From the IMG/VR virus record IMGVR_UViG_3300045999_011383: a DNA stretch of 64,000 nucleotides; one strand, 5' to 3'. The translations under genes and the position numbers were made by a program. The stretch's first letter is position 1. Each line of letters begins with the position of its first letter. The stretch is from a virus. Shown piece by piece: positions 1 to 64,000 of this stretch. The notes beneath the pieces are model-generated. The model was not told where the DNA came from. It made no database searches and was given only the letters and a program-made list of their open reading frames with translations.

Positions 1-126
1 TCGTGCTTCTTCTCTCTTTCGTGCTTCTTCTCTCTTTCGTGCTTCTTCTCTCTTTCGTGCTTCTTCTCTCTTTCGTGCTTCTTCTCTCTTTCGTGCTTCT
101 TCTCTCTTTCGTGCTTCTTCTCTCTT
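1..126 (-). repeat. perfect 18-nt tandem repeat x7 (may continue off-window), coding KREEAR in the tape measure ORF
   Basis: tcgtgcttcttctctctt repeated at 1,19,37,55,73,91,109. Reverse complement AAGAGAGAAGAAGCACGA = K R E E A R in the TMP frame. Confidence 0.95.
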
Positions 127-3100
127 TTGTTTTTCATCATAAGTTTCTTTTACTGCTCGGACTATTGGAATTTGTTCTGCAAGTCTATAGCCCGGACTAT
201 TTTCAATTACTTTTTTACCAAATCCAAAAACTGAAGTCGTCATATCCCATGCTCCTTTTCCAAAGTTACCAACGCCTCTTCCAAGATTGCCAACGCCTGT
301 TCTAAGATTTTTTAGCCAGGATGGACTAACATTTTGTGGAACTAAGCCCAGCTTTTCAGTATCAGGATCTATTTTGTCGAATAGCCAATTACCAAATTTA
401 GTTATAGGGTTTTGCCGTTTCCCCTCAACTGCATCTCGGAAAAACTTACTAGGATTTTTTGCTTTACCATCTATTGTTACGGAAATACCAACCTTGCTTT
501 CTGTACCCGCCCAATTAGTCCGCGTACCTAAGACTTGTCCAGCCGTGACAGATGCTCTGTTGTCTTTGTTGAACTTGATGTTTTTGTCTATATTAAGTCC
601 TCCGTACCTGATTGCTAGTAATTTTCCATTAATGTTTTTTTGCAATTCTACTGTATTTGCGTTCACCCTTACTAATGTCCCCGCGACAGATGAAAGCACT
701 TTTTGATTTTGATCAACATAAAACCTCATAATGAGATTTGAATCAACTGAGTAATTTTTCTTATTAAATTCAGAGATATTCATTCCACCAATCGGGGACA
801 CAATGGCATTATTGGGAGGCTTGGGTTTGTTTGCAGATTTGCCACCAGGCGGGGCTTGAGCCACTAGTTGAGGCTGTGGAGGTAGGTAAGGAACATCACT
901 GGCAATCCCTGCCACTAAGACCCCTTTGCTCATGGACGCGATCGCTGTCGGATTAATGGCGGGTAATTCTGATTGCTTTGTTGGTATTCCCATCCACTCA
1001 TACGGATCGTTGTTGGGTTTTTTAGGATTAGATATAGGTATAATTCGATCAATGGGCGGGTGTAGCGAAGGAGGTACAGGCGTGTTAGGATTACCTGGCA
1101 ATGAAACAACAATGCTAGGCATGGAGTTAAGATTAGAAAATGTGTTAGACACTTTTGTTAGTGCCATGTTTAACCCGTTGGTAGAATTAACCACATCTAT
1201 TCCTAGCATTTTGTTAATGCGCTCAATCTCTTTACCAATGTCCAATAAAGTGCCACCAATACCTTTTAAGGATTGATTGAATTGGCCAAGTTTATTGGGG
1301 TCTAAACCAGGAATACTACGCTGTAATTCAGACATTTTTAACTGCATGTCTGTAATACTATTTCGGTATTCTAGTTTTTGTCTTTCCTGATCAATTCTGA
1401 TGTTTTCAATCTCACCAAGTTGCTGAAATATATTAATTAAACCTTCTACAAACTCAGTAACAATGTTAGTTCCCGCTCCAATTAATGCCTGTCTCAACCT
1501 GTTAGCAAATCCCAGGTTTTTGATACTGACAATGGCTTTTTTGTATTCAATAACAGCTAATTCAGATTCTCTAATATTTGTCCGGTAGTATTCCGCCACC
1601 TGCTTAGTCTGGTCAATTAACGCTTGATTAGCTTCGCGTCGGGCTTTGGCAATCTCAAGGACATTTTGGCTAATCTGTTCCTTGTCCTTCATGATGTCCT
1701 GCTGTAGCTTCTCTATCTCTGATGTCAGCCCAGCCATGTCACCAACCCCTAACGCAAGGGCAACATTCAGATTTTTGAGGTTAGATTCCTTGACTGTTAA
1801 ATTCTTATTAAGTTCAGATTGTTGAGTCTCTAAATCCTTGATTTGTTGTCTGGATAATTCAGGAGCAATCTGTTGAGATGTCAGGTTAGTTTTGCCGTAA
1901 ATCCTGGATTGGGATAGGTTCGATGCTATCTTATTGGCATTCATGTTTGCATTGTACTTGGTCTCAGCGTCCTTGAGTGCGTTGGTTGCCTGAGTGTACA
2001 TACTTTCAGATATTTCTGTAACACTAAACTGAGTTGCAGTCGCCAGCATCTTTTGAAGTTGATTTAGCGTTTCTCTAAGTTGCTTGGTAGTAACCTTCTT
2101 TTGTGCTTCTGGAACATCGCTCTTGGTCTGAACTTCGGCTATCTTATCTTTGATATCTTTGATCGATCTCTTGAGTGCAGGTGTGGGGTCGCCAAAGCTG
2201 TCAACAAACTTCTCCCTTTGTTTTTGCAGTTGTTTAATCAGTTCCCTGGTTGTTCCTGCTTTAGCGCGTAAAGCAGAGCTAGGGTTTGTTCTTAGTTGTT
2301 CTTGCAAGTCTACAAACTCAGTAGCAGCTTTCTTGAGTCTAGCGTCAATATTCTTGATCTCATCATAGTCAAGTCTGCGTTGGGCTGAAGCACCAATATT
2401 TGTTTGTAAGGTGGCTTTTTGTTTTTTTAAGTTCTCTAAGTCTTCTTTTGGTTTTAAATCTTTTGGAACAACTGGCTTATTGACTGGAGCAAAACCACCA
2501 AGTCCTTCATAAGAAGAAACAATCCAAGGTGTTGATTCTGGGACTTGTTCAACGGCTTTGCGTATTTCCGCTTCTTTGTCTTTAATCTGCTTATCAATTG
2601 CATCCATTTTTGACTTATTGCCATAACTAGCCATGAAATCCAATTGCATCAACTTTTTATTTTTTTCAAGTTGAGCGAGCTCGGCTTGTACCTTCTTGTA
2701 GGAATCTCCTGATCTTGCTGCCGACTTTTCAACTTCCGTGTCTGCATTGTCTTCTATTGCTTTCAGTGATTTTCTTTTGTTTTCAATATCGGTATTAATG
2801 TTTTTTGCTTTATCAGTAAGTTCAAATTCTTTCCTTTGTTTTTCAGGCATAGCAGCAACCCGTGGTGCAACAAAGTTATTGGGGTTGCCATCTAGTCCTA
2901 CTGAGTTGGCAAACTCGCGTAGTCGCTCATTGTTCAACTCCTGATCCTTGTAAAGTTTAATAACCTGTTGTGACGCTAAATCTAATCTTTCACCTTCTTT
3001 CTTGGCATTGATAATCTGTTTAATTTCAGGTGGCAACCCACCTTGGTTTTCTGCGTTGTTTAGTTGCTCCTTGGTAATTTTAGGAGCGAATAAATCCAAA

Positions 3101-6100
3101 GCCACAGTAGCCGTAATAACAGCAGCGATAAGTCCCGCGATCGCTAAACCCCAAGGTCCCATCACAGCAACCACAGGAGCTATTGCTGTAGCAAGTTTGC
3201 CGAAAAGAGGAACAGCCATACGTGGTCCAGCCGCCGACCCTAGTGCTGCATTTGAGGCTAAGATTGAGCCTGTTTTTACTGCAAGGTCTACAATTGCTTT
3301 TGTTGCTTTAGCACCAGCAGCATAACCATATCCAGCGCCTCCGGCATATAAAGCACCAGTTCCTATAATGTCCATTGCGCTTGGACCCTGTGGACTCGCA
3401 CCTTTACCATCTGTTCTGTATTTCGCGTTAGTTTCCCGTACCGCATCGTCCCATTTCCAGTCACCACCACCCCAGAGACTTCTAATGTCTAGTTGCACAC
3501 CCTTAGATGGTAGAGCGTTAGCAATACCTTTACCCAGTTCCTCTACTGATTTAGTGGCTTTGTTAAACGCTTCGGTGGTTTTGTTAATATTTAGTCTGAC
3601 ATCAGTTAAGTGTTTGTTAATGTCTGCGGTAGATTTATTAATTGATTCTCTCATGGGGTCGCTAAAGTCACCCTTAGAAAACATGAGAGCAGCGTAGCCT
3701 ATGCTAAAGTGCAACAACGCCTTACTCAAGAAGGCCAGCCCCCCCTGAACTATTGCCATACTTCTTGCGTTCCTAACCGCCACATCGTTCATAGCGTTTC
3801 CAGCAGCAGCAGAAGATGTCATCATGAGTTCAGTAACAGATTTAATTGTCCCCATTACTCCATAAAATGCTTTTGCTGTAGCACCAAATATTCCGGTAAT
3901 CCCTCCCCACAAGCCTTTAATAGCAGGCCACAGAGCCATAACCATTAAGCCCGTCCCCTGTTCTAGCATGAATACTATAGCGAGTAGTTCTACCAATCCA
4001 GATGGAATAATTTTAAAGAATCCTGCAAACACTCCTTTAAGCCATTCCATGATATTACCAGCCTGTTGTGCGCCTTGGATTAAATTGCCAAACATACTAG
4101 AAAAACTAAATTGATTGTTACTCATGGAACGCATGACTGAATCTATAGTCCCAAAAACAGTGACAATCATATTATTGACACCCTGGAACATATTGTCCAT
4201 GAGATTTCTTTCTGCACCTAGCCAACCATCAGCAACGTCAGACATTATACCAATAACCATAGGCATCATATTGGTGGTAATAGCGGAAAAGGTAGCTAAC
4301 AAGAAGCTTTGCAAGCTTGTCATTACAACTAAGAATGGCTTAAACTTAGAAAGAATGATTGTTAATCCTATGCTAATTGTGGCCGCAAATCCAATCATAA
4401 AGGATTGGGCTAGTGGTATTAAATCTTTTAATGCACCGCTAAGTACGCCTAAAATATTAGCAAAGCTGTTTACAAAGAATGCTAGTGTGCCACCAAGTTT
4501 ATCAGTAAATATTGTTGTAATCTCAAAGCCTACATTACCTAGTTTGTTCAGTGCAACTACTAGTCCCCCGGCTTGATCAGCAGCAGCGTTACCATAATCT
4601 TCTTTTAATACTTTGGCTACTTTAGGTAAAATATCTTGGGACAAAACACTACCAGATGCTACCAAGGCATTCATTTCTGGCACTGATACACCCATGGCTT
4701 TGGCAAATACACCCATGGCAGGAGGGAATTTTTCACCTAGCTGCTGTCTGAGTTCTTCCATGGATAATTTGCCTTTAGCCAATATTTGTGTATATGCCAT
4801 GAAAACTAAACTAGCATCTTGTCCGTTAATACCTAACGCGCTTAAAGATGAGGTGATACCTTCAAATAGTTCCTTAACCCCTTGACCTTCCATCTTGCTG
4901 TCTTTAGCTGCGATCGCTAGTTGGGAATAAGAGTTGGCAGCTACCTCTGAAGGCACATTAAGTTTGTTGGCAACATCTTTTGCATAATTAAATTCTGCTT
5001 TTCCGCCTTCTGTTGATCCGCCTAAAAATTTAAATCTTCTCTGTAGCACCTCTACCCTTTGAATACCATCTATTAATTTAGCTACGTGAGGTGCAACCAT
5101 GTTTACAGCCATGCCTATACCTGTAATGATTGGAGCTAAAGGTAATAACAATGGCGTGATTGCACCTATCATAGTTTGGATAGGCATCAAAGTGGTAGCA
5201 ATTGAGCCAAAGAATTGAAGAACGTTGGGGAACATCTCGTCTCCATCCTTAGAGCCACCAAACATCAACTTCTTAACCCCAGATCCCATCTGGTTGTACA
5301 TTTCTGTAAATTGTCCTTGAGTGGCTGCTGTACCCCTAAACATACGGCGGAATATTAATCCCACGGAGTCACCAAAATTAGCCTGCCCTAATGCTTTTTT
5401 GGCGTTGTACTCCAAGTCATCCTTGGCGTTAGCTAAATTCACCATTGAATCTTCAAAGCCTTTTGCTAAAGCTTTACCCATGTCAAAGCCTTTTTCCCTG
5501 AACTTGACCTGTAGTCCGCTCAATGTAGTCATTAATCCTGCGGTAGCTGTGTCTAAAAGCTTGGGGTCAATGTTGTTGATTTGCTTGGTAGACATCCCAG
5601 CCCTTTTTAGCCCCTGCTTGACTAGTTCCTTCATTGCATCCTGGTCATTACTAGCATAAGCTTCTGTGAGCTTACCCATAAATCCTTTGGTGCTTGTGCG
5701 GGGGTTGGCAACTAAATCAGCAGCAAGATCGTTCAGTCCATTGGATTGCCTAATATTTTTTATCTCTGCATTACTAACTCCACGCTCTCTAAGAATGCGG
5801 ATAAGCTTGGCTTCTCTTGTTCTCTGTGTAATATCAAATCCTTTTTTGCCTATATTAGCTTCCAAATCTCCTTCAAATCGCAAAAAATCACGTTCTTTTT
5901 TGGTTATATCAAGAGGATTGTTGAGTACGCTGTCACGGGCTGCGGCTAATTGTTCCGGTGTCATAGCATCACGAGCAGATTTAGTGACACCACGCTCTCT
6001 TAATATTTGTTTAGTAAGTCCATCTAATCTTTTTGTGTTACCTGATTCAAGATTCCGTGTTAATACTTGTTCAGCTTTACTTTTTTCAATTCCAAACGCA

Positions 6101-9100
6101 TTAATAACATCTGCTATTGTTCCTGATCTCTCTCCCATTTTCCTGCCAATCATTCTTTGAATTACAGACTTAGGAATAACAGGAATATCAAGGTTATTTA
6201 AAACACTATTTAGTAAAGTATTTCCTAAGTTTTCTACTAGTTCTTTACTAGCATCAACTCCTTTGAAGTCTTGTAACTGAGCTTTTTTTCTGTTAATTTT
6301 TGTTTGATTTTCAAAAACTTCTTTTGCGCTAAGTGCTTGTTTTTTAAGATTAGGCTTCATGGAATTATCCAACCCTAAAATACCGCTAAAAGCATCATAC
6401 ACTGGACTGACAGCATTTATTCCCAATCCAAGTAATGGATGTGATCCAGCAATAAAAGGGAGTGGAGCAACAATCTTGCTTAAAAAACCCGCGACACCAG
6501 CGGTCTTAGTTCCTGCTAAAGTCGGTAAATTTATTTTGGTAATAGAACTAAGTAAATTAGTTAAAAAGCCACCTTCTTTAAGGATATTATTTTCCAATAA
6601 ATTTTTAATAATGGAATTGCCAAACCTTAATGCCATCCCTCCTACAAAAGGCATTGCAAAACTTAACTTAGGAAGTAACTGAAAACTTGCAGGTATAAAT
6701 TGCAAAAACCATGGCAATATACTCCTGGCTTGAGACAATAAAGCTTGGTGCAATGGCTGTTTAAGGGTATTAGACAAAGAAAATAAAGCTGCATTAACAG
6801 CATTCCGCATCACTTGACCCAGCGAAGCATAGCCAGACAAAGTGCTTTGCCGGATGCTTGATTTAACCGCTTCAAATACGTTAGTTACCAATGTATTACC
6901 TGCGTTTAAATATTGATCCGCTAAAGTAATTGAACCTTGAGGATTTTGTGGTGTTGACTGAGAATCTGGTACAGGCGCGTAACCGGACAACAATTTCTTA
7001 AAGCTACTACTTATATTCTTTAAAATCCCATCTTTAAAAATAGAAGAGAAGAAATTGCTGCTTATATTTTGAAGTCCGCCACCTTTAAAAATAGAAGAGA
7101 AGAAATTACTGCTTATATCCTGAAGATTTGTACTTTTAAAAATAGCAGAAACAAGTCCAATACCTACATCCTTAAGACTTCCGCCTTTAAAAAAAGAAGA
7201 AATAAGTTGAATGCTAATATCTTGAAGACTTCCGCCTTTAAAAATAGAAGAAATAAGTCCAACACCTATATTTTTAAATATCCCACCACCTTTAAAGATA
7301 GAATCAATTGCTACGTTTTTAAAAATACCACCCGCAAAAAGAGAAGAAACAAGCCCAATTGCTATATTTGGAAGTCCTCCACCCATAAACATAGAGGAGA
7401 TAAATTCAATGCCTACATCTTTTAATGCTCCACCTTTAAACATAGAGGAAATAAGTCCAATACCTACGTCTTTCAATGCTCCACCTGCAAAGAAAGAAGA
7501 AATAAGGTTTTTTAAGACCCCGCCGTTAAAAAATGAAGTACCTATATTTTTAAATACTTTACCTTTGGAAAAATTAAGCAAAGTTTTAAAAATACCACCT
7601 GCTATATCTTGAGTAGCTTTTAATGCAATAGGTGCAAAATTTTTAATCCCAGTCCCTATACTGCTAATTATGTTTTTACCAATCTCAATAAATACTTGTG
7701 ATGGTGATGCAATCTTAAATATATTTTTAACTGTGGCTATCACACTTTTAGCAAAGATATTAATTGTTCTTAAAACATGAGGAACAGACAGTAATACACC
7801 TTCTTTAAGTGCAGATATGAGATTAATGCCTATATCTTTATAGCCAAGTCCATCCTTCCGCATCTGCTTAATATTATCAAAAAAGCCTTTAGGATTTATT
7901 GGTTTAACGTCTTCATAATAAGTCCCTGTATAATCAAGAATCTCTTTTTGCAGCTTAGGTTTATTTGCACGTTTAGCTTGCTCGTGCATTGGGATTAACC
8001 TATGTGGATAAAGACCCTCTTCTTCTGCAAATTTTTCTAAAGAGTAAAAAGGATAACGACTTTTAATTTTCTCGTATTTACGTAATAATCTTTGCCCTTC
8101 TTTTATACTTGATGGAGTATTAAAATATTCACTCTCCATCTCAATCCTTTCTTTAAGAAAAGCATTCTTGGCTGTTCTTCTGTTTAAAACATCATTAATT
8201 CCAACAAAAGAGTTTTCTCTTATAAAACCATCCTTTTGGTAAGTATATGGGTATTTTGATTTAAGATACTCTTGCTTGCTCTTTACACCATCATCTGTTT
8301 GAACAAAAGCATCCCCCCATTTACTATCCCAATCATCAAATTTATCAAAAACATTATTTAATGTCTTTTGAATATAATCAGCTTTCTTTTTATCGCGCTT
8401 AATAGTAGCATCACTTTTATTAGTTGGATCGAGAAGTTCTTCTAAATCATTAGCTGCATATTTAAATACATAATCATGACTTATGCCAGAAATGTTTCTT
8501 TTTTGTAATTCTGCATATTTTTTTCTTATTTCTTCAGGTGTAATGCCAGATACATAACCATCAAATCGCTCCATTTGCTGACTTAAAACTCTGGCTGGAT
8601 TTATTTGTAAATTCTCTTCACTTAAAATTTGAGATTTAAATTCTTCTCTAAGTGTTGCTTTTAACTTTTCAGCTAGTGTTTTAGCAGATTCTACAGCTTT
8701 ATCAGATCCGTTGTCAATACCTACTCCAGTGCTACTAGCAAAATTCTTACCAACATCAATACCTTCACCTGATGGTGACGCTATTCTAAATACTTTTTTA
8801 ATTGCACTTAGTATGTTTTTGGCAAAAATAATGACTGTTGCCAATGCAGAACCAGCGGAAGTTAAGACACCTTCTGAAAATGCAGATATGACATTTCTGC
8901 CTATATCTTTATAGCTGAGTCCATCTTTCCGCATCTGCTTAATATTGTCAAAAAAGCTTTTATGATTGATTGTAGGTTCTACATAAGAATCTGGTAAATT
9001 TCTGGAAAGAAACTTAAAGATTCCTTTTCGCACCCCAGTCCTATTTTGAATGCCAGCTTGCTCTTGCATAGCCATTAATGAATCAAAATCAAGCCTTTTT

Positions 9101-12100
9101 GACAGTATAAAGTATGGTAGAGAGTAAAGTTTGCCACGAGACACTTTATTATTGTCAAAGTCACGCAATAAACTCTTACCACGTTCAATGTTCTTTTTTG
9201 AAGAAAAAGCCCCACTGTCTCTTAATGATTCAATTTTTTCTTTAATTAAATTATCAGCAGTTTTTCTTTTGTTTAAAATATGGTTAGTTCCAAATAAATC
9301 AAAGTGGCTATAATTACTGGGAGCGTCAGCATTGTTTTCTCCGTCCATCTTAACAGTTTCATTTAATCCTAAACCTAATCCTAAACCTTTGGCAGTGTTT
9401 GTTTTTTGACGATTTGGTAATGTAATATTAAATGCTTCTTTAATCGCATTTAATATATTTTTAGCAAAGTTAATTACTATCTTTATTGCAGTACCACTAG
9501 AAGTTAAAATACCTTCTCCAAACGCAGACACAAGATTAGTACCTATATCTTTATAGCTGAGTCCATCTTTCCGCATCTGCTTAATATTGTCAAAAAAGCT
9601 TTTATGATTTATAACGGGATTTTTGTAAGAAGCTGGCATACGTCCAGAAAGTTCTTTGAAAATTTCTTTTTGTAACTTGAGCTTATTTTCAATGCCAGCT
9701 TGTTCGTGCATTGACATCAACAAATAATCATTAAGCCCCTTTTTATTTGCAAATTTTGCTACAGAATAGAGTGGATTAGATGCTTTATCTTTTTCAAATT
9801 CTTCTAATAAGCCCTTTCCATGCTTAATATTTTCTTCATAAGGAAAAGCGCCAGACTTTTTAAATGATTCAATTTTTTCTTTAGTTAAATTATTTTTAGC
9901 CGTTCTTCTGTTTAAAACATCATTAACTCCAAACAGATTTAATAAATTGTAGGAAGGTGCATCACCAAAATCCAAGCCTTCTAAATAAGACTGAATTTCT
10001 GGTTGTTCAGCAAAACGTACTGGATTGCCTTGCACCCTATTAAAAGCTGTCCGTGCTTTTTTTTGTAATTCTCTTAATTTCTCTTGAGAAGTTGTATGAG
10101 ATTGAATATATGCTTTCCCGCCGATAACAGAATGAATTGCATCACCAAGTATAATATCGTTTCCGTTAGATAAAGTAGGATCGTCAGGATCGCCAAGAAA
10201 TACAAATAAAGGTGCTTTCTTAGTATTTATGCCATAACCTTTGTATTTGGGATTATAAGTAAATCCCAGTTTTTCAGCCATCTTAGGATGTTTTATCAAA
10301 AAATCATTGACTTTCTTGGCAACACCAAATGGTGTTTTAAATTTTGTTGCTTTTTTTTCGCCGGCATTCCAGTCATAAACATCATTAATTTGTAATCCTC
10401 CTTCTTTATTCTGTCCATAATTAAATCCACCCAATGTCTTGTACAAAGTTTTAAATTCTGGTATCTGAGCAACACTAGTTCCAACGACACCGCTTGTTAC
10501 ACTCCAATCATCAGAAATCATTTCCGTTTGTTTTTGTGCCATACCCCACAAATTTTTCCATTCTTTCTTTTTATTTGCTTTAGCAAATTCAGCCATAGAT
10601 TGGTACATCACAGCCATCTCTGCTTCTCTGGCTGTGCGTCCTTGTATTTTGTGAACATCAATATTACCTTGATAATATGCGCCTAAATGTTTAAAAGGTG
10701 CTGATACTTTATCGCCTAATATACCAGTGCTTCCTATTGCAACCATACCTGCCCCAAGTAATGAACCAAAGAAGGTTCTTTTGTTAACTTTGTTAGCTTC
10801 GTCATAAACATTTTTAGTAGTTTGCGCCGTTCCATCTGCTGAATTTTTAATTATGTCATCATAGCTACTTATGTCTTGAGAGTTAAATAAATTAATTTTT
10901 TTAGTTACAAAATCAAAAACTTTAAGCAATAATTTACTAGCACCTGATACATCAACAATACCCTTTTTAATCCCAACTGCTAAACCTGACGTTATCATTA
11001 AGCCCAAGGCGATCATCACCTTCGATGGTGAACTAATGCCCATATTTTGCTTAATTTGTGATTGAACAGAATCGCCTAAAGTAGCGATCGCATTAGTAGC
11101 AATACCAGCGTTTTTGAGTATACCCTGTTCTAACCCTTTAACAACATCCTTACCCGTCTGGACAAAATTAGCTACAGGGGCAAACTTACCTATGGTTGCA
11201 TTTGCTAAAGATGCTGCTGTTCCCATTGCCACAGCCCCAGCGTTGTAAAGGTTAGCATCATTGCCACCGTGCATACCAGGAACAACTTTTAAGCCACCAC
11301 CAAACATCTTTAATGCTTCGGCGCGTCCTATTTTATTTGCTTTTAAATATTGAGGAAGTACATTTTTGAATGTACTAGCGTAATTCAGTGTAGAATCTTG
11401 TTGTGTTTGTTGCTTAGTATCTTGGTGTGCTTGTTTTAAGGACTTGGCGATCGCCATAGTTCTGAAAGCAGCCGCTACACCGTCGTTAGCAGACTCTATG
11501 GGATTAGTGAAAGCTTTTAATCCTAGTGGGGTAACAAGTTCCGTACCAAATTTAGCGACATTAACTAAATGGTCAACAGCTTCCCTGGGCTTAACAAAGC
11601 TTTTATCTGTTACTGCATCCTTGACAAAGTTTTTGGCTGTCCCATAAGTAGCTTGGAATAAAGTCTGATCTGGATTAGCTGCGTGATGTTCCCCAACCTT
11701 GTCAAGCATATTTAAGCCTGTACTGGTTGCAGACATGGCAATCATGGCTTTGTTGCTAATGTCGCTTAAATTGGGTATCATGTACGTACCCGCCAAGCCT
11801 AAGCTAGATAAATCATTAAGAGGGTCAAATGCAGATTTAATGGTTGTCACCATTTTCCTAGCACCCTCAGACACTTTACTGTTCCCCTTCTGCATCCCAA
11901 AGAACAACCCAGAAGCTATCATCATCCCAATCTCAAACATCACCAAAGATGGAGACTGGATGCCTAATTGCTTTTTAACAACTTTAATAAAATCGTTGAG
12001 CAACTTTTTAGTTTCAGCAGAGACACCATCAAAATTACTGACAATACCCCGTTTTAATCCTTCAGGAATTTCTATACCAGCTTTTTCTGCTTGAGCTACG

Positions 12101-14826
12101 TAATTCTTTCTATCTTTTTCAAGTATCTGCCCTTCTGCATAATTTAACGAACCTATCATCTCATTTGCTAATTTAGTTTTTCGTCTTATAGGTGATTTTC
12201 CTTTAGAATGAACGTCGGTAAGTTCACTATTAATATATTTTTGATACCCCTGATCCTCGGCTTGTTTAACGATTGCATCTATGTCTGTAACTGCTTTTTC
12301 GGTATGAGATGCAAAGTTTTTAAGCTTATTTCTTGTTGCATCAATATCTTCTAAATTACCTGATTTCTTAGCACGATCAACATCAGCTTTTAGTTTTTTA
12401 TACTCTGCGGTAAAATAATCGTTTATAATCTCAAATACATCTCTTGTTGTGTCTAAAGATGTCTGTTTTTTTGTGTTTATTTTTTCAATATTTATTGGTT
12501 TTTGCGGTACTAATTGAGCGTTACCTTCTTGATCGGTTGCATCCATAAATCTTTTAGATGCTACAATATTTTTTGCAGTATTTAACCGCACTGAGTTAAT
12601 ATTTTGTTTTAACTCTAGCGGCAATGGTTCTAACACTGTAATATCTTCGTTTTTAGTAGATTTTTGAGGAATATTTACAGGCTGCTGTAACTGCTGTGCT
12701 TGTTCTGTAGGCAACTGTAAAGGTGTTTTTTGTTCTGCGTTACTAGGTAAACTAGCATTTATCTTTTGATTGATTTGAGATTGAACAAAGTCCTTAGCTG
12801 CTTTAGCAGTGTTAGATAACGATTCAACGGTATTATTTAAACCTTTTGCAATATTTGACTGCGCTAAGTCAAGCTGTTGTTTAACTTTTGGTAGTACATC
12901 TTGCTTTGGCTGCAATAGCTCTGCATCATTGTTAGTAGACTTAGGTTTTTTAGGATCACTTGCAGAGTTAATTGCAGATTGCGTAGAACCAGTTAATACA
13001 TTAACTGCATTAGCCAGTAGTTGAACCGCGTTCTTTAAATCATTTGCAGACTGCTTAATCTCTAAAGAAGCAGCTTTTATTTTGTTTATAGAATCATTAA
13101 AACCTTTGGTTGTTTTGTTAAGATTAACAGCAGCTTGCTTGATTTCGGAGGAGGCTGTTTCTACTTTAACTAATAACTTGTTAGTTTCCTTGTCGGATTC
13201 AAATTTAGATTTAGTTTTTTTGGGCTTTTGAGAAGCATTTATAGTAGCACTATTAGCTAATATATTGGCTGCGTTAATTAATAATTGAGCAGCATTTTCT
13301 AAATCCGAACTAGTAGCAACAGGTTGTTGAGATTTATTAGATTTTTGAAATATCTTTTTAACATTTTTAACTATTAAATTCTCAGGTACATGAGATTGAG
13401 GTTTTAGGACTTGATCTGCTTGTTGAGGTGCTGATTTTTGAGGTGCTGGTTGACCTGCCTCTTTAAGAATTTCAAATGCCCTTTGAGATGCCCTGCTGAT
13501 TTTTTTGCTTGTTGAACTCTGACCTGTTGAACTCTGACCTGTTGAACTCTGACCTGTTGAACTCTGACCTGTTGAACTCTGACCTGTTGAACTCTGACCT
13601 GTTGAACTCTGACCTGTTGAACTCTGACCTGTTGAACTCTGAGATTCTGATATCTCATTTATATACGGTATTACTACTTTTTTGAAAACTTGTTTTCCTG
13701 CTCTAGCAAGCAAATCCTTAGTTCTTTGTTGTGATAAATTACCACTTGCATAATCAAACGCAAAATCAACGACTATATTTTGTACAATTCTTTTCACCTG
13801 ATTTTCTGGCAATTTATCAGTTGAAATAGTTTTTTCGCTAATACTTGCAGATGCTGAAACAGGATCAGGGTTGACTTGAGTTTTTTGTTTTTTTACTTTT
13901 TGTGAACTAGATTCTGTCTGCGTATTTTGTGTTGGTGCATCCCCAGGATTAGCTTGTGTTTTTGTACGCAAGCCAAAATAACGCAAAAACGCATTATTAG
14001 CTTTTCTGGCCATGCCAGAAATATTTGCGCCGAATATGTCTTCAGCACTCTTATCAAGTCCACCAATAAATTGCTTTCCAATTTCTTGAAAAATGCCATT
14101 CAAGGCAGCACTAACAGGATTAGCAACTACATTCACATTTTGTGTTTTACGTGACGACAAAACCTCTTTAGCTGCTTGTTGTTGCACTGGCGTTGAAGAT
14201 GATTTCTGATCTTTCCCTCGATTAGACTCTTTAACAGCATCTTTAACAGCATCAGTTAAACTTTTTTCCAGTTGCTTACTTAATTTTGATTCAGCAGTAA
14301 TAGCAATAGTTTTACTAGAAAGTCCATTTAATCTACGATTTAATTCATCAAGATTTTTTGAATTAACGTTAACATTAATTGGATTATTATCAAAATGTTT
14401 ATTAACTTGTTTAAGATGTTGCGCCTCTAAACTTAAACGTTCATTTAAGATAGTCAATTGACTATCGTTAACCACCGGAGTAATAGGGTTACTTTTAAAA
14501 TAATCATTAGTTTTTTTAAGATGTCGTACTTTTAAATTTAAGTGTTCATTTAAGTTAGTCAATTGACTATCGTTAACCACGGGAGTAATAGGGTTACTTT
14601 TAAAATAATCATTAGTTTTTTTAAGACGTTGCTGATTAACACTCAAATGACTACTTAAATTATCTTTTTTTGTAGTTTTATTGTTGTCAAGAGATAAATT
14701 AATATCTTTAAAACTTTTTTCTACTGCTTTTGCAGCTTCATAAGCCTTCTTCTTAGCCCGTTCCAAAGTCTTTTCTAATTCAGAGGAATCAGCAGACAAC
14801 TCTACAATTAATTCGCCTAAATTCAT
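1..14826 (-). CDS. giant tail tape measure protein (>=4942 aa; C-terminus beyond left edge)
   Basis: GGAG-N8-ATG at 14826 (MNLGELIVELSADSSELEK...). The minus frame stayed open in every stretch I translated (14826-13500, 10760-8900, 7140-7090, 4920-4740, 720-1), always in the same phase. Canonical tape-measure core at ~4560-4900: LSALGINGQDASLVFMAYTQILAKGKLSMEELRQQLGEKFPPAMGVFAKAMGVSVPEMNALVASG. Several TMP-typical xSPSxVxxEIG motifs. No minus ORF in this phase appears in the track, consistent with one ORF lacking a stop in the window. Confidence 0.85.
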   Translation of the reverse strand, partial: MNLGELIVELSADSSELEKTLERAKKKAYEAAKAVEKSFKDINLSLDNNKTTKKDNLSSHLSVNQQRLKKTNDYFKSNPITPVVNDSQLTNLNEHLNLKVRHLKKTNDYFKSNPITPVVNDSQLTILNERLSLEAQHLKQVNKHFDNNPINVNVNSKNLDELNRRLNGLSSKTIAITAESKLSKQLEKSLTDAVKDAVKESNRGKDQKSSSTPVQQQAAKEVLSSRKTQNVNVVANPVSAALNGIFQEIGKQFIGGLDKSAEDIFGANISGMARKANNAFLRYFGLRTKTQANPGDAPTQNTQTESSSQKVKKQKTQVNPDPVSASASISEKTISTDKLPENQVKRIVQNIVVDFAFDYASGNLSQQRTKDLLARAGKQVFKKVVIPYINEISESQSSTGQSSTGQSSTGQSSTGQSSTGQSSTGQSSTGQSSTGQSSTSKKISRASQRAFEILKEAGQPAPQKSAPQQADQVLKPQSHVPENLIVKNVKKIFQKSNKSQQPVATSSDLENAAQLLINAANILANSATINASQKPKKTKSKFESDKETNKLLVKVETASSEIKQAAVNLNKTTKGFNDSINKIKAASLEIKQSANDLKNAVQLLANAVNVLTGSTQSAINSASDPKKPKSTNNDAELLQPKQDVLPKVKQQLDLAQSNIAKGLNNTVESLSNTAKAAKDFVQSQINQKINASLPSNAEQKTPLQLPTEQAQQLQQPVNIPQKSTKNEDITVLEPLPLELKQNINSVRLNTAKNIVASKRFMDATDQEGNAQLVPQKPINIEKINTKKQTSLDTTRDVFEIINDYFTAEYKKLKADVDRAKKSGNLEDIDATRNKLKNFASHTEKAVTDIDAIVKQAEDQGYQKYINSELTDVHSKGKSPIRRKTKLANEMIGSLNYAEGQILEKDRKNYVAQAEKAGIEIPEGLKRGIVSNFDGVSAETKKLLNDFIKVVKKQLGIQSPSLVMFEIGMMIASGLFFGMQKGNSKVSEGARKMVTTIKSAFDPLNDLSSLGLAGTYMIPNLSDISNKAMIAMSATSTGLNMLDKVGEHHAANPDQTLFQATYGTAKNFVKDAVTDKSFVKPREAVDHLVNVAKFGTELVTPLGLKAFTNPIESANDGVAAAFRTMAIAKSLKQAHQDTKQQTQQDSTLNYASTFKNVLPQYLKANKIGRAEALKMFGGGLKVVPGMHGGNDANLYNAGAVAMGTAASLANATIGKFAPVANFVQTGKDVVKGLEQGILKNAGIATNAIATLGDSVQSQIKQNMGISSPSKVMIALGLMITSGLAVGIKKGIVDVSGASKLLLKVFDFVTKKINLFNSQDISSYDDIIKNSADGTAQTTKNVYDEANKVNKRTFFGSLLGAGMVAIGSTGILGDKVSAPFKHLGAYYQGNIDVHKIQGRTAREAEMAVMYQSMAEFAKANKKKEWKNLWGMAQKQTEMISDDWSVTSGVVGTSVAQIPEFKTLYKTLGGFNYGQNKEGGLQINDVYDWNAGEKKATKFKTPFGVAKKVNDFLIKHPKMAEKLGFTYNPKYKGYGINTKKAPLFVFLGDPDDPTLSNGNDIILGDAIHSVIGGKAYIQSHTTSQEKLRELQKKARTAFNRVQGNPVRFAEQPEIQSYLEGLDFGDAPSYNLLNLFGVNDVLNRRTAKNNLTKEKIESFKKSGAFPYEENIKHGKGLLEEFEKDKASNPLYSVAKFANKKGLNDYLLMSMHEQAGIENKLKLQKEIFKELSGRMPASYKNPVINHKSFFDNIKQMRKDGLSYKDIGTNLVSAFGEGILTSSGTAIKIVINFAKNILNAIKEAFNITLPNRQKTNTAKGLGLGLGLNETVKMDGENNADAPSNYSHFDLFGTNHILNKRKTADNLIKEKIESLRDSGAFSSKKNIERGKSLLRDFDNNKVSRGKLYSLPYFILSKRLDFDSLMAMQEQAGIQNRTGVRKGIFKFLSRNLPDSYVEPTINHKSFFDNIKQMRKDGLSYKDIGRNVISAFSEGVLTSAGSALATVIIFAKNILSAIKKVFRIASPSGEGIDVGKNFASSTGVGIDNGSDKAVESAKTLAEKLKATLREEFKSQILSEENLQINPARVLSQQMERFDGYVSGITPEEIRKKYAELQKRNISGISHDYVFKYAANDLEELLDPTNKSDATIKRDKKKADYIQKTLNNVFDKFDDWDSKWGDAFVQTDDGVKSKQEYLKSKYPYTYQKDGFIRENSFVGINDVLNRRTAKNAFLKERIEMESEYFNTPSSIKEGQRLLRKYEKIKSRYPFYSLEKFAEEEGLYPHRLIPMHEQAKRANKPKLQKEILDYTGTYYEDVKPINPKGFFDNIKQMRKDGLGYKDIGINLISALKEGVLLSVPHVLRTINIFAKSVIATVKNIFKIASPSQVFIEIGKNIISSIGTGIKNFAPIALKATQDIAGGIFKTLLNFSKGKVFKNIGTSFFNGGVLKNLISSFFAGGALKDVGIGLISSMFKGGALKDVGIEFISSMFMGGGLPNIAIGLVSSLFAGGIFKNVAIDSIFKGGGIFKNIGVGLISSIFKGGSLQDISIQLISSFFKGGSLKDVGIGLVSAIFKSTNLQDISSNFFSSIFKGGGLQNISSNFFSSIFKDGILKNISSSFKKLLSGYAPVPDSQSTPQNPQGSITLADQYLNAGNTLVTNVFEAVKSSIRQSTLSGYASLGQVMRNAVNAALFSLSNTLKQPLHQALLSQARSILPWFLQFIPASFQLLPKLSFAMPFVGGMALRFGNSIIKNLLENNILKEGGFLTNLLSSITKINLPTLAGTKTAGVAGFLSKIVAPLPFIAGSHPLLGLGINAVSPVYDAFSGILGLDNSMKPNLKKQALSAKEVFENQTKINRKKAQLQDFKGVDASKELVENLGNTLLNSVLNNLDIPVIPKSVIQRMIGRKMGERSGTIADVINAFGIEKSKAEQVLTRNLESGNTKRLDGLTKQILRERGVTKSARDAMTPEQLAAARDSVLNNPLDITKKERDFLRFEGDLEANIGKKGFDITQRTREAKLIRILRERGVSNAEIKNIRQSNGLNDLAADLVANPRTSTKGFMGKLTEAYASNDQDAMKELVKQGLKRAGMSTKQINNIDPKLLDTATAGLMTTLSGLQVKFREKGFDMGKALAKGFEDSMVNLANAKDDLEYNAKKALGQANFGDSVGLIFRRMFRGTAATQGQFTEMYNQMGSGVKKLMFGGSKDGDEMFPNVLQFFGSIATTLMPIQTMIGAITPLLLPLAPIITGIGMAVNMVAPHVAKLIDGIQRVEVLQRRFKFLGGSTEGGKAEFNYAKDVANKLNVPSEVAANSYSQLAIAAKDSKMEGQGVKELFEGITSSLSALGINGQDASLVFMAYTQILAKGKLSMEELRQQLGEKFPPAMGVFAKAMGVSVPEMNALVASGSVLSQDILPKVAKVLKEDYGNAAADQAGGLVVALNKLGNVGFEITTIFTDKLGGTLAFFVNSFANILGVLSGALKDLIPLAQSFMIGFAATISIGLTIILSKFKPFLVVMTSLQSFLLATFSAITTNMMPMVIGIMSDVADGWLGAERNLMDNMFQGVNNMIVTVFGTIDSVMRSMSNNQFSFSSMFGNLIQGAQQAGNIMEWLKGVFAGFFKIIPSGLVELLAIVFMLEQGTGLMVMALWPAIKGLWGGITGIFGATAKAFYGVMGTIKSVTELMMTSSAAAGNAMNDVAVRNARSMAIVQGGLAFLSKALLHFSIGYAALMFSKGDFSDPMRESINKSTADINKHLTDVRLNINKTTEAFNKATKSVEELGKGIANALPSKGVQLDIRSLWGGGDWKWDDAVRETNAKYRTDGKGASPQGPSAMDIIGTGALYAGGAGYGYAAGAKATKAIVDLAVKTGSILASNAALGSAAGPRMAVPLFGKLATAIAPVVAVMGPWGLAIAGLIAAVITATVALDLFAPKITKEQLNNAENQGGLPPEIKQIINAKKEGERLDLASQQVIKLYKDQELNNERLREFANSVGLDGNPNNFVAPRVAAMPEKQRKEFELTDKAKNINTDIENKRKSLKAIEDNADTEVEKSAARSGDSYKKVQAELAQLEKNKKLMQLDFMASYGNKSKMDAIDKQIKDKEAEIRKAVEQVPESTPWIVSSYEGLGGFAPVNKPVVPKDLKPKEDLENLKKQKATLQTNIGASAQRRLDYDEIKNIDARLKKAATEFVDLQEQLRTNPSSALRAKAGTTRELIKQLQKQREKFVDSFGDPTPALKRSIKDIKDKIAEVQTKSDVPEAQKKVTTKQLRETLNQLQKMLATATQFSVTEISESMYTQATNALKDAETKYNANMNANKIASNLSQSRIYGKTNLTSQQIAPELSRQQIKDLETQQSELNKNLTVKESNLKNLNVALALGVGDMAGLTSEIEKLQQDIMKDKEQISQNVLEIAKARREANQALIDQTKQVAEYYRTNIRESELAVIEYKKAIVSIKNLGFANRLRQALIGAGTNIVTEFVEGLINIFQQLGEIENIRIDQERQKLEYRNSITDMQLKMSELQRSIPGLDPNKLGQFNQSLKGIGGTLLDIGKEIERINKMLGIDVVNSTNGLNMALTKVSNTFSNLNSMPSIVVSLPGNPNTPVPPSLHPPIDRIIPISNPKKPNNDPYEWMGIPTKQSELPAINPTAIASMSKGVLVAGIASDVPYLPPQPQLVAQAPPGGKSANKPKPPNNAIVSPIGGMNISEFNKKNYSVDSNLIMRFYVDQNQKVLSSVAGTLVRVNANTVELQKNINGKLLAIRYGGLNIDKNIKFNKDNRASVTAGQVLGTRTNWAGTESKVGISVTIDGKAKNPSKFFRDAVEGKRQNPITKFGNWLFDKIDPDTEKLGLVPQNVSPSWLKNLRTGVGNLGRGVGNFGKGAWDMTTSVFGFGKKVIENSPGYRLAEQIPIVRAVKETYDEKQKREEARKREEARKREEARKREEARKREEARKREEARKREEAR
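7000..7560 (-). repeat. about 10-12 degenerate ~57-nt coding repeats (19-aa Gly-rich unit) inside TMP
   Basis: Minus-frame translation gives ...GLISSMFKGGALKDVGIEFISSMFMGGGLPNIAIGLVSSLFAGGIFKNVAIDSIFKGGGIFKNIGVGLISSIFKGGSLQDISIQLISSFFKGGSLKDVGIGLVSAIFKSTNLQDISSNFFSSIFKGGGLQ... Confidence 0.75.
7829..9609 (-). repeat. three copies of a 200-350-aa TMP-internal module ending KSFFDNIKQMRKDGLSYKDIG
   Basis: The 67-nt block ctatatctttatagctgagtccatctttccgcatctgcttaatattgtcaaaaaagcttttatgatt is identical at 8901-8967 and 9543-9609. A diverged copy lies at ~7829-7895. The flanking protein sequence is also similar (FG.NDVLNRRTAKN...KEKIES...). Confidence 0.85.
13511..13641 (-). repeat. perfect 15-nt tandem repeat x~8.7 coding (SSTGQ)n in TMP
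   Basis: gttgaactctgacct repeated. Checked codon by codon: ...NEISESQ SSTGQ SSTGQ... in the TMP frame. Confidence 0.95.
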
Positions 14827-14879
14827 AATACTAACTCCTATAAAGAAAAAGATTACAGACCAAGAATATTAATCTGTAA

Positions 14880-15158
14880 TCAAGACAGTAGCAAATTCAA
14901 AGCTGATAAAATAGCAGGTGGCAACCGATTGTTTTTAATAATATCCTTGAGGATACTTTCAGTTACTTGGCTAATCTTACGGGAATTGTCCTTAATATCA
15001 TCAGGAAAGGGCAATAAATCAACAAAGTCCATATTGGGGTCAGTTTCCTTTTTGAACCCGTTAAAAAGCCCTGTCCAACCGATCGCATGAACCCGACCCT
15101 CAACATTAGCCTGTTCCCTGCGGTAGCGTTCAAGTGCTTCAATACACTCAAACACCAC
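14880..15158 (-). CDS. putative tail assembly chaperone-like protein (92 aa)
   Basis: ORF track. Sits immediately upstream of the TMP start, the usual chaperone slot. GTG start. No motif-level proof. Confidence 0.4.
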   Translation of the reverse strand: MVFECIEALERYRREQANVEGRVHAIGWTGLFNGFKKETDPNMDFVDLLPFPDDIKDNSRKISQVTESILKDIIKNNRLPPAILSALNLLLS

Positions 15159-15172
15159 GTGAACTGGCTGAT

Positions 15173-16036
15173 CTAGGAAGGTATCCCAGTCTCTAAATCT
15201 AGGGTCGGCAATTCGGTAGGATTGGATACGCCAGTAGATGTCTCCCCAGTCAACAGGGGAACTGGTTGCTCCCCCTCAACAGGTGCGGATGGAGGCTCAA
15301 CTTCTACCTGCCATCTACTACGTTCTTTTTCGTAAAACTCATAAATAGCGGATACAAATTCATCGCTACAATCCTTGGTGTCTTCTTCAGTCCAGTTATC
15401 CGTACCAACTACGTAAGACTTGGTTGATTTGTCGTACAAGAACCCTGTGGAAATTGGTAAGTTTTCAGTCACAGGCTCAACCTGAACCAAGAGTGATTCA
15501 TGGTCAGGGCATGATGCGTAATTGCCAACCACTGTTACCAAGCAATCGCCGAAGCGGATCACTTGTTTGTCCTGCAATGTGAGTTGAAACGGGTGTACAG
15601 AGATACTTGTAGAATTGAAAGTTACAGGTGCAATCAATTGTACTGGGAAAGCTACTCGCTTTTTGATCAATAGAGTGGCTATAGCAATGGACACAGAGGT
15701 ACTATCTGTGGCACTCAGGGCATTTAGTTCGGTGAAGTCCTCAATGTAGTCGTAAATGACATCAGAGTTATCTATTTCAGAAGTTCCGTCAGCAGAACGA
15801 GTAGGGGAAAGTAGTTCCTGGGCTTCTGCAATTGTCACCCCACGATCTACAGAGATTTTCTTAACTAATTTAGAGGCAATAATAGCGGCTCTTTGTCTTT
15901 TTGCATCTATAGACCCAATGTCCATAGATTCACCCGTGGTCAATGAACCGCGTTTTTCTAAATAAATAATTCCGGTGTTTTCGTTGCCTACAGGAATGAT
16001 CTCAAAATTGGATTTCTTGCTAATTATTGGGCGCAT
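15173..16036 (-). CDS. tail-module protein, possible assembly chaperone (287 aa)
   Basis: ORF track. Lies between the tail tube candidate and TMP and has an acidic C-terminus. It is in the -1 phase relative to the upstream 79-aa ORF. Confidence 0.5.
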   Translation of the reverse strand: MRPIISKKSNFEIIPVGNENTGIIYLEKRGSLTTGESMDIGSIDAKRQRAAIIASKLVKKISVDRGVTIAEAQELLSPTRSADGTSEIDNSDVIYDYIEDFTELNALSATDSTSVSIAIATLLIKKRVAFPVQLIAPVTFNSTSISVHPFQLTLQDKQVIRFGDCLVTVVGNYASCPDHESLLVQVEPVTENLPISTGFLYDKSTKSYVVGTDNWTEEDTKDCSDEFVSAIYEFYEKERSRWQVEVEPPSAPVEGEQPVPLLTGETSTGVSNPTELPTLDLETGIPS

Positions 16037-16263
16037 AATTCGATTTCTAAATTATCATGGGAATCGGCTAAAAGTTGATAGGTTGCCACCTGCTTAACAG
16101 AATCAGGAATCTTGATTTTAAAAGAGGAATTGTGACTGGAAACAGTTATTTCACCTGACAACCCCCCTCTAAAAACTGCCGCACCGCAAAGCAACCTATC
16201 ATCGTCGATGCGGCAGTTGATCAGGACAGCTAATAGTCCAGTGCTATCCTTGAGAACTTTCAT
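16024..16263 (-). CDS. small tail-module protein (79 aa)
   Basis: ORF track. Its ATG overlaps the stop of the upstream gene (16263) and it overlaps the next ORF by 13 nt. Confidence 0.5.
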   Translation of the reverse strand: MKVLKDSTGLLAVLINCRIDDDRLLCGAAVFRGGLSGEITVSSHNSSFKIKIPDSVKQVATYQLLADSHDNLEIELCAQ

Positions 16264-17021
16264 TAGAGGTTATAGGCAGGGAATCCACTGGAAGAACCAC
16301 CAGTTGCGTAGTAACCAGGAAGCCATGAAATTTCACCTTGAAACTCTAAAGTGCCAGTGTATTTCATGACTTCTTGCACCGTAACTGGCATAGTTAACGC
16401 CGTGGTTTTTGCTACACCTTCATATCTTTCGCCAGTAGGGAGTGTAGCGATCGCCCATAAGGGTCGGTTCATTAGCACCGGGTTGTTATATGGTGCTTTG
16501 ATGAAGTGCATCAAACACTGATCGTCTCTAAATTCAGTTCCTTCAAAAGTAATTTCTCGCTTCACACGAACGACGGCAGAGCTAGTACCGCTACCATTCA
16601 TGTTATTGGTGGTATCCACAACAACTGGTCCAAATTGTGGGGTCATGTTAGTGAGTCCTTGTAGCGGAAACATATCCTGAACTAAGCGAGAAGTAGCATT
16701 AGCAGGAATAGCTCTAAACAAAGGAGCAACTGTCAAGGATACTGCGGTAGTACCCGCTAAAGTTGCGTTAGCCAGCAAAAGTACGTGCTGACGACCCAAA
16801 GGATTGCTTTGAGCAGCAAAAGACAAGGAAGTACCAGCAGCAATAGTATAAGTAACGCCTGCTGTTGCAGTAACACTGATAGTAGTAGCTCCCTCTAAAG
16901 CACCGGCAGGACAAGTCAAAGTAGTAAAAGTAACTGAATCAGTGCCGGGGGGAAGTAATTTTAGATCAAGGCTAAAATTTTGAAGAACAATAGACTCAAT
17001 GGGACGGGTCGCTAAAGCCAT
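16263..17021 (-). CDS. putative major tail (tube) protein (252 aa)
   Basis: Position in the operon upstream of chaperones/TMP, plus size and T/S/A/G-rich beta-type composition. Assigned by synteny only. Confidence 0.5.
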   Translation of the reverse strand: MALATRPIESIVLQNFSLDLKLLPPGTDSVTFTTLTCPAGALEGATTISVTATAGVTYTIAAGTSLSFAAQSNPLGRQHVLLLANATLAGTTAVSLTVAPLFRAIPANATSRLVQDMFPLQGLTNMTPQFGPVVVDTTNNMNGSGTSSAVVRVKREITFEGTEFRDDQCLMHFIKAPYNNPVLMNRPLWAIATLPTGERYEGVAKTTALTMPVTVQEVMKYTGTLEFQGEISWLPGYYATGGSSSGFPAYNL

Positions 17022-17055
17022 TTTTAATACCTCAAAAGAAAATAAATTAACTTAA

Positions 17056-17667
17056 TTACGCGCTACGACCAACACGGATGGTATTGTAGAGTGCGTCTAA
17101 ATCTACACTAGGAACGTTGCCCTGGGAATCCACAAGGTTGATTGCCGTGGTTGCGTTGGCGGGAGTTCCTGTTGTACCACCAAGAGTGCCGTCGTACAGG
17201 TATAAAGTGGGACGAATAACAACTACTGAACCTCTTTTTTCATAGAGCAACCGAATACCCCAAGTGGTTGGAGCAATAGCAGGTGGTGCAAAAGTAAGTA
17301 CAGTGCTGTTTGCTGTCGTACTGGGTGCAGTAGCGTTAACACTGATGGTAATAGAAGTGGTACTGTCGATAGCAGTAACAGTGTTAGCAGCAATTGTGCC
17401 ACCACCAGAAGAAACAGTAACTACGTCACCTATACGGACGTTAGCAAAACCATTAGCAGTAGTCGTCGTAATGGTTGCGCTGCCAGTGGTGATGTTACAT
17501 CCAGAAACGTTAAATGTGGCAGGGGTGATACTGGCATGAGTGAATGGAATAAATTGAGACTCCTCAAGACCAGTGTCTACTTCTACCGCAGCACCGGGGT
17601 TAATGACTGCGTTGGTAGCATTGGTTGTGACAGATTTTAGTCTGGCAAAATCTATGGTAATCGGCAT
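17056..17667 (-). CDS. virion structural protein, function unknown (203 aa, T/A/S-rich)
   Basis: ORF track; lies within the structural operon. Confidence 0.55.
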   Translation of the reverse strand: MPITIDFARLKSVTTNATNAVINPGAAVEVDTGLEESQFIPFTHASITPATFNVSGCNITTGSATITTTTANGFANVRIGDVVTVSSGGGTIAANTVTAIDSTTSITISVNATAPSTTANSTVLTFAPPAIAPTTWGIRLLYEKRGSVVVIRPTLYLYDGTLGGTTGTPANATTAINLVDSQGNVPSVDLDALYNTIRVGRSA

Positions 17668-17671
17668 AAGT

Positions 17672-18040
17672 TTAAATCACTACAGGGTCAAAGATGAAAA
17701 TCCTGGCTTGTTCCAATACATCAGAAGTTGCGGGAATGTGCGTGTAACGTAAGACAATAAATCCGGTTTCTATCTTATTGAGAGCAATAGGTAGATTTGA
17801 ATTTTTAGTCCAGTTGCGTAATAGAATTTCCCATTGCTGCGGCTTGTACTTAGAGCCACTGCTAACAACCTTAGCGGCGACACTGGGAACTTCTTTGATT
17901 AAGCACTCAAGTCCGTTACTTGCTGATGGTGGCTGAGATGAACTACCGTACACCCAAATAGAAGGTAGTCCGTTTGTGTAAGTGCCTAACTCAGTAGTAA
18001 GCAATGCACTTAAACGCTTTCTTAAATCAGATACTTTCAT
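17672..18040 (-). CDS. head-tail/neck module protein (122 aa)
   Basis: ORF track; assigned by synteny between the gp10-like protein and the tail genes. Confidence 0.5.
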   Translation of the reverse strand: MKVSDLRKRLSALLTTELGTYTNGLPSIWVYGSSSQPPSASNGLECLIKEVPSVAAKVVSSGSKYKPQQWEILLRNWTKNSNLPIALNKIETGFIVLRYTHIPATSDVLEQARIFIFDPVVI

Positions 18041-18185
18041 GAGAAGGTGTTTTTCTTAACTTACTGAGTGCATCTTGTAACTCAACAAAAGCCGCTTGTG
18101 CGCGAGATTTATCTACTAAGTTACTCAATGCGCTAGTTATATCTTTAACCTCAACAACAGTAGGTTTGCGCTTAAACACCTTCAT
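18027..18185 (-). CDS. small ORF (52 aa) bridging two neck genes
   Basis: Own translation: MKVFKRKPTVVEVKDITSALSNLVDKSRAQAAFVELQDALSKLRKTPSHESI*. It overlaps the stop of 18172-18573 and the start of 17672-18040. Below the 60-aa cutoff of the track. Confidence 0.4.
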   Translation of the reverse strand: MKVFKRKPTVVEVKDITSALSNLVDKSRAQAAFVELQDALSKLRKTPSHESI

Positions 18186-18573
18186 ACTGCACCTGATAAG
18201 AATTTTTTAATTCACCTGTATCAACGATGTTACGAGGTGAGGTGACAGTTCTACCATTTCTGCGGACTGTGGGACGTGGCCACTGCCACCGATCATCCTC
18301 AAGATTGGACTGACAAGCTTCACCAAATCCTTCAGACATGGATACAAACGCATCCTTAAAGTTTTGAGATTGGGAGAACTTACCAGTGTACTCGCCCAGG
18401 AAGTCGTACTCATCAATGGCTACATCTACCCAAGGGCGGGCGGGGTTTTCCGTGCCATTAGACAAAGTAACACCTTCATGAACGATTACCGCGTGAGGGG
18501 CAGTCCAGGCGTGGGTAGCCGTGAGTTTGCGAGGAACTTTGAATCGTTGCCATTTAACTGAAACCATAATCAC
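18172..18573 (-). CDS. HK97 gp10-like head-tail joining / tail completion protein (133 aa)
   Basis: Motifs ...VIVHEGVTLSNGTENPARPW... and IVDTGELKNS resemble the gp10-family pattern H.G...G....RP...tG.L..S. Synteny agrees. Confidence 0.5.
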   Translation of the reverse strand: MIMVSVKWQRFKVPRKLTATHAWTAPHAVIVHEGVTLSNGTENPARPWVDVAIDEYDFLGEYTGKFSQSQNFKDAFVSMSEGFGEACQSNLEDDRWQWPRPTVRRNGRTVTSPRNIVDTGELKNSYQVQYEGV

Positions 18574-18992
18574 ACCTTACCTGCTATTGTTAAACGACCC
18601 TCAATGTACTTATTTCTTCCTTCTAAATATCCATTTATTCTGTTTTGAACCACAGGAATAAATTGCCATTGACCTGTAACTGCATCACCCATTAAATCGG
18701 TTAAAACTGCGATCGCGGTAGTTTGATAGTCAATATCTAAGTTACCCCAATTGCCAATTTTACGACCCTTTAAATAAATGATATTTTGACCCATTTGAGC
18801 ATCTTCATAAAGAGGCTTAAAGTCTTTTTTGATAGAGACAGAAGCGTGAACAATGACGGTAGAAACCGACTCAATGATATTTCCTACGGCATCCTCAACA
18901 AATTGGCCACTGCCTGTTTGAAAGGTCAAACTTAGGTTAGAATTAAAGGGTTCTACATAGCCAATTGTTTGGTTTACATAGGAGGAAATCAT
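18570..18992 (-). CDS. head-tail module protein (about 141 aa from ATG 18992; track allows TTG 19055)
   Basis: ORF track. An ATG at 18992-18990 (MISSYVNQ...) avoids overlapping the divergent + gene. Confidence 0.5.
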   Translation of the reverse strand: MISSYVNQTIGYVEPFNSNLSLTFQTGSGQFVEDAVGNIIESVSTVIVHASVSIKKDFKPLYEDAQMGQNIIYLKGRKIGNWGNLDIDYQTTAIAVLTDLMGDAVTGQWQFIPVVQNRINGYLEGRNKYIEGRLTIAGKV

Positions 18993-19404
18993 GATTTTAT
19001 TCAGCAACTTTATTATCAAATATCCAGAATTTACAGGTGAGGAAACTAAGTTCAACTTGTTTCTTTCGGAAGCAATTCTAGAAGTGGAACTGTACCATTG
19101 GGGGAACTTGAAAAACGTAGCAATTGAGTTATTGACCGCTCACAAAATCACACTTACTAAGCAAAATGTAGGTAGTGATTATAGTACAGGAGTCCTGAAA
19201 AAATTAGAAGTAGATGACGAGTCTTACAATGTGGAACTTCAAAGTATTCCTAATAGTTATGGACAAAGTAAGTACGGACTTGAGTATCAACGACTGCTAA
19301 AGATTGTCACAAATACGAGTCCAGAATCAGCATCAACAACCAAAGGAACATCTTTTTTTGGGACTAGAGGTCAAAACCAGATCAAGTGGTCACAGTCTAA
19401 ATAG
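18991..19404 (+). CDS. DUF4054-like head-tail connector protein, inverted relative to the operon (137 aa)
   Basis: GGAGG-N5-ATG. FIIKYPEFTGEETKFNLFLSEAILEVELYHWGNLKNVAIELLTAHKITL matches the F..fPEF...A....WG.....l.AH.l.l adaptor pattern, and ...YGQSKYGLEYQRLL lies near the end. Confidence 0.6.
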   Translation: MILFSNFIIKYPEFTGEETKFNLFLSEAILEVELYHWGNLKNVAIELLTAHKITLTKQNVGSDYSTGVLKKLEVDDESYNVELQSIPNSYGQSKYGLEYQRLLKIVTNTSPESASTTKGTSFFGTRGQNQIKWSQSK

Positions 19405-20572
19405 TAGCGATCGCAGTATTTTCAACGTTCCTAGCAGCAATAAAGCGGGGGTCCATTGCCAACGGAAAACCACGACCCGCCACGGTAATGCTTTCTTGAG
19501 GTGGTTCTTTACTGAGAATATCAGTGGTAGTAACTAGTCCGCCTCTGAAGTTGTTGCTTGCGGTGGGGACAATGGCTCTTTCGATAAAATTATCGGTAGC
19601 AAAGAAATAGTAGCCACTGGGAATATAAGGCAACTCGACAGTACCATTACGTCCGCCACCGCGCTGATAGTAGACAGCATCGGATACAATAATCTGCGTA
19701 TTTGCATTTTGACCACCACCCGCTAAAAGCCGTTGCCCAATCAGTCCAGAAATCTCGGATAAAGATGGAGGTGGCATAGCAGCGACAGCGGCTGGGTTAG
19801 CTGCTCCTACTTCTGTAATCATACCCTTAGCACGCCCTACCGATTCTTTAGTGCTAGTCTGGTTTCTAAGATTGTTAGCAGTCACCCGACCCATAATAAT
19901 AAAAGGTGGGAACTTGTGTAGAGTAAGATAGTAGGACTCTATATGACTCACTAAGTCGTCAATGCCAGTAGCGGTTGTCCACTGTGACCATCTAGCAGTT
20001 CCAGTTAATGCGGCTGGTAAATGGGAAGTGGGGACTTGGTTTGAGTAGCTAAGGATAGCAGAAGCGCGAGATGTAGGATCGACATAATTGCATTGCCCAG
20101 TACAGGCAACCTGTAGTGTTAGCACAGTATGCAAGTTAATACATCCTTGATACAGAGAGGCGGGTATGCCTAAGTAAGTATCTTTAATCCTTTCAGCAGC
20201 TTCAGCATTGCCAGACATAGCAAGCCTTTCAGCTTGCTGCATTACCATGAAGTCCTCTTCTGTAATTAATCTACTTTTAGCTATTTTAAAGTTGCCAAAG
20301 GTTTCTTGGGTAACACTAATTCGATCTACATCCTGAGGAATAGTACCATCAGTAGCAACTACGTAAGCAAGAGTTGGGGTGTATGCCCGCATCTTGAGTA
20401 GTGCTAAAACCGGATCAGAATATTGGACAAAAGGGAAAAAGCGATTGAGAGCCGGATCAGGGTAGCCGTCTAGGTAGGTTTCCCCAGTGCTGCTAACAGT
20501 TGCAAGCTGCAAATCAATAGTGCGCTGGACTACCCCCGGCTGTGAATTAATTAATTCAATAATAGAAGCCAT
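19397..20572 (-). CDS. putative major capsid protein (391 aa, lambda gpE-like placement)
   Basis: Gene order protease/scaffold - 313 aa - 391 aa mirrors lambda C/Nu3-D-E, and the size fits. Family not verified. Confidence 0.6.
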   Translation of the reverse strand: MASIIELINSQPGVVQRTIDLQLATVSSTGETYLDGYPDPALNRFFPFVQYSDPVLALLKMRAYTPTLAYVVATDGTIPQDVDRISVTQETFGNFKIAKSRLITEEDFMVMQQAERLAMSGNAEAAERIKDTYLGIPASLYQGCINLHTVLTLQVACTGQCNYVDPTSRASAILSYSNQVPTSHLPAALTGTARWSQWTTATGIDDLVSHIESYYLTLHKFPPFIIMGRVTANNLRNQTSTKESVGRAKGMITEVGAANPAAVAAMPPPSLSEISGLIGQRLLAGGGQNANTQIIVSDAVYYQRGGGRNGTVELPYIPSGYYFFATDNFIERAIVPTASNNFRGGLVTTTDILSKEPPQESITVAGRGFPLAMDPRFIAARNVENTAIATI

Positions 20573-20575
20573 AAA

Positions 20576-21517
20576 TTACACCAAACGAATTTCAGGATAC
20601 AAGGCAATCAATTGTCCGTCTATGTATGGTAGGCGATCGCGGTAAACGTCTGCTTCTAAGTACAAAGCGTAGTTTTGACTTTCTCTGTACAGCAAATCAA
20701 TAGGTACAGCAGGAGATAGCATACCTAAATTTTCCGGTGAACTAGCAGCGACCCCTATAGGCATACCCAAGGGTACAGACACAGCAGCCGCACTGATGGT
20801 AACGGTATCAGTAACCGGGTCAACCGCAGAAATAGTACCGATGCTAACATTGGGGACAAACACAGCACCAGATGCGGTAACGCTACCATTGGTGGCAGTG
20901 GCACTAGCGGTAAAGCTGTAGAGGCTGGTAAAGTCTTTTGCCCAAAAAACAATAGTAGAGGCGGGTACAGTACCCGCTACGGACAATGCAGATGCCAGTC
21001 TAAAGGTATAAGGATTGGATGCGATCGCACTAATAACTTTAGTAGCGACGTTAGCGTTGGTTGCTGTTAGTGAAGCACCAATATCTGCGGAAACAACAGT
21101 ATAGACTACGGATACGCCATTAATAGTGACAGTAATGGTGTCATTAGCAAGCCAACCACTTCCGGTAGATGTTATAGTCAAGCGCACTGAAGGTGCAATA
21201 ATAGATAACATACCACCGGGGATGAAAATACCAGCCGTTCCCACAGGAAAACTAATAGAAGTAGCATTAGCAGCGGTAGCAAGTCTTGTGGTCATGCGTG
21301 GCAAAATGCGATTGCCAGGAAGGTTTGCAGATGTACCACTACCAGCAAAGAAACCAGGTGCAAATGTTTTAACTAACTTGCGTATTGCCCCAGTTGTACC
21401 TGTAGCGTAATTATGGTTCAATAGGGTATAGCGAGTAGCTTCTGCACAGTTGTTACGTGCCAATACAGGATAAAAACCTGATTCCTCATCATCGTAACGA
21501 TAAGATTCGTAACGCAT
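20576..21517 (-). CDS. capsid accessory / decoration-like protein (313 aa, A/T/S/V-rich)
   Basis: Position between protease-scaffold and capsid gene, plus composition. Confidence 0.4.
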   Translation of the reverse strand: MRYESYRYDDEESGFYPVLARNNCAEATRYTLLNHNYATGTTGAIRKLVKTFAPGFFAGSGTSANLPGNRILPRMTTRLATAANATSISFPVGTAGIFIPGGMLSIIAPSVRLTITSTGSGWLANDTITVTINGVSVVYTVVSADIGASLTATNANVATKVISAIASNPYTFRLASALSVAGTVPASTIVFWAKDFTSLYSFTASATATNGSVTASGAVFVPNVSIGTISAVDPVTDTVTISAAAVSVPLGMPIGVAASSPENLGMLSPAVPIDLLYRESQNYALYLEADVYRDRLPYIDGQLIALYPEIRLV

Positions 21518-22647
21518 TAGATTTCACTCCTAATTTGAGATAAAGAGCCTACAATCCGAGCGGCACGGAATTCTATATCAGCAGTATTAACAGTAGGGGT
21601 AGGGTTAGTCACGGGTTCACTGATTGATTGCTTCAAATTAAGTAAAGGTGCGGTTCTTTTCTCAATTAAATCAAGGTGAAATTCCATGTAGCCTAGCTTA
21701 TTGGACTTGAGATGTTTGTTAATATCTTCAGTGGCATTTTCTGAGAATAAATCACCAAACTCAACAGAAGATAATTTACCTTCTGATACTAATCCATCTG
21801 CTTTTTGACGCAGGCTGTAATACTGAGATACTATGGTTTCGCGCTGCTCAAACGCAGAAATAATAGCGGTTTTTTCCTCAATAGACTGACTTAAACTTTT
21901 AATTTGTTCAGTCAATCTATTGTTTTCAGTAATCAACAAAGCCTGTTTTTCTGACAGGATGCCGTTACTAGATTTTACTTCTTCTAAGGCAGTTTTTGTG
22001 GCTAGTAATTCAGCTTCTAAATCTTTGTTCATGGGGTAAAAATTTGGATCTCCCTTAACTGAAACTTGATCAAAAAATACTTCAGACTTCCCGTAACCCA
22101 CGGTAGGATCAGCAGGAATATCTTCAGCAGAAACTTCAAATAGAACTATTTTTGTAGCTTCTAATAGTGCCTTGGTTTTCAGGGAACGATACCCATCTTT
22201 ATTAACAACATATTCCGCCGGGGTAATGACTCGGTATTCTTCCACAAAATAACCAAAACTAATACCACCAGAAGTGCCGTCCTCAAGATCAGATATGAAT
22301 TGATTTGCCAAAGCGTTTCTAGAAAGCTTAACCGTGGCGACACCTCTATCGCCATCTAGTACCACTTGAGAAACCATGCCTAATTTTTGTCCGCGTTGAT
22401 GATTTCTCAAAAACGGACAGGTTTTATTAAGAACCCTGGTTAAGTCCCAATGGCTGGGGTCGTGGGATAGACGCTCATCAAAAACTACACTAGAACCTTC
22501 CGGTAAGTCTTCTGAGAAAGAATATCTTTCGCAGATATTGTCTTTCGAGGAAAACGAAAACCCAACCGTTCTTTCATCCTGATTTAATTGCAAATCAGAA
22601 TTTAAGAATTTAGTTAAAATAGTTTTATTTCTAGTTGCGGTTGGCAT
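21517..22647 (-). CDS. prohead protease (HK97/S78-like N-domain) fused to coiled-coil scaffold (376 aa)
   Basis: N-half: ...FLRNHQRGQKLGMVSQVVLDGDRGVATVKLSRNALANQFISDLEDGTSGGISFGY (H....iG ... G...g.S.gf pattern). C-half is heptad-rich: LEAELLATKTALEEVKSS...LTEQIKSLSQSIEEK. Confidence 0.65.
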   Translation of the reverse strand: MPTATRNKTILTKFLNSDLQLNQDERTVGFSFSSKDNICERYSFSEDLPEGSSVVFDERLSHDPSHWDLTRVLNKTCPFLRNHQRGQKLGMVSQVVLDGDRGVATVKLSRNALANQFISDLEDGTSGGISFGYFVEEYRVITPAEYVVNKDGYRSLKTKALLEATKIVLFEVSAEDIPADPTVGYGKSEVFFDQVSVKGDPNFYPMNKDLEAELLATKTALEEVKSSNGILSEKQALLITENNRLTEQIKSLSQSIEEKTAIISAFEQRETIVSQYYSLRQKADGLVSEGKLSSVEFGDLFSENATEDINKHLKSNKLGYMEFHLDLIEKRTAPLLNLKQSISEPVTNPTPTVNTADIEFRAARIVGSLSQIRSEI

Positions 22648-22660
22648 ATCTAAAAAATAT

Positions 22661-22676
22661 AAACTAAGCTTAGTTT
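22661..22676. promoter_or_regulatory. 16-bp perfect palindrome AAACTAAGCTTAGTTT, candidate operator
   Basis: Read directly. Lies 14 nt upstream of the protease start, in the divergent region shared with the XRE gene. Confidence 0.45.
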
Positions 22677-22782
22677 AGCCAATAGATCAAGGGTTCTAAT
22701 ATTTTTTAAATAGTAAAATAAATGATAATTGTAGAAATATGCAATTTTCTTTGATATATTATTAGTAACTTAATACCAACCG

Positions 22783-23046
22783 GTGACTATGATTTCAGAT
22801 CCTACGATTTATGACACTTTGACATCAGAAGGAAAGATAGGAATACATATTTTCCTGGCACGGGAAAAACAGGGGATGTCAAGGAAGGCATTAGCCGCAA
22901 AGACCGGACTGTCAGTAAACGTGATTATTGCTATTGAAGATTTATTTAAGGAAAAAGATGGACGCAGGCAAACAATTACCTACAGCGAAATTGAATTAAT
23001 AGCCGATGCACTCAACATTCCCGTGGATTGCCTATTGCCCAGGTAA
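22783..23046 (+). CDS. XRE-family helix-turn-helix regulator (87 aa)
   Basis: LAREKQGMSRKALAAKTGLSVNVIIAIED...ELIADALNIPVDCLL is the typical HTH_3 layout. Confidence 0.75.
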   Translation: MTMISDPTIYDTLTSEGKIGIHIFLAREKQGMSRKALAAKTGLSVNVIIAIEDLFKEKDGRRQTITYSEIELIADALNIPVDCLLPR

Positions 23047-23436
23047 TGCGATCGCTGGTTTCCGTAAAATGGCGTAATACTTCTGATGACAAAAAGGTGA
23101 AAAATGAAAAATACAATTACGAAGGTGTATCAATAGCACTAATTCCGACAGGAAAATGGTATAATATTATTGTTGGCAACGATCTTGTGTTAAACACATT
23201 TGATAGTGAATGAACTGCAAGAAAAATAGCAGAATTAATAGCAGATGAATTGCAAATAAGACCCGGCAGCGTTCCTGCAAATGCCACCAGGTTTAACAAG
23301 GTTGGAGATTCTACTATAGCATAAAACCCGGCATGGACAAGTTGCCGGGTGGTTACTAGGGTATGGAAATATATTACCATTAAATGCCAGAATTAAGCTA
23401 AAATTTAAAAATAGAAAAACCCATCCTACACAACTA

Positions 23437-24954
23437 TTGAACCCAGACAAGTTCAATAGTTTTTTTATTATGCACGCAACCATGAACAAACTTAATCCCA
23501 AAAACACAATTAAAATTAGAGAGGCCACTAAAGCCAGGTCATCAACTAACCAAGCGGTTTATGTTGAACTACCAGAACCACAGATAGGAGCGCAGGAATT
23601 ATTTTATGATACTCAGGCTGATGTGTGCATATACGGTGGAGCAGCCGGAGGCGGGAAAAGCTTTGCGTTATTGCTAAAAGCAGCTAAGTATTTAAATACG
23701 CCTGGGTATGGTTCAGTAATATTTAGGCGAACCCGACCGGAAATAACTAATGAAGGTGGGTTATGGGATGAGTCAAGACTTTTGTACAAAAGAATAAAAA
23801 ACTCAGTAGGACGGGAACATCAGTTAGACTGGACTTTCCCTAACGGTACAGCCATCAGCTTTGGTCACGCTCAATATGACAAAGATGTAGAAGACAAGTA
23901 CCCAGGGTCGCAGATATGCCATATCGGTTTTGATGAATTAACTAAGTTTTCAGAGCGTCAATTCTGGTTTCTATTTTCTCGTAACCGTTCCGTATGTGGT
24001 GTCAAGCCGCGCATAGATGCAACCTGTAACCCGGACGCTGATTCATGGGTGGCTAAGTTGGTTGACTGGTATATTGATCCGCAAACAGGATACCCGATAG
24101 AAGAAAGATCAGGAGCAATACGGTATTTCTATCGAGTCAACAAAAAATTGCACTGGGGTAATACTAAAGAGGAATTGATGATAGAGTTTCCTGATTTAGC
24201 GGAAATAGCACCACCTAAGAGTTTCAGCTTTATTAGTGCAACGATTTATGATAATCCGATACTGTTAGAGACCAATCCCCAATACTTACAAAATTTACTA
24301 TCGTTGCATCCAGTAGAGATGGAACGACTACTGAGAGGGAATTGGAAAATTAAATACGAAGCAGGGACTATCTTTAATCGGCAATGGTTTGAAGTCGTTG
24401 GTAGCGTACCTAGTGGTGGTACTACAGTAGCTTTTTGGGATTTTGCAGCCACATCAGCAGCGGTGGCTACCAAGTCCAGTTTCTACAGCGTACGCACCAA
24501 AATGTACTTACACCAAGATACTTATTACGTCCTTGACTGTCACTGGGAACAGGTTTCGGCGGATCAGGGTGATGCTTCTGTGGTAAAAATAGCTTACCAA
24601 GACGGGCGAGATTGTAAGGTGCGATGGGAATTGGAAGGTGGTAGCGCGGGTAAACGCTACGAAGCATCCTTACGAAAGCAATTAGCTGGTTTTGATGCTA
24701 AAGGCGTAAAGCCCTTGGGAGATAAAGTGACCCGTGCATTACCTATGGCATTATCAGCCAAGCAAGGTAAGATCAAGTTGCTTAGAGGTGCGTGGAACGA
24801 TCAGTTTCTAGCTGCGGTACATGAATTTGATGGTAGCAAAAAGCCACTCACCAACGACATTGTAGATAGTGCCGACGGTGCTTTTGGTGAGTTAGGTGTT
24901 TCTGCACCCAAGGGTATGTTTGTTGGCGGAAAAATCAACAATCCGTTTGCTTAG
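23437..24954 (+). CDS. terL: terminase large subunit
   Basis: Walker A in CIYGGAAGGGKSFALL, Walker B-like HIGFDELTKF, and a C-terminal nuclease-type region. The true start may be the ATG at 23470 or 23482. Confidence 0.8.
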   Translation: MNPDKFNSFFIMHATMNKLNPKNTIKIREATKARSSTNQAVYVELPEPQIGAQELFYDTQADVCIYGGAAGGGKSFALLLKAAKYLNTPGYGSVIFRRTRPEITNEGGLWDESRLLYKRIKNSVGREHQLDWTFPNGTAISFGHAQYDKDVEDKYPGSQICHIGFDELTKFSERQFWFLFSRNRSVCGVKPRIDATCNPDADSWVAKLVDWYIDPQTGYPIEERSGAIRYFYRVNKKLHWGNTKEELMIEFPDLAEIAPPKSFSFISATIYDNPILLETNPQYLQNLLSLHPVEMERLLRGNWKIKYEAGTIFNRQWFEVVGSVPSGGTTVAFWDFAATSAAVATKSSFYSVRTKMYLHQDTYYVLDCHWEQVSADQGDASVVKIAYQDGRDCKVRWELEGGSAGKRYEASLRKQLAGFDAKGVKPLGDKVTRALPMALSAKQGKIKLLRGAWNDQFLAAVHEFDGSKKPLTNDIVDSADGAFGELGVSAPKGMFVGGKINNPFA

Positions 24955-25120
24955 ACTCTTCTTGTATTTTATTTTTTCTGTACTGGCGCATATATTCCCT
25001 GATATATGCGCGTTTTTCTTCTATTTGTTGATCAGTTAGGTTTTGTGTCCATCTGCGTTTGCGCTGTTTACCTTTTTCAGTACGGTTATAGCGGGCTTGA
25101 GATTTAGCATAATAAACCAT
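24935..25120 (-). CDS. small basic protein, paralog of 26673-27029 (61 aa from MVYYAKSQARYNRTEKGK...)
   Basis: Shares YY..(A/S)QARYN.TEKGK.RKR and (L/M)T(D/E)(Q/E)Q..EK(R/Q)..(I/M)R.Y with the 118-aa paralog. Confidence 0.55.
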   Translation of the reverse strand: MVYYAKSQARYNRTEKGKQRKRRWTQNLTDQQIEEKRAYIREYMRQYRKNKIQEESKQTDC

Positions 25121-25219
25121 AGAAATCTTTGGTTGACAACACATACTAGTATCGTCTATTTAGTTAAAAATAGCAATGCGCTTAGGAGTGTGTCGCAAGA
25201 AATATTTTTTATAATTTTG

Positions 25220-25248
25220 TTGACAACTTGCGGTAAATAGACTATGTT
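25220..25248 (+). promoter_or_regulatory. cassette promoter P1 (TTGACA-N17-TATGTT)
   Basis: -35 at 25220-25225, -10 at 25243-25248; the spacer carries the family motif AAATAGAC. Confidence 0.6.
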
Positions 25249-25274
25249 ACAGTCAACAAACAAAGGGTGGGACT

Positions 25275-25703
25275 ATGAGTATTTTAAAAAATAAAATAAA
25301 GGTGCTAAAACACCAAATCCAAGCGTGCTTAAAATTAATAAGCAAAAAGATAAAAATGTACGTAGACAGACTGATTTGCTTGGAGACTGAACTGGAAAGA
25401 CTAGAGAACATGGAAACACCGGACTTTCCTGTTACTGAAAACGAAGTAAAAGAAGCTTTTGTAGCCATTGGTGGCTGTTTAAAACGGTATTGGAAACCAG
25501 AAATGGTTTCAATTATTCCCAAGTTAATAGGGAAAAATATACCCATAAGTGCGTGGGACTGGATGGTTCAGTTCCCAGAAGTTAAAGAAATGGAAAGACT
25601 GGGGTGGCGCGATCGCCATATCAAATACTGTATAGAAGCGGCTGACTGGCTGCTTAGGCAACGACAGAAGCCGAAAAGGTTTACCCAGTTAAGTTTGTTT
25701 TGA
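25275..25703 (+). CDS. hypothetical protein (142 aa); N-terminus paralogous to 33327-33752
   Basis: KVLKHQIQACLKLISKKIKMYVDRLICLETELERLE versus IRTIKHQIKATLKLIADGIKSYVDQLVTLEGDLEKLE. Confidence 0.65.
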   Translation: MSILKNKIKVLKHQIQACLKLISKKIKMYVDRLICLETELERLENMETPDFPVTENEVKEAFVAIGGCLKRYWKPEMVSIIPKLIGKNIPISAWDWMVQFPEVKEMERLGWRDRHIKYCIEAADWLLRQRQKPKRFTQLSLF

Positions 25704-25722
25704 ATAAATGCCATTCAACTAT

Positions 25723-25757
25723 AACCGCTTAGTCGTTCTGTCTAAGCGGTTCTTTGT
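25723..25757 (+). terminator. intrinsic terminator
   Basis: AACCGCTTAG-N9-CTAAGCGGTT followed by CTTTGT. Confidence 0.6.
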
Positions 25758-25824
25758 CCTGCTTACTTATTTGCACCGTATAAAAAGTTAATAAAAATTC
25801 AGTACAAAATATTCTTTAAACTAC

Positions 25825-25853
25825 TTGACATAAATAGTAGGATAGACTATATT
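25825..25853 (+). promoter_or_regulatory. cassette promoter P2 (TTGACA-N17-TATATT)
   Basis: Spacer TAAATAGTAGGATAGAC; upstream TTCAGTACA at 25798-25806. Confidence 0.7.
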
Positions 25854-25883
25854 ATTAATACGAACAAAAGGAGACAAAGTGGA

Positions 25884-26408
25884 ATGAATTACAAATTGAC
25901 GGCAATAACATTTACTGATGTAGCATCAGCAGAAAAATTCATAAAACAAAATAAAAAGTTCTGGGAAACAGTTAATGGGTTTACCCATAAAATAGTTAGC
26001 AGCCCGCTGACAACAACTATTACAGTGGTGTTTGCTAAAGCAACAACTCAAACATTGACAGTTAGTGAATTTCTGAGTAACTACTTGAAAGTTATAAAAA
26101 GTAAACCCAAACAACAATTTTTGAGATTGCTATTTGAAAGGTATTATCCTTATCCTAAGATTAAGAACTCCACTGAAATGGTGGATTTCAGAGTTCCCAC
26201 CACTGAGAAAAAAATTAAAGAATTTCTCAGAGACAAAGTAGACGATTTAGCTTACAAAATGCCTGATGGAACAGACAAAGAAGCTTGGCACACTTCCTTG
26301 TTTATGATCAAAGTCTCTATGGAGACAGAAGGCGTGAAATTCTGGAGGGCTGCCACCAGAGTCATTGAGTGGCTAGAAAAACAGGAACAAAAATATGTTC
26401 CGATTTAA
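25884..26408 (+). CDS. hypothetical protein (174 aa)
   Basis: GGAGACA RBS and ATG, downstream of P2. Confidence 0.65.
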   Translation: MNYKLTAITFTDVASAEKFIKQNKKFWETVNGFTHKIVSSPLTTTITVVFAKATTQTLTVSEFLSNYLKVIKSKPKQQFLRLLFERYYPYPKIKNSTEMVDFRVPTTEKKIKEFLRDKVDDLAYKMPDGTDKEAWHTSLFMIKVSMETEGVKFWRAATRVIEWLEKQEQKYVPI

Positions 26409-26559
26409 ACTCAAAGCTGGTCAACATAAGACCAGCAAGATAATCTTCTGTAGTCCCTGGATTACTGAAGATTTGATGAGTGCGATCGCGCTCAAAGACG
26501 ACTTTCTAGAAAGTCACCCTGAGTTTAATGGGTGTTTTGTAAAATGGGAACAAAAGTAG

Positions 26560-26592
26560 AACCACTTAGATTTTGTCTAAGTGGTTTTTTGT
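26560..26592 (+). terminator. intrinsic terminator
   Basis: AACCACTTAG-N7-CTAAGTGGTT followed by TTTT. Confidence 0.7.
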
Positions 26593-26616
26593 GTTTAAGC
26601 ACAATTCTTAGGCGCG

Positions 26617-26645
26617 TTGACAAAAAACAATAGATAGACTATCGT
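26617..26645 (+). promoter_or_regulatory. cassette promoter P3 (TTGACA-N17-TATCGT)
   Basis: Spacer ends ATAGATAGAC. Confidence 0.6.
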
Positions 26646-26672
26646 GATATTTGCAGATTGAAAGAGGACAAC

Positions 26673-27029
26673 ATGACTTACTATCCAGAAGCCCAAGCCC
26701 GCTACAACGCAACTGAAAAAGGGAAGGCGCGTAAACGCAAATACGCAAAGAACATAAGTGAGGAACAACGGGAAAAACAGCGGCACGCTAAACGAGAATG
26801 GCTTGCCAACTTAACAGAAGAACAAAAAGAAAAGCAGCGTAAAGCCAATCGTGAGTGGGCTGCTAACATGACGGAAGACCAGCTACTAAGGCAGCGCGAG
26901 TCTAGGCAAAGATGGGTAGAAAACATGACAGAAGAGCAGAAGGAAAAGCAGCGCGAATATATGCGTAAGTACAACGAAAAAAGACGGCTAAAAAGGTTGC
27001 AAAATAAACAAGCTAAAAAAGGGGAATAA
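26673..27029 (+). CDS. basic repeat protein (118 aa) with 4 x N(L/M/I)(T/S)EEQ(K/R)EKQR units
   Basis: ATG at 26673 after AAGAGGA. The track start at 26658 is a TTG. Sequence MTYYPEAQARYNATEKGKARKRKYAKNISEEQREKQRHAKREWLANLTEEQKEKQRKANREWAANMTEDQLLRQRESRQRWVENMTEEQKEKQREYMRKY. Confidence 0.7.
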   Translation: MTYYPEAQARYNATEKGKARKRKYAKNISEEQREKQRHAKREWLANLTEEQKEKQRKANREWAANMTEDQLLRQRESRQRWVENMTEEQKEKQREYMRKYNEKRRLKRLQNKQAKKGE

Positions 27030-27050
27030 GAAACGACATCAAAAAACAAG

Positions 27051-27086
27051 ACCCATTGGTGGACAACAACCACCAATGGGTTTTTA
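27051..27086 (+). terminator. intrinsic terminator
   Basis: ACCCATTGGTGG-N7-CCACCAATGGGT followed by TTTT. Confidence 0.75.
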
Positions 27087-27198
27087 AATATTTTAAGTTT
27101 TTGGGAAGTGTGGAAAATGTGGGAAATAGCACTTTTTGTTGAATACTTATAAGCAGCCACGCTTAACTATTTATACTTAAATTATTACCAGATACTTA

Positions 27199-27227
27199 TT
27201 GCCATTTAGGCTTAGGCATGATATAAT
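27199..27227 (+). promoter_or_regulatory. sigma70-type promoter TTGCCA-N17-TATAAT upstream of the primase leader
   Basis: -35 at 27199-27204, -10 at 27222-27227, counted directly. Confidence 0.6.
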
Positions 27228-27488
27228 AAACACATAAAAGCCGATGCGGCAAACATCGGCTTTATCAAACAAAAAGAGGAGACAAAAAATGCAAATCCAG
27301 AAGGAATGAACAATTACAGGTTTGGACGTTTAAAAATAATTTGTTAATATATAACAGTGAAAACAACAATCTTGTTAATTGTTGACTAAGAAGAGTCCAG
27401 GAACAAAACAAACTCTTCTTGAACCGAAAACCCACAAGGGGAACTTTGTGGACACAGACGAAAAAACCAAAATCAAAAGGATAAGACC

Positions 27489-30371
27489 ATGAACTTAATT
27501 CAATTAAACGCACAGAAGGAAAACACCATGAACTCAACTGAATTAAATCCTACCGATACCAAGGGGTATCAAATGAATAAATTAAGCAACATCACCACAG
27601 TAGAGGATGACATGAACAATTCAAACATTACCATTATTAAGGAAAATGATATGAATAATTCAAATCATGCTATTAATATAGCGCAATCAAATAACAATTG
27701 TCAAGACATTTTTGAACAATTTAAGAAAAAAGTTTTTACGGATTTTACTACAGGGAGTGGAATTGACCCGGCACTATTTGAAAGTGCTGTTGAGTTCCAT
27801 CGAGAGTGCGAATGGTCTGATGGAATGGACGCTTCGTACCCTATTCATGAGACCTTGGGATGGAAAAAAACCCGATTCACACACAATATTTCCAAGAATG
27901 AATTATTAGGAGCATTCTTGAAAAATGAAGATGGGAGTATTTGGCAGGTGATTGTCAACATCCCGTCTAAGCACAGGGAATATTCATATTTTGCTCCCAA
28001 GGGAATTGGGGATAAACCATACTTACCAACCGTGCCTAAGTCCATCAGGGAAAAAATTAATAAATTGTGGGGAACTGATATTCCCATGGGCGGTAGCTTC
28101 TGGGATGCTATTAAAGAAATGCCAGAAGTGCCTAGATTCTTGACAGAGGGTGGTAAAAAAGCGTTGTCAGGTTTAAGCACTGGGTTATGCGCGATCGCTC
28201 TTTATGGATGTTCCTGTGGGGGGAAAAAAGAGATTAACCCAGCCCTTGAGCAATTTACTGGAGACGGATCTGCTATGATCCTGGCAATGGACAGAGACAC
28301 CAAAAAAACAGCCGTCAAGGCTGTTCTGAAAGCTAATAGAAGATTTCACTATCTATTAAAAGATAGCGAGACCTATCTATTGGAAATGCGGTGGAAACCT
28401 GAACATGGTAAGGGTTTAGATGATTTAATCGCCAAAAACCCCAAGGAACTAAAAAAATCTCTCAAAGAGGTAAAAACAAGGTTGGATAAACTAAAACTCG
28501 AATTACACTTCCAGGAGAAGCGGAAAATCCCTACTCCTGATATTTTGGCAGCGGAAATCGCCGAAGAATACCGAGATATTCTTGCATTCAACAATGCCAG
28601 CTTGCGTTGGATGCGCTACCAAGCAGACAGTCCAGGCGTTTGGGCTGTGGAGACTGATCAGTTCATTGCCAGTGCGGTAATGAACATTGTTGAAGGCAAA
28701 GGATACACTGGCTACGGTGGTGATGGGTACATTACTAATGTTACCAGGATGCTTAGACATCACTTGATTCAGCGTACTTGGGTAGAGCGATCGCCCAAAG
28801 AACTACTCCCATTTAGAAATGGTGTCTTAGAAATTCAAACTGGAAGGCTGATGCCTCATGCTCCTGGATACAGATTGACATGGCAACTACCCAGGGAATA
28901 TGACAGAGCTGCCACAAACTGGGATAACATCAATGAGTTTTTAAACCACTTAAGCGGTGGCAACCAGCAGATTAAGGATCTGTTGATGTGCTATTGCAAT
29001 GCTGTCATCAAAGGTCGCTCAGACCTACAGAAGTTTTTGCACTTAATTGGTTTAGGTGGCACAGGTAAGGGTACGTTTACCCGATTACTTGTGTCTTTAA
29101 TCGGTTCTCAAAATGTACATACTAGCACTCTTGATGATTGGTGTAATAACAACTTTGAAGCTGCTAACGCTTACCAGAAGCGGCTTGTGCTGTTTCCTGA
29201 TGAAGATAAAGCAACCGGAAAACTAGGGAAATTCCTCTCTTTAACCGGGGAGGATTTGCTACGTGCTGAGAACAAAGGTCAAAAGGCCTTTAGCTACCGC
29301 TATGACGGCATGGTGGCAGTCTGTTCTAACTTACCTGTATTTGCAGGTGACAGTGCTAGTAGGGTTAAGCGGCGAGTGATTACAGTACCATGTAACAACA
29401 CTGTTGGGATAGCCAAGCGGAAAAACCTTGAAGAGTTATTTGAGCCGGAATTAGCAGCTTTCACCAATCACGTTCTTAATTTCGATGACGACTATGTACG
29501 CAAGGTGTTGTCTGGTATCCAAGAGATACCAGAATGCACCCTTGAGTTCTGGGTTAACCGAATGCGTGTAGACTCGTTAGCTGACTGGTTAAACGAGAAG
29601 GTGATTTACGATCCTACAGCCATGACCCCTGTAGGTAGTAACAAGAATGAAGGTGCTGATGGTGGACTTATTAAGACCCTCTTCGGCAGCTATTCTAGAC
29701 ACTGTGCAGAGACAGGTAGCCAAGCCAAAGCGTCTAAGACCTTTAGTCCTGACTTAATTGAGTTGTGCAACTCAGTTCTGGGTTGGGGAGTGAAACACAA
29801 AGCCACAAATACTGGCAAATTTATTGTTGGGTTGCGGTTGCGGCAGACGGGTTTAGACGACGAAATTCCCACTCACGAACTACTTTTGTCCAGTTCCTTG
29901 ACACATGACGGGAAAAGTTTAGAAGGCAGTGACGGGTCAGAAGTCTTGCTAGATAAGGCTTTTGAAGGTAGTGACGAGAACTCTTATACTCCAATGGAAA
30001 TTAGAAATAATAATTCTAGTCTCCCTTCTTCCATATCCCCAACAGAGGATAAGAACATAGATCCTATATATAGAGGGGATGTAGTATTGGATCTGCCGTC
30101 ACTTTCCCCAAACCCTACCCAGGACAATACTTCTGACCCGTCACCTGTTCCACAAGACAACCCATCACCCGATGATGTGGTTGAATTTTTTGTGAATGAC
30201 CGGGCAAAAGAACTCAATCACCCAATCCAAGGACCAGTTAAAGAGGTCAATGAAACGGGTTATGTGATCAGCGTTCTCCAAAAAAATCCTAACGGAACAA
30301 AAACCAGACAGTTTCTAACTATCCCCGCTCACCTTATTATTCGCATACTAAAGCGGGCTACTAAGGTTTAG
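27489..30371 (+). CDS. bifunctional primase / SF3 (D5/P4-type) helicase (960 aa)
   Basis: Toprim-like N-part (FLTEGGKKALSGLSTGLCAIALYG...ILAMDRDTKK). Walker A in LIGLGGTGKGTF and Walker B-like RLVLFPDED. The layout resembles phage/plasmid primase P4-family C-terminal domains. Confidence 0.8.
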   Translation: MNLIQLNAQKENTMNSTELNPTDTKGYQMNKLSNITTVEDDMNNSNITIIKENDMNNSNHAINIAQSNNNCQDIFEQFKKKVFTDFTTGSGIDPALFESAVEFHRECEWSDGMDASYPIHETLGWKKTRFTHNISKNELLGAFLKNEDGSIWQVIVNIPSKHREYSYFAPKGIGDKPYLPTVPKSIREKINKLWGTDIPMGGSFWDAIKEMPEVPRFLTEGGKKALSGLSTGLCAIALYGCSCGGKKEINPALEQFTGDGSAMILAMDRDTKKTAVKAVLKANRRFHYLLKDSETYLLEMRWKPEHGKGLDDLIAKNPKELKKSLKEVKTRLDKLKLELHFQEKRKIPTPDILAAEIAEEYRDILAFNNASLRWMRYQADSPGVWAVETDQFIASAVMNIVEGKGYTGYGGDGYITNVTRMLRHHLIQRTWVERSPKELLPFRNGVLEIQTGRLMPHAPGYRLTWQLPREYDRAATNWDNINEFLNHLSGGNQQIKDLLMCYCNAVIKGRSDLQKFLHLIGLGGTGKGTFTRLLVSLIGSQNVHTSTLDDWCNNNFEAANAYQKRLVLFPDEDKATGKLGKFLSLTGEDLLRAENKGQKAFSYRYDGMVAVCSNLPVFAGDSASRVKRRVITVPCNNTVGIAKRKNLEELFEPELAAFTNHVLNFDDDYVRKVLSGIQEIPECTLEFWVNRMRVDSLADWLNEKVIYDPTAMTPVGSNKNEGADGGLIKTLFGSYSRHCAETGSQAKASKTFSPDLIELCNSVLGWGVKHKATNTGKFIVGLRLRQTGLDDEIPTHELLLSSSLTHDGKSLEGSDGSEVLLDKAFEGSDENSYTPMEIRNNNSSLPSSISPTEDKNIDPIYRGDVVLDLPSLSPNPTQDNTSDPSPVPQDNPSPDDVVEFFVNDRAKELNHPIQGPVKEVNETGYVISVLQKNPNGTKTRQFLTIPAHLIIRILKRATKV

Positions 30372-30475
30372 TGGAATAATCTAGTGGGAGCAACCCACTA
30401 GATGTCTGGTAAAAATCTAAAAAACGACACCTTAAATACTGGTGTCTCTCTTGGGCTGCGCCTACATCTACTAAT

Positions 30476-31102
30476 ATGAATGGTAAGTTAATTGTTTTTG
30501 AAGGGGTAGAGGGTTGTGGGAAAACTACCCAGATGCACCTTTGCTCCCAATGGCTAGAAAGTCTAGGTATACCTGTGGTGCTAACTCGTGAGCCAGGAGG
30601 AACAGAATTAGGGAAAAGCTTACGGGAGTTATTACTGTCAAAGCCAGTAGATAAGCCCATAAATGAAGTTACAGAACTTCTATTGTATGCTGCGGATAGG
30701 GCGCAACATATTGAAGAGGAGCTAAAACCAAACTTGGCTATGGGAAAATATATTCTGTGCGATCGCTATACAGACTCTACTATTGCTTACCAAGGTTATG
30801 GTAGGGGCTTAGATATGAGTCTAATTAATAATCTCAATCAGATCGCCACAGGAGGTTTACTGAGTGATGTAACTATTTGGTTAGACGTGGATGTAGAGGT
30901 AGGTTTACTGCGTAAGCGCGGACAAGCTAAATTAGATCGCATTGAACAAGAGACAATAACTTTTCACCGTCGGGTACAAGCGGGTTATGCAGATTTGTAC
31001 TTGTCTCATCCATCTTCAACTATCCAAGTAGATGGCAGTGGTAGCCAAGAAGTTGTACAAGAAGTTGTACAAGAGATTTTGCGGAAACACTTGTCTCTAT
31101 AA
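30476..31102 (+). CDS. tmk: thymidylate (dTMP) kinase
   Basis: IVFEGVEGCGKTTQ P-loop, TREPGGT, DRYTDSTIAYQGYGRG, 208 aa. Confidence 0.9.
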   Translation: MNGKLIVFEGVEGCGKTTQMHLCSQWLESLGIPVVLTREPGGTELGKSLRELLLSKPVDKPINEVTELLLYAADRAQHIEEELKPNLAMGKYILCDRYTDSTIAYQGYGRGLDMSLINNLNQIATGGLLSDVTIWLDVDVEVGLLRKRGQAKLDRIEQETITFHRRVQAGYADLYLSHPSSTIQVDGSGSQEVVQEVVQEILRKHLSL

Positions 31103-31120
31103 ATATTTTTCTAAAACCTG

Positions 31121-31148
31121 TTGACATAAATAGTAGATGGACTATACT
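31121..31148 (+). promoter_or_regulatory. cassette promoter P4 (TTGACA-N16-TATACT)
   Basis: Spacer TAAATAGTAGATGGAC, followed by a GGAGACA RBS. Confidence 0.65.
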
Positions 31149-31174
31149 GATAATATCAACAGGAGACAACAACC

Positions 31175-31561
31175 ATGAAGTATAGATGGAAAAATGGAAA
31201 GGCACAAGCGATCAGTTATGTATCTGAGCTAGGCAGATGTGCAGTTCTTAAGGAGGCTGACAGCCTTCACGAATTGTATTTGGCAATCTTGGAAGAGTAT
31301 TTGGCAACTTTGGAAGTTCTTAGGGATGACAGCCTTTACGATACGAAGTATAGATGGAGAGACGGAAAGGCACAAGCGATCGCCTATGTGCCTGCACTAG
31401 GCAGATGTGCAGTTCTTAAGGAGGCTGACAGCCTTCACGAATTGTATTTGGCAATACTGGAAGAGTATTCGGCAATACTGGAAGTGCTTAGGGAGGCTGA
31501 CAGCCTTCACGAATTGTATGGTGACAATGAAGACGATGAAGAAGACGATGACGAATATTAA
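31175..31561 (+). CDS. acidic repeat protein (128 aa) with an internal 168-nt tandem duplication
   Basis: KYRW(K/R)(N/D)GKAQAI.YV..LGRCAVLKEADSLHELYLAILEEY occurs twice (31178-31300, 31346-31468), plus a third EADSLHELY. D/E-rich tail. Confidence 0.7.
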   Translation: MKYRWKNGKAQAISYVSELGRCAVLKEADSLHELYLAILEEYLATLEVLRDDSLYDTKYRWRDGKAQAIAYVPALGRCAVLKEADSLHELYLAILEEYSAILEVLREADSLHELYGDNEDDEEDDDEY

Positions 31562-31575
31562 TCCATAGCAAACAC

Positions 31576-31605
31576 AACCCTCTTGATTGTCAAGAGGGTT
31601 TTTTA
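31576..31605 (+). terminator. intrinsic terminator
   Basis: AACCCTCTTG-N5-CAAGAGGGTT followed by TTTT. Confidence 0.75.
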
Positions 31606-31931
31606 TTGAGTTTTAATTTCCGTAACCGTTGATAATTTCGTTTTAAGCGGGCTGTAAACTCAGGGGTATTATGATTCTTCCATTCTGGATTTGTGGGGTG
31701 AACAATCCAGTTTTTAGGACTATGACAGGCGTTTTTATGACAGTGCTTACAAACAGGGAAAATATTAATCCCATACCTGTCTCCCGACCGCCTATAACTA
31801 GAGTGATGCACCTGTTCGGACTTATTAATCATGCACACACAGCAAATACCATAGGTTCTTGTGTGTGCGTTACGGCACTTTTTTTTGTGCTTTTTGACAT
31901 TGTTCCCATATCGAACTTGATAGTTAGTCAT
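31590..31931 (-). CDS. Cys/His-rich HNH-like protein (113 aa), paralog of 49593-49949
   Basis: CRNAH...GICCVC...EQVHHSSY...FPVCKHCHKNACHSPKNWI aligns with CAIAH...GLCCYC...DELHHAYY...FPVCLRCHQTICHDPKNWI. Confidence 0.65.
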   Translation of the reverse strand: MTNYQVRYGNNVKKHKKKCRNAHTRTYGICCVCMINKSEQVHHSSYRRSGDRYGINIFPVCKHCHKNACHSPKNWIVHPTNPEWKNHNTPEFTARLKRNYQRLRKLKLNKKPS

Positions 31932-31968
31932 TTTGACAAATAGATAACTACTACCAATGATAATAAAA

Positions 31969-31998
31969 AACCCGGTTAAAACTTAATTTAACCGGGTT
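31969..31998 (-). terminator. hairpin terminator for the 32017-32217 gene
   Basis: AACCCGGTTAAA-N6-TTTAACCGGGTT, with a T-run on the minus strand. Confidence 0.6.
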
Positions 31999-32016
31999 AA
32001 GCGATTGTTTGATATT

Positions 32017-32217
32017 TTAGAATGGAATGTCGTCAGGGTCGCCTGACTTCTCATACTCCGCCCAGCAATCATACCAAGCCTCTTGGGCGGTTTCTATGTA
32101 GGTTGTGTAAACCTTCGGTACAAAAAATTCAATTCTCATAAAAGGCAGTTTTATTGCGCATAGTCTTTTCCGGTATAACCGGAAGCGAACTTCGCATAAA
32201 TTAAATAAGTCTGTCAT
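32017..32217 (-). CDS. hypothetical small protein (66 aa from MTDLFNL...)
   Basis: The track ORF starts inside the promoter. The first ATG downstream of the -10 is at 32217. Confidence 0.55.
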   Translation of the reverse strand: MTDLFNLCEVRFRLYRKRLCAIKLPFMRIEFFVPKVYTTYIETAQEAWYDCWAEYEKSGDPDDIPF

Positions 32218-32250
32218 TGTCTGTGTCTCCCGTGTTTTGTTGATACTCTT

Positions 32251-32280
32251 AATATAGTCTATTTCACTATTTATTGTCAA
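32251..32280 (-). promoter_or_regulatory. cassette promoter P5 (minus; TTGACA-N18-TATATT)
   Basis: tgtcaa at 32275-32280 and aatata at 32251-32256 on the + strand. Upstream TGTACTGAA at 32299-32307. Confidence 0.65.
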
Positions 32281-32368
32281 GTGGCTTTAAAAATATTTTG
32301 TACTGAATTTTTAAAAGTTTAATGAATACTTATAACCCCGATATAGTCACCAGGATCATAAGCATCTA

Positions 32369-33046
32369 TTAAATGACTCCACGATCAGATAACGCAAAAT
32401 ATTCTGTTATGGTAGCTGTTCCGTTTCTGATCTTGGTTTTTGCTTCGTCGATAATTTTGCGGTCATCAAGATTAGCTGATTTAACAGCTTTATTTATGCG
32501 GTTATATTCCTTTTCGGATTGACTAAAGGTGGTGTATATTTTTACTTCTCCAAATGTCTTGTGATAATAAGATTTAACTGTTTGGTCTTCTATCAATTGT
32601 TTTCTTATACTGGAAACAGTCTTTTCAAAATAAGTATCCATTATTGCCCCGTCAAGCCCAACAAGGTAATAGTCTTTGGTATCCACAACAATATGGATAA
32701 TACAGGCTGATTTACCTGTATTGATACATCCTAAATAGTCAGCACCTATTACGTAAGCATTGGCTTGACTTAGCTTTGTTCTTAATGTTTGTGTAGTGGG
32801 ATTAGACTTAGATTCAGCTTTTTTCTTTGGTGCTGCGGTTACTGTGGGCTGTTTAGTCTGCTTGTCCAGATAATTATTAGCCCAGGTTTTAGCAGCGTTG
32901 TAACTCCGACGATACGAAGTTTTTCCGCACGGGAAATAAACATACCACTTGTCAGTATCAACACCAATCTTTATTTCTACTACACCCTGGGGTGCAATAG
33001 CAGTGTAATGTCCGGCGGTTTTTCTTGTAAATTTTAAAGTAGTCAT
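32369..33046 (-). CDS. hypothetical protein (225 aa)
   Basis: ORF track; downstream of P6. Confidence 0.65.
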   Translation of the reverse strand: MTTLKFTRKTAGHYTAIAPQGVVEIKIGVDTDKWYVYFPCGKTSYRRSYNAAKTWANNYLDKQTKQPTVTAAPKKKAESKSNPTTQTLRTKLSQANAYVIGADYLGCINTGKSACIIHIVVDTKDYYLVGLDGAIMDTYFEKTVSSIRKQLIEDQTVKSYYHKTFGEVKIYTTFSQSEKEYNRINKAVKSANLDDRKIIDEAKTKIRNGTATITEYFALSDRGVI

Positions 33047-33081
33047 TTCTTTTGTCCCTTCTGTTTTTTGTTGATACTCTT

Positions 33082-33111
33082 AATATAGTCTATTTCACTA
33101 TTTATTGTCAA
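33082..33111 (-). promoter_or_regulatory. cassette promoter P6 (minus), near-identical to P5
   Basis: ttgatactcttaatatagtctatttcactatttattgtcaagtgg is shared with 32240-32284. Confidence 0.65.
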
Positions 33112-33262
33112 GTGGTTTTAGGAAATATTTTTTAAATTCTTAAAACCCTTGATTTACAAGAGTTTGAGGATTATTGAGGTGCAATAGTCTAGCGATCGCT
33201 CAAATCCCCAACCGTAAAATAGCTACACAAAGATATTTGTAAAAGTTCAGTACATAAACCTG

Positions 33263-33292
33263 TTGACAATAAATAGTAGGATAGACTATAGT
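33263..33292 (+). promoter_or_regulatory. cassette promoter P7 (TTGACA-N18-TATAGT)
   Basis: TTGACAATAAATAGTAGGATAGACTATAGT; upstream TTCAGTACA at 33246-33254. Confidence 0.7.
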
Positions 33293-33326
33293 AGTTACAT
33301 ACACAGGAAACAAGGGAGACAGACAA

Positions 33327-33752
33327 ATGAAATTTACAGTTAACTTTCAAATCCGCACTATCAAGCACCAAATAAAAGCTACATTAAAACTTATTGCAGA
33401 CGGCATTAAATCTTATGTTGACCAGTTGGTTACTTTAGAGGGTGATTTAGAAAAATTAGAAGCATCTCTAGCACCTTCGTTAGCTGCATTGGGTAAAATC
33501 ACAAAAAACATGATTAAGTCTGTAAAGGGCAATATTCACTTTACATCGGTAGAAATTAAGGCTATAAAATCTATTCTTGAATCTGGTCTTTTAAGTGAAG
33601 GACATACTCAATTTAGAGTAGGAAGAAAAGATTATTATTTCTTAGGAATTGAAGGAAAAGAAATAAAAGTGAGAATTGGTGAAAACAGAACACGCGATTA
33701 CAGTAATGTCATGGATTATGTTTGCAGCAATGGTGTAGTAACTCTTAAATAA
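33327..33752 (+). CDS. hypothetical protein (141 aa), N-terminal paralog of 25275-25703
   Basis: GGGAGACA RBS and ATG at 33327. Confidence 0.65.
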   Translation: MKFTVNFQIRTIKHQIKATLKLIADGIKSYVDQLVTLEGDLEKLEASLAPSLAALGKITKNMIKSVKGNIHFTSVEIKAIKSILESGLLSEGHTQFRVGRKDYYFLGIEGKEIKVRIGENRTRDYSNVMDYVCSNGVVTLK

Positions 33753-33769
33753 AAATTTTCTAAAACTTG

Positions 33770-33798
33770 TTGACAATAAATAGACGATAGACTATAGT
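33770..33798 (+). promoter_or_regulatory. cassette promoter P8 (TTGACA-N17-TATAGT)
   Basis: TTGACAATAAATAGACGATAGACTATAGT. Confidence 0.7.
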
Positions 33799-33828
33799 AA
33801 TTATACAAACAAAAAACAAAATAAAATT

Positions 33829-33990
33829 ATGAAAGGACAGCAATTTACTTTTAACAACGTTGCCTACGCCTTGCACCACAAAATTGAATGCCATATAACA
33901 ACCCAACTCCCTGGTTGGGTTTGCTCACGGCAGGGTACTCCATACTCAAAATTCTTCTTAGATGAAGAATTGAGAGCGATCGCTTCCTGA
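33829..33990 (+). CDS. small protein (53 aa), paralog of 35181-35345; not in ORF track
   Basis: Own translation: MKGQQFTFNNVAYALHHKIECHITTQLPGWVCSRQGTPYSKFFLDEELRAIAS*. Flanked by P8 and a terminator. Confidence 0.6.
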   Translation: MKGQQFTFNNVAYALHHKIECHITTQLPGWVCSRQGTPYSKFFLDEELRAIAS

Positions 33991-33992
33991 TT

Positions 33993-34032
33993 AAAACCCC
34001 TGGACTAGCAACAATCCAGGGGTTTTGTTTTT
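33993..34032 (+). terminator. family terminator AAAACCCCTGGA...TCCAGGGGTTTT, copy 1
   Basis: 12-bp stem followed by TTTTGTTTTT. Confidence 0.8.
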
Positions 34033-34097
34033 GGCTAAATCCCCAACCGTAAAATAGCTACACAAAGATATTTGTAAAAGTTCAGTACATAAACCTG

Positions 34098-34127
34098 TTG
34101 ACAATAAATAGTAGGATAGACTATAGT
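34098..34127 (+). promoter_or_regulatory. cassette promoter P9 (TTGACA-N18-TATAGT)
   Basis: Identical core to P7. The 90-nt upstream block (from ~34040) duplicates 33200-33292. Confidence 0.7.
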
Positions 34128-34160
34128 AGTTACATACACAGGAAACAGAGGAGACAGACA

Positions 34161-34619
34161 ATGACTACAACATTAAACCAATATACTCAACAAGACTATA
34201 GTTCAATCAACCGGGTTTTAAGATACGGGAAGCACCATGAAAGTGCAGAACAAATAATTGAAGATTTACAAAATGTTAAATGCTTTAAAGGAACAGTCTA
34301 CCGTGGCTTAACCCTTGACAAGTCAGAAATATCAACAACTTTTAAGGTCGGTAAAGTTTACCGGGATATGGGCTTTATGTCCACATCCAAAAGCCAAGTC
34401 GTAGCTCAGAAATTCAACTGTTTGGGTGTACCCTTGTCCAGAACAGATAACAGATCGATTACCCTTGTGATTGAGTCTAAAACCGGGAGAGATATTTCTA
34501 AGTTCTCTAAATACCCTGAAGAACGAGAAGTATTGTTCTTACCCTTAACCGGGTTTGAAGTTATTTCCATCGAAAAAGACGGCTGGGAAGAATATAAAAT
34601 TTATTTAAAAGAAATTTAA
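34161..34619 (+). CDS. mono-ADP-ribosyltransferase, R-S-E (C3/VIP2/Alt-like) class (152 aa)
   Basis: YTQQDYSSINRVLRYG (Y-x6-IN-x2-LR), TVYRGL (Arg), GFMSTSKS (S-T-S), YPEEREVLFLP (E-x-E). GAGGAGACA RBS and ATG at 34161. Confidence 0.8.
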   Translation: MTTTLNQYTQQDYSSINRVLRYGKHHESAEQIIEDLQNVKCFKGTVYRGLTLDKSEISTTFKVGKVYRDMGFMSTSKSQVVAQKFNCLGVPLSRTDNRSITLVIESKTGRDISKFSKYPEEREVLFLPLTGFEVISIEKDGWEEYKIYLKEI

Positions 34620-34746
34620 TTATTAATCTTCATAAATAACTTGCAACTGCTTAGACAAAAGTTTAAGCGGTTCTTTGTTTTACTTGCTTGTTTGTACTGT
34701 ACGAAAAGTTAACCAAAATTCAGTACAAAATATTTTTTAAAACCTA

Positions 34747-34776
34747 TTGACAATAAATAGTAGAATAGACTATAGT
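34747..34776 (+). promoter_or_regulatory. cassette promoter P10 (TTGACA-N18-TATAGT)
   Basis: TTGACAATAAATAGTAGAATAGACTATAGT; upstream TTCAGTACA at 34719-34727. Confidence 0.7.
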
Positions 34777-34809
34777 AGTTATATAAACAAAAACAAGGGA
34801 GACAAGACA

Positions 34810-35001
34810 ATGGCTACTACAACATTTTCAGCATTAATCAAACAGATGAGTAAATTTTCTAGCTTGCAGTCCGCCAGGACTTTTTGTGACAACGCAGTTA
34901 AAATTAATATGATACTAATGGGAGATGACGGAAAATACTGGGTAGGATTACCCAGATACACAAATCAGCTTCACGCCCAAGGATATGAGTATATTAAATG
35001 A
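34810..35001 (+). CDS. hypothetical small protein (63 aa from MATTTFSALIKQ...)
   Basis: GGGAGACA RBS. The track start at 34747 is the TTG of the -35 box. Confidence 0.6.
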   Translation: MATTTFSALIKQMSKFSSLQSARTFCDNAVKINMILMGDDGKYWVGLPRYTNQLHAQGYEYIK

Positions 35002-35017
35002 AACAACCTACGTACTA

Positions 35018-35058
35018 CAAAACCCCTGGATTAGCAATAATCCAGGGGTTTTGTTTTT
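35018..35058 (+). terminator. family terminator, copy 2
   Basis: AAAACCCCTGGATTAGCAATAATCCAGGGGTTTTGTTTTT. Confidence 0.8.
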
Positions 35059-35122
35059 GACTAAATCCCCAACCGTAAAATAGTTGCACAAAGATAAGGG
35101 AAAAGTTCAGTACATAAACTAC

Positions 35123-35152
35123 TTGACAATAAATAGTAGAATAGACTATAGT
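35123..35152 (+). promoter_or_regulatory. cassette promoter P11 (TTGACA-N18-TATAGT)
   Basis: TTGACAATAAATAGTAGAATAGACTATAGT; upstream TTCAGTACA at 35106-35114. Confidence 0.7.
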
Positions 35153-35180
35153 AATTATACAAACAAAAAAAACAAAGATC

Positions 35181-35345
35181 ATGGAAGGACAGCAATTCAC
35201 TGTAGGCAGCGTTGCCTATATTTTCCATCACAAAATCGAATGCCATATAACAAAGCAAGTACCGGGGTGGGTTTGCTCTGAACAGTTCACTCCATACTCT
35301 CGATTCTTCTCAGATGAAGAATTGAGAGCAATATCTACTTCCTGA
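35181..35345 (+). CDS. small protein (54 aa), paralog of 33829-33990; not in ORF track
   Basis: Own translation: MEGQQFTVGSVAYIFHHKIECHITKQVPGWVCSEQFTPYSRFFSDEELRAISTS*. Confidence 0.6.
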   Translation: MEGQQFTVGSVAYIFHHKIECHITKQVPGWVCSEQFTPYSRFFSDEELRAISTS

Positions 35346-35346
35346 T

Positions 35347-35387
35347 TAAAACCCCTGGACTAGCACTAGTCCAGGGGTTTGTTTTTG
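35347..35387. terminator. family terminator, copy 3 (between convergent genes)
   Basis: AAAACCCCTGGACTAGCACTAGTCCAGGGGTTTGTTTTT. Confidence 0.75.
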
Positions 35388-35394
35388 TTGTGGA

Positions 35395-36216
35395 TTAAAT
35401 TACTTCAACCACAGATGGATGCCACTGCAACGACTGGACGGTTTTGTTATGTCCCTTTGCAGTGTCTAAGACTATTTGGGAATATTGTTTTCCCTCCTCT
35501 GTGGGCAGCCATAAAGGATTATTGTTAGCAGTGTTTTTGACCTGTAAGCCCTTTTCCGCTAGTAATGAGTTCATCTTCTGCGCTGACAATTTCACCCCGG
35601 TTTTAGCTTCATATAGCTCCGCTAATTTGCCTGGTCGGATCAGCTTATCCTCAATGGGAATACTTAGCAGCGACTTTGATTCTTCCATCGCCGAAGCGAG
35701 CGCCGGGTAAATTTTAGCAACCTGGTTAGCCTTGACTGCGGCTTTTAAGTTGGGGTGAACGTCAGTACCATCAAGTATTAAATCTATAAGTATACTTGCA
35801 TCCTGACACAAGCCTATAAGTCCCCTATCCTTAGATTCTTGTTTTTCCCAACCCACCTGTTTTTGCATCCATACCCGGACACCAATGGACGTAAAAACAG
35901 TATCCACAAGTTCAGCTTGTTTCTTGCAATACCTACCAGCTTTATATGCGTAGTATTTGGCTATGACTGCGATCGCTACATCTGGTATTCCTGCTTCTGA
36001 CCATGAGATTTGTTCACCACTATCAAACCCATACTCTGTAAGCATTTCAGCCAATTTAGAGGGATTTTGTTCACCACTCTTGAAGTTACTCAAGAGTGAC
36101 ACATGATCAACATCCATCAGTCTAGCGACCGCACGAATAGAGGCTTTACCTTTACCTTCGGGGTCAACGGTAATTTCGTTCTTGATTTGCTCAACGATTA
36201 ATGCTAAATTGGTCAC
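35395..36216 (-). CDS. DNA-binding / antirepressor-like protein (273 aa)
   Basis: HTH-like GKASIRAVARLMDVDHVSLL near the N-terminus. GTG start. Family not verified. Confidence 0.5.
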   Translation of the reverse strand: MTNLALIVEQIKNEITVDPEGKGKASIRAVARLMDVDHVSLLSNFKSGEQNPSKLAEMLTEYGFDSGEQISWSEAGIPDVAIAVIAKYYAYKAGRYCKKQAELVDTVFTSIGVRVWMQKQVGWEKQESKDRGLIGLCQDASILIDLILDGTDVHPNLKAAVKANQVAKIYPALASAMEESKSLLSIPIEDKLIRPGKLAELYEAKTGVKLSAQKMNSLLAEKGLQVKNTANNNPLWLPTEEGKQYSQIVLDTAKGHNKTVQSLQWHPSVVEVI

Positions 36217-36308
36217 GACAGATTAACCCGCCTTTTTCGGGTGAAATGTTAACCAGTGATACAACCGTTCTGAGTGGTGACACACTCTTTACGGTGCTGG
36301 TTTGAATT

Positions 36309-36337
36309 ATTATAGCACGTAATCGCAAATATAACAA
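36309..36337 (-). promoter_or_regulatory. sigma70-type promoter (minus) TTGTTA-N17-TATAAT
   Basis: On the + strand, taacaa at 36332-36337 and attata at 36309-36314. Leaves an ~85-nt GC-richer leader before GTG 36216. Confidence 0.5.
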
Positions 36338-36357
36338 TCTTTATTGACGTATTGATT

Positions 36358-36392
36358 AAAAAACCCCTGGACTAGCGACAATCCAGGGGTTT
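36358..36392. terminator. family terminator, copy 4 (T-runs on both strands)
   Basis: AAAAAACCCCTGGACTAGCGACAATCCAGGGGTTTCGTTTTT. Confidence 0.75.
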
Positions 36393-36410
36393 CGTTTTTG
36401 ACTAATTAAA

Positions 36411-37103
36411 TCAGTTCTTTACTGACTGAATAACAAGTGTAGTTGTTTCCGGTAAAGCAATACCAGGGTAAGCAACACGCCAAGCATCATGAGAGTATAA
36501 ATTTTTCTCAACAAATCTTGGGCATGGCACTTTTTTAATTTCCAATCCCATTTTTACGGATACCGTTTTGAGTCTGCACCATTTAAACCGAGTTTCTGAA
36601 ATACCGTTGAACTTGGCTATGCGGACAATAGAGGAATAGTTGAATAACTCATCAACCGCTTCAGATAGGCATTCATTTTGTTGTTCTAAAAGGATGTTTT
36701 GTGCTTCTAGTCGTTCGTTCTCTTCTGCCAACTTTGCGGCTTCTAGCAACGCTTGAGAATAGGTTTTTGGTATTTGGTGTGCGATCGCTGTACTACCTGT
36801 TGACATCAGATTAAAAATATGTCCATCACACCACACAGCAAATTCTGGACTAATCCATCTAGCTAAGTTGATAGCTAAACTAGGATGTCCCCAAGTACCG
36901 CCGTTTACCCCCTCTTCTGAATAAACTACCTCAGATGTGAGTGAGTTAGCTAAAATCCTTATGTAGTCTTGAGTTTGCTTTAGTCGCGTCCAGTTGTCAA
37001 GTCGTTTCCCGTTGGCTTGACACATCTGGGTAAGGTTGATAAACCCGTTTTGACGGCGAGAAATTGTTTGTCCGTTATAATCAAAAACTGCTAAATTATT
37101 CAT
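36411..37103 (-). CDS. KilA-N domain protein (230 aa)
   Basis: FDYNGQTISRRQNGFINLTQMCQANGKRLDNW...GGTWGHPSLAINLARWISPEFAVWCD is classic KilA-N; coiled-coil middle. Confidence 0.75.
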   Translation of the reverse strand: MNNLAVFDYNGQTISRRQNGFINLTQMCQANGKRLDNWTRLKQTQDYIRILANSLTSEVVYSEEGVNGGTWGHPSLAINLARWISPEFAVWCDGHIFNLMSTGSTAIAHQIPKTYSQALLEAAKLAEENERLEAQNILLEQQNECLSEAVDELFNYSSIVRIAKFNGISETRFKWCRLKTVSVKMGLEIKKVPCPRFVEKNLYSHDAWRVAYPGIALPETTTLVIQSVKN

Positions 37104-37236
37104 GTGACCTCAGCGTTAGGTTACTTCCCCTGCGGACTTGGTGTTAGTCGCACCACCCGGCGAGGGGATTACATACCAATTGTAACACATTTTATAGGCA
37201 CTCAAAACACTTGCGGTGTAATTTAGTTAGGCGCAT

Positions 37237-38571
37237 TCAAAACCCTAGCGAGTTTAAATATTCTTCTGATTGTGTGTCATCCTTTGGTTTTGTGGAAAGC
37301 GTACCTATTAACTTAGCTTCAATACCCGTAAATTTCTCAAACCGTTGACATATAATTTCGCAGTAATCAGGACTCAATTCAAACCCGTACACGGTGCGAC
37401 TACCTTCCATCTTTTGCGCTGCGATTATCGTTGTACCGCTCCCTAAAAATGGTTCATAAATAAGTGATTCCGTCGGTGCGTAAGCACTTAAATAATGTTC
37501 AGCAAACTCGACTGAAAACGTAGCTCCATGAGTCCACTCTCTGTTAGTTGCACAGGATGAGGAGTAGACATTGCTAAAACTACCTCTACTAAATACAGCC
37601 GTCTTTATCGCTCTATTTGGATTACTATCAGATGCAAATACGAATATAAACTCAAAAGCAGAATTACAGACTTTTTCTGCCATCGCTGGCTGTGGATTCG
37701 TTTTTGACCAAATCAACACATCAGCCAAATGCCGAGAATATCTACCAACCCAATCAAAAAGCGATATTTTATTTCCACTAAGACATTGAATGTTAATGAA
37801 TTGATAATCTGAAACTATAAAAGCATTGGAGAGAAATTGATCCAAAAGACGTAAGTATTCTTCGCCTTGTAAATTGTCGTCGTAGTTGTCTTTATACGCG
37901 GTATTTTCTTTCTTGAATCTACCATTTCTCAATTCAACGTTACTCGAAAGATTGTAAGGTGGCGACGTAAAACAGATAGACGCTTTCTCGTCACCAAATA
38001 AAGCCCTAACATTACTCTCAATAGTTGAATCACCACAACATATTTTATGCCGTCCTAATTGCCAAATCTCACCTAATTTAACCCGTGAAATAATCTCTTC
38101 TGTCTGTTCATAATCATCCTCACCACTGCCACTATCATCATTATTATTATCTTCCGGTTCATCATCTAAAAAACTTAGTTCCAATTCCCCAAAACCCGTC
38201 AAACTTAACTCAAAATCACTATCCTGTAGAAACTCAAAATCAATCTTTAACATTTCCGGGTCAAATCCAGTGTTCATGGTCAGCTTGTTATGTGCTAACC
38301 GATATGCCACTTTTTGAGTATCTGACAACCCAGTAATTTGAATTACGGGAATTGTACTATCACCACGTTTCTTGGCTGCTAAAAGCCGACCGTGACCTTC
38401 TAATACTTCACCATTCTCATCTACCGCTATCGGGTCGAGAAAAGTAAATTCCTCAATGGAGTTAGCTATTTGTTCAATGTGGGAATCAGGATGTAACTTA
38501 GCATTGTTCTCATAAGGAGTTAATTTGTCAATATCCCATTCTTCAATTTGTCCACGCTTGATTTTGCTCAT
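37237..38571 (-). CDS. ParB-like nuclease domain fused to N6A/N4C DNA methyltransferase (444 aa)
   Basis: ParB-N: LDPIAVDENGEVLEGHGRLLAAKKRG. MTase: CFTSPPYNL (S/DPPY) followed later by EPFLGSGTTIIAAQ (FxGxG), i.e. beta-class motif order. Confidence 0.8.
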   Translation of the reverse strand: MSKIKRGQIEEWDIDKLTPYENNAKLHPDSHIEQIANSIEEFTFLDPIAVDENGEVLEGHGRLLAAKKRGDSTIPVIQITGLSDTQKVAYRLAHNKLTMNTGFDPEMLKIDFEFLQDSDFELSLTGFGELELSFLDDEPEDNNNDDSGSGEDDYEQTEEIISRVKLGEIWQLGRHKICCGDSTIESNVRALFGDEKASICFTSPPYNLSSNVELRNGRFKKENTAYKDNYDDNLQGEEYLRLLDQFLSNAFIVSDYQFINIQCLSGNKISLFDWVGRYSRHLADVLIWSKTNPQPAMAEKVCNSAFEFIFVFASDSNPNRAIKTAVFSRGSFSNVYSSSCATNREWTHGATFSVEFAEHYLSAYAPTESLIYEPFLGSGTTIIAAQKMEGSRTVYGFELSPDYCEIICQRFEKFTGIEAKLIGTLSTKPKDDTQSEEYLNSLGF

Positions 38572-38890
38572 TGAAATACCACCTGTAGGCTCTGTTCATT
38601 GTACGTTGTATCATACCATGTTTGTCATTGTTTAATCCCTTAAAGTCAATCAATTCTCTAATTTTTTGGGCAGGAATATCTCTGAATAATTGCCCAAGTG
38701 ATTGACCTATAAAAACATCAGTCAATGTTTCTACTCCTGTAAAATCTAATTGCAATGATTCCCCATTTAACAAATGGGGATGAATCAATCTGTACAATCT
38801 TTGTCCGTGTTCAATAGCGATCGCGCCATGTCCAGTAACATCAAAAACTTTATATATCTTCATCATCATCTTCATTCTTGCTTGGATCAA
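38543..38890 (-). CDS. STAS-like (DUF4325-type) small protein (about 105-115 aa)
   Basis: IYKVFDVTGHGAIAIEHGQRLYRLIHPHLLNGESLQLDFTGVETLTDVFIGQSLGQL fits my recollection of the DUF4325 layout. Start ambiguous (several Met). Confidence 0.5.
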   Translation of the reverse strand: MIQARMKMMMKIYKVFDVTGHGAIAIEHGQRLYRLIHPHLLNGESLQLDFTGVETLTDVFIGQSLGQLFRDIPAQKIRELIDFKGLNNDKHGMIQRTMNRAYRWYFNEQNQAWTN

Positions 38891-39413
38891 TGATTTGGTA
38901 GCCCTCTTTAGCTAGTTTGTCAACAGCCGCATTAACATCAACATAATATTTTATTCCTCTAGTCTCGTTAATGGCATTTGTTGACCGCTGTAGGGCTTGT
39001 GACCACTGGTTTGTTTCAGGTGCGCTATGTTGGGAAATCGCCCTCTTTCTTTCTTCTCCCGGCAGTTCCAAATCTTCTGCTAGTTGCCTAGCTTTTTGCT
39101 CAATTATTTTAGCTACATAATCCCTAGTGAGTTTGTGTACTTTGTAGTTTTCAATGATAATTTGAGACAATTCATCTGATATTCTCTCGGATACCCTGTG
39201 TATAGTTTTAACCTGAATAGTTGTCTGCAAAGTGTCTTGATAGCGTCTTCTCTGGTCTACCCACAATTCTCGCTTTACCCATCCTTCAACAGTTCCCTTA
39301 CTCAAGCCAGCCTGGACAGCTAGTTTTCTGATACCTATATCCTCCTCGCTCTCAACGTAACGACGACGACACTGCTCTTTTGTCCACGGCTTTGGTAGTT
39401 TTTCCCATTTCAT
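38850..39413 (-). CDS. HTH DNA-binding protein (187 aa), terminase-small-subunit-like layout
   Basis: IGIRKLAVQAGLSKGTVEGWVKRELW is an HTH, followed by coiled coil and an acidic tail. It lies far from terL, so function is open. Confidence 0.45.
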   Translation of the reverse strand: MKWEKLPKPWTKEQCRRRYVESEEDIGIRKLAVQAGLSKGTVEGWVKRELWVDQRRRYQDTLQTTIQVKTIHRVSERISDELSQIIIENYKVHKLTRDYVAKIIEQKARQLAEDLELPGEERKRAISQHSAPETNQWSQALQRSTNAINETRGIKYYVDVNAAVDKLAKEGYQIIDPSKNEDDDEDI

Positions 39414-39568
39414 AATAAGACCCCTCTTATTTTAATTTCCGGTAATCATACATATATGTTAGTTAATTGCTCTGCTTTTTTATTAATCTTAATACAATAT
39501 TTTATTTAAGCATAATTAATAAATAAAAGCGGGTCAAGTATTAACCCAACCTGCTTACTCAATACTTG

Positions 39569-40180
39569 TTATTTATTTTGTTTCCAATATTTAAGCTTTA
39601 CGTAATTCTCCTCTATGCTATTTACCGCATCAACACCTGACTTGGTTAATCGATAGTAGTCCCGATTTTTGCCCTTGACTACCACGCTACGAACCTTTTC
39701 AATAAGTTCTTTTTCAGTCAGCTTGTTCAGAGATGGGTACAAACTCCCATAACCAATGTCATGTCCGCAGCATTCACTAAGTGCTTGTTTGATCTCAAGT
39801 CCGTACATTGTGCGATCGCAGATAGCTCTTAAAATCAATTCTTCACTGATAGATAACTTCATGCTCTTGTTGCACCAACGGACAATTTCTTTTAATTGCC
39901 TTAAGGCAAAAACTGGCAGCTTGTCGTTTAAGTATTTTTCCGCAATCTCTTTTGCTTTTTCAGGGTTGTCAGCTTTTACGTACAGGGACGCACATTTAAC
40001 TGCTATGGTTGCAACCCTCTTAGTATTACCAGGATCAACAGAGTTTAATGCCCGTTCCTCTTCCTGGGCAGCCAAAAGGAACATCTGCGTAGACTCCTCT
40101 ATTCTGTGTGTCTTACGCAGATGCTCTGCTTCTTCTGCGTATTTCTGACTGTTCGTATAACTAGTTAACCAAACACTCAT
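39569..40180 (-). CDS. PadR-type winged-helix regulator with N-terminal helical (TPR-like) extension (203 aa)
   Basis: LILRAICDRTMYGLEIKQALSECCGHDIGYGSLYPSLNKLTEKELIEK...DYYRLTKSG. Confidence 0.65.
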   Translation of the reverse strand: MSVWLTSYTNSQKYAEEAEHLRKTHRIEESTQMFLLAAQEEERALNSVDPGNTKRVATIAVKCASLYVKADNPEKAKEIAEKYLNDKLPVFALRQLKEIVRWCNKSMKLSISEELILRAICDRTMYGLEIKQALSECCGHDIGYGSLYPSLNKLTEKELIEKVRSVVVKGKNRDYYRLTKSGVDAVNSIEENYVKLKYWKQNK

Positions 40181-40185
40181 TTTTT

Positions 40186-40449
40186 TTAGTTGCTAAGAAG
40201 ATTCCAAAAAAAAGTATCATCGTTCCAGGCACGAGGGGTCGTATCAATGTGACGCAACCACCAAGCAAAATTATTTTTAATAAGGGAAAATCCCCTTAAA
40301 AACCTGTTTTCCTTCTCTTCCTTTATCTTTGAAACCACTAAGAATTCTATTTCTGGATGATCAAGCTCTGTTTGAAGTATCGTGACAATATCCTCCTCTG
40401 AAAGATTTGGACTAACCATAATATTAATTTGTAAATTCCAAGTTTTCAT
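40186..40449 (-). CDS. hypothetical protein (87 aa)
   Basis: ORF track; tight spacing with the downstream PadR gene. Confidence 0.5.
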   Translation of the reverse strand: MKTWNLQINIMVSPNLSEEDIVTILQTELDHPEIEFLVVSKIKEEKENRFLRGFSLIKNNFAWWLRHIDTTPRAWNDDTFFWNLLSN

Positions 40450-40513
40450 AGTTTAAATTCCCTTTTGGTTTCCTGTTTATTAATTATTATCATATATCAA
40501 ATTACGGATAACG

Positions 40514-40843
40514 TCAAGGTCTGAATACTTGAATTAAGCTTAGTTCTAACTCAAAAACAACTGCGCTTAAATAAGTAAATTTGAATGTCTCGCAACGATA
40601 AAGAACTGAATCAAAATAGAATGGTTTGCCTAAATTTTCTGTTAAAAATTCATCTATTTCTACATATTCAAATTGATTATCTATGGTCAGGGTTAAAGTT
40701 TGGGTTGCTGTAGTTTGATTAAGTTGACTCCTGTTTCCCCTCTCGTCAACCCCACCCTCGAAAATCCGAGAAATAAAACTAGATTCATACTGTACCGCAT
40801 TATCCCACTTTAACTTTAAAGAACTTGGTGCAACTGCATACAT
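40514..40843 (-). CDS. hypothetical protein (109 aa) with lambda gpM-like (minor tail) pattern
   Basis: Same length as lambda M. ...ISRIFEGGVDERGNRS...EIDEFLTENLGKPFYFDS...YRCETF...ELELSLIQV parallels FGDGYSQR...FLEEHGG..F.W...C..W...EFEQV, which I recalled from memory. Confidence 0.3.
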   Translation of the reverse strand: MYAVAPSSLKLKWDNAVQYESSFISRIFEGGVDERGNRSQLNQTTATQTLTLTIDNQFEYVEIDEFLTENLGKPFYFDSVLYRCETFKFTYLSAVVFELELSLIQVFRP

Positions 40844-41004
40844 ATTTTAATGATAAAGCTGTTGGTTATTAGCCAACAGCACCCTTAATTTATCAGAGTT
40901 TGACATCTACAATTATATCACAAAAATCAAACTTTAGCTACAGTTACAACTTCTAATGTTGATATTTAATCATGCCCTCTTGAGACTTGTTCCAAATATC
41001 ATTT

Positions 41005-41514
41005 TTAATCATCTGTTTCCTGGATGTTTGAAAAGATAACCATTTCTAATTTAAGCTTACCGTCATCATGAACTGTTTTAAATGTCACCTCTTTTTCTTT
41101 GGTTTTCCAGCTTCTTCTAACGTATCTTCTAAGCGCTCCTGTGGGAGTAATCGTATCACCCACAGAATTTGTTTTTACCGGAGCATCTTTGTACTTTTTG
41201 GTTAAGTATTCCAAATGGGTGCTAACATCAGTAGACAATAATATTATTTCATTTAATTTATTGCTGTCAAAAATATAGCAAACAACGTAAACAGCGTTAT
41301 AGCCAGTCCAGTAAGTATTGTAAACCTCTCTGCCTAACTTAAAGTCTTCACCGCAAGTACCTTTCATGATCTCAAGCTTGTTTGGTGCAACTTTAGACAC
41401 CTGCTCCAGGGTCATTCCCCATTTAGCACCACCCCATTGAGCTTTTGCCGGGGACGTAGCCATCAATAGTAATGATAATCCAATTCCTAGTGTTTTTAAT
41501 AACATATTTGTCAC
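41005..41514 (-). CDS. secreted/periplasmic protein with signal peptide (about 165 aa)
   Basis: MLLKTLGIGLSLLLMATSPAKA-QWGG... Confidence 0.55.
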   Translation of the reverse strand: MTNMLLKTLGIGLSLLLMATSPAKAQWGGAKWGMTLEQVSKVAPNKLEIMKGTCGEDFKLGREVYNTYWTGYNAVYVVCYIFDSNKLNEIILLSTDVSTHLEYLTKKYKDAPVKTNSVGDTITPTGALRRYVRRSWKTKEKEVTFKTVHDDGKLKLEMVIFSNIQETDD

Positions 41515-41574
41515 CTGGTTATGTTTGTGCTAAAATCAAAAAATGCCAGGAAAGCAGACCTGGCAAAAAGCGGG

Positions 41575-42063
41575 CTAAATCTGAAGAAACAAGTTTAATG
41601 TGGGAATAGGCACGGGGAGATGAGAGCAAAAGTCTACCCCGTTTTTCTTTGCCCATCTTCTTAGTGTCCGCACAGATACAGACTTACCTAGCTGTCTCTG
41701 TAGCCAGTTCGGTACATCCTTTCCTAGTACACCATCAATGCGTACTCCATTTCCCAACGCTTGATCCAATGCTACTTTTGTTGCAGGTTGGTTTAGGCGT
41801 GTAATTATTTCTTTTAAACTAATACGGGACTGCCAACCAGCAGGGTGTTTGTTCCCTCGCTTTTGCTCACACCGCATATACGCAAGCATGAATAATCGCT
41901 GGGCATAAGTCTTGTCAACCATTGGTTCAGTGCCTTTCGGGTTTTTGCGACCGTCCGGTACTCGACATATACGCTTGTATTTCCGCCAGGTGCGATCGCA
42001 TATTGCACCATTATAGAGTTCTACACAATTAGCCCGTACCCAACGCTCAGGGTATTCATTCAT
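41575..42063 (-). CDS. basic DNA-binding protein (162 aa), C-terminal HTH
   Basis: GKSVSVRTLRRWAKKNG. Confidence 0.5.
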   Translation of the reverse strand: MNEYPERWVRANCVELYNGAICDRTWRKYKRICRVPDGRKNPKGTEPMVDKTYAQRLFMLAYMRCEQKRGNKHPAGWQSRISLKEIITRLNQPATKVALDQALGNGVRIDGVLGKDVPNWLQRQLGKSVSVRTLRRWAKKNGVDFCSHLPVPIPTLNLFLQI

Positions 42064-42289
42064 AAACTACAATTGCCTCCATTAGTTCTTGTAATGTAGT
42101 AAAACTGTGAGAATTGCTACGGTATTTCTCCGCAGTGTCTAGAATTTTCTCAGCTATATATTCGTTTTCGCAAATAATAACCAATGCTTCTAAAACCTTT
42201 CTTGCTTGATGATTCTTAAGATCATTGCACTCACTATTCAGGTATTGCAACATAGTCAACAATGGAACTTTCCACATACTTACCTCCAC
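42056..42289 (-). CDS. hypothetical protein (77 aa)
   Basis: ORF track; overlaps both neighbours by 8-10 nt. Confidence 0.5.
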   Translation of the reverse strand: MEVSMWKVPLLTMLQYLNSECNDLKNHQARKVLEALVIICENEYIAEKILDTAEKYRSNSHSFTTLQELMEAIVVYE

Positions 42290-42765
42290 TCATCAGCCCA
42301 AATAAAATCAATACCAGCAGACAAGGCGCATTGCTGATCATCTCTGTTTACACCTACCATTAAAGCATGGGTTAGTGGTAGGGATGTATAATCCTCAATA
42401 AATTGGTGAATCATACCAGGCGCGGGCTTGCGGTAATTACGCCCAAAAGGTAACTCAACCCAAGCAGTATCACGATGACACCTATAAGCCGTACTTCCAT
42501 CAAAGGTTGTACAGAAATTAACAGAACTTAAATTGGGTAACAATTCCATTGTGTAGATTTGTTCCTGAATACAAGATGATAATGTCTTTCTGCGTCCTTG
42601 TATTCCCACTTGGTTCGTAATTCCAGTAATATCCCAATCCGAGTATTTACTAATGATGTCTGTGACACCTGGTATTAATTCCTGGTCTCGTGGGTTGAGA
42701 ATAATATTACTTCCTGACTTAGATTGCCTAATGGCATTTAGGGACAAAAATAATATTTTACTCAT
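42280..42765 (-). CDS. HAD-superfamily (GmhB/PNKP-phosphatase-like) protein with degenerate motif I (161 aa)
   Basis: Motif II ITGITNQVGIQ, Lys motif YRKPAPGMI, motif IV region MVGVNRDDQQCALSAGI. In place of FLDRDGT the N-terminus reads FLSLNAI. Confidence 0.55.
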   Translation of the reverse strand: MSKILFLSLNAIRQSKSGSNIILNPRDQELIPGVTDIISKYSDWDITGITNQVGIQGRRKTLSSCIQEQIYTMELLPNLSSVNFCTTFDGSTAYRCHRDTAWVELPFGRNYRKPAPGMIHQFIEDYTSLPLTHALMVGVNRDDQQCALSAGIDFIWADEWR

Positions 42766-43126
42766 CTTCTTTAGATTTTGTGAAGTTTAATCTTTTTCGT
42801 CTGCTGACATTTTTGTAGTGACCAAAAGATTTCATCTGGATATCTTGTACTGATACTCCAAACTCAGCAGCCTTCTCTTTTTCGTGAGACTCAACTACTT
42901 GCTGTTCCTGTCTCCATAAAGTCGCTACGGCCATTTTGATTACGTCCGTTATGTCCATGCCATAGCACGCACCTATTCTTAACACCTTGCGCTTTAACGC
43001 ACTAGAGATTTTAGCGCGAACTTCCCTGGGTTCGTCACTAACTACTTTTTTGCCGTTGATCAACCCCCGGTCAGGATGGGTGGCAATATCCTTCTCAATC
43101 TCTTCTCTTGTCCGTGGCTTAGTCAT
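42758..43126 (-). CDS. ribbon-helix-helix-like regulator (122 aa)
   Basis: VRAKISSALKRKVLRIGACYGMDITDVIKMAVATL (strand-helix-helix pattern). Confidence 0.45.
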   Translation of the reverse strand: MTKPRTREEIEKDIATHPDRGLINGKKVVSDEPREVRAKISSALKRKVLRIGACYGMDITDVIKMAVATLWRQEQQVVESHEKEKAAEFGVSVQDIQMKSFGHYKNVSRRKRLNFTKSKEDE

Positions 43127-43196
43127 ATAGAACCTAAAACTATTATTTTCACTAATAGCACACTAATAGAGGAATATGCTATTTTTAAAATTAAAA

Positions 43197-43227
43197 TCCC
43201 TCTAATTGTTGAGAGCAATTAGAGGGA
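43197..43227. promoter_or_regulatory. 12-bp perfect inverted repeat TCCCTCTAATTG-N7-CAATTAGAGGGA, candidate operator
   Basis: Counted directly. Lies in the divergent region between 43126 (-) and 43258 (+). Related half-sites at 43161-43175, 43511-43522 and 43561-43572. Confidence 0.5.
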
Positions 43228-43257
43228 TATGTCACCCCGCACAGGAGCTAACTAATT

Positions 43258-43503
43258 ATGGCACGAATGAAGCTAATTGAACCAGTTTTACCCCAAAAAG
43301 AGGCAAAAGCAGCCGGACTAAATCCCGGCGATCGCGGCTACCAAAAGTTTTGTATCAACTGGGTTGAGCAAAAAATATCTAAATATTATGAAGGAACTGG
43401 GCTACAACCACCTGTAACCGCAACCGTCCAGAAATGGTTCTACGCCGACGAATTACCGGACTGGGTGGCTGTTTTCCTGCTGAATCTAGCTAAAAATAAC
43501 TAA
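43258..43503 (+). CDS. hypothetical small protein (81 aa)
   Basis: ORF track; first gene of the rightward operon. Confidence 0.55.
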   Translation: MARMKLIEPVLPQKEAKAAGLNPGDRGYQKFCINWVEQKISKYYEGTGLQPPVTATVQKWFYADELPDWVAVFLLNLAKNN

Positions 43504-43552
43504 TCCAAAACCCCTTTAATTGTCAGCAAATGTGGGAAATCCCACATATCTA

Positions 43553-43581
43553 TTGACGCTCTATTAGAGGGGTTTTATAGT
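43553..43581 (+). promoter_or_regulatory. promoter TTGACG-N17-TATAGT whose spacer contains the half-site CTATTAGAGGGG
   Basis: -35 at 43553-43558, -10 at 43576-43581. Confidence 0.5.
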
Positions 43582-43614
43582 AAGTACATACCGGACATGA
43601 CCCGGACATGAGAG

Positions 43615-43905
43615 ATGAATCTACCAAAGATCAGCCGAAAAGAGGCGGGAGTAACTTTAAGCGTAAGCCAAAGACAAATACAGCGATATATCCGGTTTGG
43701 ATTTGAAGTTTTAGGGGTGTTTGAAAACTTTTTTAACGCCCAATCAGAGGAACTAAATGGCTTTCCTCTAACAGAAAAAGAACTTGCCGAACTAACTAAG
43801 ATACAGCAGTTAATACGTAAGTACAAAAACGTAAGAAACAGTCATCAACAAATCAAAAAGGAGTTTGATAGTGAGCAATGCACAAGTGATAATTTTAATC
43901 CGTAA
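43615..43905 (+). CDS. HTH protein (96 aa)
   Basis: GVTLSVSQRQIQRYIRFG. Confidence 0.5.
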   Translation: MNLPKISRKEAGVTLSVSQRQIQRYIRFGFEVLGVFENFFNAQSEELNGFPLTEKELAELTKIQQLIRKYKNVRNSHQQIKKEFDSEQCTSDNFNP

Positions 43906-44006
43906 ACCAGAAGGAGACGGCTATATAGAGTGGAGAACAGATGCACCGTTAAGCATCTTTACAGCCAAGGCTAAAAAAGAAATCAAACAAAAACTAGGAG
44001 TCACCA

Positions 44007-44552
44007 ATGAGCGTATTTAATATTATCAGAACTTACTTAACTCAAAATATTTCTGATGAAGAATTAGAAGCAAGAGCCATAGCGATCGCTAATGAAGTCG
44101 AGTTAGATTTAACCAGTATTTACGACCCTGAATCTGAAACCTTTAATGAGCCAAACGTCAAATTTATTGCTGAGGAAATTGATAAACAATCCGGGTCAAT
44201 AGCATTAATTCCTAACAGCAACTCAATTGATTTAGTGACTGAAAAACCAGGAAAGAAAGCCCGAAATACCAAGAATAAAAGCACCGGGCATAATCCTATT
44301 GAGGATTTAAAGCCAGTTATCATACAATTAAATCAAACAATATCTTCACGGGCAACAAACATGAAAAATATTGTTGCCAGAAAAGTTGAAGAAAAAGAGA
44401 ATTCAATTGTAGATGATTTAGTTGGGCTGACTAACAACATGGAGTCAAATATTGTAGGAAAGTTTACGGCAGAACTCAAGAAGAGGTCGGAAGAAAACAA
44501 AAACTTTCTCGAAGAATTTGAGTCAGCTTTTGACGAGGCATGGGGTAATTAG
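44007..44552 (+). CDS. hypothetical acidic protein (181 aa)
   Basis: ORF track. Confidence 0.55.
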   Translation: MSVFNIIRTYLTQNISDEELEARAIAIANEVELDLTSIYDPESETFNEPNVKFIAEEIDKQSGSIALIPNSNSIDLVTEKPGKKARNTKNKSTGHNPIEDLKPVIIQLNQTISSRATNMKNIVARKVEEKENSIVDDLVGLTNNMESNIVGKFTAELKKRSEENKNFLEEFESAFDEAWGN

Positions 44553-44629
44553 TGGCATTATTAGCCCTTCCTATTGGCTGGTAGCGGCCATATTTGCTCA
44601 ATTGTTCATAGCATCAGGAATAGTAATTT

Positions 44630-45031
44630 ATGCAGTTTCCCAGCCATCTAGAGACACAGGAGGATATCCAACAACCCCAGAAGAACCCACTAGAACTTAC
44701 CGTGAAGCCCGGTGGTGAGTTTGCAGTCAAAGGTTCTATTCCTGAAGATATCCTTGACAGGATCATCACGTCATCTGACTATCACAAAGATAAACAGTAT
44801 CGCGCTGAAGAGCAAAGTCGGCGCGACGCAAAGTACCACAAAGATCAGCAGTATCGCATTGAACAACAGATTCAGCGCGATGCAACCATAACTAATATTT
44901 TCACTATTAGTTTTTTGGGGTTGACCTTTCTTGTATTAATTCTCTGTGCATATTTAAGTATCAACAAATCAACCAACCAGGAACATCAAAATGTTAGACA
45001 ACATATTCGGGGGACTTGCGTCCAGCAATAA
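44630..45031 (+). CDS. tail-anchored membrane protein (133 aa) with YHKD(K/Q)QYR repeat
   Basis: C-terminal TM segment ITNIFTISFLGLTFLVLILCAYL. Confidence 0.45.
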   Translation: MQFPSHLETQEDIQQPQKNPLELTVKPGGEFAVKGSIPEDILDRIITSSDYHKDKQYRAEEQSRRDAKYHKDQQYRIEQQIQRDATITNIFTISFLGLTFLVLILCAYLSINKSTNQEHQNVRQHIRGTCVQQ

Positions 45032-45431
45032 TAAAACTGATCTAAAAGGAATTGGAACTAATGTCACAAAAATTGGGGACATGGGTAGTTCTTTAGCAAG
45101 AATTAAAGAGAGAATGATCCTTCCAGAATCAGTTTCCGCCCAACAGGTTTTAAACGAAGCTAAACACACTGGAGAAATAGAAGCCCAATTAGAATTAGCA
45201 AGAGACATAGTTACCAGTAGAAGTCAGCAAATGGATCAGCTACTAAGGCTTCATGAGTTGAATGTTCAGCACACTCAAAAAGTAATGCAAGTTGATGAAC
45301 GTTTAAGAGGGATTGAAGCTAGTCACGGTAAAGTTGTATCTAGGTATCAACTAGGCGCAGCAGAAACTCAAGTTAACTTAAACGCCTACGAAACAGTCTA
45401 TACGGTTCAAGCTACGGAGATATTTTCATGA
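44991..45431 (+). CDS. coiled-coil protein (146 aa)
   Basis: AGGAA RBS and ATG; heptad-rich. Confidence 0.55.
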   Translation: MLDNIFGGLASSNNKTDLKGIGTNVTKIGDMGSSLARIKERMILPESVSAQQVLNEAKHTGEIEAQLELARDIVTSRSQQMDQLLRLHELNVQHTQKVMQVDERLRGIEASHGKVVSRYQLGAAETQVNLNAYETVYTVQATEIFS

Positions 45432-45910
45432 TATTCAAGAGGAATAGTGAAGCCGACGCTACTCTATTCCGATTCTTTAATAAAGTTGGCTGGGGTGTGC
45501 TTTTGTACAATGCTTACACCCTGTACCCACACTTTTACAACTTATTAAAGAGTGCGGAATATTGGCAAAGAATCTTTGCAAGTGCAGTAACAGTTGCTTT
45601 GATTTTGGGGATTGAATTATCTGTAACCACGGTTTTATTTGACCCCAAAATATTAGTTAAGATTTTAGAAAAACCTAGAGCAGATAAAGAGGTGAAGCAA
45701 ATATTTGATGCAGTGTTTTTTGTTGGTATAACAGCTTTTTTGCTAATAGCAGCCTACACTTTCTGGACTGATTATCAAATCAATTTAAAACAGTTAGGCA
45801 ATCCTTCCTTGATGTTTTTAAAGGTTTTGTGTGGGGTATTTGTTGTTGGTAGTGAATTAGCTTTTGGTTGTGCAAATGTCTTTTATTTAGCAAGCAAAGA
45901 GGAAGACTAA
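45428..45910 (+). CDS. polytopic membrane protein (160 aa, about 4 TM)
   Basis: ATGA overlap with the upstream gene; hydrophobic segments. Confidence 0.6.
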   Translation: MIFKRNSEADATLFRFFNKVGWGVLLYNAYTLYPHFYNLLKSAEYWQRIFASAVTVALILGIELSVTTVLFDPKILVKILEKPRADKEVKQIFDAVFFVGITAFLLIAAYTFWTDYQINLKQLGNPSLMFLKVLCGVFVVGSELAFGCANVFYLASKEED

Positions 45911-45911
45911 G

Positions 45912-46007
45912 ATGTTAATCCCAGACATCACAGGTATAATTACAATACTATTAATTGCACTGTTCTTAGGCATGATTTTGTACTTGCAATATGACATGAG
46001 AAGGTAA
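45912..46007 (+). CDS. 31-aa single-TM peptide; not in ORF track
   Basis: Own translation: MLIPDITGIITILLIALFLGMILYLQYDMRR*. Packed between two TM genes. Confidence 0.4.
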   Translation: MLIPDITGIITILLIALFLGMILYLQYDMRR

Positions 46008-46010
46008 GTA

Positions 46011-46298
46011 ATGGATAAAGAATTTTACGGGGGGTTACTATTCTGTGGTTACGCAACCTTTCAGCTTCTAAGCTTTTTGTTAAAAGCATTTCCTGTTACC
46101 ACTGGAGGGGCGATCGCACTAATATTTTTAGGATTATTACTAATAATAATTAGTGGCATTAATAACTGGTTAGGTTTGTACTACAAACATCACGGAATTC
46201 TCAATAAAACACAAAACATAGTAGGTTTTGCACCTATTTACACACTAGGAAGTTTAGCTTTATTTGCAGTCATGGTAGGAATTTATGCAGCATCTTGA
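46011..46298 (+). CDS. membrane protein (95 aa, 3 TM)
   Basis: ORF track; hydrophobic. Confidence 0.6.
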   Translation: MDKEFYGGLLFCGYATFQLLSFLLKAFPVTTGGAIALIFLGLLLIIISGINNWLGLYYKHHGILNKTQNIVGFAPIYTLGSLALFAVMVGIYAAS

Positions 46299-46794
46299 GA
46301 GAATTTTAAAACGACTAGAAACTTTGGCTTTGGACAACCCTGAACACATTATACTTGATGATTCCTGGTTAGATAATCTATGCGGTAGTTTAGTAGCACA
46401 AAAACAAAACTCAAGTCAAAATCAGTATCCTCAACTAATAGTAACCGGGGAATTTGGCATTGGTAAATCAAGTTTGATTAAGATGATTCAGGAAAGAACT
46501 GGTTTCCACAGAGACGACATTTTGGAAAGACAAAGCCCACTAATTGCAAAAATTGGACTTACCAAAAAACAGCGAGAAAACATCTCTTTTATTGCAATGG
46601 GTACTCGTGTGATGGGGTACTTACTAGGCAGTCTTAATTACTGGAATATTAATCCAGAATTAGGTGTGCTTTTTGAAGAAGTACGGGATTTACTTGACAA
46701 CGAATACATTCCTTGTGCATTGGTAATTCCCACGAATAAAGACCCTTACATAACATTAGCACCTAACCTACCAAAACCTTATGCAGATTCGTGA
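46285..46794 (+). CDS. P-loop NTPase, short paralog of the next gene (169 aa)
   Basis: ILDDSWLDNLCGS, Walker A GEFGIGKSS, and end ALVIPTNKDPYITLAPNL match motifs in 46781-48331. Confidence 0.6.
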   Translation: MQHLERILKRLETLALDNPEHIILDDSWLDNLCGSLVAQKQNSSQNQYPQLIVTGEFGIGKSSLIKMIQERTGFHRDDILERQSPLIAKIGLTKKQRENISFIAMGTRVMGYLLGSLNYWNINPELGVLFEEVRDLLDNEYIPCALVIPTNKDPYITLAPNLPKPYADS

Positions 46795-48331
46795 AACCCC
46801 TTTTACCAAGGATAGAGACAACTTTCTCCCATTAATGATGACAGAACGATTATTAATGGGAACGCTGGCAATTACAGCCATAGCAGGTACTTTTTCCCCT
46901 GTATTATTTTCCCATCAAAATAACTCGGTTAAGTTGGTTCAGCAAATATTTGGATTATTCTCAGGTATTTGTTTTACTGGAGAATCTTATCGCAGGAAGC
47001 AAAAAGAAAAATTCTACAACTCCATAGAACAGGCAAATTTAGCTATTGTCAACAATCAGCTTAAAGGGTCTTTTGCCTTTGAACAGTGTCGAACTCAGAT
47101 TGATTCTAAGCGGGAATTAGCTTCTTATGTCAACTTATTGCCAGAAATAGAACGACCCCGATGGACACAAGAATTTGGGCTACATGGCTTAGTTGAGTTA
47201 CCGCAGATACAGCAAGCAGTCCTTGAACAGCCTAAGCAGTTGCCCGGTTCTCGTAGTATTCCTAACCCAGAGGTTGCCACCATTGACGAACAATCAGTAC
47301 AAGCAATTATCAATCCTAGCGTAAGACAACTACTGCAAGAATTAGCATCTCAGTATCCTGAATATGTGCGGATAGATGATTTCTGGGTTGATGAATTGTG
47401 TGAAAGTTCATCTAGACAAAACATGAGCGATCGCGCCAATCATCACTTTAGTTTTTGGGGAGAAACCCAATCAGGGAAATCAACTTTAGCAGGTGTTTTT
47501 ATCAATAAGATTGCTGCTAATTCACAAAGGCCAGCTTATGTGTTTTGTTCAGATCCCAAGAATTACTTAACAGCTTGGTTGTGTAAATTTAGCCGCAAGT
47601 TTGATGGGTTTAAAACCAATTTAGATCATTGGGTTACTTTTGCCACGAAAGTTATAGATGCACGTCAGGATGAGTTTAAAAACAACCGCAAGGGTGAAGG
47701 ATTAAGTGAAATATTCTTGGTTCAAGACGAGGTTAATGTTGTTTATGGTGAGGGCAAAGGACTACTTGGACAAGTACCAAAAGAAACGGCAATGAACCTT
47801 TGCGCTATGTGGAATTATATTATTAATTTCACCGCAGCCATGAAAATTCACGGCATCTTTATGGGACAAAATCCATTAAGTACCTACACTGGTTTTTCCC
47901 GTCCTGCACTTAAAAATATTTGCTTTTTGGCATTGGGGAAAGTGTCCAATTATGTACTTACTAGAATGCCAGAATTGTTAAATGTCAAAGCAGAAATATC
48001 TGATTTGTTTAGTCAAGTGTGTGAACTCTTAGACAGGGAACAGGTGAGATATGCCCTGGTAATTCCTACTCGTGGTAATCCATTTGTAGCCTTAATTCCG
48101 GTATTTGATATTGATGCAATGGAACAGGTCAACGAACCCCAAGAAACTGCTCCTAAGCAAGACGCAGTTAACTATTACGAAATACTGATTGAATGGATTA
48201 AAGAATTAGAGAGATTCCCCACCAACGATGAACTAAAAGCAGCCTGGAAACACTTGACCGAACAGGAACTAAATGATAACGGGATTGAGTTACTAGCGTC
48301 CAAATTAAAAGAGGAATGGGAAAATGAGTAA
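46781..48331 (+). CDS. membrane-anchored P-loop NTPase (516 aa), FtsK/VirD4-like layout
   Basis: Two N-terminal TM segments, RIDDFWVDELCESS, Walker A GETQSGKST, Walker B-like IFLVQDEV, ALVIPTRGNPFVALIPVF. Confidence 0.6.
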   Translation: MQIRETPFTKDRDNFLPLMMTERLLMGTLAITAIAGTFSPVLFSHQNNSVKLVQQIFGLFSGICFTGESYRRKQKEKFYNSIEQANLAIVNNQLKGSFAFEQCRTQIDSKRELASYVNLLPEIERPRWTQEFGLHGLVELPQIQQAVLEQPKQLPGSRSIPNPEVATIDEQSVQAIINPSVRQLLQELASQYPEYVRIDDFWVDELCESSSRQNMSDRANHHFSFWGETQSGKSTLAGVFINKIAANSQRPAYVFCSDPKNYLTAWLCKFSRKFDGFKTNLDHWVTFATKVIDARQDEFKNNRKGEGLSEIFLVQDEVNVVYGEGKGLLGQVPKETAMNLCAMWNYIINFTAAMKIHGIFMGQNPLSTYTGFSRPALKNICFLALGKVSNYVLTRMPELLNVKAEISDLFSQVCELLDREQVRYALVIPTRGNPFVALIPVFDIDAMEQVNEPQETAPKQDAVNYYEILIEWIKELERFPTNDELKAAWKHLTEQELNDNGIELLASKLKEEWENE

Positions 48332-48527
48332 GAAGTTAGAGGGCTTTATCTTAGGGTCAGAACAGGGATTAATCCATAAGAATACTGGACTTTATGACAT
48401 TATTTTCACCACCAAAATAAGGGAAGCAAGACTGTTTAATTCAAGACGTGAAGTTGACACTTTTAAAACATTAAGAGGATTAGATTTGATGCCACTAACT
48501 TGTTATCAAATCTGTCAACAAACATAA
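48324..48527 (+). CDS. hypothetical small protein (67 aa)
   Basis: 8-nt overlap with the upstream gene. Confidence 0.45.
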   Translation: MSKKLEGFILGSEQGLIHKNTGLYDIIFTTKIREARLFNSRREVDTFKTLRGLDLMPLTCYQICQQT

Positions 48528-48687
48528 TGAATACTTTGCTGGCAAAAGAGTATATGAGTAATTGTATACTCTTTTTAAGCATTAAAAATTATCGTTATTT
48601 ATGTTTGATTACCTATGCTAATATATTGTTGTATAATAACAAAAGTTCACTAATTTATTTTTTTAATTTTGGTTTAGAGCGAAGATT

Positions 48688-49506
48688 ATGTTTAGCCCAC
48701 AGCAAGTATTAGACTACATAAAAACGCGGGGTGGCGATGTTGAACTAAGGGATTTAAACCACTTTGGCAATAGTTTAATCAAAAGATTAGAAGCAGCAAG
48801 ATGTATTAAGATAACTGGTAGGGTAGGGGAACTTAAAGTATCTCTAATTTGCAGTAATTTTGACAGCAAGCAACAGAAAAATATTGAACCCACTGAAACC
48901 ATTGTTCAACCCCCAAAACACCCTGAGAAGGCAAAATTAAAAAAGCCTAAAACACCATATAAGCGACTTAAACCCAAAAAAGAAAAAGCCCCAGGGATAA
49001 AAACTAAGTGTAAATTGTTAAGAGAATCAATACTTAATGAAATCAAAAAGTCCAATAAACCCATGTCCACAGAAGACATAAGAACGGCACTAACTTTAAA
49101 TATGAGTGCAAAAAGGGTTTACTATCATTTAAAAAGTCTTGAAAAACAAAATTTAATCACCTCATTTGATTGGCATATTATCTTTTGGGTAAGTATAGAG
49201 AAAAAAGACTTATTGAACAAAGCTCCCGCAATGTATGTACCAAGAGACAGAAACAAAGCCCTTGTTTTAGAAGTTTTAAAAACCGCAGATAAAGCGTTGT
49301 CTGTAAAAGATGTTGTTGCATTGTTGTTCTTTAAATTGTCCGCATATACAGTCAGAAGAATATTGTCAATACTTATTCAGGACGGCATTGCTCAAAGCAA
49401 TGTTGTTCCTAGTAACAAAGAATTTTACTATGCTTGTAACGACAACACAAAAGCAATAATAAGTTTGCAAAAATTAAAAAAAACAAAGTTTTCTCCCCTG
49501 AATTAA
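48688..49506 (+). CDS. DNA-binding protein with three winged-helix-like repeats and a Lys-rich linker (272 aa)
   Basis: VLDYIKTRGG.VELRDL...; ILNEIKKSNKPMSTEDIRTALTLNMSAKRVYYHLKSLEKQNLI; VLEVLKTADKALSVKDVVALL...YTVRRILSILIQDGI. Confidence 0.55.
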   Translation: MFSPQQVLDYIKTRGGDVELRDLNHFGNSLIKRLEAARCIKITGRVGELKVSLICSNFDSKQQKNIEPTETIVQPPKHPEKAKLKKPKTPYKRLKPKKEKAPGIKTKCKLLRESILNEIKKSNKPMSTEDIRTALTLNMSAKRVYYHLKSLEKQNLITSFDWHIIFWVSIEKKDLLNKAPAMYVPRDRNKALVLEVLKTADKALSVKDVVALLFFKLSAYTVRRILSILIQDGIAQSNVVPSNKEFYYACNDNTKAIISLQKLKKTKFSPLN

Positions 49507-49592
49507 GTTAAGATCAAAATAGTTTTTGAACCTACTACTCCCATGTCAAATCAACACTCAAGTGAGTATGTTTCCCACCAAAAAGATGAATT

Positions 49593-49949
49593 ATGCAGTT
49601 GGGAACTATGAAAAATACTCAATCAAAAATAGACTACAGTAAGCGATACGGAAATCCTAGAAAGTATCGCCAACAATGCGCGATCGCTCACAAGTCAACC
49701 CATGGGCTATGCTGTTATTGCATTACTAGCAAATCAGATGAATTACATCATGCCTACTACGGCAAGGATGTCATAGGAGAATCGGTATTTCCTGTTTGCT
49801 TACGTTGTCATCAAACTATCTGTCATGACCCCAAGAATTGGATTATAGACCACAAAAATCAATTGTGGAAAAATAGAAACACCACCAAGTTTTTAGAAAG
49901 ACTAAAATTAGGTTACAGGCTATTATATGAAGGCATAAACCTGATATAA
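49593..49949 (+). CDS. Cys/His-rich HNH-like protein (118 aa), paralog of 31590-31931
   Basis: See the 31590-31931 entry. Confidence 0.65.
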   Translation: MQLGTMKNTQSKIDYSKRYGNPRKYRQQCAIAHKSTHGLCCYCITSKSDELHHAYYGKDVIGESVFPVCLRCHQTICHDPKNWIIDHKNQLWKNRNTTKFLERLKLGYRLLYEGINLI

Positions 49950-49972
49950 TGTCAATGTGTAATAAGACCCCA

Positions 49973-50003
49973 GGATGGGAAACTGCGCTCCCATCTTTTT
50001 TTT
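49973..50003 (+). terminator. intrinsic terminator
   Basis: GATGGGA-N8-TCCCATC followed by T8. Confidence 0.8.
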
Positions 50004-50072
50004 ATTGCACACATTAATAAAAATAAATGGTATAATAAAAAAGTCTTTTGGCTGTTACCCTGTTGTATAACC

Positions 50073-50099
50073 ACTCGCGCCTCCTCCGCGAGTTTTTTA
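50073..50099 (+). terminator. intrinsic terminator / attenuator hairpin with CCUCCUC loop
   Basis: ACTCGCG-CCTCCTC-CGCGAGT followed by TTTTT. Confidence 0.7.
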
Positions 50100-50128
50100 T
50101 TTTTAAAGTCATCTGGTAGAGGTAATTT

Positions 50129-50935
50129 ATGAAAAAAAATAACTTATTAATACAGTTGATGGTTCTGTCGTTGGTGCTACAAACGGCAATACATTCTGAA
50201 ACCGGAATTACTAAAAAGGCAATTGCAGTAAATGAGTCATCTTTGATTAAAGCTCAAGCACCTGTTCCTCAAAAAACAGAAGTCCAGAATAAAGAAGATT
50301 ACTATGAACTTCGTGATGCACTAAGATCCCTTGATATCATCAAAGCCTTAATAATTTTTTCTGGATGTATTTTTACAGCCATTGTATCCATGATGGGTGA
50401 GGCTTTGGTTAAGCAAGTTATTGAGCAAATCAAAAATATTGTTATTGAAGTTGTTGGTAATCAACAGATGTTTAACAACATATCCTCTTCAGAAATTACA
50501 GAAATCAATGCAATGATGGAAAGGATTAGGTATGACTTAAAAGCAGTCAGAATATCTTTGTTTAAATTCCATCTAGACAACCATTCTATATTTTTAGAAG
50601 TAGCATCTAGTGGCAAACACTCAATGGCTAGTCGCCCGCCAATTTCTAGGCATTTTTTTGATAGTGCCATTAAACCTATGATTGATAATAAAATTTCCTA
50701 CTCTTGCTGCGGTAGTGAAGGTGAGGTTTGTTCTACTTGGTTAAGCAGTAGAGACACGGGACGTTATGCTATATATTTATTTTATTATAAAGAAAATTTC
50801 GCTGGATTTATATTAGTTGAATGGAGTAAATCTTTCTTTGAAAATTGGTTTTTTAATGAAGACATGGGAAAATGTGAACCACAATTAAAGATGCTATCTG
50901 CTATGATCAGTGAAGCAATAAAGGACAAAAATTAA
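50129..50935 (+). CDS. membrane protein with signal/TM segments and a cytoplasmic GAF-like C-domain (268 aa)
   Basis: MKKNNLLIQLMVLSLVLQTAIHS, and TM segment IIKALIIFSGCIFTAIVSMMG. The GAF call is weak. Confidence 0.5.
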   Translation: MKKNNLLIQLMVLSLVLQTAIHSETGITKKAIAVNESSLIKAQAPVPQKTEVQNKEDYYELRDALRSLDIIKALIIFSGCIFTAIVSMMGEALVKQVIEQIKNIVIEVVGNQQMFNNISSSEITEINAMMERIRYDLKAVRISLFKFHLDNHSIFLEVASSGKHSMASRPPISRHFFDSAIKPMIDNKISYSCCGSEGEVCSTWLSSRDTGRYAIYLFYYKENFAGFILVEWSKSFFENWFFNEDMGKCEPQLKMLSAMISEAIKDKN

Positions 50936-51002
50936 ACTGTTGTAAAACCCTGGCAATGCACAATAAATCAATAGTAGAGCGAGCAACTACCAGGGTAAAT
51001 AT

Positions 51003-52139
51003 TTAATCTCTTATTTGCACAGGCATGGTTAAATATGTCATTTTTAATCCACTTAACGGAGTAAAAATAACTGGTTGCAACTGATGATTTAAGTGAATTT
51101 GAATCTCTGCGGAAGATAACTCTTTAAGTCCTTCCAAAAGATATTTAACATTAAACCCGACTTCGATATCAGTACCAGAAACTTGGGCTGGTATTGACTC
51201 TATAGCACTACCCACATCTTGAGTTTCGCAGGACAAAATTACTAGTTGATTGTCCCTATCTAAAGACAATTTGACAATATTGTTTTTCTGACTAGCTAAC
51301 ACAGAAATCCGTTCTAAGGTGCTAATAAATTGTTTTCTGTCTATTGTTACTTCTCGCTCAAATTGCCTGGGAATTAATTGATTATAAGCAGGATAATGAC
51401 CTTCTAATGTGCGACTGGTTAATCTTTGGTTTCCACGCACAAATACTACTTGTACCGGATCTATGTAAATTTCAACCTGTTCAGGAGCAGAACCCTGGCT
51501 TAACATTTTTTGCAATTCTCGTAACGCTTTAGCAGGAATTGTCACCTCTGATTCTTGATCCTCGTCTGACTCACGACTGGTTTCCACTACCGCTAATCTG
51601 TGTCCATCGGTAGAGGCAAATTCTATACTATCTCGCTTTAAGAAAAAATGCACACCAGTGAGAACCTGTTTAGTCTCATCAGAGCTAGTAGCAAATAAAG
51701 TACGTTGCAGTCCCTCGCTAAGTGCCGAAGCAGAAACCTCAATTGGTTCTACCTCGTGAACTGTTGGCAACTCAGGAAACTCATCAGCATTCATAGCACG
51801 GACTTGATAGCGACCGCTTTTAGGTTTTAAAGTGACGGTAATACCACCGCTTTCTTCTTCAGTGCTACTGATTGTAATGTCACCCTGGGGTAATTTAGAA
51901 ACAATATCTAAGAGTAGTTTAGAAGGTATGGTAATTTCACCACCCTGTAACACCTGAGCATCAAAAGTAGTACAAATGCCTAAACTTAAATCAAAGGAAG
52001 TTAATTCCACTTGATCAGTGTCGCTGTTAGCCTTTAACAAAATATTAGCAAGTACCGGATGAGTTGGGCGTGAAGGAACAGCACGACTAGCCAAAGAAAG
52101 ATTGGCGTTAAGTTCAGATTGAGAGCAAATTAATTTCAT
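51003..52139 (-). CDS. dnaN: DNA polymerase III beta sliding clamp
   Basis: MKLICSQSELNANLSLASRAVPSRPTHPVLANILLKA... over 378 aa with three-domain length, ending ...MTYLTMPVQIRD. Confidence 0.9.
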   Translation of the reverse strand: MKLICSQSELNANLSLASRAVPSRPTHPVLANILLKANSDTDQVELTSFDLSLGICTTFDAQVLQGGEITIPSKLLLDIVSKLPQGDITISSTEEESGGITVTLKPKSGRYQVRAMNADEFPELPTVHEVEPIEVSASALSEGLQRTLFATSSDETKQVLTGVHFFLKRDSIEFASTDGHRLAVVETSRESDEDQESEVTIPAKALRELQKMLSQGSAPEQVEIYIDPVQVVFVRGNQRLTSRTLEGHYPAYNQLIPRQFEREVTIDRKQFISTLERISVLASQKNNIVKLSLDRDNQLVILSCETQDVGSAIESIPAQVSGTDIEVGFNVKYLLEGLKELSSAEIQIHLNHQLQPVIFTPLSGLKMTYLTMPVQIRD

Positions 52140-52268
52140 GATCTGTGGGAATGTTACTCGTATTAATACTATATTTAATAATAATATTAATTGATTAGTT
52201 TGTCAATAATACTCTCATTTTATGGTATTATTTTTATAGAAATTAATAATTAAAATCAGCAAAAAACC

Positions 52269-53714
52269 ATGACCGAAAAACCAGGGGAATATACAGCCAA
52301 GTACAAGCCAACTCAATTAATTCAAGGAACTGGACAGACTGCATTGATAACAGGATGGACTATCAAAGAAGCAGTCCAAAAACATTTGAGTAACCATGAA
52401 TATGCAGTTATTGGGCAACTATACTCACCCACAAGAGGGATTAACTTAGTGGTTCGGAATCTGCTATTAAATCCTCATGTTAGGTACTTAGTAATTCTCA
52501 ATGGAACTAAGGAAGACAAAAACGCAGGTGGCTGTCAATGTTTAGCTGACTTTTTTCGTTATGGTTTCAATAAAGGTATTAGTGATATTGGTAGAAAAAC
52601 CTGGGTAATTTCTTCTTCTATTACTGGCTATATTGACATCGAGATTGATATGAATGTTTTAAAAAAATTGCGTGAGTCTGTAGAAATCAAGGAAGTACAA
52701 TCAATAGCCCAAGCTGTTGAAGCGGTCAGAGATTATGCAACTAAAAAACCCGTTGCACCTTGGGGAACACCCTTAGAATTTCCCATGAGTACAATTGAAT
52801 CAAATACCCTACCAGGACCCCTCTATGGTCACAGAATAGAGGGTAAAACCATTGCGGAAACCTGGGTAAAAATCATCCATAGAATTAAAACAACCGGGGT
52901 GATCCGACCCACTAGCCATGATGGAACGTGGCAGGAATTGATAGATTTAATGGCAATTATTACCAATGAGCCTGATGATTTTTACTTTCCTGAACCCAAC
53001 TATTTGCCAGTAGATAGAAGTTTTTTACAAGAATATATTTCTCAGATATTAGAGGACGCGCCTAGTCAAGAAGGGATAAAATACACCTATGGACAAAGGT
53101 TACGTTCCTGGTTTGGTAAAGACCAGGTTCGACAGGTAATTGAAAAGCTAACCCATGACATTAATTCCGCCAGGGCTGTAATGTCTCTGTGGGATATTAA
53201 AGAAGACAACGATGAATCTAATCCCCCCTGTTTAAATCATATTTGGGTAAGGGTAGTCAGCGGTGAACTGTCTTTAACCGCAACCTTTCGTAGTAATGAT
53301 ATGTTCTCAGCATGGCCAGCCAATGCCATGGGTTTAAGGGCTTTACAGAAATATATTTATAGTGCTTTATTGAGTTCCCATCAATCCCTCAAATTAGGTC
53401 CATTGATTACCATTAGTCAGAGCGCTCATATTTATGATGATTGTTTTGAGAATGTCAGCAAGGTAATCTCATCTCAGTATGGTAAGATTGCCAAAAACCA
53501 GGATTACTCTGATCCTGTGGGGAATTTTATTATTAGTAATCAAGAGGGTAAAGTCGTGGTTGAGCATACCACCCCTGGTTCAGGAGAGGTGGTTAATTGT
53601 TATTCAAATAAGTCCGCTTATAAGGTGTCACAAGAAATAATGAGAGATTGTCCAGGGTTGCAAAACTCCCATGCTATGTATTTGGGATGGGAGTTGTGCA
53701 AGTTAAAGTATTAA
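52269..53714 (+). CDS. ThyA-superfamily enzyme (thymidylate synthase / pyrimidine hydroxymethylase-like) with ~230-aa N-terminal extension (481 aa)
   Basis: NPPCLNHIWVRVVSGELSLTATFRSNDMFSAWPANAMGL aligns to the ThyA motifs PCH..xQFyV..g.LscqlyQRSxDxxLGxPFNIAsy (Cys nucleophile, R-S-x-D, Asn). Confidence 0.7.
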   Translation: MTEKPGEYTAKYKPTQLIQGTGQTALITGWTIKEAVQKHLSNHEYAVIGQLYSPTRGINLVVRNLLLNPHVRYLVILNGTKEDKNAGGCQCLADFFRYGFNKGISDIGRKTWVISSSITGYIDIEIDMNVLKKLRESVEIKEVQSIAQAVEAVRDYATKKPVAPWGTPLEFPMSTIESNTLPGPLYGHRIEGKTIAETWVKIIHRIKTTGVIRPTSHDGTWQELIDLMAIITNEPDDFYFPEPNYLPVDRSFLQEYISQILEDAPSQEGIKYTYGQRLRSWFGKDQVRQVIEKLTHDINSARAVMSLWDIKEDNDESNPPCLNHIWVRVVSGELSLTATFRSNDMFSAWPANAMGLRALQKYIYSALLSSHQSLKLGPLITISQSAHIYDDCFENVSKVISSQYGKIAKNQDYSDPVGNFIISNQEGKVVVEHTTPGSGEVVNCYSNKSAYKVSQEIMRDCPGLQNSHAMYLGWELCKLKY

Positions 53715-53829
53715 ATTGTGCTTTAGCGTTCTTGTTCTTCTTTCTTTTGTTCTTCCTTGAATGTTCGCCAATCATCGAGAACTTTAAACCATTTTTTCTC
53801 CAAACACCAAAAATTTAACTCTCAAAAAA

Positions 53830-54852
53830 CTAGGAAACCTTGATTTCAGCGATCGCTTCTTCTAAATGTTCCTGAATCACTAATCCCTCTCGCTCTAAAA
53901 TCGCTCGTTTAGCTGCATCTTGGGCAACCCTCACAGCTTGAGCCGCAGAAAAATCTTTCATCTGTTCAATAATTCTTGGCCAGTTGATAGATCCCACTTC
54001 AATTGCAGATAGTGTTTCCCTCAGTATAAATTCTAGTTCTTTTTCTCCCGGTTTGGGTACTGCAATCAGATCATCAAATCTCCTCCATAGGGCAGTATCC
54101 AAAGATTTATTCAAATTCGTAGCGGCTACCATAAGCCCAGAAGAAGGTTGATATTCATCCAAAATTTGCAAAAATGTATTTACTACTCGCTTAATTTCTC
54201 CCACTTCCTGAGAATCTTCTCGTGTCTTAGCAATTGAGTCACATTCATCTAAAAATAATAAACATGGATTTTTTGCAGCATCCTCAAATACCAGTCTTAA
54301 ATTACTGGCTGTCTCCCCTAAAAAAGACGACACCATTGCATCAAAACGTACTTTTAACAGTGGTAAACCTGTATTCCAGGCTAAACGTTCTGCTCCTAAT
54401 GTCTTTCCACACCCAGGCGGTCCATAAAGGAGAATTTTTTGCCGATAACGCAGCCCATGATGAGCTAGTCTATCTCTTGCTGCATACTCGCGCTCAATTC
54501 TTTGAAAACGCTTTTCAATTTTTTCAGGCAATACCATGTAATGACGTAGTTTATCCCTTGGTATGGTCGTTACCAAGGGAAGGTTAAAACGCTTACTGGT
54601 TGGTAATTCGCTTAAACCCTGTAAGTTTTCTCCTGTTGTTTGTGTGGCATTTGCAAGAAAGGAAACAGGTTTGATAGGGTCGGGAGATTGATCTCTGGGT
54701 TTCTTTTTAGCAATATTCTCTAACTGGTCAGCAAGGAGGGTATGCCCTTTACTGCGCTCTTCTTCTATGACCAGATATGCAAGTTTGTCAATCGCTTCTT
54801 GGTCTGAACTAGCGATCGCTCTGAAAAACCTTTTGAGAATCTCTCCCTTCAT
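53830..54852 (-). CDS. AAA+ ATPase (classic clade), 340 aa
   Basis: Walker A ILLYGPPGCGKT, Walker B CLLFLDECDS, second region of homology ...VAATNLNKSLDTALWRRFD. Confidence 0.8.
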   Translation of the reverse strand: MKGEILKRFFRAIASSDQEAIDKLAYLVIEEERSKGHTLLADQLENIAKKKPRDQSPDPIKPVSFLANATQTTGENLQGLSELPTSKRFNLPLVTTIPRDKLRHYMVLPEKIEKRFQRIEREYAARDRLAHHGLRYRQKILLYGPPGCGKTLGAERLAWNTGLPLLKVRFDAMVSSFLGETASNLRLVFEDAAKNPCLLFLDECDSIAKTREDSQEVGEIKRVVNTFLQILDEYQPSSGLMVAATNLNKSLDTALWRRFDDLIAVPKPGEKELEFILRETLSAIEVGSINWPRIIEQMKDFSAAQAVRVAQDAAKRAILEREGLVIQEHLEEAIAEIKVS

Positions 54853-54951
54853 ATTGCCTCTCTCTGCAAAAATAGAAGTTTCTTATGTATGTAGTACAAT
54901 TATACTCTATAACTCAGTGGATGACAAATTGTATCATGATCTTGCCTTGCA

Positions 54952-54965
54952 TTGCAACTGGGCTT
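54952..54965 (+). other. inverted 14-nt copy of the CRISPR repeat 3' end (TTGCAACTGGGCTT), anti-repeat candidate
   Basis: Exact reverse complement of AAGCCCAGTTGCAA from the repeat. Confidence 0.6.
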
Positions 54966-54968
54966 TGA

Positions 54969-55034
54969 CTTGCAATTAACCCAGTCCCTCAAGGTCGGCT
55001 TCTTGCAATTAACCCAGTTCCCCAAGTCCGGTTT
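54969..55034 (+). repeat. two abutting 33-nt degenerate CRISPR repeats without spacers
   Basis: cttgcaattaacccagtccctcaaggtcggctt / cttgcaattaacccagttccccaagtccggttt align to the 37-nt repeat with about 1/3 mismatches. Confidence 0.7.
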
Positions 55035-56171
55035 GCTTCAACTATCCTCAGTCCCTAAGCCCAGTTGCAAGTGTCAAGGGGTTTATTTTCGAAACCCTTA
55101 TATTTCCTACGTCGTTTCAACTATCCTCAGTCCCTAAGCCCAGTTGCAAGTGAAGGACGTGATTCTAATGCAGCAAAGAACATCTGTTTCAACTATCCTC
55201 AGTCCCTAAGCCCAGTTGCAAGACACATTCTTTATCTTTTAAATATAGCTTATACCATCTGTAGTTTCAACTATCCTCAGTCCCTAAGCCCAGTTGCAAG
55301 AACACCTTACCACCTTTAAGGTAAGACGGCACTTTAGGTTTCAACTATCCTCAGTCCCTAAGCCCAGTTGCAAGACAGAATTGAGAGAACTTTCAAGCCA
55401 TAAGAGAGTAGCGTTTCAACTATCCTCAGTCCCTAAGCCCAGTTGCAAGATTTTCAAAAATTTAAAAATGAATCTGGACATGAAGATGTTTCAACTATCC
55501 TCAGTCCCTAAGCCCAGTTGCAAGAATGCACATTAACAAAAAAAAACCATGAAAAACCGTTTCAACTATCCTCAGTCCCTAAGCCCAGTTGCAAGAAAAC
55601 TTATCAGATACTTAATAAGGCTATAGGTTAGTTTCAACTATCCTCAGTCCCTAAGCCCAGTTGCAAGCTCCCATTTATACAGCTTACTAGCAGCGCAAAT
55701 AGTTTCAACTATCCTCAGTCCCTAAGCCCAGTTGCAAGTCAAAAATCAACAGGAATTGGCCACTACTATTGAAGGATGTTTCAACTATCCTCAGTCCCTA
55801 AGCCCAGTTGCAAGATAAAGCCGTCCGGGGAGGCATGACTAATGAGGATGGTTTCAACTATCCTCAGTCCCTAAGCCCAGTTGCAAGTTGAGACAGTTAA
55901 ACCCAAGGTACTTTAACCTAGTTTCAACTATCCTCAGTCCCTAAGCCCAGTTGCAAGAAAGTATTAAAGAAATGCTCAAACTACCGGCATGTTTCAACTA
56001 TCCTCAGTCCCTAAGCCCAGTTGCAAGTTGCTACATTTACCATACTTATGGAAACTGTCAATGTTTCAACTATCCTCAGTCCCTAAGCCCAGTTGCAAGT
56101 TACTTTGTAAGACGTTATGTAAGACGGCGATGGAGTTTCAACTATCCTCAGTCCCTAAGCCCAGTTGCAAG
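55035..56171. CRISPR. CRISPR array, 16 x 37-nt repeat GTTTCAACTATCCTCAGTCCCTAAGCCCAGTTGCAAG
   Basis: Repeat starts 55035 (1 mismatch), 55114, 55186, 55264, 55338, 55413, 55488, 55559, 55631, 55702, 55778, 55851, 55921, 55991, 56063, 56135. Spacer lengths 42,35,41,37,38,38,34,35,34,39,36,33,33,35,35. Transcription direction unresolved. Confidence 0.97.
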
Positions 56172-56202
56172 TCCCGGCTTTCAAAAGCTTTATAAGTCAA
56201 GG

Positions 56203-56239
56203 GTTTCAAAGGCAATTCTGGCGGACCTGCTAAAAAATC
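56203..56239 (+). repeat. vestigial terminal repeat (only GTTTCAA conserved) after a 31-nt spacer-like segment
   Basis: gtttcaaaggcaattctggcggacctgctaaaaaatc versus the repeat. Confidence 0.4.
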
Positions 56240-56514
56240 TCATTTCAGCCGCTTAAATCAGCTTGGGTCTTTAAAAGAAACTGAGCGAAACTCTTGCAAT
56301 GTCATGGTTCTGGACTTTTGGCGAATGTCCAGGGTTTTTACCCTAGCTTTGATATGCCAAAAAGATGAGATAGTTGCCAGCCATAGTTCCGGCTGGTCTT
56401 TGGGGGTTGTCGCCTTCCCCCTTACTTTTTAGGGTAAAACCCTTACAAGTCATAAGCTAACATTACATTAGCTACCCGTCCAAACTGCGGTAATTTAATA
56501 TTAACCTAGTCCTA
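56240..56514. ncRNA. hairpin-dense 275-nt region between effector stop and array; candidate tracrRNA / omegaRNA-like scaffold
   Basis: GC-richer than the flanks. Stems CTGGAC-N11-GTCCAG (56310-56332, then GGTTTTT), CCAGCC-N8-GGCTGG, GGGGG-N10-CCCCC, AGGGT-AAA-ACCCT. Repeat-complementary patch at 56277-56300. Confidence 0.35.
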
Positions 56515-58389
56515 TTACTTTGTCAAGCGTTTTTTCTTAAATCTTTTAGGCTTTTGATAAACCAGCCTAACATTATGGTATTTGACCTCTCCCAATTCAA
56601 AACCACCATTCTGTTTATGATTTCTAGCAGCATTGGTATCAGCTTGTTGGGCAACGTCAAATAATTTACAGTCAGGGTTTTTACAGACAAATTCATACTG
56701 CGATCGCCTTTCCCCTTTCTGTCCGCAACAATGGCATATTTGAGAGCTATAATTAGCAGGTGGTTCATGGAAGTTGCCACCTCTATTTTCTATTTTTTGC
56801 TTGGTTTTAGCTTTCAAGTCACCTAAACATCTTTGTCTCATAATCCAGTTTAAACCACGTTTAGCAGATGCACCATTGTGAGCATATCCCACACCCTCTG
56901 GTAATGCTTTTGGATCTACTTGTTTAAGTAAGTTGGTAACTTGTGTATCCTCCCAAGATATATGTTCATAAGTGCGAGATAATCTTGTGGATAACTTGTG
57001 ATTAAAGGCATTAGAGGAATTAGCCCCGCGTTCGTGTAGACGGCTGATTTTTTGTTGTAACTTAGATTCATTCTTTGTCTTGATTCTAGAGGTCTTGTTG
57101 CCTAAGCTTTTCCATTTTTTATCATTAATTAATTCAGCGTTGTCTAGACGTGATTGTAATTCCTCAATGTGAATTGAGATCCGCTCCCTAGTAAGGTTAG
57201 GAAGGAATAAAGCCCCATGATCTGTAGACACTACAGCCTGTACCCCAGGGTCAATACCCGCACTCAGATTTTTACCTTTTAAAACTGATGACTGCTTAAT
57301 TTGTTGCTCAATGAATTTCAGTTTTGACTTGATATCTTGGTACTCTTCACTGTCTTCACCAAACTCTTTTTTTACCTTGGGTAACTTATTTGTTAGTACA
57401 GACTTTTCCTCTTGCAATGGGTGAGCAACTACAATATTAATGTAGTATCCTGACTGCTGTTTGGTAATCATGTATGTCCGTGGCAAAACCTGAGAAAGAT
57501 TCAATCTTTTTACCCAGTTTTTGTCAGCAATAGTGATGGGAGTAAGTCCGGTGACAGTAACTATGTTTTTGTCAATGTCAATCCTGTTAGGCGCACATTG
57601 ATTATTAGATAAAGTTGCAATCTTGTCTACATCTTTTTTGAATTTTGGCTTTCTACTGTTTATCCTTTTAGGATCTAAAAATGCCTTCCAAGATTCCTTA
57701 AAAAATGCTAACAGCCCGCCAATATAGTGGGAAGAAACCTGCAAGTCTGGTAAATTTTGGAATGCTCTTAAAGTATTTAATCCAGTCACGTTGTCAAGTT
57801 TTTCCAAAGTAGTCAGTTCCCTACCCTCATACTTTCCACTAGGGAATGTGCGGTATTTGTGAGGGACTATTTCTATCCGTTGCCAGGGCTTATCGCCTTT
57901 AACTAATTTGTACCCCTTGACGTAAATAACGCCTTTTTTGGTATTAACTGGAATATTGATATTTTCATCTCTCTTCCAATAATTCCCGCCTGTGGCTATT
58001 TGACAGGATAATCCTTCATAAGCACTATTTCCAAGCCTTAATGGCACAGGAATAATGCCTTCCAAGCTAAATGGACTCCATCTGGTAAATATCTCAAATT
58101 CTTTCTTGCTAACTAATTCCTGTTCTTTTTTAGACAGCTTAGGCTTATCCTTGGTGGAATAGTAATCTTTAACTAATTGTTGTTGCTCAGGTTTAAGTTT
58201 TTCCAGTTTTTCAGTAGCCTTGGTTAAATCTGCACTGCGTTTAGCAGCCCAAGCATACCAATCTACGCAGTGATTGTGTAGTTGGTTGGAAAGTGCTAAA
58301 TTCCACAGCCATGTTAATTCATCTAAGTAGCGATCGCACACAGCCGCCTGTTCTGATGAGAGTTTGATTTTAATCTTAATTGTCTTCAT
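56515..58389 (-). CDS. TnpB-like type V CRISPR effector (compact Cas12 / V-U-type), 624 aa
   Basis: GIDPGVQAV (RuvC-I D), HISWEDTQV (RuvC-II E), CHCC-x13-CKNPDC zinc ribbon, QQADTNAARN (RuvC-III D). Adjacent to the array. Confidence 0.8.
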   Translation of the reverse strand: MKTIKIKIKLSSEQAAVCDRYLDELTWLWNLALSNQLHNHCVDWYAWAAKRSADLTKATEKLEKLKPEQQQLVKDYYSTKDKPKLSKKEQELVSKKEFEIFTRWSPFSLEGIIPVPLRLGNSAYEGLSCQIATGGNYWKRDENINIPVNTKKGVIYVKGYKLVKGDKPWQRIEIVPHKYRTFPSGKYEGRELTTLEKLDNVTGLNTLRAFQNLPDLQVSSHYIGGLLAFFKESWKAFLDPKRINSRKPKFKKDVDKIATLSNNQCAPNRIDIDKNIVTVTGLTPITIADKNWVKRLNLSQVLPRTYMITKQQSGYYINIVVAHPLQEEKSVLTNKLPKVKKEFGEDSEEYQDIKSKLKFIEQQIKQSSVLKGKNLSAGIDPGVQAVVSTDHGALFLPNLTRERISIHIEELQSRLDNAELINDKKWKSLGNKTSRIKTKNESKLQQKISRLHERGANSSNAFNHKLSTRLSRTYEHISWEDTQVTNLLKQVDPKALPEGVGYAHNGASAKRGLNWIMRQRCLGDLKAKTKQKIENRGGNFHEPPANYSSQICHCCGQKGERRSQYEFVCKNPDCKLFDVAQQADTNAARNHKQNGGFELGEVKYHNVRLVYQKPKRFKKKRLTK

Positions 58390-59189
58390 GTCCGTCGTCT
58401 TCCTGTTGTTTTTGTCAATTGGTGTTGATGTAAATAGCTGTTTTGTGCTATATTGTTAGTTGCCGCTCCCCCAAACTAGCGGCTAAGTACCTGGTAATAG
58501 AAACGTCGTTATTGGTACTAACCGCGTTTTTTGGTATTTATTTAGGATAGCACAAATTTGGTAATTTAAAAATATTTTTTATATTAAAAATTAGACATTA
58601 ACTGATAGTTGCATACACCCCAAATCTTTACCCCAGTCATGTTTTAACTAATTCCTGCTTTCTTTTGTAAGACAATAATGTCAGACAATGTAAACAATGT
58701 AGACAAATAATCTTGTTTGAAAACAGCCACAGAACCCGTCATTTTAACCACTGGGTTCTTATTACTTATTGACAATTAGTAGATTAATAAATGTCTGCTG
58801 ATTAGGCAGACGGTATTGCACAGGTGACAACCGAGTTATTAGTATAGCATCATAGCAAGTTATTTATACAACAATTAAACAATTGCAAAATTCCGTATAC
58901 TTTAGGGTTGGCACTGGAAAACTATAAGGATATTATAGGGATATAGAGTATCTAAGCGGAATGCCCTTCATAAGAGGATTTGAGAAAAGAACTAACACCA
59001 CAGATATCTGTTGTTCCTGAGACAAAGGTGCGCCTGCTGCGCTTAAACACTATTACAGAAAAAACAAATAGACTTTGTTTCAGAATTTATAAAGCAATTT
59101 TAAAGCGTACTTATTGCATAAATAAAAAAATACCCACTAAAGCGTGTTAGTGGGTAGTGGAAATAAGCTACTTCACTGGAATACTTGCA

Positions 59190-59441
59190 TTAAATTAACT
59201 CCAGCAAAATTGTTAATGCGGACTGGATACTGTTAATAGCATCTTTGATTAATGCCCGCTTTTGGGTTGCGGGTTTGTTTGGACTAGAAACTAATAACTC
59301 ATCATTAGCTATTAGTTTCATGAATTTGGAAATGTTGGGGTCTTCACCCCACAGGCAGCCAAACTCCAAAGCTTTATTCTCTAGCTTGGCTTTGTCTTCC
59401 ATTGAGATAGAGAGCGTGATGCTCTCTTGTTTTCTACTCAT
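59190..59441 (-). CDS. ribbon-helix-helix-like small protein (83 aa)
   Basis: ESITLSISMEDKAKLENKALEFG (beta-strand then helix). 4-nt overlap with the upstream ORF. Confidence 0.5.
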   Translation of the reverse strand: MSRKQESITLSISMEDKAKLENKALEFGCLWGEDPNISKFMKLIANDELLVSSPNKPATQKRALIKDAINSIQSALTILLELI

Positions 59442-59947
59442 AGAGAAATATTCCCTTTATTTTCAATCCACCATTTTGCGGACGTGGGAATTTTCTTATT
59501 GTTTTTTAGTGCGATCGCAACATCATCTATTGCTCTAACTGCTATAGATTTAGCCCATTTAATCTGCTTTTCAGAGCCTTCAAACTTTAGCGACTCTACA
59601 TAATTAAGAGCATCTTCTCTGTTGCTTTCTGAGACTGGATCTTCTTCCTCGATCTCATAATCGCACGGAATACTATCTAAATTCTTTAAAACAGCACTGA
59701 AAATTATTTCATTTATAGGTACAGAAGAGAGAATAAAACTCTCTTCTCTGATTACCTCTAGAACTAAATCTTCAGCAATAGATTGATAGGTTTCACCTGG
59801 CTCTAACTGGAACTCAGAATTGCTCACTAAATATTCCACTACCTTTCTAACGGCTTTCTGGCATTCTGGATTTCTAAAATCCACACGAATCATTTGAAGC
59901 CCAGAAGTGTCAAATTTATTTAAAAGCCTTCTTTGTTTGATAGCCAT
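59438..59947 (-). CDS. hypothetical acidic protein (169 aa)
   Basis: ORF track. First gene of a 2-gene operon behind an early-type upstream element. Confidence 0.55.
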   Translation of the reverse strand: MAIKQRRLLNKFDTSGLQMIRVDFRNPECQKAVRKVVEYLVSNSEFQLEPGETYQSIAEDLVLEVIREESFILSSVPINEIIFSAVLKNLDSIPCDYEIEEEDPVSESNREDALNYVESLKFEGSEKQIKWAKSIAVRAIDDVAIALKNNKKIPTSAKWWIENKGNISL

Positions 59948-60013
59948 GATACAATACCTTTAAACGATGTTTTACTTAGAGGCTTGGGCTTGCTCCCCTT
60001 GCCTCTATATTTA

Positions 60014-60080
60014 TATCATTACACAATATTTTATCCTTGTCAATAGCAAAGTGTCCGTATTTTAAATATTTTGTACTGAA
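60014..60080 (-). promoter_or_regulatory. promoter (minus) TTGACA-N16-TGTGTAATGA with the early-cassette upstream element
   Basis: On the + strand, tgtcaa at 60038-60043 and TGTACTGAA at 60072-60080 (= TTCAGTACA on minus), as upstream of P2/P7/P9/P10/P11. Confidence 0.5.
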
Positions 60081-60480
60081 CTTTTGAAGTTGTAAATTGT
60101 ACAACATAAAAAGAAGTAAACGACGTAACCGACATCAACTAAAACAGCAACTAAGAAAATTAGATGCGATCGCACTTAAACAAATCCATAGCAGCTTGGG
60201 GGGATAAACCCGACATATCTAAGCTTTTAAGTAGATAGCCCAACGGGAAATACTGCTTTCTTGTTCTGATAAACCCACCAAAAAACAAAGTCCTTTAATT
60301 AAAGAAGCGATCGCGCTTATTCAAAAAGGATTGTCAATTTTAATAGAATTAATTTAGTTTTTAAAGCGCTCTTGACAGGGCGTTTTTTGTTGTTTAAAAA
60401 CTTAATTTAATTGTTGATTAATTGTTAATCAATGTGTTATACTAAATCAAGATTAAATTACTTTAGTTTGGGAAAGTAAA

Positions 60481-60999
60481 GTGACAACCAATCATTACGG
60501 AATGCCACAGACACGAGACAAGTGTTATGGCGTGGCTGCTTGTTTAAGTTATTGGGTTTTTAAATGCCGTGACAGGAAACGTAGTCCAGCCATGGGAACT
60601 AAAACCTGGACATATTTGGAATCTTCTATCAAGAATTGTGCAGAAATATCCACAAATTTAGAAGATTATCTACAAAATCTTTGTGATAAATTGATATCGC
60701 AATTAAGACCTGTAGAGCTAACCAAAATTATTCAACCAACTCAGAGAATACTGAGAATTAATGAAGATGCAACTGAAATCAAGGAACTACCAATAGATCG
60801 AAGTTTGGTTTTTATGGGGTGGCTTGACTTGCTTGCCGATATTGAACCCCACGGATTTAGTGAGTGGGACGTAATGGAATTGTTAAGAACAAAAACAGGA
60901 GTTATTCAAGTAATTTGTCGTCTGCGATTTGAAGAAGATAGAAGTGTGGGGCTTGATGAACCAGAAGAATTTATTGAGGTAGAGGTGACAAATGTTTGA
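60481..60999 (+). CDS. small helical protein, Cas11-like position in the Csf operon (172 aa; start uncertain)
   Basis: GTG start. 8-nt overlap with the Cas7-like gene. Size and predicted helical composition fit a small subunit. No motif proof. Confidence 0.35.
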   Translation: MTTNHYGMPQTRDKCYGVAACLSYWVFKCRDRKRSPAMGTKTWTYLESSIKNCAEISTNLEDYLQNLCDKLISQLRPVELTKIIQPTQRILRINEDATEIKELPIDRSLVFMGWLDLLADIEPHGFSEWDVMELLRTKTGVIQVICRLRFEEDRSVGLDEPEEFIEVEVTNV

Positions 61000-62125
61000 T
61001 AATTATAATATTTTTGACAGAGAGAAATTAACCCTGCATTGCTTAATCACGCTACAGACACCATTGAGCCATATAGGCGAAGTGTCTGGCAATGTTAGCA
61101 ATCTGAAAACTACTAAGTTATTGGACTTTGAAGGTAATCCTAGAAGTGTTTTTGTCTATTCTGGTAATGCAATCAGAAACGGTATTTTGCGCCGGGTAGG
61201 AGTGGCAGCAGCACTCACGGAATTAGGAATTAAGGTAAATCCAGATACTCACCATACAATGTTTGCTGGCGGGCGAATTGATGGGGGGACAGCTTCGGAT
61301 ATGGAACTGGATAAAAAGATCCGGGTCTTTATGCCTTGGCTATCAGTATTGGGAACAGCCAAACCCATAGGTGTTTTTGGGACTAAAGAAGCCCAGATGG
61401 TAGCTGGTAGAAGTAATATTGGCAGTGGTTATTTAGTCTGCTATGAGTCAGCAGAATACGTTTACAACCAACTCCCAGCAGTTTTACCACCGGAAATACA
61501 GCCAACTATGGCCTTATTAATTGAAGCTAAAACCAGACTTTCTTCCGACCCTTTTGTATCCACAAAATCAGAAGACTTAACTAACTGGAATCAAGCAAAA
61601 TCAGAATGTTTGCCACTGATCAAAAAAGCAATGAAAACATGGACTGAATACTTAACAATTGATCAGACAACTCGCAGAGATAGCACTTTAGATCCCAACT
61701 TACTCAAATTTCTACCATCAGAAGTACAAGCACAATTAACAGGTGATGGTAAAACTAAAGAAAAAACTAAATCAGATCAGATGATTGCGTCTGACAGGCT
61801 GATCATGCCCGGTGCTAAACTTTATTCTCGATGGGATCTAACTTGTACTCAAATAGAAGAGGGATGGATATTTGATACTTTACTCAAGTTTTCAGAATCA
61901 CCTTATATTGGTGGTAAAGGCAATCGTGGCAATGGCAGGGTTCATCTTGATTTCTGGTTTCAGTCTGACCATGAACGGGGGTTATTGTGTTCTCTGAAAG
62001 ATGGAATTATGGGAGATAGGTTTCTTAATTCCCATCAAAAATATCGGGAATATATCAATCAGTATCAGCAGTTTTTAAGTGAAGCAAAAACATCCAAGGA
62101 ATTAAGGAAGTTGTTAGGTGAATAA
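60992..62125 (+). CDS. Cas7-like RAMP (Csf2-like), 377 aa
   Basis: LTLHCLITLQTPLSHIGE, VYSGNAIRNGILRRVG, HTMFAGGR, C-terminal Gly-rich loop IGGKGNRGNGRVHL. Confidence 0.6.
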   Translation: MFDNYNIFDREKLTLHCLITLQTPLSHIGEVSGNVSNLKTTKLLDFEGNPRSVFVYSGNAIRNGILRRVGVAAALTELGIKVNPDTHHTMFAGGRIDGGTASDMELDKKIRVFMPWLSVLGTAKPIGVFGTKEAQMVAGRSNIGSGYLVCYESAEYVYNQLPAVLPPEIQPTMALLIEAKTRLSSDPFVSTKSEDLTNWNQAKSECLPLIKKAMKTWTEYLTIDQTTRRDSTLDPNLLKFLPSEVQAQLTGDGKTKEKTKSDQMIASDRLIMPGAKLYSRWDLTCTQIEEGWIFDTLLKFSESPYIGGKGNRGNGRVHLDFWFQSDHERGLLCSLKDGIMGDRFLNSHQKYREYINQYQQFLSEAKTSKELRKLLGE

Positions 62126-62804
62126 TTTAAAAGTCACTGCATATTTGTCTACACCGATTGGTGTCTATGACAATTGGAGTCCTTCTTTGGAGGGACTTCT
62201 TACCTATAGATTACTAGAAGAAAATAATCTATTGTCTCCCAATCCCACCGCAGAGCAAGTAGCAAAGGTTCAGAATTTTTTAGTAAATGAATTACCGCTT
62301 AAACAGAATACAATAATGAATGATAAGTATTTCTGTGTAAGTTCACCTTGCTATGTGGTTCAAGGTGAGGCTACTGATAAATATCGGAAAAGATGGGACA
62401 ATCACGAAAATAATCTGAACTGGGGAAAAAGAAAGCCTAAATTCTTGACGGGTGAAGGTGCAGAAAAGTCCTATGATTTACCGCTATACACTCGTTTAAC
62501 AAATAGTATTAGTTGGTTTGTAACAGGCGACAGAACCAAGATTGACGCTCTATTGTCACCTGTTACCCATATTCAGAAAAAACGAAGTTATGGCAATGGT
62601 GAAGTTAAGCAATGGCAACTAGAAATAGTTTATGACGACTATCATTTGTGGCGAGATAATAAACTAATGCGTCCTATGCCCGTGAAGTTAATATCACAAA
62701 AAATAGATAATCCTCAAATGATTTGGGGATGGAAAAGCCCGTCTTGGTTAGCAGAAAATAAAGAACTTTGTTATATGCCAAAGGACAATGTGATTTATGC
62801 TTAG
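62118..62804 (+). CDS. Cas5-like RAMP (Csf3-like), 228 aa
   Basis: KVTAYLSTPIGV...SPSLEGLLTYRL, C-terminal Gly-rich loop IQKKRSYGNGEVKQW. Confidence 0.55.
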   Translation: MNNLKVTAYLSTPIGVYDNWSPSLEGLLTYRLLEENNLLSPNPTAEQVAKVQNFLVNELPLKQNTIMNDKYFCVSSPCYVVQGEATDKYRKRWDNHENNLNWGKRKPKFLTGEGAEKSYDLPLYTRLTNSISWFVTGDRTKIDALLSPVTHIQKKRSYGNGEVKQWQLEIVYDDYHLWRDNKLMRPMPVKLISQKIDNPQMIWGWKSPSWLAENKELCYMPKDNVIYA

Positions 62805-63543
62805 TAATGGCTCTGGGGTTCAATACCCTTGGTTGAAAAAGAAAATTACTAAAGCTATTAATTTCATTAATCAGTGGCTAGAACAATGCAACTATCAGGT
62901 TTATGCAAGTATTTCCGGTGGTAAAGATAGCTTAGTAATGTCTCATTTGATCAGGAAAGTTTACCCTGATTGCCCGTTAGTTTGGGTAAATCAAGGGCTG
63001 TTAGCAGAATGGGATGATTGTATTGAATTATTGGAATACTTGAAAACTCAAAACTGGAACATTATTGAGCTTTGTCCAGTTCGTGATTTATGGCATTTAT
63101 ACATAGATCACGGAGTTCCGTTAGAGGGTACGATGGATACAAAAGTAGATAAATTAATCAACCAAAAATTGATTTATGATCCATTGCAAGAATACCAAGA
63201 AATCAACAATATCAAAGGGTACGCATGGGGAATAAGGAAGCAAGAAAGCAAAAACAGAGCATTTTATCTTAACAAGTACGGTGAAGTTCATGAACTAAAA
63301 AATGGGTTAATTTGTTGCTCGCCTATTGCTCACTGGACTACAGAAGAAATATGGCAGTACATAGATATGTACTCACTCAAATACCCAGCAATTTATGACA
63401 TTAACAAAATGACAGTCAGGAATGGTTGCCCGATTGGAACTACAGGAGCAAACTGGGGTAGATTAGCTGAATTAAAAAGATATTACCCCAATATTTACAA
63501 CCAATTTGTTGATAAATTCCCACAAATATCGAACTATGTCTAA
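62797..63543 (+). CDS. PAPS-reductase-family (CysH-like) PP-loop protein, 248 aa
   Basis: VYASISGGKDSLVMSHL (SGGxDS PP-loop), ...GIRKQESKNR..., CSPIAHWTTEEIWQYI. Confidence 0.75.
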   Translation: MLSNGSGVQYPWLKKKITKAINFINQWLEQCNYQVYASISGGKDSLVMSHLIRKVYPDCPLVWVNQGLLAEWDDCIELLEYLKTQNWNIIELCPVRDLWHLYIDHGVPLEGTMDTKVDKLINQKLIYDPLQEYQEINNIKGYAWGIRKQESKNRAFYLNKYGEVHELKNGLICCSPIAHWTTEEIWQYIDMYSLKYPAIYDINKMTVRNGCPIGTTGANWGRLAELKRYYPNIYNQFVDKFPQISNYV

Positions 63544-64000
63544 TTGCTACCTTTGCGCTAAACCAGCATCAAATCCACTAGAATTATCCAATACTTTCAC
63601 CATGCACTCATCGGCTAAGTGTCCAGACTCTAAGCTGCTGTGCGATCGCTGCTATTCTACAATTTCTGGTAATCAAAAGCAGTTATGGTATTGGAATGAA
63701 GGTAAAAATAAGTGGTCAAAACTGTGGGGACGATCTTTGTCCAGGGTGTACCAAGGCGATACTTTAATAGCACCAATAATTAAAGGCACTCACACTGAAG
63801 GCAAAGATACTTTCAGTGTGGTTAGAAACTTATTGACGCGGGTAGAAATCAGGGAATATTTATTAAATCCTCCTGAGCCACCGTTCACTATCGCTATAGC
63901 AGAATCAGGACAAAAACACATTATCCCATGGGCATTAGAAGCGCGTAGCTGTAACTTTTTTCCAATTCAATTTGAGTTAGACACGGTTTATATTGACAAC
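63536..64000 (+). CDS. zinc-finger protein, Csf1 (Cas8-like)-type candidate; 3' end beyond window
   Basis: Own translation, open to the window end: MSNCYLCAKPASNPLELSNTFTMHSSAKCPDSKLLCDRCYSTISGNQKQLWYWNEG...IAIAESGQKHIIPWALEAR... CxxC-x28-CxxC. 8-nt overlap with the CysH-like gene. Confidence 0.45.
   Translation, partial: MSNCYLCAKPASNPLELSNTFTMHSSAKCPDSKLLCDRCYSTISGNQKQLWYWNEGKNKWSKLWGRSLSRVYQGDTLIAPIIKGTHTEGKDTFSVVRNLLTRVEIREYLLNPPEPPFTIAIAESGQKHIIPWALEARSCNFFPIQFELDTVYIDN

Follow-up and report, generated by a model that had tools for sequence, protein, structure and literature searches.

A type V-P (Cas12p) CRISPR system, very probably complete, in an uncultured tailed phage, and its exchange with V-U2 cassettes

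Introduction

The closest described relative of the locus discussed here is Cas12p ('Cas12 hacker'), an effector shown in 2025 to cut DNA upon binding of host thioredoxin (Wang et al., bioRxiv 10.1101/2025.01.20.633832). For Cas12 hacker-1 the same preprint reports dsDNA cleavage in vitro, interference in vivo and a cryo-EM structure with TrxA, sgRNA and DNA. The published system is of phage origin and is characterized by a GTN PAM, a tracrRNA, an AAAC:UUUG pseudoknot and TrxA activation. Its PI domain is Cas12k-like with the same GTN preference as ShCas12k, and it works as a heterodimer with thioredoxin; Cas12f forms a homodimer and Cas12k a transposase complex (bioRxiv 10.1101/2025.01.20.633832).

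A more remote relative is type V-U2 (C2c8), of which a putative locus has been reported in the Aphanizomenon phage vB_AphaS-CL131 (CL131 below), where its authors found no tracrRNA (PMC6293099). An earlier sequence-only reading of the DNA analyzed here had named this locus correctly. It also assigned our effector to V-U2 and held that no system of this kind had been shown to function, a statement overtaken by the functional Cas12 hacker-1 (bioRxiv 10.1101/2025.01.20.633832).

Here we examine the 64,000-nt stretch of IMG/VR record IMGVR_UViG_3300045999_011383, called the window throughout. It very probably carries a complete type V-P CRISPR system of an uncultured tailed phage that would infect Nostocales, with a mechanism that we take from close homology.

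A cas12p gene with its own tracrRNA and array

The type V module consists of the following features:

56515–58389, minus strand: cas12p gene, 624 aa (ORF list; phmmer against the PDB)
56498–56526, minus strand: predicted sigma-70-type tracrRNA promoter (consensus scan)
56232–56491, minus strand: tracrRNA locus (alignment, RNAalifold)
56172–56231, minus strand: 60 nt that separate the T-run of the tracrRNA from the first repeat (alignment)
55035–56171, transcribed from the minus strand: CRISPR array with 16 repeats of 37 nt and 15 spacers (sequence)
54952–54965, plus strand: 14-nt sequence (TTGCAACTGGGCTT) just past the array that copies the 5' part of the Cas12p repeat in inverted orientation (read from the sequence)

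In phmmer searches against the PDB, the window protein matches the 'Cas12p' chain 9jfs_A with 1268 bits over its residues 1–615, and a second 'Cas12p' entry, 9jg3, is matched end to end as well. Identity to 9JFS ('Cas12 hacker-1') is 88.3% over 613 aa, end to end. Given this full-length match, the main finding is already known and it is the native setting that adds something. In Pfam the protein is recognized by Cas12f1-like_TNB (3.7e-9).

Its domains comprise WED/REC with an inserted thioredoxin-binding (TB) domain, PI, RuvC and a zinc finger. The RuvC motifs picked out in the sequence-only reading hold up in alignment: D380 (GIDPGV), E480 (WEDTQ) and D584 (ADTNAA) correspond to the published catalytic residues D378/E478/D582 of the solved ortholog, and the zinc finger C552/C555...C569/C574 (CHCC...CKNPDC) is kept. 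So are all ten residues of the TB pocket (W104, F107, L109, I112, I113, V115, L117, C129, I131 and I174) as well as W44, Y45 and W47; L51 of the ortholog is R51 here. Three of the four PAM-contact residues are conserved in the alignment to the solved ortholog, and ortholog K332 is replaced by N334.

The 343 nt between the cas12p stop codon and the nearest repeat had been counted correctly before, but the promoter and tracrRNA that they hold had been missed. The predicted promoter combines a −35 TTGACA (56526–56521), which overlaps the last codons of cas12p, with a −10 TAATAT (56503–56498) at a 17-nt spacing. Compared over 10 related loci, each hexamer keeps five of its six positions without exception, and the remaining one departs in no more than one locus. 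Transcription is predicted to start at the A of ACCGCAGUUUGG at 56491. Downstream follow GUUU at 56485–56482, the pseudoknot partner of the 3' AAAC of the repeat, the anti-repeat CAACUAUCUCA at 56376–56366, and a conserved 3' part with a T-run end at 56232. A second pairing of repeat and tracrRNA is predicted to join CAACUAUC with GAUAGUUG.

RNAalifold folds the tracrRNA alignment into 45 pairs, of which 13 show compensatory changes; pairing reaches 95%, versus 34–52% with a slid partner, and none of 500 shuffles attains the observed value. The GUUU lies at tracrRNA positions 7–10 in 8/8 loci, and the whole region shares 92% identity with its counterpart in L010, the published locus. Between loci, anti-repeat and repeat change together: the mean energy is −26.7 kcal/mol for cognate duplexes and −16.8 kcal/mol for non-cognate ones. 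The 60-nt stretch beyond the T-run, which is missing from L010 and L018, may be a leader.

The array at 55035–56171, delimited in the earlier reading exactly as we find it, repeats GTTTCAACTATCCTCAGTCCCTAAGCCCAGTTGCAAG on the plus strand (crRNA sense CUUGCAACUGGGCUUAGGGACUGAGGAUAGUUGAAAC). Fifteen of the 16 copies are identical and the one at 55035 carries one mismatch; the 15 spacers are all unique and measure 33–42 nt. Degenerate repeats are gene-distal in the window, L003, L004 and L015, and the published crRNA runs from repeat (...AAAC) to guide, which together would place the leader end at 56171 and the oldest, mutated repeat at 55035. The gene-proximal spacers that L016 and L017 have in common fit poorly with simple leader-proximal acquisition.

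Gene, tracrRNA and array all lie on the minus strand, and this arrangement recurs. The distance from the gene to the start of its downstream array is 285–367 nt in the window, in the phage loci L003, L004, L008, L010, L012, L015, L017, L018 and L019, and in a Cuspidothrix MAG contig (L021). Downstream arrays are also found in two cyanobacterial chromosomes and one more distant phage-like contig, and all repeats end in GAAAC. Altogether, more than 15 loci couple the effector gene to an array and a co-varying tracrRNA.

A neighboring type IV-B cassette

A second set of cas genes, overlooked in the sequence-only reading, lies 2 kb from the type V module:

60481–64000, plus strand: type IV-B cassette (PADLOC, Pfam)
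60481–60999, plus strand: cas11 (PADLOC typeIV_Cas11, 2.5e-6)
60992–62125, plus strand: csf2/cas7 (PADLOC typeIV_Cas7, 9.1e-35)
62118–62804, plus strand: csf3/cas5 (PADLOC typeIV_Cas5, 2.5e-40)
62797–63543, plus strand: cysH-like PAPS reductase (Pfam PAPS_reduct, 6.1e-18)
63506 to beyond 64000, plus strand: csf1/cas8, cut by the window end (PADLOC typeIV_Cas8, 6.5e-17)

Known type IV-B systems have the same four csf genes and a PAPS-reductase-family gene; in the PADLOC scan no Cas6 or DinG model is among the top families for this cassette. It differs from them in its order (cas11-csf2-csf3-cysH-csf1), in being phage-borne and in lying close to a type V module with an array. The csf proteins score far under the cut-offs of the TIGR equivalogs, which marks the cassette as a divergent member. 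According to published work, type IV-B is devoid of RNA-processing subunits and assembles on heterogeneous non-CRISPR RNA.

Could the array serve the Csf complex, mainly or additionally, with a host Cas6 cutting at the ...AUUGAAAC tag and Cas12p as a secondary user? The csf cassette is complete, its place beside the type V module is kept in most related phage contigs, and the complex has neither an array nor a Cas6 of its own here. Moreover, the (A/G)UUGAAAC at the end of the repeats is similar to the 8-nt 5' tag that Cas6 processing leaves on class 1 crRNAs. However, the array always directly follows cas12p and the tracrRNA, even where no csf genes are in reach (L003, L008, L022, L023, L025), and it is the tracrRNA whose anti-repeat co-varies with the repeat. 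The csf cassette also adjoins V-U2 modules with unrelated repeats (L033), so that the two may simply be neighbors by synteny in a single phage lineage. We consider a shared array of this kind very unlikely; the csf cassette is described here as a neighbor of the Cas12p locus.

Spacers and their targets

One spacer leads to a recognizable target:

55151–55185, minus strand: spacer 14 of 15, numbered from the leader end; its target lies in the V-U2 (C2c8) effector gene, in the part coding for RuvC-III

The spacer matching suggested in the sequence-only reading thus bore fruit for 1/15 spacers, whereas it identified no target for the other 14/15. Spacer 14 matches L081 at 34/35 positions, L010, L039 and L082 at 33/35, L033 at 32/35 and gp061 of CL131 at 31/35. 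The 5' flank of the target is GTA, the optimal PAM, in L082 and L033, GCA in L081, L039 and L010, and TCA in CL131, so the best-matching targets (L081, L039, L010) are flanked by GCA, not GTN; GTA versus GCA is a synonymous change at the PAM position. Other protospacers of Cas12p-type arrays have the 5' flanks GTT, GTG and TTG. Within this sample of only four protospacer loci, the window's included, GTN is found in at least some targets at three, which is suggestive of a GTN PAM.

Conversely, V-U2 arrays of sibling phages contain spacers that match the window phage. Use of the nuclease against competing elements, which had been proposed from the sequence, is probably right. The sole spacer with an identifiable target matches the V-U2 effector gene at the same locus in sister phages, and conflict with co-infecting sibling phages is thus the most likely natural role.

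An inactive relic, in which the array is inherited but disused, would also explain why most spacers lead nowhere, why the lone target mostly has a non-GTN flank, and why adaptation genes were not found among the 25 best of 76 families in PADLOC. Against this, the ORF is not truncated and keeps every functional residue, 15 of 16 repeats are identical, and promoter and tracrRNA show conservation together with compensatory changes. Phages with 87–88% identical effectors have no spacers in common, which indicates turnover. We give a disused array extremely little credence.

Type V-P rather than V-U2 or TnpB

To which family does the effector belong? A V-U2 (C2c8) locus like that of CL131, possibly a regulatory TnpB-like system, is suggested by the top profile matches (V_cas_c2c8, 4.3e-55; PADLOC Cas12u2, 2.9e-56), by CL131 gp061 as a detectable homolog (28.6% identity over 60% of the query) and by true V-U2 cassettes that fill the same locus in sister phages. 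Yet the score against NCBIfam NF038192 (V_cas_c2c8) is 187.6 bits at a cut-off of 350, which the positive controls CL131 gp061 (450.8) and the second L010 effector (433.9) pass. The best stretch of this 457-position profile falls on residues 364–559 only, that is, on the C-terminal RuvC half. The V-U2 effectors checked have 426 and 466 aa without a TB domain; the window protein is ~160–200 aa longer, has this domain and is 88% identical to Cas12p. V-U2 repeats, too, are of another family and in opposite orientation relative to the gene. The V-U2 label given in the sequence-only reading is thus not upheld, and we regard it as barely plausible.

An ordinary IS200/IS605 or IS607 TnpB gene with an array nearby by chance is practically negligible as an explanation: weak matches (OrfB_IS605, 1.3e-4; IS200 and IS607 TnpB models, ~1e-9) and the label 'transposase' that depositors gave to relatives speak for it, but all TnpB models stay below their cut-offs (IS200_TnpB 36.9 versus 425, IS607_TnpB 36.3 versus 350, guided_TnpB 91.4 versus 100), the window holds a single copy of the gene, TnpA is found neither among the 25 best of 76 families that PADLOC matched on its 74 ORFs nor among the neighboring ORFs by Pfam and NCBIfam, as had been noted before, and the co-varying tracrRNA and array are tied to the gene.

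In profile placement, another check put forward earlier, the scores stay under the TnpB and C2c8 cut-offs; Cas12p is matched over its full length by phmmer. Judged from its sequence, the effector is a TnpB-derived Cas12p (type V-P) with an intact RuvC site, fixed next to an array as read earlier and probably outside any IS element.

Cassette exchange with V-U2

Comparison with the closest sister phage, L081, adds two features:

54923–58366, no strand: exchangeable cassette (blastn versus L081)
54969–55034, plus strand: two spacerless 33-nt V-U2-type repeats, CTTGCAATTAACCCAGT(C/T)CC(T/C)CAAG(G/T)(T/C)CGG(C/T)TT, abutting the array

In L081 a V-U2 gene and a V-U2 array replace 54923–58366. The left flank, window 52000–54922, corresponds to L081 15676–18598 at 98.2% identity, and the right flank, 58367–58729, to L081 21650–22014 at 95.3%. 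According to the junction sequences, both the Cas12p and the V-U2 ORF start with MKT downstream of a common upstream region, and the right breakpoint lies exactly at the start codon. The alignment indicates that this is a clean swap between Cas12p and V-U2 cassettes at one locus. The two 33-nt repeats, also passed over in the earlier reading, hardly differ from the repeats in the V-U2 arrays of phages L081, L082 and L010 and, by this likeness, are the scar of a replaced V-U2 array.

It is conceivable, though we think it rather unlikely, that the two cassettes compete as alleles at a single phage locus, where the Cas12p cassette might spread in the manner of a homing element. The window array has a spacer against the V-U2 effector gene, which lies between the same flanks in sibling phages. 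Upon co-infection, the V-U2 allele would be cut and repaired from the Cas12p genome via the 95–98% identical flanks, and the sibling would be converted to the Cas12p allele. V-U2 remnants at the left junction, the start-codon breakpoint at the right and the synonymous GTA/GCA difference at the PAM fit such homing. A weaker extension is that the IV-B-CysH module might share the array, or host thioredoxin, with Cas12p.

Phage, host and adaptation

The carrier encodes a large terminase, head protease, major head protein, primase and a giant tape-measure ORF, in line with the earlier view of a phage-borne effector. All named relatives are cyanobacterial, mostly from Nostocales. Taxonomic labels of relatives and cyanophage homologs, the sole basis for a host assignment, point to filamentous cyanobacteria (Nostocales) as the probable host of this uncultured tailed phage.

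As had been stated from the sequence, Cas1, Cas2, Cas4 and Cas6 are absent among the 25 best of 76 families matched by PADLOC on the 74 window ORFs (E ≤ 4e-9; a weak Cas2 is possible below this level). New spacers would presumably reach the array through host Cas1-Cas2 acting in trans, or through recombination. Thioredoxin is likewise not encoded within the window.

Mechanism by homology

How would the system work? The GUUU at tracrRNA positions 7–10 would pair with the terminal AAAC of the repeat to form the pseudoknot, next to the pairing of CAACUAUC with GAUAGUUG. Cas12p would load this tracrRNA–crRNA pair, recognize a 5'-GTN PAM and, through its RuvC site D380/E480/D584, make staggered cuts in dsDNA. 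By analogy it would be active only with host thioredoxin docked in the hydrophobic pocket of the TB domain. Activity, RNA ends and thioredoxin dependence are taken from the 88%-identical ortholog tested in E. coli.

Comparison with known systems

Remote similarity (E 1e-3 to 1e-5 against PDB chains) connects the window protein to ISDra2 TnpB with its omega RNA, to Cas12f and to Cas12k. They share the RuvC and zinc-finger core, a guide scaffold whose sequence immediately follows that of the gene, on its strand, and a pseudoknot that involves the repeat or a segment close to the guide. The window locus differs in its apparent lack of a transposon setting and in using a separate tracrRNA and array.

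The V-U2 loci of CL131 and L081 likewise have a small TnpB-derived effector, an array downstream and no adaptation genes, and they also reside in cyanophages. In contrast to Cas12p, identity is ~28% in the RuvC half only, the repeat family is different and, with respect to their gene, the repeats point the other way.

Closest is Cas12p itself. The proteins of 9JFS/9JG3 have the same RuvC triad, zinc finger and TB pocket, including its Cys. The L010 protein is identical at 613/613 residues to the Cas12p of the published structure, and its phage-borne locus has the same gene-tracrRNA-array order as the window with near-identical repeat and tracrRNA. In both, the repeat has 37 nt and ends in AAAC; 5 interior positions of the repeat are different, with matching differences in the anti-repeat. 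All spacers differ, and in L010 a V-U2 locus faces the Cas12p array tail-to-tail, where the window has two V-U2 repeat remnants only.

The Cas12p system itself is thus known, and what goes beyond the preprint, as far as its text could be searched, is the native context: cyanobacterial relatives, an adjacent type IV-B cassette, the swap with V-U2 and a spacer against the V-U2 gene.

Identity of the effector

A PDB sequence search aligned residues 1–615 of the 624-aa effector with chain 9jfs_A, "Cas12p", at 1268 bits and without large gaps, with 88.3% identity over 613 residues. This match settles the effector as Cas12p (Cas12 hacker, type V-P) and not as a V-U2 (C2c8) protein. Profile searches also return Pfam Cas12f1-like_TNB (3.7e-9), and the best profile names are those of V-U2, namely NCBIfam V_cas_c2c8 (4.3e-55) and PADLOC Cas12u2 (2.9e-56). 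The V-U2 label, towards which the sequence-only reading had also pointed, was rejected: V_cas_c2c8 scores 187.6 bits against a curated cut-off of 350 and matches the RuvC half only, while the controls, the true V-U2 protein of Aphanizomenon phage vB_AphaS-CL131 (CL131) and the second effector of the related locus L010, reach 450.8 and 433.9. The same reading had picked the right RuvC residues, as D380, E480 and D584 are the equivalents of the published catalytic residues D378, E478 and D582 (bioRxiv 10.1101/2025.01.20.633832). Among the phage and cyanobacterial loci used for comparison (L-numbers), L010 (IMG/VR 3300042378_000447) encodes a protein that is identical to the solved Cas12p at 613 of 613 residues; comparing with L010 is therefore comparing with the characterised system.

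The preprint text describes Cas12p as a phage-encoded family of 500–700 aa that is guided by a tracrRNA and a 37-nt repeat, with a pseudoknot between tracrRNA positions 7–10 and the final four repeat bases AAAC, after which the crRNA continues into the guide. The PAM is GTN, ranked GTA > GTG > GTT > GTC, and the nuclease makes staggered dsDNA cuts and has some trans activity. Host thioredoxin TrxA binds the TB domain inserted in REC and strictly enhances activity (bioRxiv 10.1101/2025.01.20.633832).

In the window protein all ten residues of the TB pocket are conserved, including the redox cysteine C129, and so are W44, Y45 and W47, with L51 changed to R. The PAM contacts D199, N263 and Q264 are retained and K332 is replaced by N334; the published K332A mutation causes a slight loss only (bioRxiv 10.1101/2025.01.20.633832). 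A search of the window for a thioredoxin gene or a WCGPC motif found none. From the 88% identity and the conservation of every functional element checked, we infer that the window copy would share the published mechanism.

The array, its tracrRNA and their polarity

Features of the type V module
56515-58389, minus strand: cas12p, the effector gene
56526-56498, minus strand: tracrRNA promoter, TTGACA, 17 nt, TAATAT, both boxes near-invariant among ten loci
55035-56171: CRISPR array, 16 repeats of 37 nt, 15 copies identical, one mismatch in the copy at 55035
55151-55185: spacer 14 of 15, counted from the leader (gene-proximal) end, matching the part of the V-U2 effector gene that encodes RuvC-III
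54969-55034: two spacerless V-U2-type repeats at the left breakpoint, abutting the Cas12p array

The positions proposed earlier for the 16 repeats and for the 624-aa reading frame were borne out. All 15 spacers are unique and 33–42 nt long. In the 343 nt between the cas12p stop codon and the nearest repeat, the sequence-only reading had overlooked the promoter and the tracrRNA. When the stretch from the 3' end of cas12p through the first repeat was aligned for ten related loci, this gap proved to be the most conserved non-coding DNA of the region (92% identical between window and L010 over the tracrRNA). The TTGACA box, recovered by a consensus scan as well, overlaps the last cas12p codons, and the tracrRNA would start with ACCGCAGUUUGG at 56491, six bases past TAATAT. 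This start places GUUU at positions 7–10, matching the published tracrRNA.

RNAalifold predicts 45 pairs on this alignment, 13 of them with compensatory changes. On the predicted structure 95% of cells pair, compared with 34–52% for slid partners, and none of 500 shuffles reached the observed pairing or covariation. An invariant hairpin, CCAGCCGGAACUAUGGCUGG, is directly followed by an anti-repeat that varies with the repeat of each locus. L003, L008, L017 and L018 have an almost complete anti-repeat and the window a short one (CAACUAUCUCA against GAGGAUAGUUG); the mean energy of repeat:anti-repeat duplexes is -26.7 kcal/mol for cognate and -16.8 kcal/mol for non-cognate pairs. Another candidate, a 14-nt stretch at 54952-54965 that copies part of the repeat in inverted form, was rejected, the real anti-repeat lying in the conserved RNA beside the gene. 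Rfam at gathering thresholds gave no match in the whole window, and a tRNA/tmRNA scan found none there.

The evidence supports a placement of cas12p, tracrRNA and array all on the minus strand, with CUUGCAAC...GUUGAAAC as the repeat in crRNA sense; crRNAs would read ...UAGUUGAAAC, then spacer. This polarity is supported by the degenerate repeats with which the arrays of the window, L003, L004 and L015 end away from the gene, by a derived repeat variant at the gene-proximal end in L017, and by the published crRNA form, repeat...AAAC and then guide (bioRxiv 10.1101/2025.01.20.633832). One observation is at odds with it: L016 and L017, which have the same repeat, share three gene-proximal spacers (12232-12452). 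Their arrays diverge further out, the reverse of the usual pattern of leader-end acquisition. L016 breaks off within its array, and an assembly effect is a possible cause of the sharing.

Phage setting and host

The window is phage DNA, with a large terminase (8.9e-140), head protease, major head protein, primase and sliding clamp. A very large ORF, over 4,900 aa in length (1-14826, minus strand, extending past the window start), is probably a tape-measure protein, by likeness to the annotated 13-kb tape-measure gene of the Cylindrospermopsis phage RM-2018a. Tandem repeats that keep the reading frame occur within it, 18 nt x 7 at 1-127 and 15 nt x 9 at 13510-13642. The effector gene occurs once in the window, and models of Cas1, Cas2, Cas4 and Cas6 are absent from the 25 best PADLOC families for its 74 ORFs, in line with the earlier view that adaptation genes are missing. 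An AAA ATPase at 53830-54852 (minus strand) matches PADLOC IetA at 2.5e-79, and its counterpart in L081, a sister phage, is 98.5% identical; no IetS-like protease lies beside it, the opposite-strand neighbour being a thymidylate-synthase-like gene.

A homologous-protein search with the window effector yielded 56 relatives. Wherever a source is named, it is a cyanobacterium (Anabaena sp. WFMT, Sphaerospermopsis, Nostocaceae, Scytonema and a Cyanobacteriota MAG), and one more relative, from a Cuspidothrix MAG, came out of a genome scan; of the relatives with a taxonomic label, all belong to the cyanobacteria and the majority to the Nostocales. Homologs are also encoded by phage isolates that infect Cylindrospermopsis and Aphanizomenon, the nearest being two Cylindrospermopsis phages at 45% identity. 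By terminase (TerL) and primase no close cultured relative was found among phage isolates (identity at most 45%), and megablast of 54900-60000 against GenBank phages gave no match. Taken together, the relatives make a Nostocales host range likely. The preprint text states that the hosts of Cas12p "remain to be determined" (bioRxiv 10.1101/2025.01.20.633832).

An array lies downstream of the gene in every contig with enough downstream sequence, including the chromosomal loci L022 (29 repeats) and L023 (35 repeats) and the phage-like L025 (37% identical), and all repeats of the compared Cas12p loci end in GAAAC. Phages with 87–88% identical effectors have no spacers in common, so that arrays turn over even though the phage carries no adaptation genes. 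One of the two Cylindrospermopsis phages, the cultured C. raciborskii virus RM-2018a (L001), was examined and has no array next to its gene; its Cas12p-like gene (8001-10007, annotated "transposase", 45%) and a Csf3 homolog (13199-13852, annotated "hypothetical protein") lie about 3 kb apart.

A third array type, GTTTCCTCCCACCCCAA(T/C)(C/T)CTTTCGCCCCTTAGCAAG in 7–11 copies, is found in L004 (6959-7669), L015 (5778-6246), L005 and L006. Its place is upstream of cas12p and close to an NblA gene, and it has no effector gene as immediate neighbour. The sibling contigs L051 and L052 contain a perfect match to one of its spacers.

Exchange of cassettes and the type IV-B neighbour

The closest relative of the window is IMG/VR 3300008116_000022 (L030 and L081), with TerL 99% and the IetA-like ATPase 98.5% identical. 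Window and L081 are collinear up to 54922 (98.2%) and again from 58367 (95.3%). Between these flanks the window carries cas12p, tracrRNA and Cas12p array, and L081 a V-U2 gene, 77% identical to gp061 of CL131, with a V-U2 array. As the flanks are collinear and the contents differ, the two systems are exchangeable cassettes at one phage locus. The right breakpoint falls 8 nt into the ORFs; the proteins on both sides begin with MKT, and the region upstream of them is common to the two phages. At the left breakpoint lie two 33-nt units (54969-55034), for which an origin as degenerate trailer copies of the Cas12p repeat was considered and rejected, since they are remnants of V-U2-type repeats; at the corresponding place, L081 (18599-19940) has a V-U2 array in full, with its gene.

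In its native setting (L010, 12930-16569), the published Cas12 hacker-1 is accompanied by a second effector gene, of V-U2 type, with a 28-repeat array. The V-U2 and Cas12p arrays of L010 lie tail to tail, 26 nt apart, and a type IV-B cassette adjoins. The window likewise has such a cassette, complete in its set of genes (60481-64000), 2 kb from cas12p:

Type IV-B cassette
60481-60999, plus strand: cas11
60992-62125, plus strand: csf2/cas7
62118-62804, plus strand: csf3/cas5
62797-63543, plus strand: cysH-like PAPS reductase
63506 to window end (64000), plus strand: csf1/cas8, cut by the window end

In most related contigs a type IV-B cassette is located within 2–10 kb of the type V module, in L033 beside a V-U2 module. 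PAPS reductases are classically thioredoxin-dependent. That Cas12p binds thioredoxin and a PAPS reductase occurs in the adjoining csf cassette is a coincidence we record as such.

The 800 nt upstream of cas12p (58390-59190) contain no ORF of at least 60 aa. Parts of it, such as 59032-59156, are present twice or more in related contigs (in L010 at 4847-5102 and 9406-9525), suggesting an intergenic element that is repeated. An 83-aa ORF between cas12p and the csf cassette (59190-59441, minus strand) is 91–96% conserved in many related contigs; without a profile match, it looks by eye like a ribbon-helix-helix regulator.

Spacer targets

For fourteen of the 15 window spacers, searches of the phage and plasmid collections and of 1.68 Mb of related phage loci gave no match, and for the two newest IMG/VR contains no exact 24-nt match either. 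Against the phage collection the sole match of all 15 is CL131 gp061, against the plasmid collection there is none, and neither is there one in the window outside the array. The one spacer with a target, spacer 14, matches V-U2 genes at 34 of 35 positions in L081, 33 in L010, L039 and L082, 32 in L033 and 31 in CL131. Read in crRNA sense, these targets are preceded by GTA, the best published PAM, in L082 and L033, by GCA in L081, L039 and L010, and by TCA in CL131; GTA and GCA differ by a synonymous change in a Leu codon of the V-U2 gene (codons read by eye).

Among the targets of other Cas12p-type spacers are a protelomerase gene (flank GTT), a gene that lies in a cluster of tail genes (GTG) and a sibling phage's cas12p (TTG); the spacer-bearing phage's own cas12p has one mismatch to that last spacer. 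In the reverse direction, the V-U2 arrays of L039 and L082 contain spacers that match window positions 53696-53729 (three mismatches) and 42144-42180 (one mismatch). In this small sample the flanks appear consistent with GTN, and the targets support a conflict between sibling phages. The L082 spacer (5633-5669) that matches 42144-42180 also matches its own genome perfectly, either through tolerated self-targeting or through a non-cleaving role of V-U2.

Comparison with known systems

In the genomes compared here, sister phages exchange cassettes of the V-U2 and V-P kinds at a single slot and carry spacers against one another, including one that matches the rival's effector gene. A homing-like reading of the Cas12p cassette would fit this context; it is speculative, and we regard it as improbable.

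What the sequence-only reading put forward, a miniature type V effector on a phage, accompanied by an array and lacking adaptation genes, is a known system, explained by the Cas12p/Cas12 hacker work. An ortholog has been characterised biochemically and structurally. A term search of the preprint text found native spacer targets, type IV systems, V-U2 and cyanobacteria nowhere mentioned; within that scope, the context added here consists of a likely host range in the Nostocales, a type IV-B cassette as neighbour, the V-U2/V-P swap and a spacer that matches the rival effector gene. With this cassette and spacer context, the natural function of Cas12p and V-U2 becomes directly testable in culturable cyanophage–host pairs.

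Follow-up and report, generated by a model that had tools for sequence, protein, structure and literature searches.

What a virus does with genes of the enigmatic type IV-B class is the question raised by positions 60481-64000 of the window, that is, the whole 64,000-nucleotide stretch of the IMG/VR record IMGVR_UViG_3300045999_011383 analysed here. A preliminary description had read these positions as an arrayless type IV-B-like Csf module encoded on a phage, and profile and structure searches bear out every gene assignment in it: type IV profiles of PADLOC match all four Csf/Cas11 proteins, and the Pfam profile PAPS_reduct matches the CysH-like one. Since viral type IV-B modules have already been published, in the archaeal Fuxivirus (PMC10848311) and in prophages (PMC7038947), the interesting part of the locus is a putative clamp-binding tail on Csf1, which is new here. 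The identity of the operon, together with an inferred mechanism of clamp docking and adenylation, is in our estimation the best explanation of the locus and a reasonably probable one.

Organization of the Operon

Four complete + strand frames are found in the ORF listing, at 60481-60999 (172 aa, GTG start), 60992-62125 (377 aa), 62118-62804 (228 aa, GTG start) and 62797-63543 (248 aa), followed by a fifth that begins at 63536 and is cut by the window end. The listing and the sequence at the junctions confirm that the five are chained by four overlaps, each of exactly 8 nt (ATGTTTGA, GTGAATAA, ATGCTTAG, ATGTCTAA). Together they make up a single type IV-B effector operon, cas11-csf2-csf3-cysH(like)-csf1, whose genes are translationally coupled; an array, Cas6, a helicase and adaptation genes are all missing from it. 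The term arrayless is thus true of the Csf operon, although a 16-repeat array lies only 4.3 kb upstream. A putative promoter-like site (TTGATT-18-TATACT with extended TG; 60414..60443, + strand), detected by consensus scan, is located just 5′ of cas11 and is preceded by a terminator-like hairpin (60363-60386). One gene caller starts cas11 at the ATG at 60502 (165 aa) instead of the GTG; the longer form is plausible because its N-terminal peptide NHYG(M/I)PQTRDK is kept in relatives. At the other end, the extension needed to see the complete csf1 was obtained from a metagenomic contig (L001) that is 100% identical over window positions 60305-64000; the full-length protein has 252 aa and ends at window-equivalent position 64294.

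Proteins of the Csf Complex

The type IV small subunit gene cas11 (60481..60999, +) is assigned on modest profile support: its product matches PADLOC typeIV_Cas11 profiles at 2.5e-6, 1.2e-4 and 5.7e-3. The cyanophage Cas11 profile in turn matches the cas11-position ORF adjoining csf2 in distant IV-B loci (L026-L030; 4e-4 to 1.7e-9), and conservation among relatives is 67-98%; a sequence search of the PDB gave no match for Cas11.

The backbone gene csf2 (60992..62125, +) encodes a long form of the type IV Cas7 (377 aa; PADLOC Csf2_0_IV, 9e-35). All the Cas7 hallmarks quoted in the preliminary description were confirmed, and an alignment of 26 sequences from homologues at 60-90% identity shows most of their residues to be invariant: P24-G29 (TPLSHIGE), Y56-N63 (YSGNAIRN), F91-R95 (FAGGR), and G307-G315 (GGKGNRGNG). 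In a Foldseek search of the PDB, the AF2 model (pLDDT 74.8) retrieves type IV-A complex chains as its top 33 matches (8s35, 8rc2, 7xg0; best E 1e-10), then the Mycobacterium sp. JS623 IV-B complex (7jhy, 3.8e-5), against which the comparison had been proposed, and then Csm3. The model also contains a helical insert at about residues 150-215, some 60 aa that canonical IV-B Csf2 does not have. Identity to Csf2 proteins of bacterial loci is only 23-27%, and the majority of distant representatives align in two stretches, skipping the middle of the profile.

The type IV Cas5 gene csf3 (62118..62804, +; 228 aa) has the Cas5-type motifs first noticed, and its identity is given by PADLOC Csf3_0_IV (2.5e-40), together with a precomputed Pfam match to Csf3 (PF27782) and a TIGR03116 match (2.7e-9) that is under the cutoff of that family. 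The zinc-finger large subunit gene csf1 (63536..64000, +, cut by the window end) matches PADLOC Csf1_0_IV over residues 2-217 of the full protein (5e-21). Its CxxC...CxxC zinc finger is well conserved, as C4 and C7 are kept in at least 90% of the sequences and C36 and C39 are invariant. The only real Foldseek matches of its AF2 model (pLDDT 87) are two chains of type IV-A effector complexes, 7xg1_A and 8rc3_G (probabilities 1.0 and 0.99). Type IV-A systems (PDB 7XG0, 8RC2, 8RC3) therefore provide the best structural matches for both Csf2 and Csf1, and they are likewise nuclease-free complexes serving conflict between mobile elements. In contrast, type IV-A includes DinG, Cas6/Csf5 and an array of its own, but neither Cas11 nor CysH; neither the scan of the Csf ORFs nor the window PADLOC matches listed gave DinG, Cas6 or an own array for the cyanophage module.

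The Cas-type cysH-like gene (62797..63543, +; 248 aa) encodes a PP-loop ATP pyrophosphatase fold with SGGKDS. Its placement in the PAPS-reductase family stands (Pfam PAPS_reduct, 6e-18), and the S, G, D, and S of the motif are invariant across both CysH-like types found in these modules. Over its whole length the protein shows 32% identity (E 6e-39) to its CysH-like counterpart in a canonical IV-B locus (L030), while housekeeping CysH (1sur) matches it only at 4e-5, in an alignment that stops at residue 207. Conservation does not extend to its sole C-terminal cysteine. In both this respect and its PP-motif, the protein fits the published description of Cas-type CysH (PMC8175902). The CysH-like partner is near-invariant in Csf modules, and its two types are interchanged between modules that are otherwise near-identical.

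A Cyanophage Clade With a Relocated csf1

The carrier had been taken for a cyanophage. TerL, a prohead protease/capsid protein, a D5-type primase and DnaN identify the element as a phage. Its cyanobacterial signature is strong: the hallmark sequence HIP1 (GCGATCGC) occurs 37 times in the window against 0.3 expected. Relatives carry NblA, are binned as Dolichospermum, or are found in IMG/VR contigs; the closest Cas12-like genes are those of Cylindrospermopsis and Aphanizomenon phages and, judged by this gene, the nearest described relatives are phages of about 100-113 kb. The cyanophage is of Nostocales type, and the operon is part of a variable accessory island that also contains an AIPR-like gene, a Dcm methylase and an IetA-like ATPase. 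Elsewhere in the window, a 146-aa ORF (44991-45431) gives weak Cas1-like matches (about 2e-4).

The order cas11-csf2-csf3-cysH-csf1 is kept in every cyanophage-like relative examined, and at least 300 metagenomic homologues share both the order and the proteins, at 60-99% identity, which is taken as a sign of selection. Canonical bacterial IV-B loci, including those sampled here, have csf1 first (PMC7937560), and searching with profiles of the cyanophage proteins gives csf1-cas11-csf2-csf3-cysH in loci of Bacillota MAGs. The module thus belongs to a widespread clade of freshwater cyanophages in which csf1 has left the front of the operon and now follows cysH. That cysH lies inside the operon and not beside it, as pointed out earlier, is a conserved feature of the clade and no one-off; the gene is embedded because csf1 moved. 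Otherwise the system of Mycobacterium sp. JS623 (PDB 7JHY) and canonical IV-B share all five families with the cyanophage module, are also carried by mobile elements, and equally lack array, Cas6, helicase and adaptation genes; the JS623 carrier is an actinobacterial megaplasmid, in contrast to a tailed cyanophage here. The atypical IV-B of Fuxivirus, a virus of Bathyarchaeia, resembles the module in being virus-encoded, in its cysH-like gene adjoining csf3, and in its proposed role in counter-defence or conflict between mobile elements; however, its host is archaeal and not cyanobacterial, it has its own two-repeat mini-array, and neither a Cas12-type neighbour nor a clamp motif has been reported for it (PMC10848311).

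A Candidate Clamp-Binding Tail

Beyond the Csf1 profile, the protein continues into a 35-residue tail, predicted to be disordered (pLDDT averages 41-54 from residue 221), in which a variable linker is followed by a terminal QLSLF. This pentapeptide is the full consensus of the bacterial β-sliding-clamp-binding motif, which is usually C-terminal (PMC4549789, PMC12309361). A terminus of the form Q[LM]x[LIM][FLW] is present in 38 of 120 Csf1 homologues, exactly QLSLF in 22 of these, and in none of 269 control proteins. The sequence of the tails, which measure 21-41 aa, is variable, with Pro, Glu, Lys, and Thr abundant. A candidate partner is encoded in the same window: the phage DnaN (51003..52139, −) matches all three Pfam DNA_pol3_beta domains (4e-34, 5e-28 and 2e-25) and phrog_947 (4e-71). 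A second phage ORF (25275-25703) likewise terminates in QLSLF.

A clamp interaction of Csf1, as read from this short linear motif, would resemble that of Tn7 TnsE, a clamp-tethered protein of a mobile element. IS transposases with a C-terminal QLxLF are directed to replicating DNA by the same kind of pentapeptide (PMC4549789). Those proteins are transposition factors, whereas the putative motif here is on the large subunit of a CRISPR-type RNP. It is important to note that the tail is missing from about two-thirds of the homologues and from all six complete Csf1 proteins of the distant, canonical bacterial loci sampled; therefore, clamp docking cannot be essential to IV-B generally.

The Neighbouring Array and the Source of Guides

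Outside the Csf module, the window contains a Cas12u2-like effector gene (V-U2-type, TnpB-derived; 56515..58389, −; 624 aa) with RuvC D/E/D motifs and a zinc finger. Among 62 window ORFs scanned with PADLOC there was one Cas12u2 match (2.9e-56), placed on this gene through a precomputed Pfam match (Cas12f1-like_TNB) and the profile behaviour of the related L013 protein. Identity of the product is 45% to genes of Cylindrospermopsis phages named 'transposase'; it is 29% to the V-U2 effector of vB_AphaS-CL131, a Nostocales phage of about 113 kb in which a system of the same kind lies beside a CRISPR array (PMC6293099). No Csf2 homologue was found in CL131 or any other GenBank phage, and no description of a IV-B module and a V-U2-type system in one island in the literature searched. 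The array of the window (55035..56171, − strand as inferred from relatives) has 16 copies of a 37-nt repeat and 15 spacers, with no repeat copies elsewhere in the window. Spacer 2 matches a canonical Cas12u2 gene in related phages (33/35 in L011, 29/30 in L013), hence a gene of a rival phage, and the array therefore appears to be in use.

It is conceivable, if unlikely, that Csf loads the crRNAs of this array, processed by the Cas12u2-like protein or a host Cas6, and is guided by them to rival phages or to the host; the locus would then be a V-U2/IV-B hybrid. The activity of the array would suit this reading, as would the repeats, which on the strand of the Cas12-like gene end in (G/A)TTGAAAC. 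This ending resembles a class 1 8-nt handle. Of 11 distinct locus architectures, 7 place a Cas12u2-type gene no further than 10 kb from Csf, the array is 4.3 kb from cas11, inside the 10-kb window used to assign arrays (PMC7038947), and crRNA borrowing by IV-B has been proposed (PMC8175902, PMC10848311). However, the array begins 286-343 nt past the stop codon of the Cas12-like gene both here and in L010/L011, L012, and L016; in the four related loci that could be read, neither this spacing nor the shared strand changes, whereas its distance (3-6.6 kb), side and strand relative to Csf all vary. The Csf loci L008/L009, L013 and L017-L022 have no array in the flanking DNA covered, which reaches up to 10 kb on either side, quite different repeat families occur in phages with 76-89% identical Csf3 and Csf1, no Cas6 is among the 25 of 30 PADLOC families listed for the other window ORFs, and co-expressed crRNAs were not taken up by the Mycobacterium IV-B complex (PMC7937560). 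The array is accordingly assigned to the Cas12u2-like effector and not to Csf. A phage copy next to a separate array had been seen as a good model for what IV-B does; the array is indeed nearby, but its pairing with the Cas12u2-like gene makes the model less direct.

Possible Function of the Module

Next in rank, and improbable as well, is a sponge for guide RNAs: the Csf filament would absorb host crRNAs or small guide RNAs regardless of sequence, blunting the type I-D and III systems of Nostocales, with clamp motif and CysH secondary. Such a role has been proposed for IV-B of mobile elements (PMC7038947, PMC8175902) and is consistent with the heterogeneous RNA of uniform length bound by the Mycobacterium complex (PMC7937560), with the counter-defence genes of the island, and with the III-B and I-D systems of the CL131 host A. 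flos-aquae, whose spacers target CL131 (PMC6293099). Nevertheless, it leaves unexplained the near-invariant CysH-like partner, the swapping of its two types and the conserved clamp-binding tail, and a set of five coupled genes is an expensive solution next to the single proteins that Acrs typically are (PMC7038947). A pathway of sulfur metabolism or DNA modification outside CRISPR, for instance a PAPS-reductase system of the Dnd/BREX kind whose partners are unrelated to Csf, has hardly any credence. In its favour are weaker matches of the CysH-like protein to BrxP (5e-12), DndC (2.7e-4), and SspD (4.9e-3). It is ruled out by the type IV profile matches of the four partner proteins and the type IV chains retrieved by the Csf2 and Csf1 models; canonical IV-B loci contain the same five families together, and no Dnd, Ssp or BREX partner is among the window PADLOC matches listed.

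In the favoured explanation, a IV-B complex with clamp docking and adenylation, Csf2 and Cas11 probably polymerise on RNA, with Csf3 and Csf1 capping the filament, by analogy with the solved Mycobacterium IV-B complex. The CysH-like enzyme, with an intact PP-loop and without a conserved catalytic cysteine, would probably spend ATP on adenylating a substrate held by the complex and not on reducing PAPS. The Csf1 tail probably docks the complex onto a DnaN clamp, the phage's own or the host's. Tethered in this way, the Csf complex would be concentrated on replicating or freshly replicated DNA. Its likely role, as for the other genes of the island, would be in conflict with the host or rival mobile elements. 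A clamp-docking peptide on Csf1 would thus offer a testable lead on the function of the enigmatic type IV-B systems.

The Csf operon and its products

Five plus-strand ORFs at the 3′ end of the window (60481-64000) are chained by an 8-nt overlap at each of four junctions (ATGTTTGA, GTGAATAA, ATGCTTAG, and ATGTCTAA), an arrangement pointed out in the preliminary description on which the ORF listing and the junction sequences agree. The first ORF, Cas11 (60481-60999), a small subunit that IV-B shares with IV-C and that IV-A lacks, is matched by the PADLOC profile typeIV_Cas11 at 2.5e-6. The second, Csf2, the type IV-specific Cas7 backbone (60992-62125), is matched by Csf2_0_IV at 9e-35, and the third, Csf3, the type IV Cas5 (62118-62804), by Csf3_0_IV at 2.5e-40 over its full length, in agreement with its precomputed Pfam entry (PF27782 Csf3). 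The fourth product (62797-63543) is CysH-like and is matched by the Pfam family PAPS_reduct at 6e-18. The fifth ORF starts at 63536, continues past the window end, and encodes Csf1, a small, Cas8-like large subunit that carries a zinc finger. The longer contig needed for its complete sequence was provided by L001, a metagenomic locus 100% identical to 60305-64000 that continues for a further 3.4 kb; Csf1_0_IV scores 6.6e-16 on the window fragment and 5e-21 on the full 252-aa protein. The profile search suggested in the preliminary description has therefore given type IV matches for Cas11, Csf2, Csf3, and Csf1, and a PAPS reductase match for the CysH-like protein; the motifs quoted there are all present, and homologues at 60-90% identity keep most of the motif residues without variation.

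Among the NCBIfam models, cas7_csf2, cas5_csf3, and cas8u_csf1 match significantly but far under their curated cutoffs (for TIGR03115 on Csf2, 29 bits against a cutoff of 130), so these proteins are regarded as divergent members of the csf2, csf3, and csf1 families. Sequence-only searches of the PDB were weak, the best for Csf2 being a IV-A Csf2 at E 0.84 and the Cas11 profile finding no match, and structure prediction was therefore needed. The folding and Foldseek comparison proposed earlier bore out the assignment, since the AF2 models of Csf2 and Csf1 both retrieve chains of type IV complexes. For Csf2 (pLDDT 74.8), the top 33 PDB matches are all type IV-A complex chains (best E 1e-10), followed by the IV-B complex 7jhy of Mycobacterium sp. 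JS623 at 3.8e-5 and, after it, type III Csm3. For full-length Csf1 (pLDDT 87), the only real PDB matches are 7xg1_A and 8rc3_G, both from type IV-A effector complexes. In the CxxC...CxxC motif of Csf1, C36 and C39 are invariant in the homologue alignment, with conservation of 90% or more at C4 and C7. Cas11 is the weakest of the five assignments; a profile built on the cyanophage proteins recognizes, at 4e-4 to 1.7e-9, the ORF that occupies the cas11 position beside csf2 in distant IV-B loci.

In the PADLOC scan of the 62 other window ORFs (E<=1e-5), DinG/RecD, Cas6/Csf5, and Cas1/Cas2/Cas4 are absent among the 25/30 families listed, as expected for the module without cas6, dinG, and adaptation genes that had been described. 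Two weak matches were rejected as cas genes: a 146-aa ORF (44991-45431) with a Cas1 match of just ~2e-4, and an ORF (48688-49506) with a Csa3 match of just 2e-5. A Csx1 match in the window was likewise not accepted as a CARF protein, since the Csx1 profile also matches Cas12u2-type proteins and the match most likely comes from the Cas12-like ORF itself. An Rfam search of 54000-64000 (E<=0.1) revealed no known RNA family in or beside the operon. Upstream, a terminator-like hairpin (60363-60386) separates the promoter-like site of cas11 from a 36-aa plus-strand ORF (60097-60357), which appears to be a copy, disrupted by a frameshift, of a 98-aa gene intact in three related loci (L010, L012, and L013). 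Farther downstream in the same stretch, another frame encodes a peptide resembling the C-terminus of a divergent 83-aa ORF (59190-59441, minus strand; 49% identity over ~43 aa).

These results show that a cyanophage carries the entire IV-B gene set in conserved form and as one translationally coupled unit. Every defining feature of type IV-B that could be tested is present, and only the typical gene order differs; the IV-B identity of the module is solid, though specialists would have expected it.

Gene order within the clade

The window and all loci of the cyanophage-like clade, taken as those with a Csf2 at least 57% identical (L004-L022, L024, and L025), share the order cas11-csf2-csf3-cysH-csf1; the terminal position of csf1 is a stable trait of this clade. 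The order typical of IV-B, which is not a defining feature, is csf1-cas11-csf2-csf3 with cysH beside it, and is not the one seen here. Four Bacillota MAG loci (L027-L030), with a Csf2 26-27% identical, have the canonical order csf1-cas11-csf2-csf3-cysH. The location of cysH inside the operon, noticed in the preliminary description, recurs across the clade loci, and cysH is embedded because csf1 has moved to the 3′ end. In one clade locus, L004, an insertion of four further ORFs (one on the plus and three on the minus strand) separates csf2 from csf3.

At least 300 metagenomic homologues of Csf2 exist, the 120 listed being 61-99% identical. Among 437 Csf2-family clusters found by a profile search of 1.84 billion cluster representatives, ~20 are long forms of 380-445 aa like that of the window. 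Most of the others match the profile in two stretches and skip its middle; therefore, Csf2 residues ~150-215 constitute a clade-specific helical insert. A solo relative of Csf3 was also noticed in L003, the Cylindrospermopsis raciborskii virus RM-2018a, whose 'hypothetical protein' gp058 (14187-14906) matches type IV Cas5/Csf3 profiles with its C-terminal half (6e-14; 32% identity to the window Csf3). Its gene is 3 kb away from the Cas12u2-like 'transposase' of that phage, and Csf2 is absent.

The CysH-like protein

The CysH proteins of the Cas-specific clade are characterized by an SGGxDS PP-motif and the absence of the catalytic cysteine (PMC8175902). The window protein fits this published description: it carries SGGKDS, and its sole C-terminal cysteine is not conserved, being replaced by Pro in two clade loci (L020 and L021). 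Over its whole length it shares 32% identity (E 6e-39) with its counterpart in L030, a canonical IV-B locus of a Bacillota MAG, while the match to housekeeping CysH (PAPS reductase) reaches 4e-5 and aligns no farther than residue 207. Two types, mutually 24-30% identical, occur in the clade: type 1, with SGGKDS and 248 aa (window, L010, and L014), and type 2, with SWGKDS (SWGTDS in L021) and 234-243 aa (L004, L008, and L012). In the latter three loci an extra gene, encoding either 230 aa of unknown function or a cupin, stands behind cysH and before csf1. Between modules with 95% identity in Csf2, one type has been exchanged for the other.

The C-terminal tail of Csf1

Full-length Csf1 ends in ...NPVQLSLF-COOH (tail peptide ...SPDKSNPVQLSLF). 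In the alignment, the last conserved helix is followed by a variable stretch rich in Pro, Glu, Lys, and Thr, and then by QLSLF at the extreme C-terminus. The 120 best homologues fall into a short class of ~216-235 aa, which ends soon after the last conserved helix, and an extended class with a tail of 21-41 aa ending in Q[LM]x[LIM][FLW] (38/120; exactly QLSLF in 22). The motif is retained while the linkers of 21-41 residues vary, and no such terminus occurs in a control set of 269 proteins taken from the same metagenomes. The Csf1 profile spans residues 2-217 and does not reach the tail, which is predicted to be disordered, with a mean pLDDT of 41-54 from residue 221 versus ~95 in the core. 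Six complete Csf1 proteins sampled from distant bacterial loci lack a QLSLF-type tail.

The consensus for binding to the bacterial beta clamp is QL[SD]LF or QLxLF, typically located at the C-terminus, and QLSLF represents the full consensus (PMC4549789; PMC12309361). Judged by its pentapeptide, its exposed terminus, and its variable flank, the Csf1 tail is a putative docking peptide for the beta sliding clamp. The phrase 'clamp-binding motif' was not found in the type IV literature searched. Candidate partners are the three-domain DnaN encoded by the phage itself (51003-52139, minus strand) and the DnaN of the host; a single-protein scan of IMG/VR for the phage DnaN retrieved, on other contigs, solely near-identical copies. 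An unrelated phage ORF without family match (25275-25703, plus strand, 142 aa) also ends in ...RFTQLSLF, a motif kept in homologues at 90-92% identity (L036-L039) and missing in one at 45% (L040).

Variation of the csf3-cysH-csf1 set

One viral locus, L021 (IMGVR_UViG_3300016466_000585, 1699-8665), contains cas11-csf2 followed by csf3-cysH(type 2)-csf3-csf1-csf3-cysH(type 1)-csf1; one of its two Csf1 products is short and the other ends in QLLLF. This layout suggests alternative 'foot' modules for a single filament. Taken together, the swappable CysH types, the loci with several sets, and the tailed and untailed forms of Csf1 point to csf3-cysH-csf1 acting as a functional sub-module, and this variation within the clade suggests a replaceable 'foot' on a constant cas11-csf2 backbone.

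The neighbouring array and its effector

Upstream of the operon, a minus-strand gene (56515-58389) encodes a Cas12u2-like effector of 624 aa with RuvC D/E/D motifs and a zinc finger, and an array with 16 copies of a 37-nt repeat (55035-56171) starts 343 nt downstream of it on the same strand. The PADLOC scan gave one Cas12u2 match among the window ORFs (2.9e-56), which was assigned to the 624-aa ORF because of its Pfam Cas12f1-like_TNB match. The protein is divergent: it shares 28-29% identity with a canonical Cas12u2 (itself scoring 3.4e-165), 45% with proteins of Cylindrospermopsis phages (101-104 kb), and 29% with the V-U2 effector of Aphanizomenon phage CL131, in which the same arrangement of effector plus array has been reported (PMC6293099). 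With a TnpB-derived RuvC effector and an adjacent array, the system can be assigned by its sequence to V-U2 (Cas12u2).

It is important to note that a plain 10-kb proximity rule would score the Csf module as array-associated. In the window and in related loci (L010/L011, L012, and L016), the array begins 286-343 nt past the stop codon of the Cas12-like gene and on its strand; relative to the Csf genes, it lies at 3-6.6 kb and on varying sides and strands. In several Csf loci, the flanking DNA examined, up to 10 kb, is free of arrays on both sides. The constant spacing to the Cas12-like gene and the lack of arrays near many Csf loci therefore assign the array to the Cas12u2-like effector, and synteny shows that the IV-B set is independent of it. 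No repeat copy was found in the window outside 55035-56171, so the repeats are confined to an array that tracks the Cas12u2-like gene, and the Csf module is arrayless, as had been claimed. Just past the degenerate terminal repeat there are, at 54950-55034, two or three spacer-less, degenerate repeat-like units (CTTGCAATTAACCCAGT...), which resemble the second array type of L011 (CTTGCAATTAACTCAGTTCCCCAAGTCCGGTTTCACC) and could be what is left of a lost array, or else an anti-repeat/tracr-like element.

Spacer 2 (55151-55185) matches a 523-aa gene in two related phage contigs (33/35 in L011 and 29/30 in L013), and the target gene in L013 is the canonical Cas12u2 (3.4e-165); thus, the array seems to be aimed at rival phages. 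When the 82 spacers of five related arrays were compared with all the loci collected, this was the sole non-trivial match. A Cas12u2-type gene lies less than 10 kb from Csf in 7/11 distinct architectures, a co-location that could reflect either a shared hotspot or a functional link.

The carrier phage and its accessory island

The window encodes a large terminase (phrog_979, 9e-140), a prohead protease/capsid protein, a D5-type primase, a ParB-methyltransferase fusion, the DnaN clamp, and a ThyA-like enzyme, and contains no tRNA genes. Its GC content is 38.5%, and the cyanobacterial HIP1 octamer GCGATCGC occurs 37 times versus 0.3 expected. The phage hallmark genes, the HIP1 excess, and the cyanobacterial relatives support the cyanophage carrier named in the preliminary description. 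IMG/VR viral contigs and contigs 95-131 kb long carry relatives of the module, in some cases together with NblA or a pRha-domain protein, and many short contigs with such relatives are binned as Dolichospermum. Since megablast of 52000-64000 gave no match among GenBank phages or PLSDB plasmids, the element is not a described genome; moreover, tblastn of Csf2 found no homologue in GenBank phages, and Foldseek of the Csf2 model against the BFVD viral structures returned nothing under E 0.03.

Several genes around the module belong to an accessory island. The 3.1 kb downstream of csf1 in L001 hold, on the minus strand (4255-7036), a Dcm-type C5 DNA methylase (PADLOC MTase_II 2.4e-45), two small ORFs, and an AIPR-like (abortive-infection) gene; in L008/L009, too, an AIPR-like gene, 30% identical to this one, is located downstream of the Csf genes. 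A 340-aa AAA+ ATPase (53830-54852, minus strand; Pfam AAA 6.9e-31) is encoded between the ThyA-like gene and the array and is likely the source of the IetA match (a defence-system ATPase) that PADLOC gave for one window ORF at 2.5e-79. The methylase, the AIPR-like gene, the IetA-like ATPase, and the Cas12u2-like system together point to conflict with the host or with rival elements. Adjoining the phage DnaN is a gene for a 481-aa thymidylate-synthase-like protein fused to a pterin-binding DUF4346 (52269-53714, plus strand), and the window also encodes a thymidylate kinase and an ADP-ribosyltransferase (ART) domain protein; this gene content hints at modified nucleotides or host takeover.

Possible function and significance

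The presence of IV-B on viruses is known from the archaeal Fuxivirus (PMC10848311) and from prophages (PMC7038947), so that IV-B on a phage is not new in itself; no report of IV-B in cyanophages was found in the literature search. What appears to be new is the combination of a permuted operon, the Csf2 insert, swappable CysH types, co-location with a Cas12u2-type array, and, above all, the putative clamp-binding tail of Csf1. The only solved IV-B complex bound random RNA, and Csf1, Csf3, and the ever-present CysH are unplaced in it (PMC7937560; PMC8175902).

By analogy with that Mycobacterium complex (PMC7937560), Csf2 and Cas11 would form a filament on RNA, with Csf3 and Csf1 as caps. The Csf1 tail might then tether the RNP to DnaN clamps, and hence to replicating DNA, and the CysH-like enzyme, with its PP-loop and without the catalytic cysteine, would adenylate a substrate held by the RNP, as has been proposed (PMC8175902). 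Our tentative reading, which we hold as possible rather than probable, is that the IV-B Csf modules, at least in this clade, are replisome-associated machines, in which the Csf1 tail docks an RNA-loaded filament on the beta clamp and the Cas-type CysH then adenylates nucleic acid at replicating DNA with the help of ATP, thereby modifying or marking it.

The Csf module may also cooperate functionally with the co-located Cas12u2-like array system. Because the IV-B set stands beside an active-looking Cas12u2-type array with an anti-rival spacer, guide sharing is directly testable; that Csf draws its guides from the phage array is unlikely, the array following the Cas12-like gene and being absent near many Csf loci. 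A role of Csf as a guide-RNA sponge or anti-CRISPR is about as unlikely. That the five genes form a non-CRISPR, Dnd/BREX-like modification pathway is refuted by the profile and structure matches to Csf families.

Type IV-B is the most widespread CRISPR-Cas subtype of still unknown function. The predicted binding of Csf1 to the clamp offers a specific and cheaply testable lead, which would link IV-B to DNA replication. If the replisome-associated reading is true, a clamp-docked, adenylating Csf could serve to distinguish a rival element during its replication, or the host chromosome, or to disable either of them. Such a finding would give IV-B its first mechanistic handle and provide the first case of a CRISPR-type effector in direct connection with the sliding clamp. 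With at least 300 homologues at 60-99% identity, the module is common in freshwater samples studied by metagenomics, and it may therefore play a part in the ecology of bloom-forming Nostocales and of the phages that infect them.
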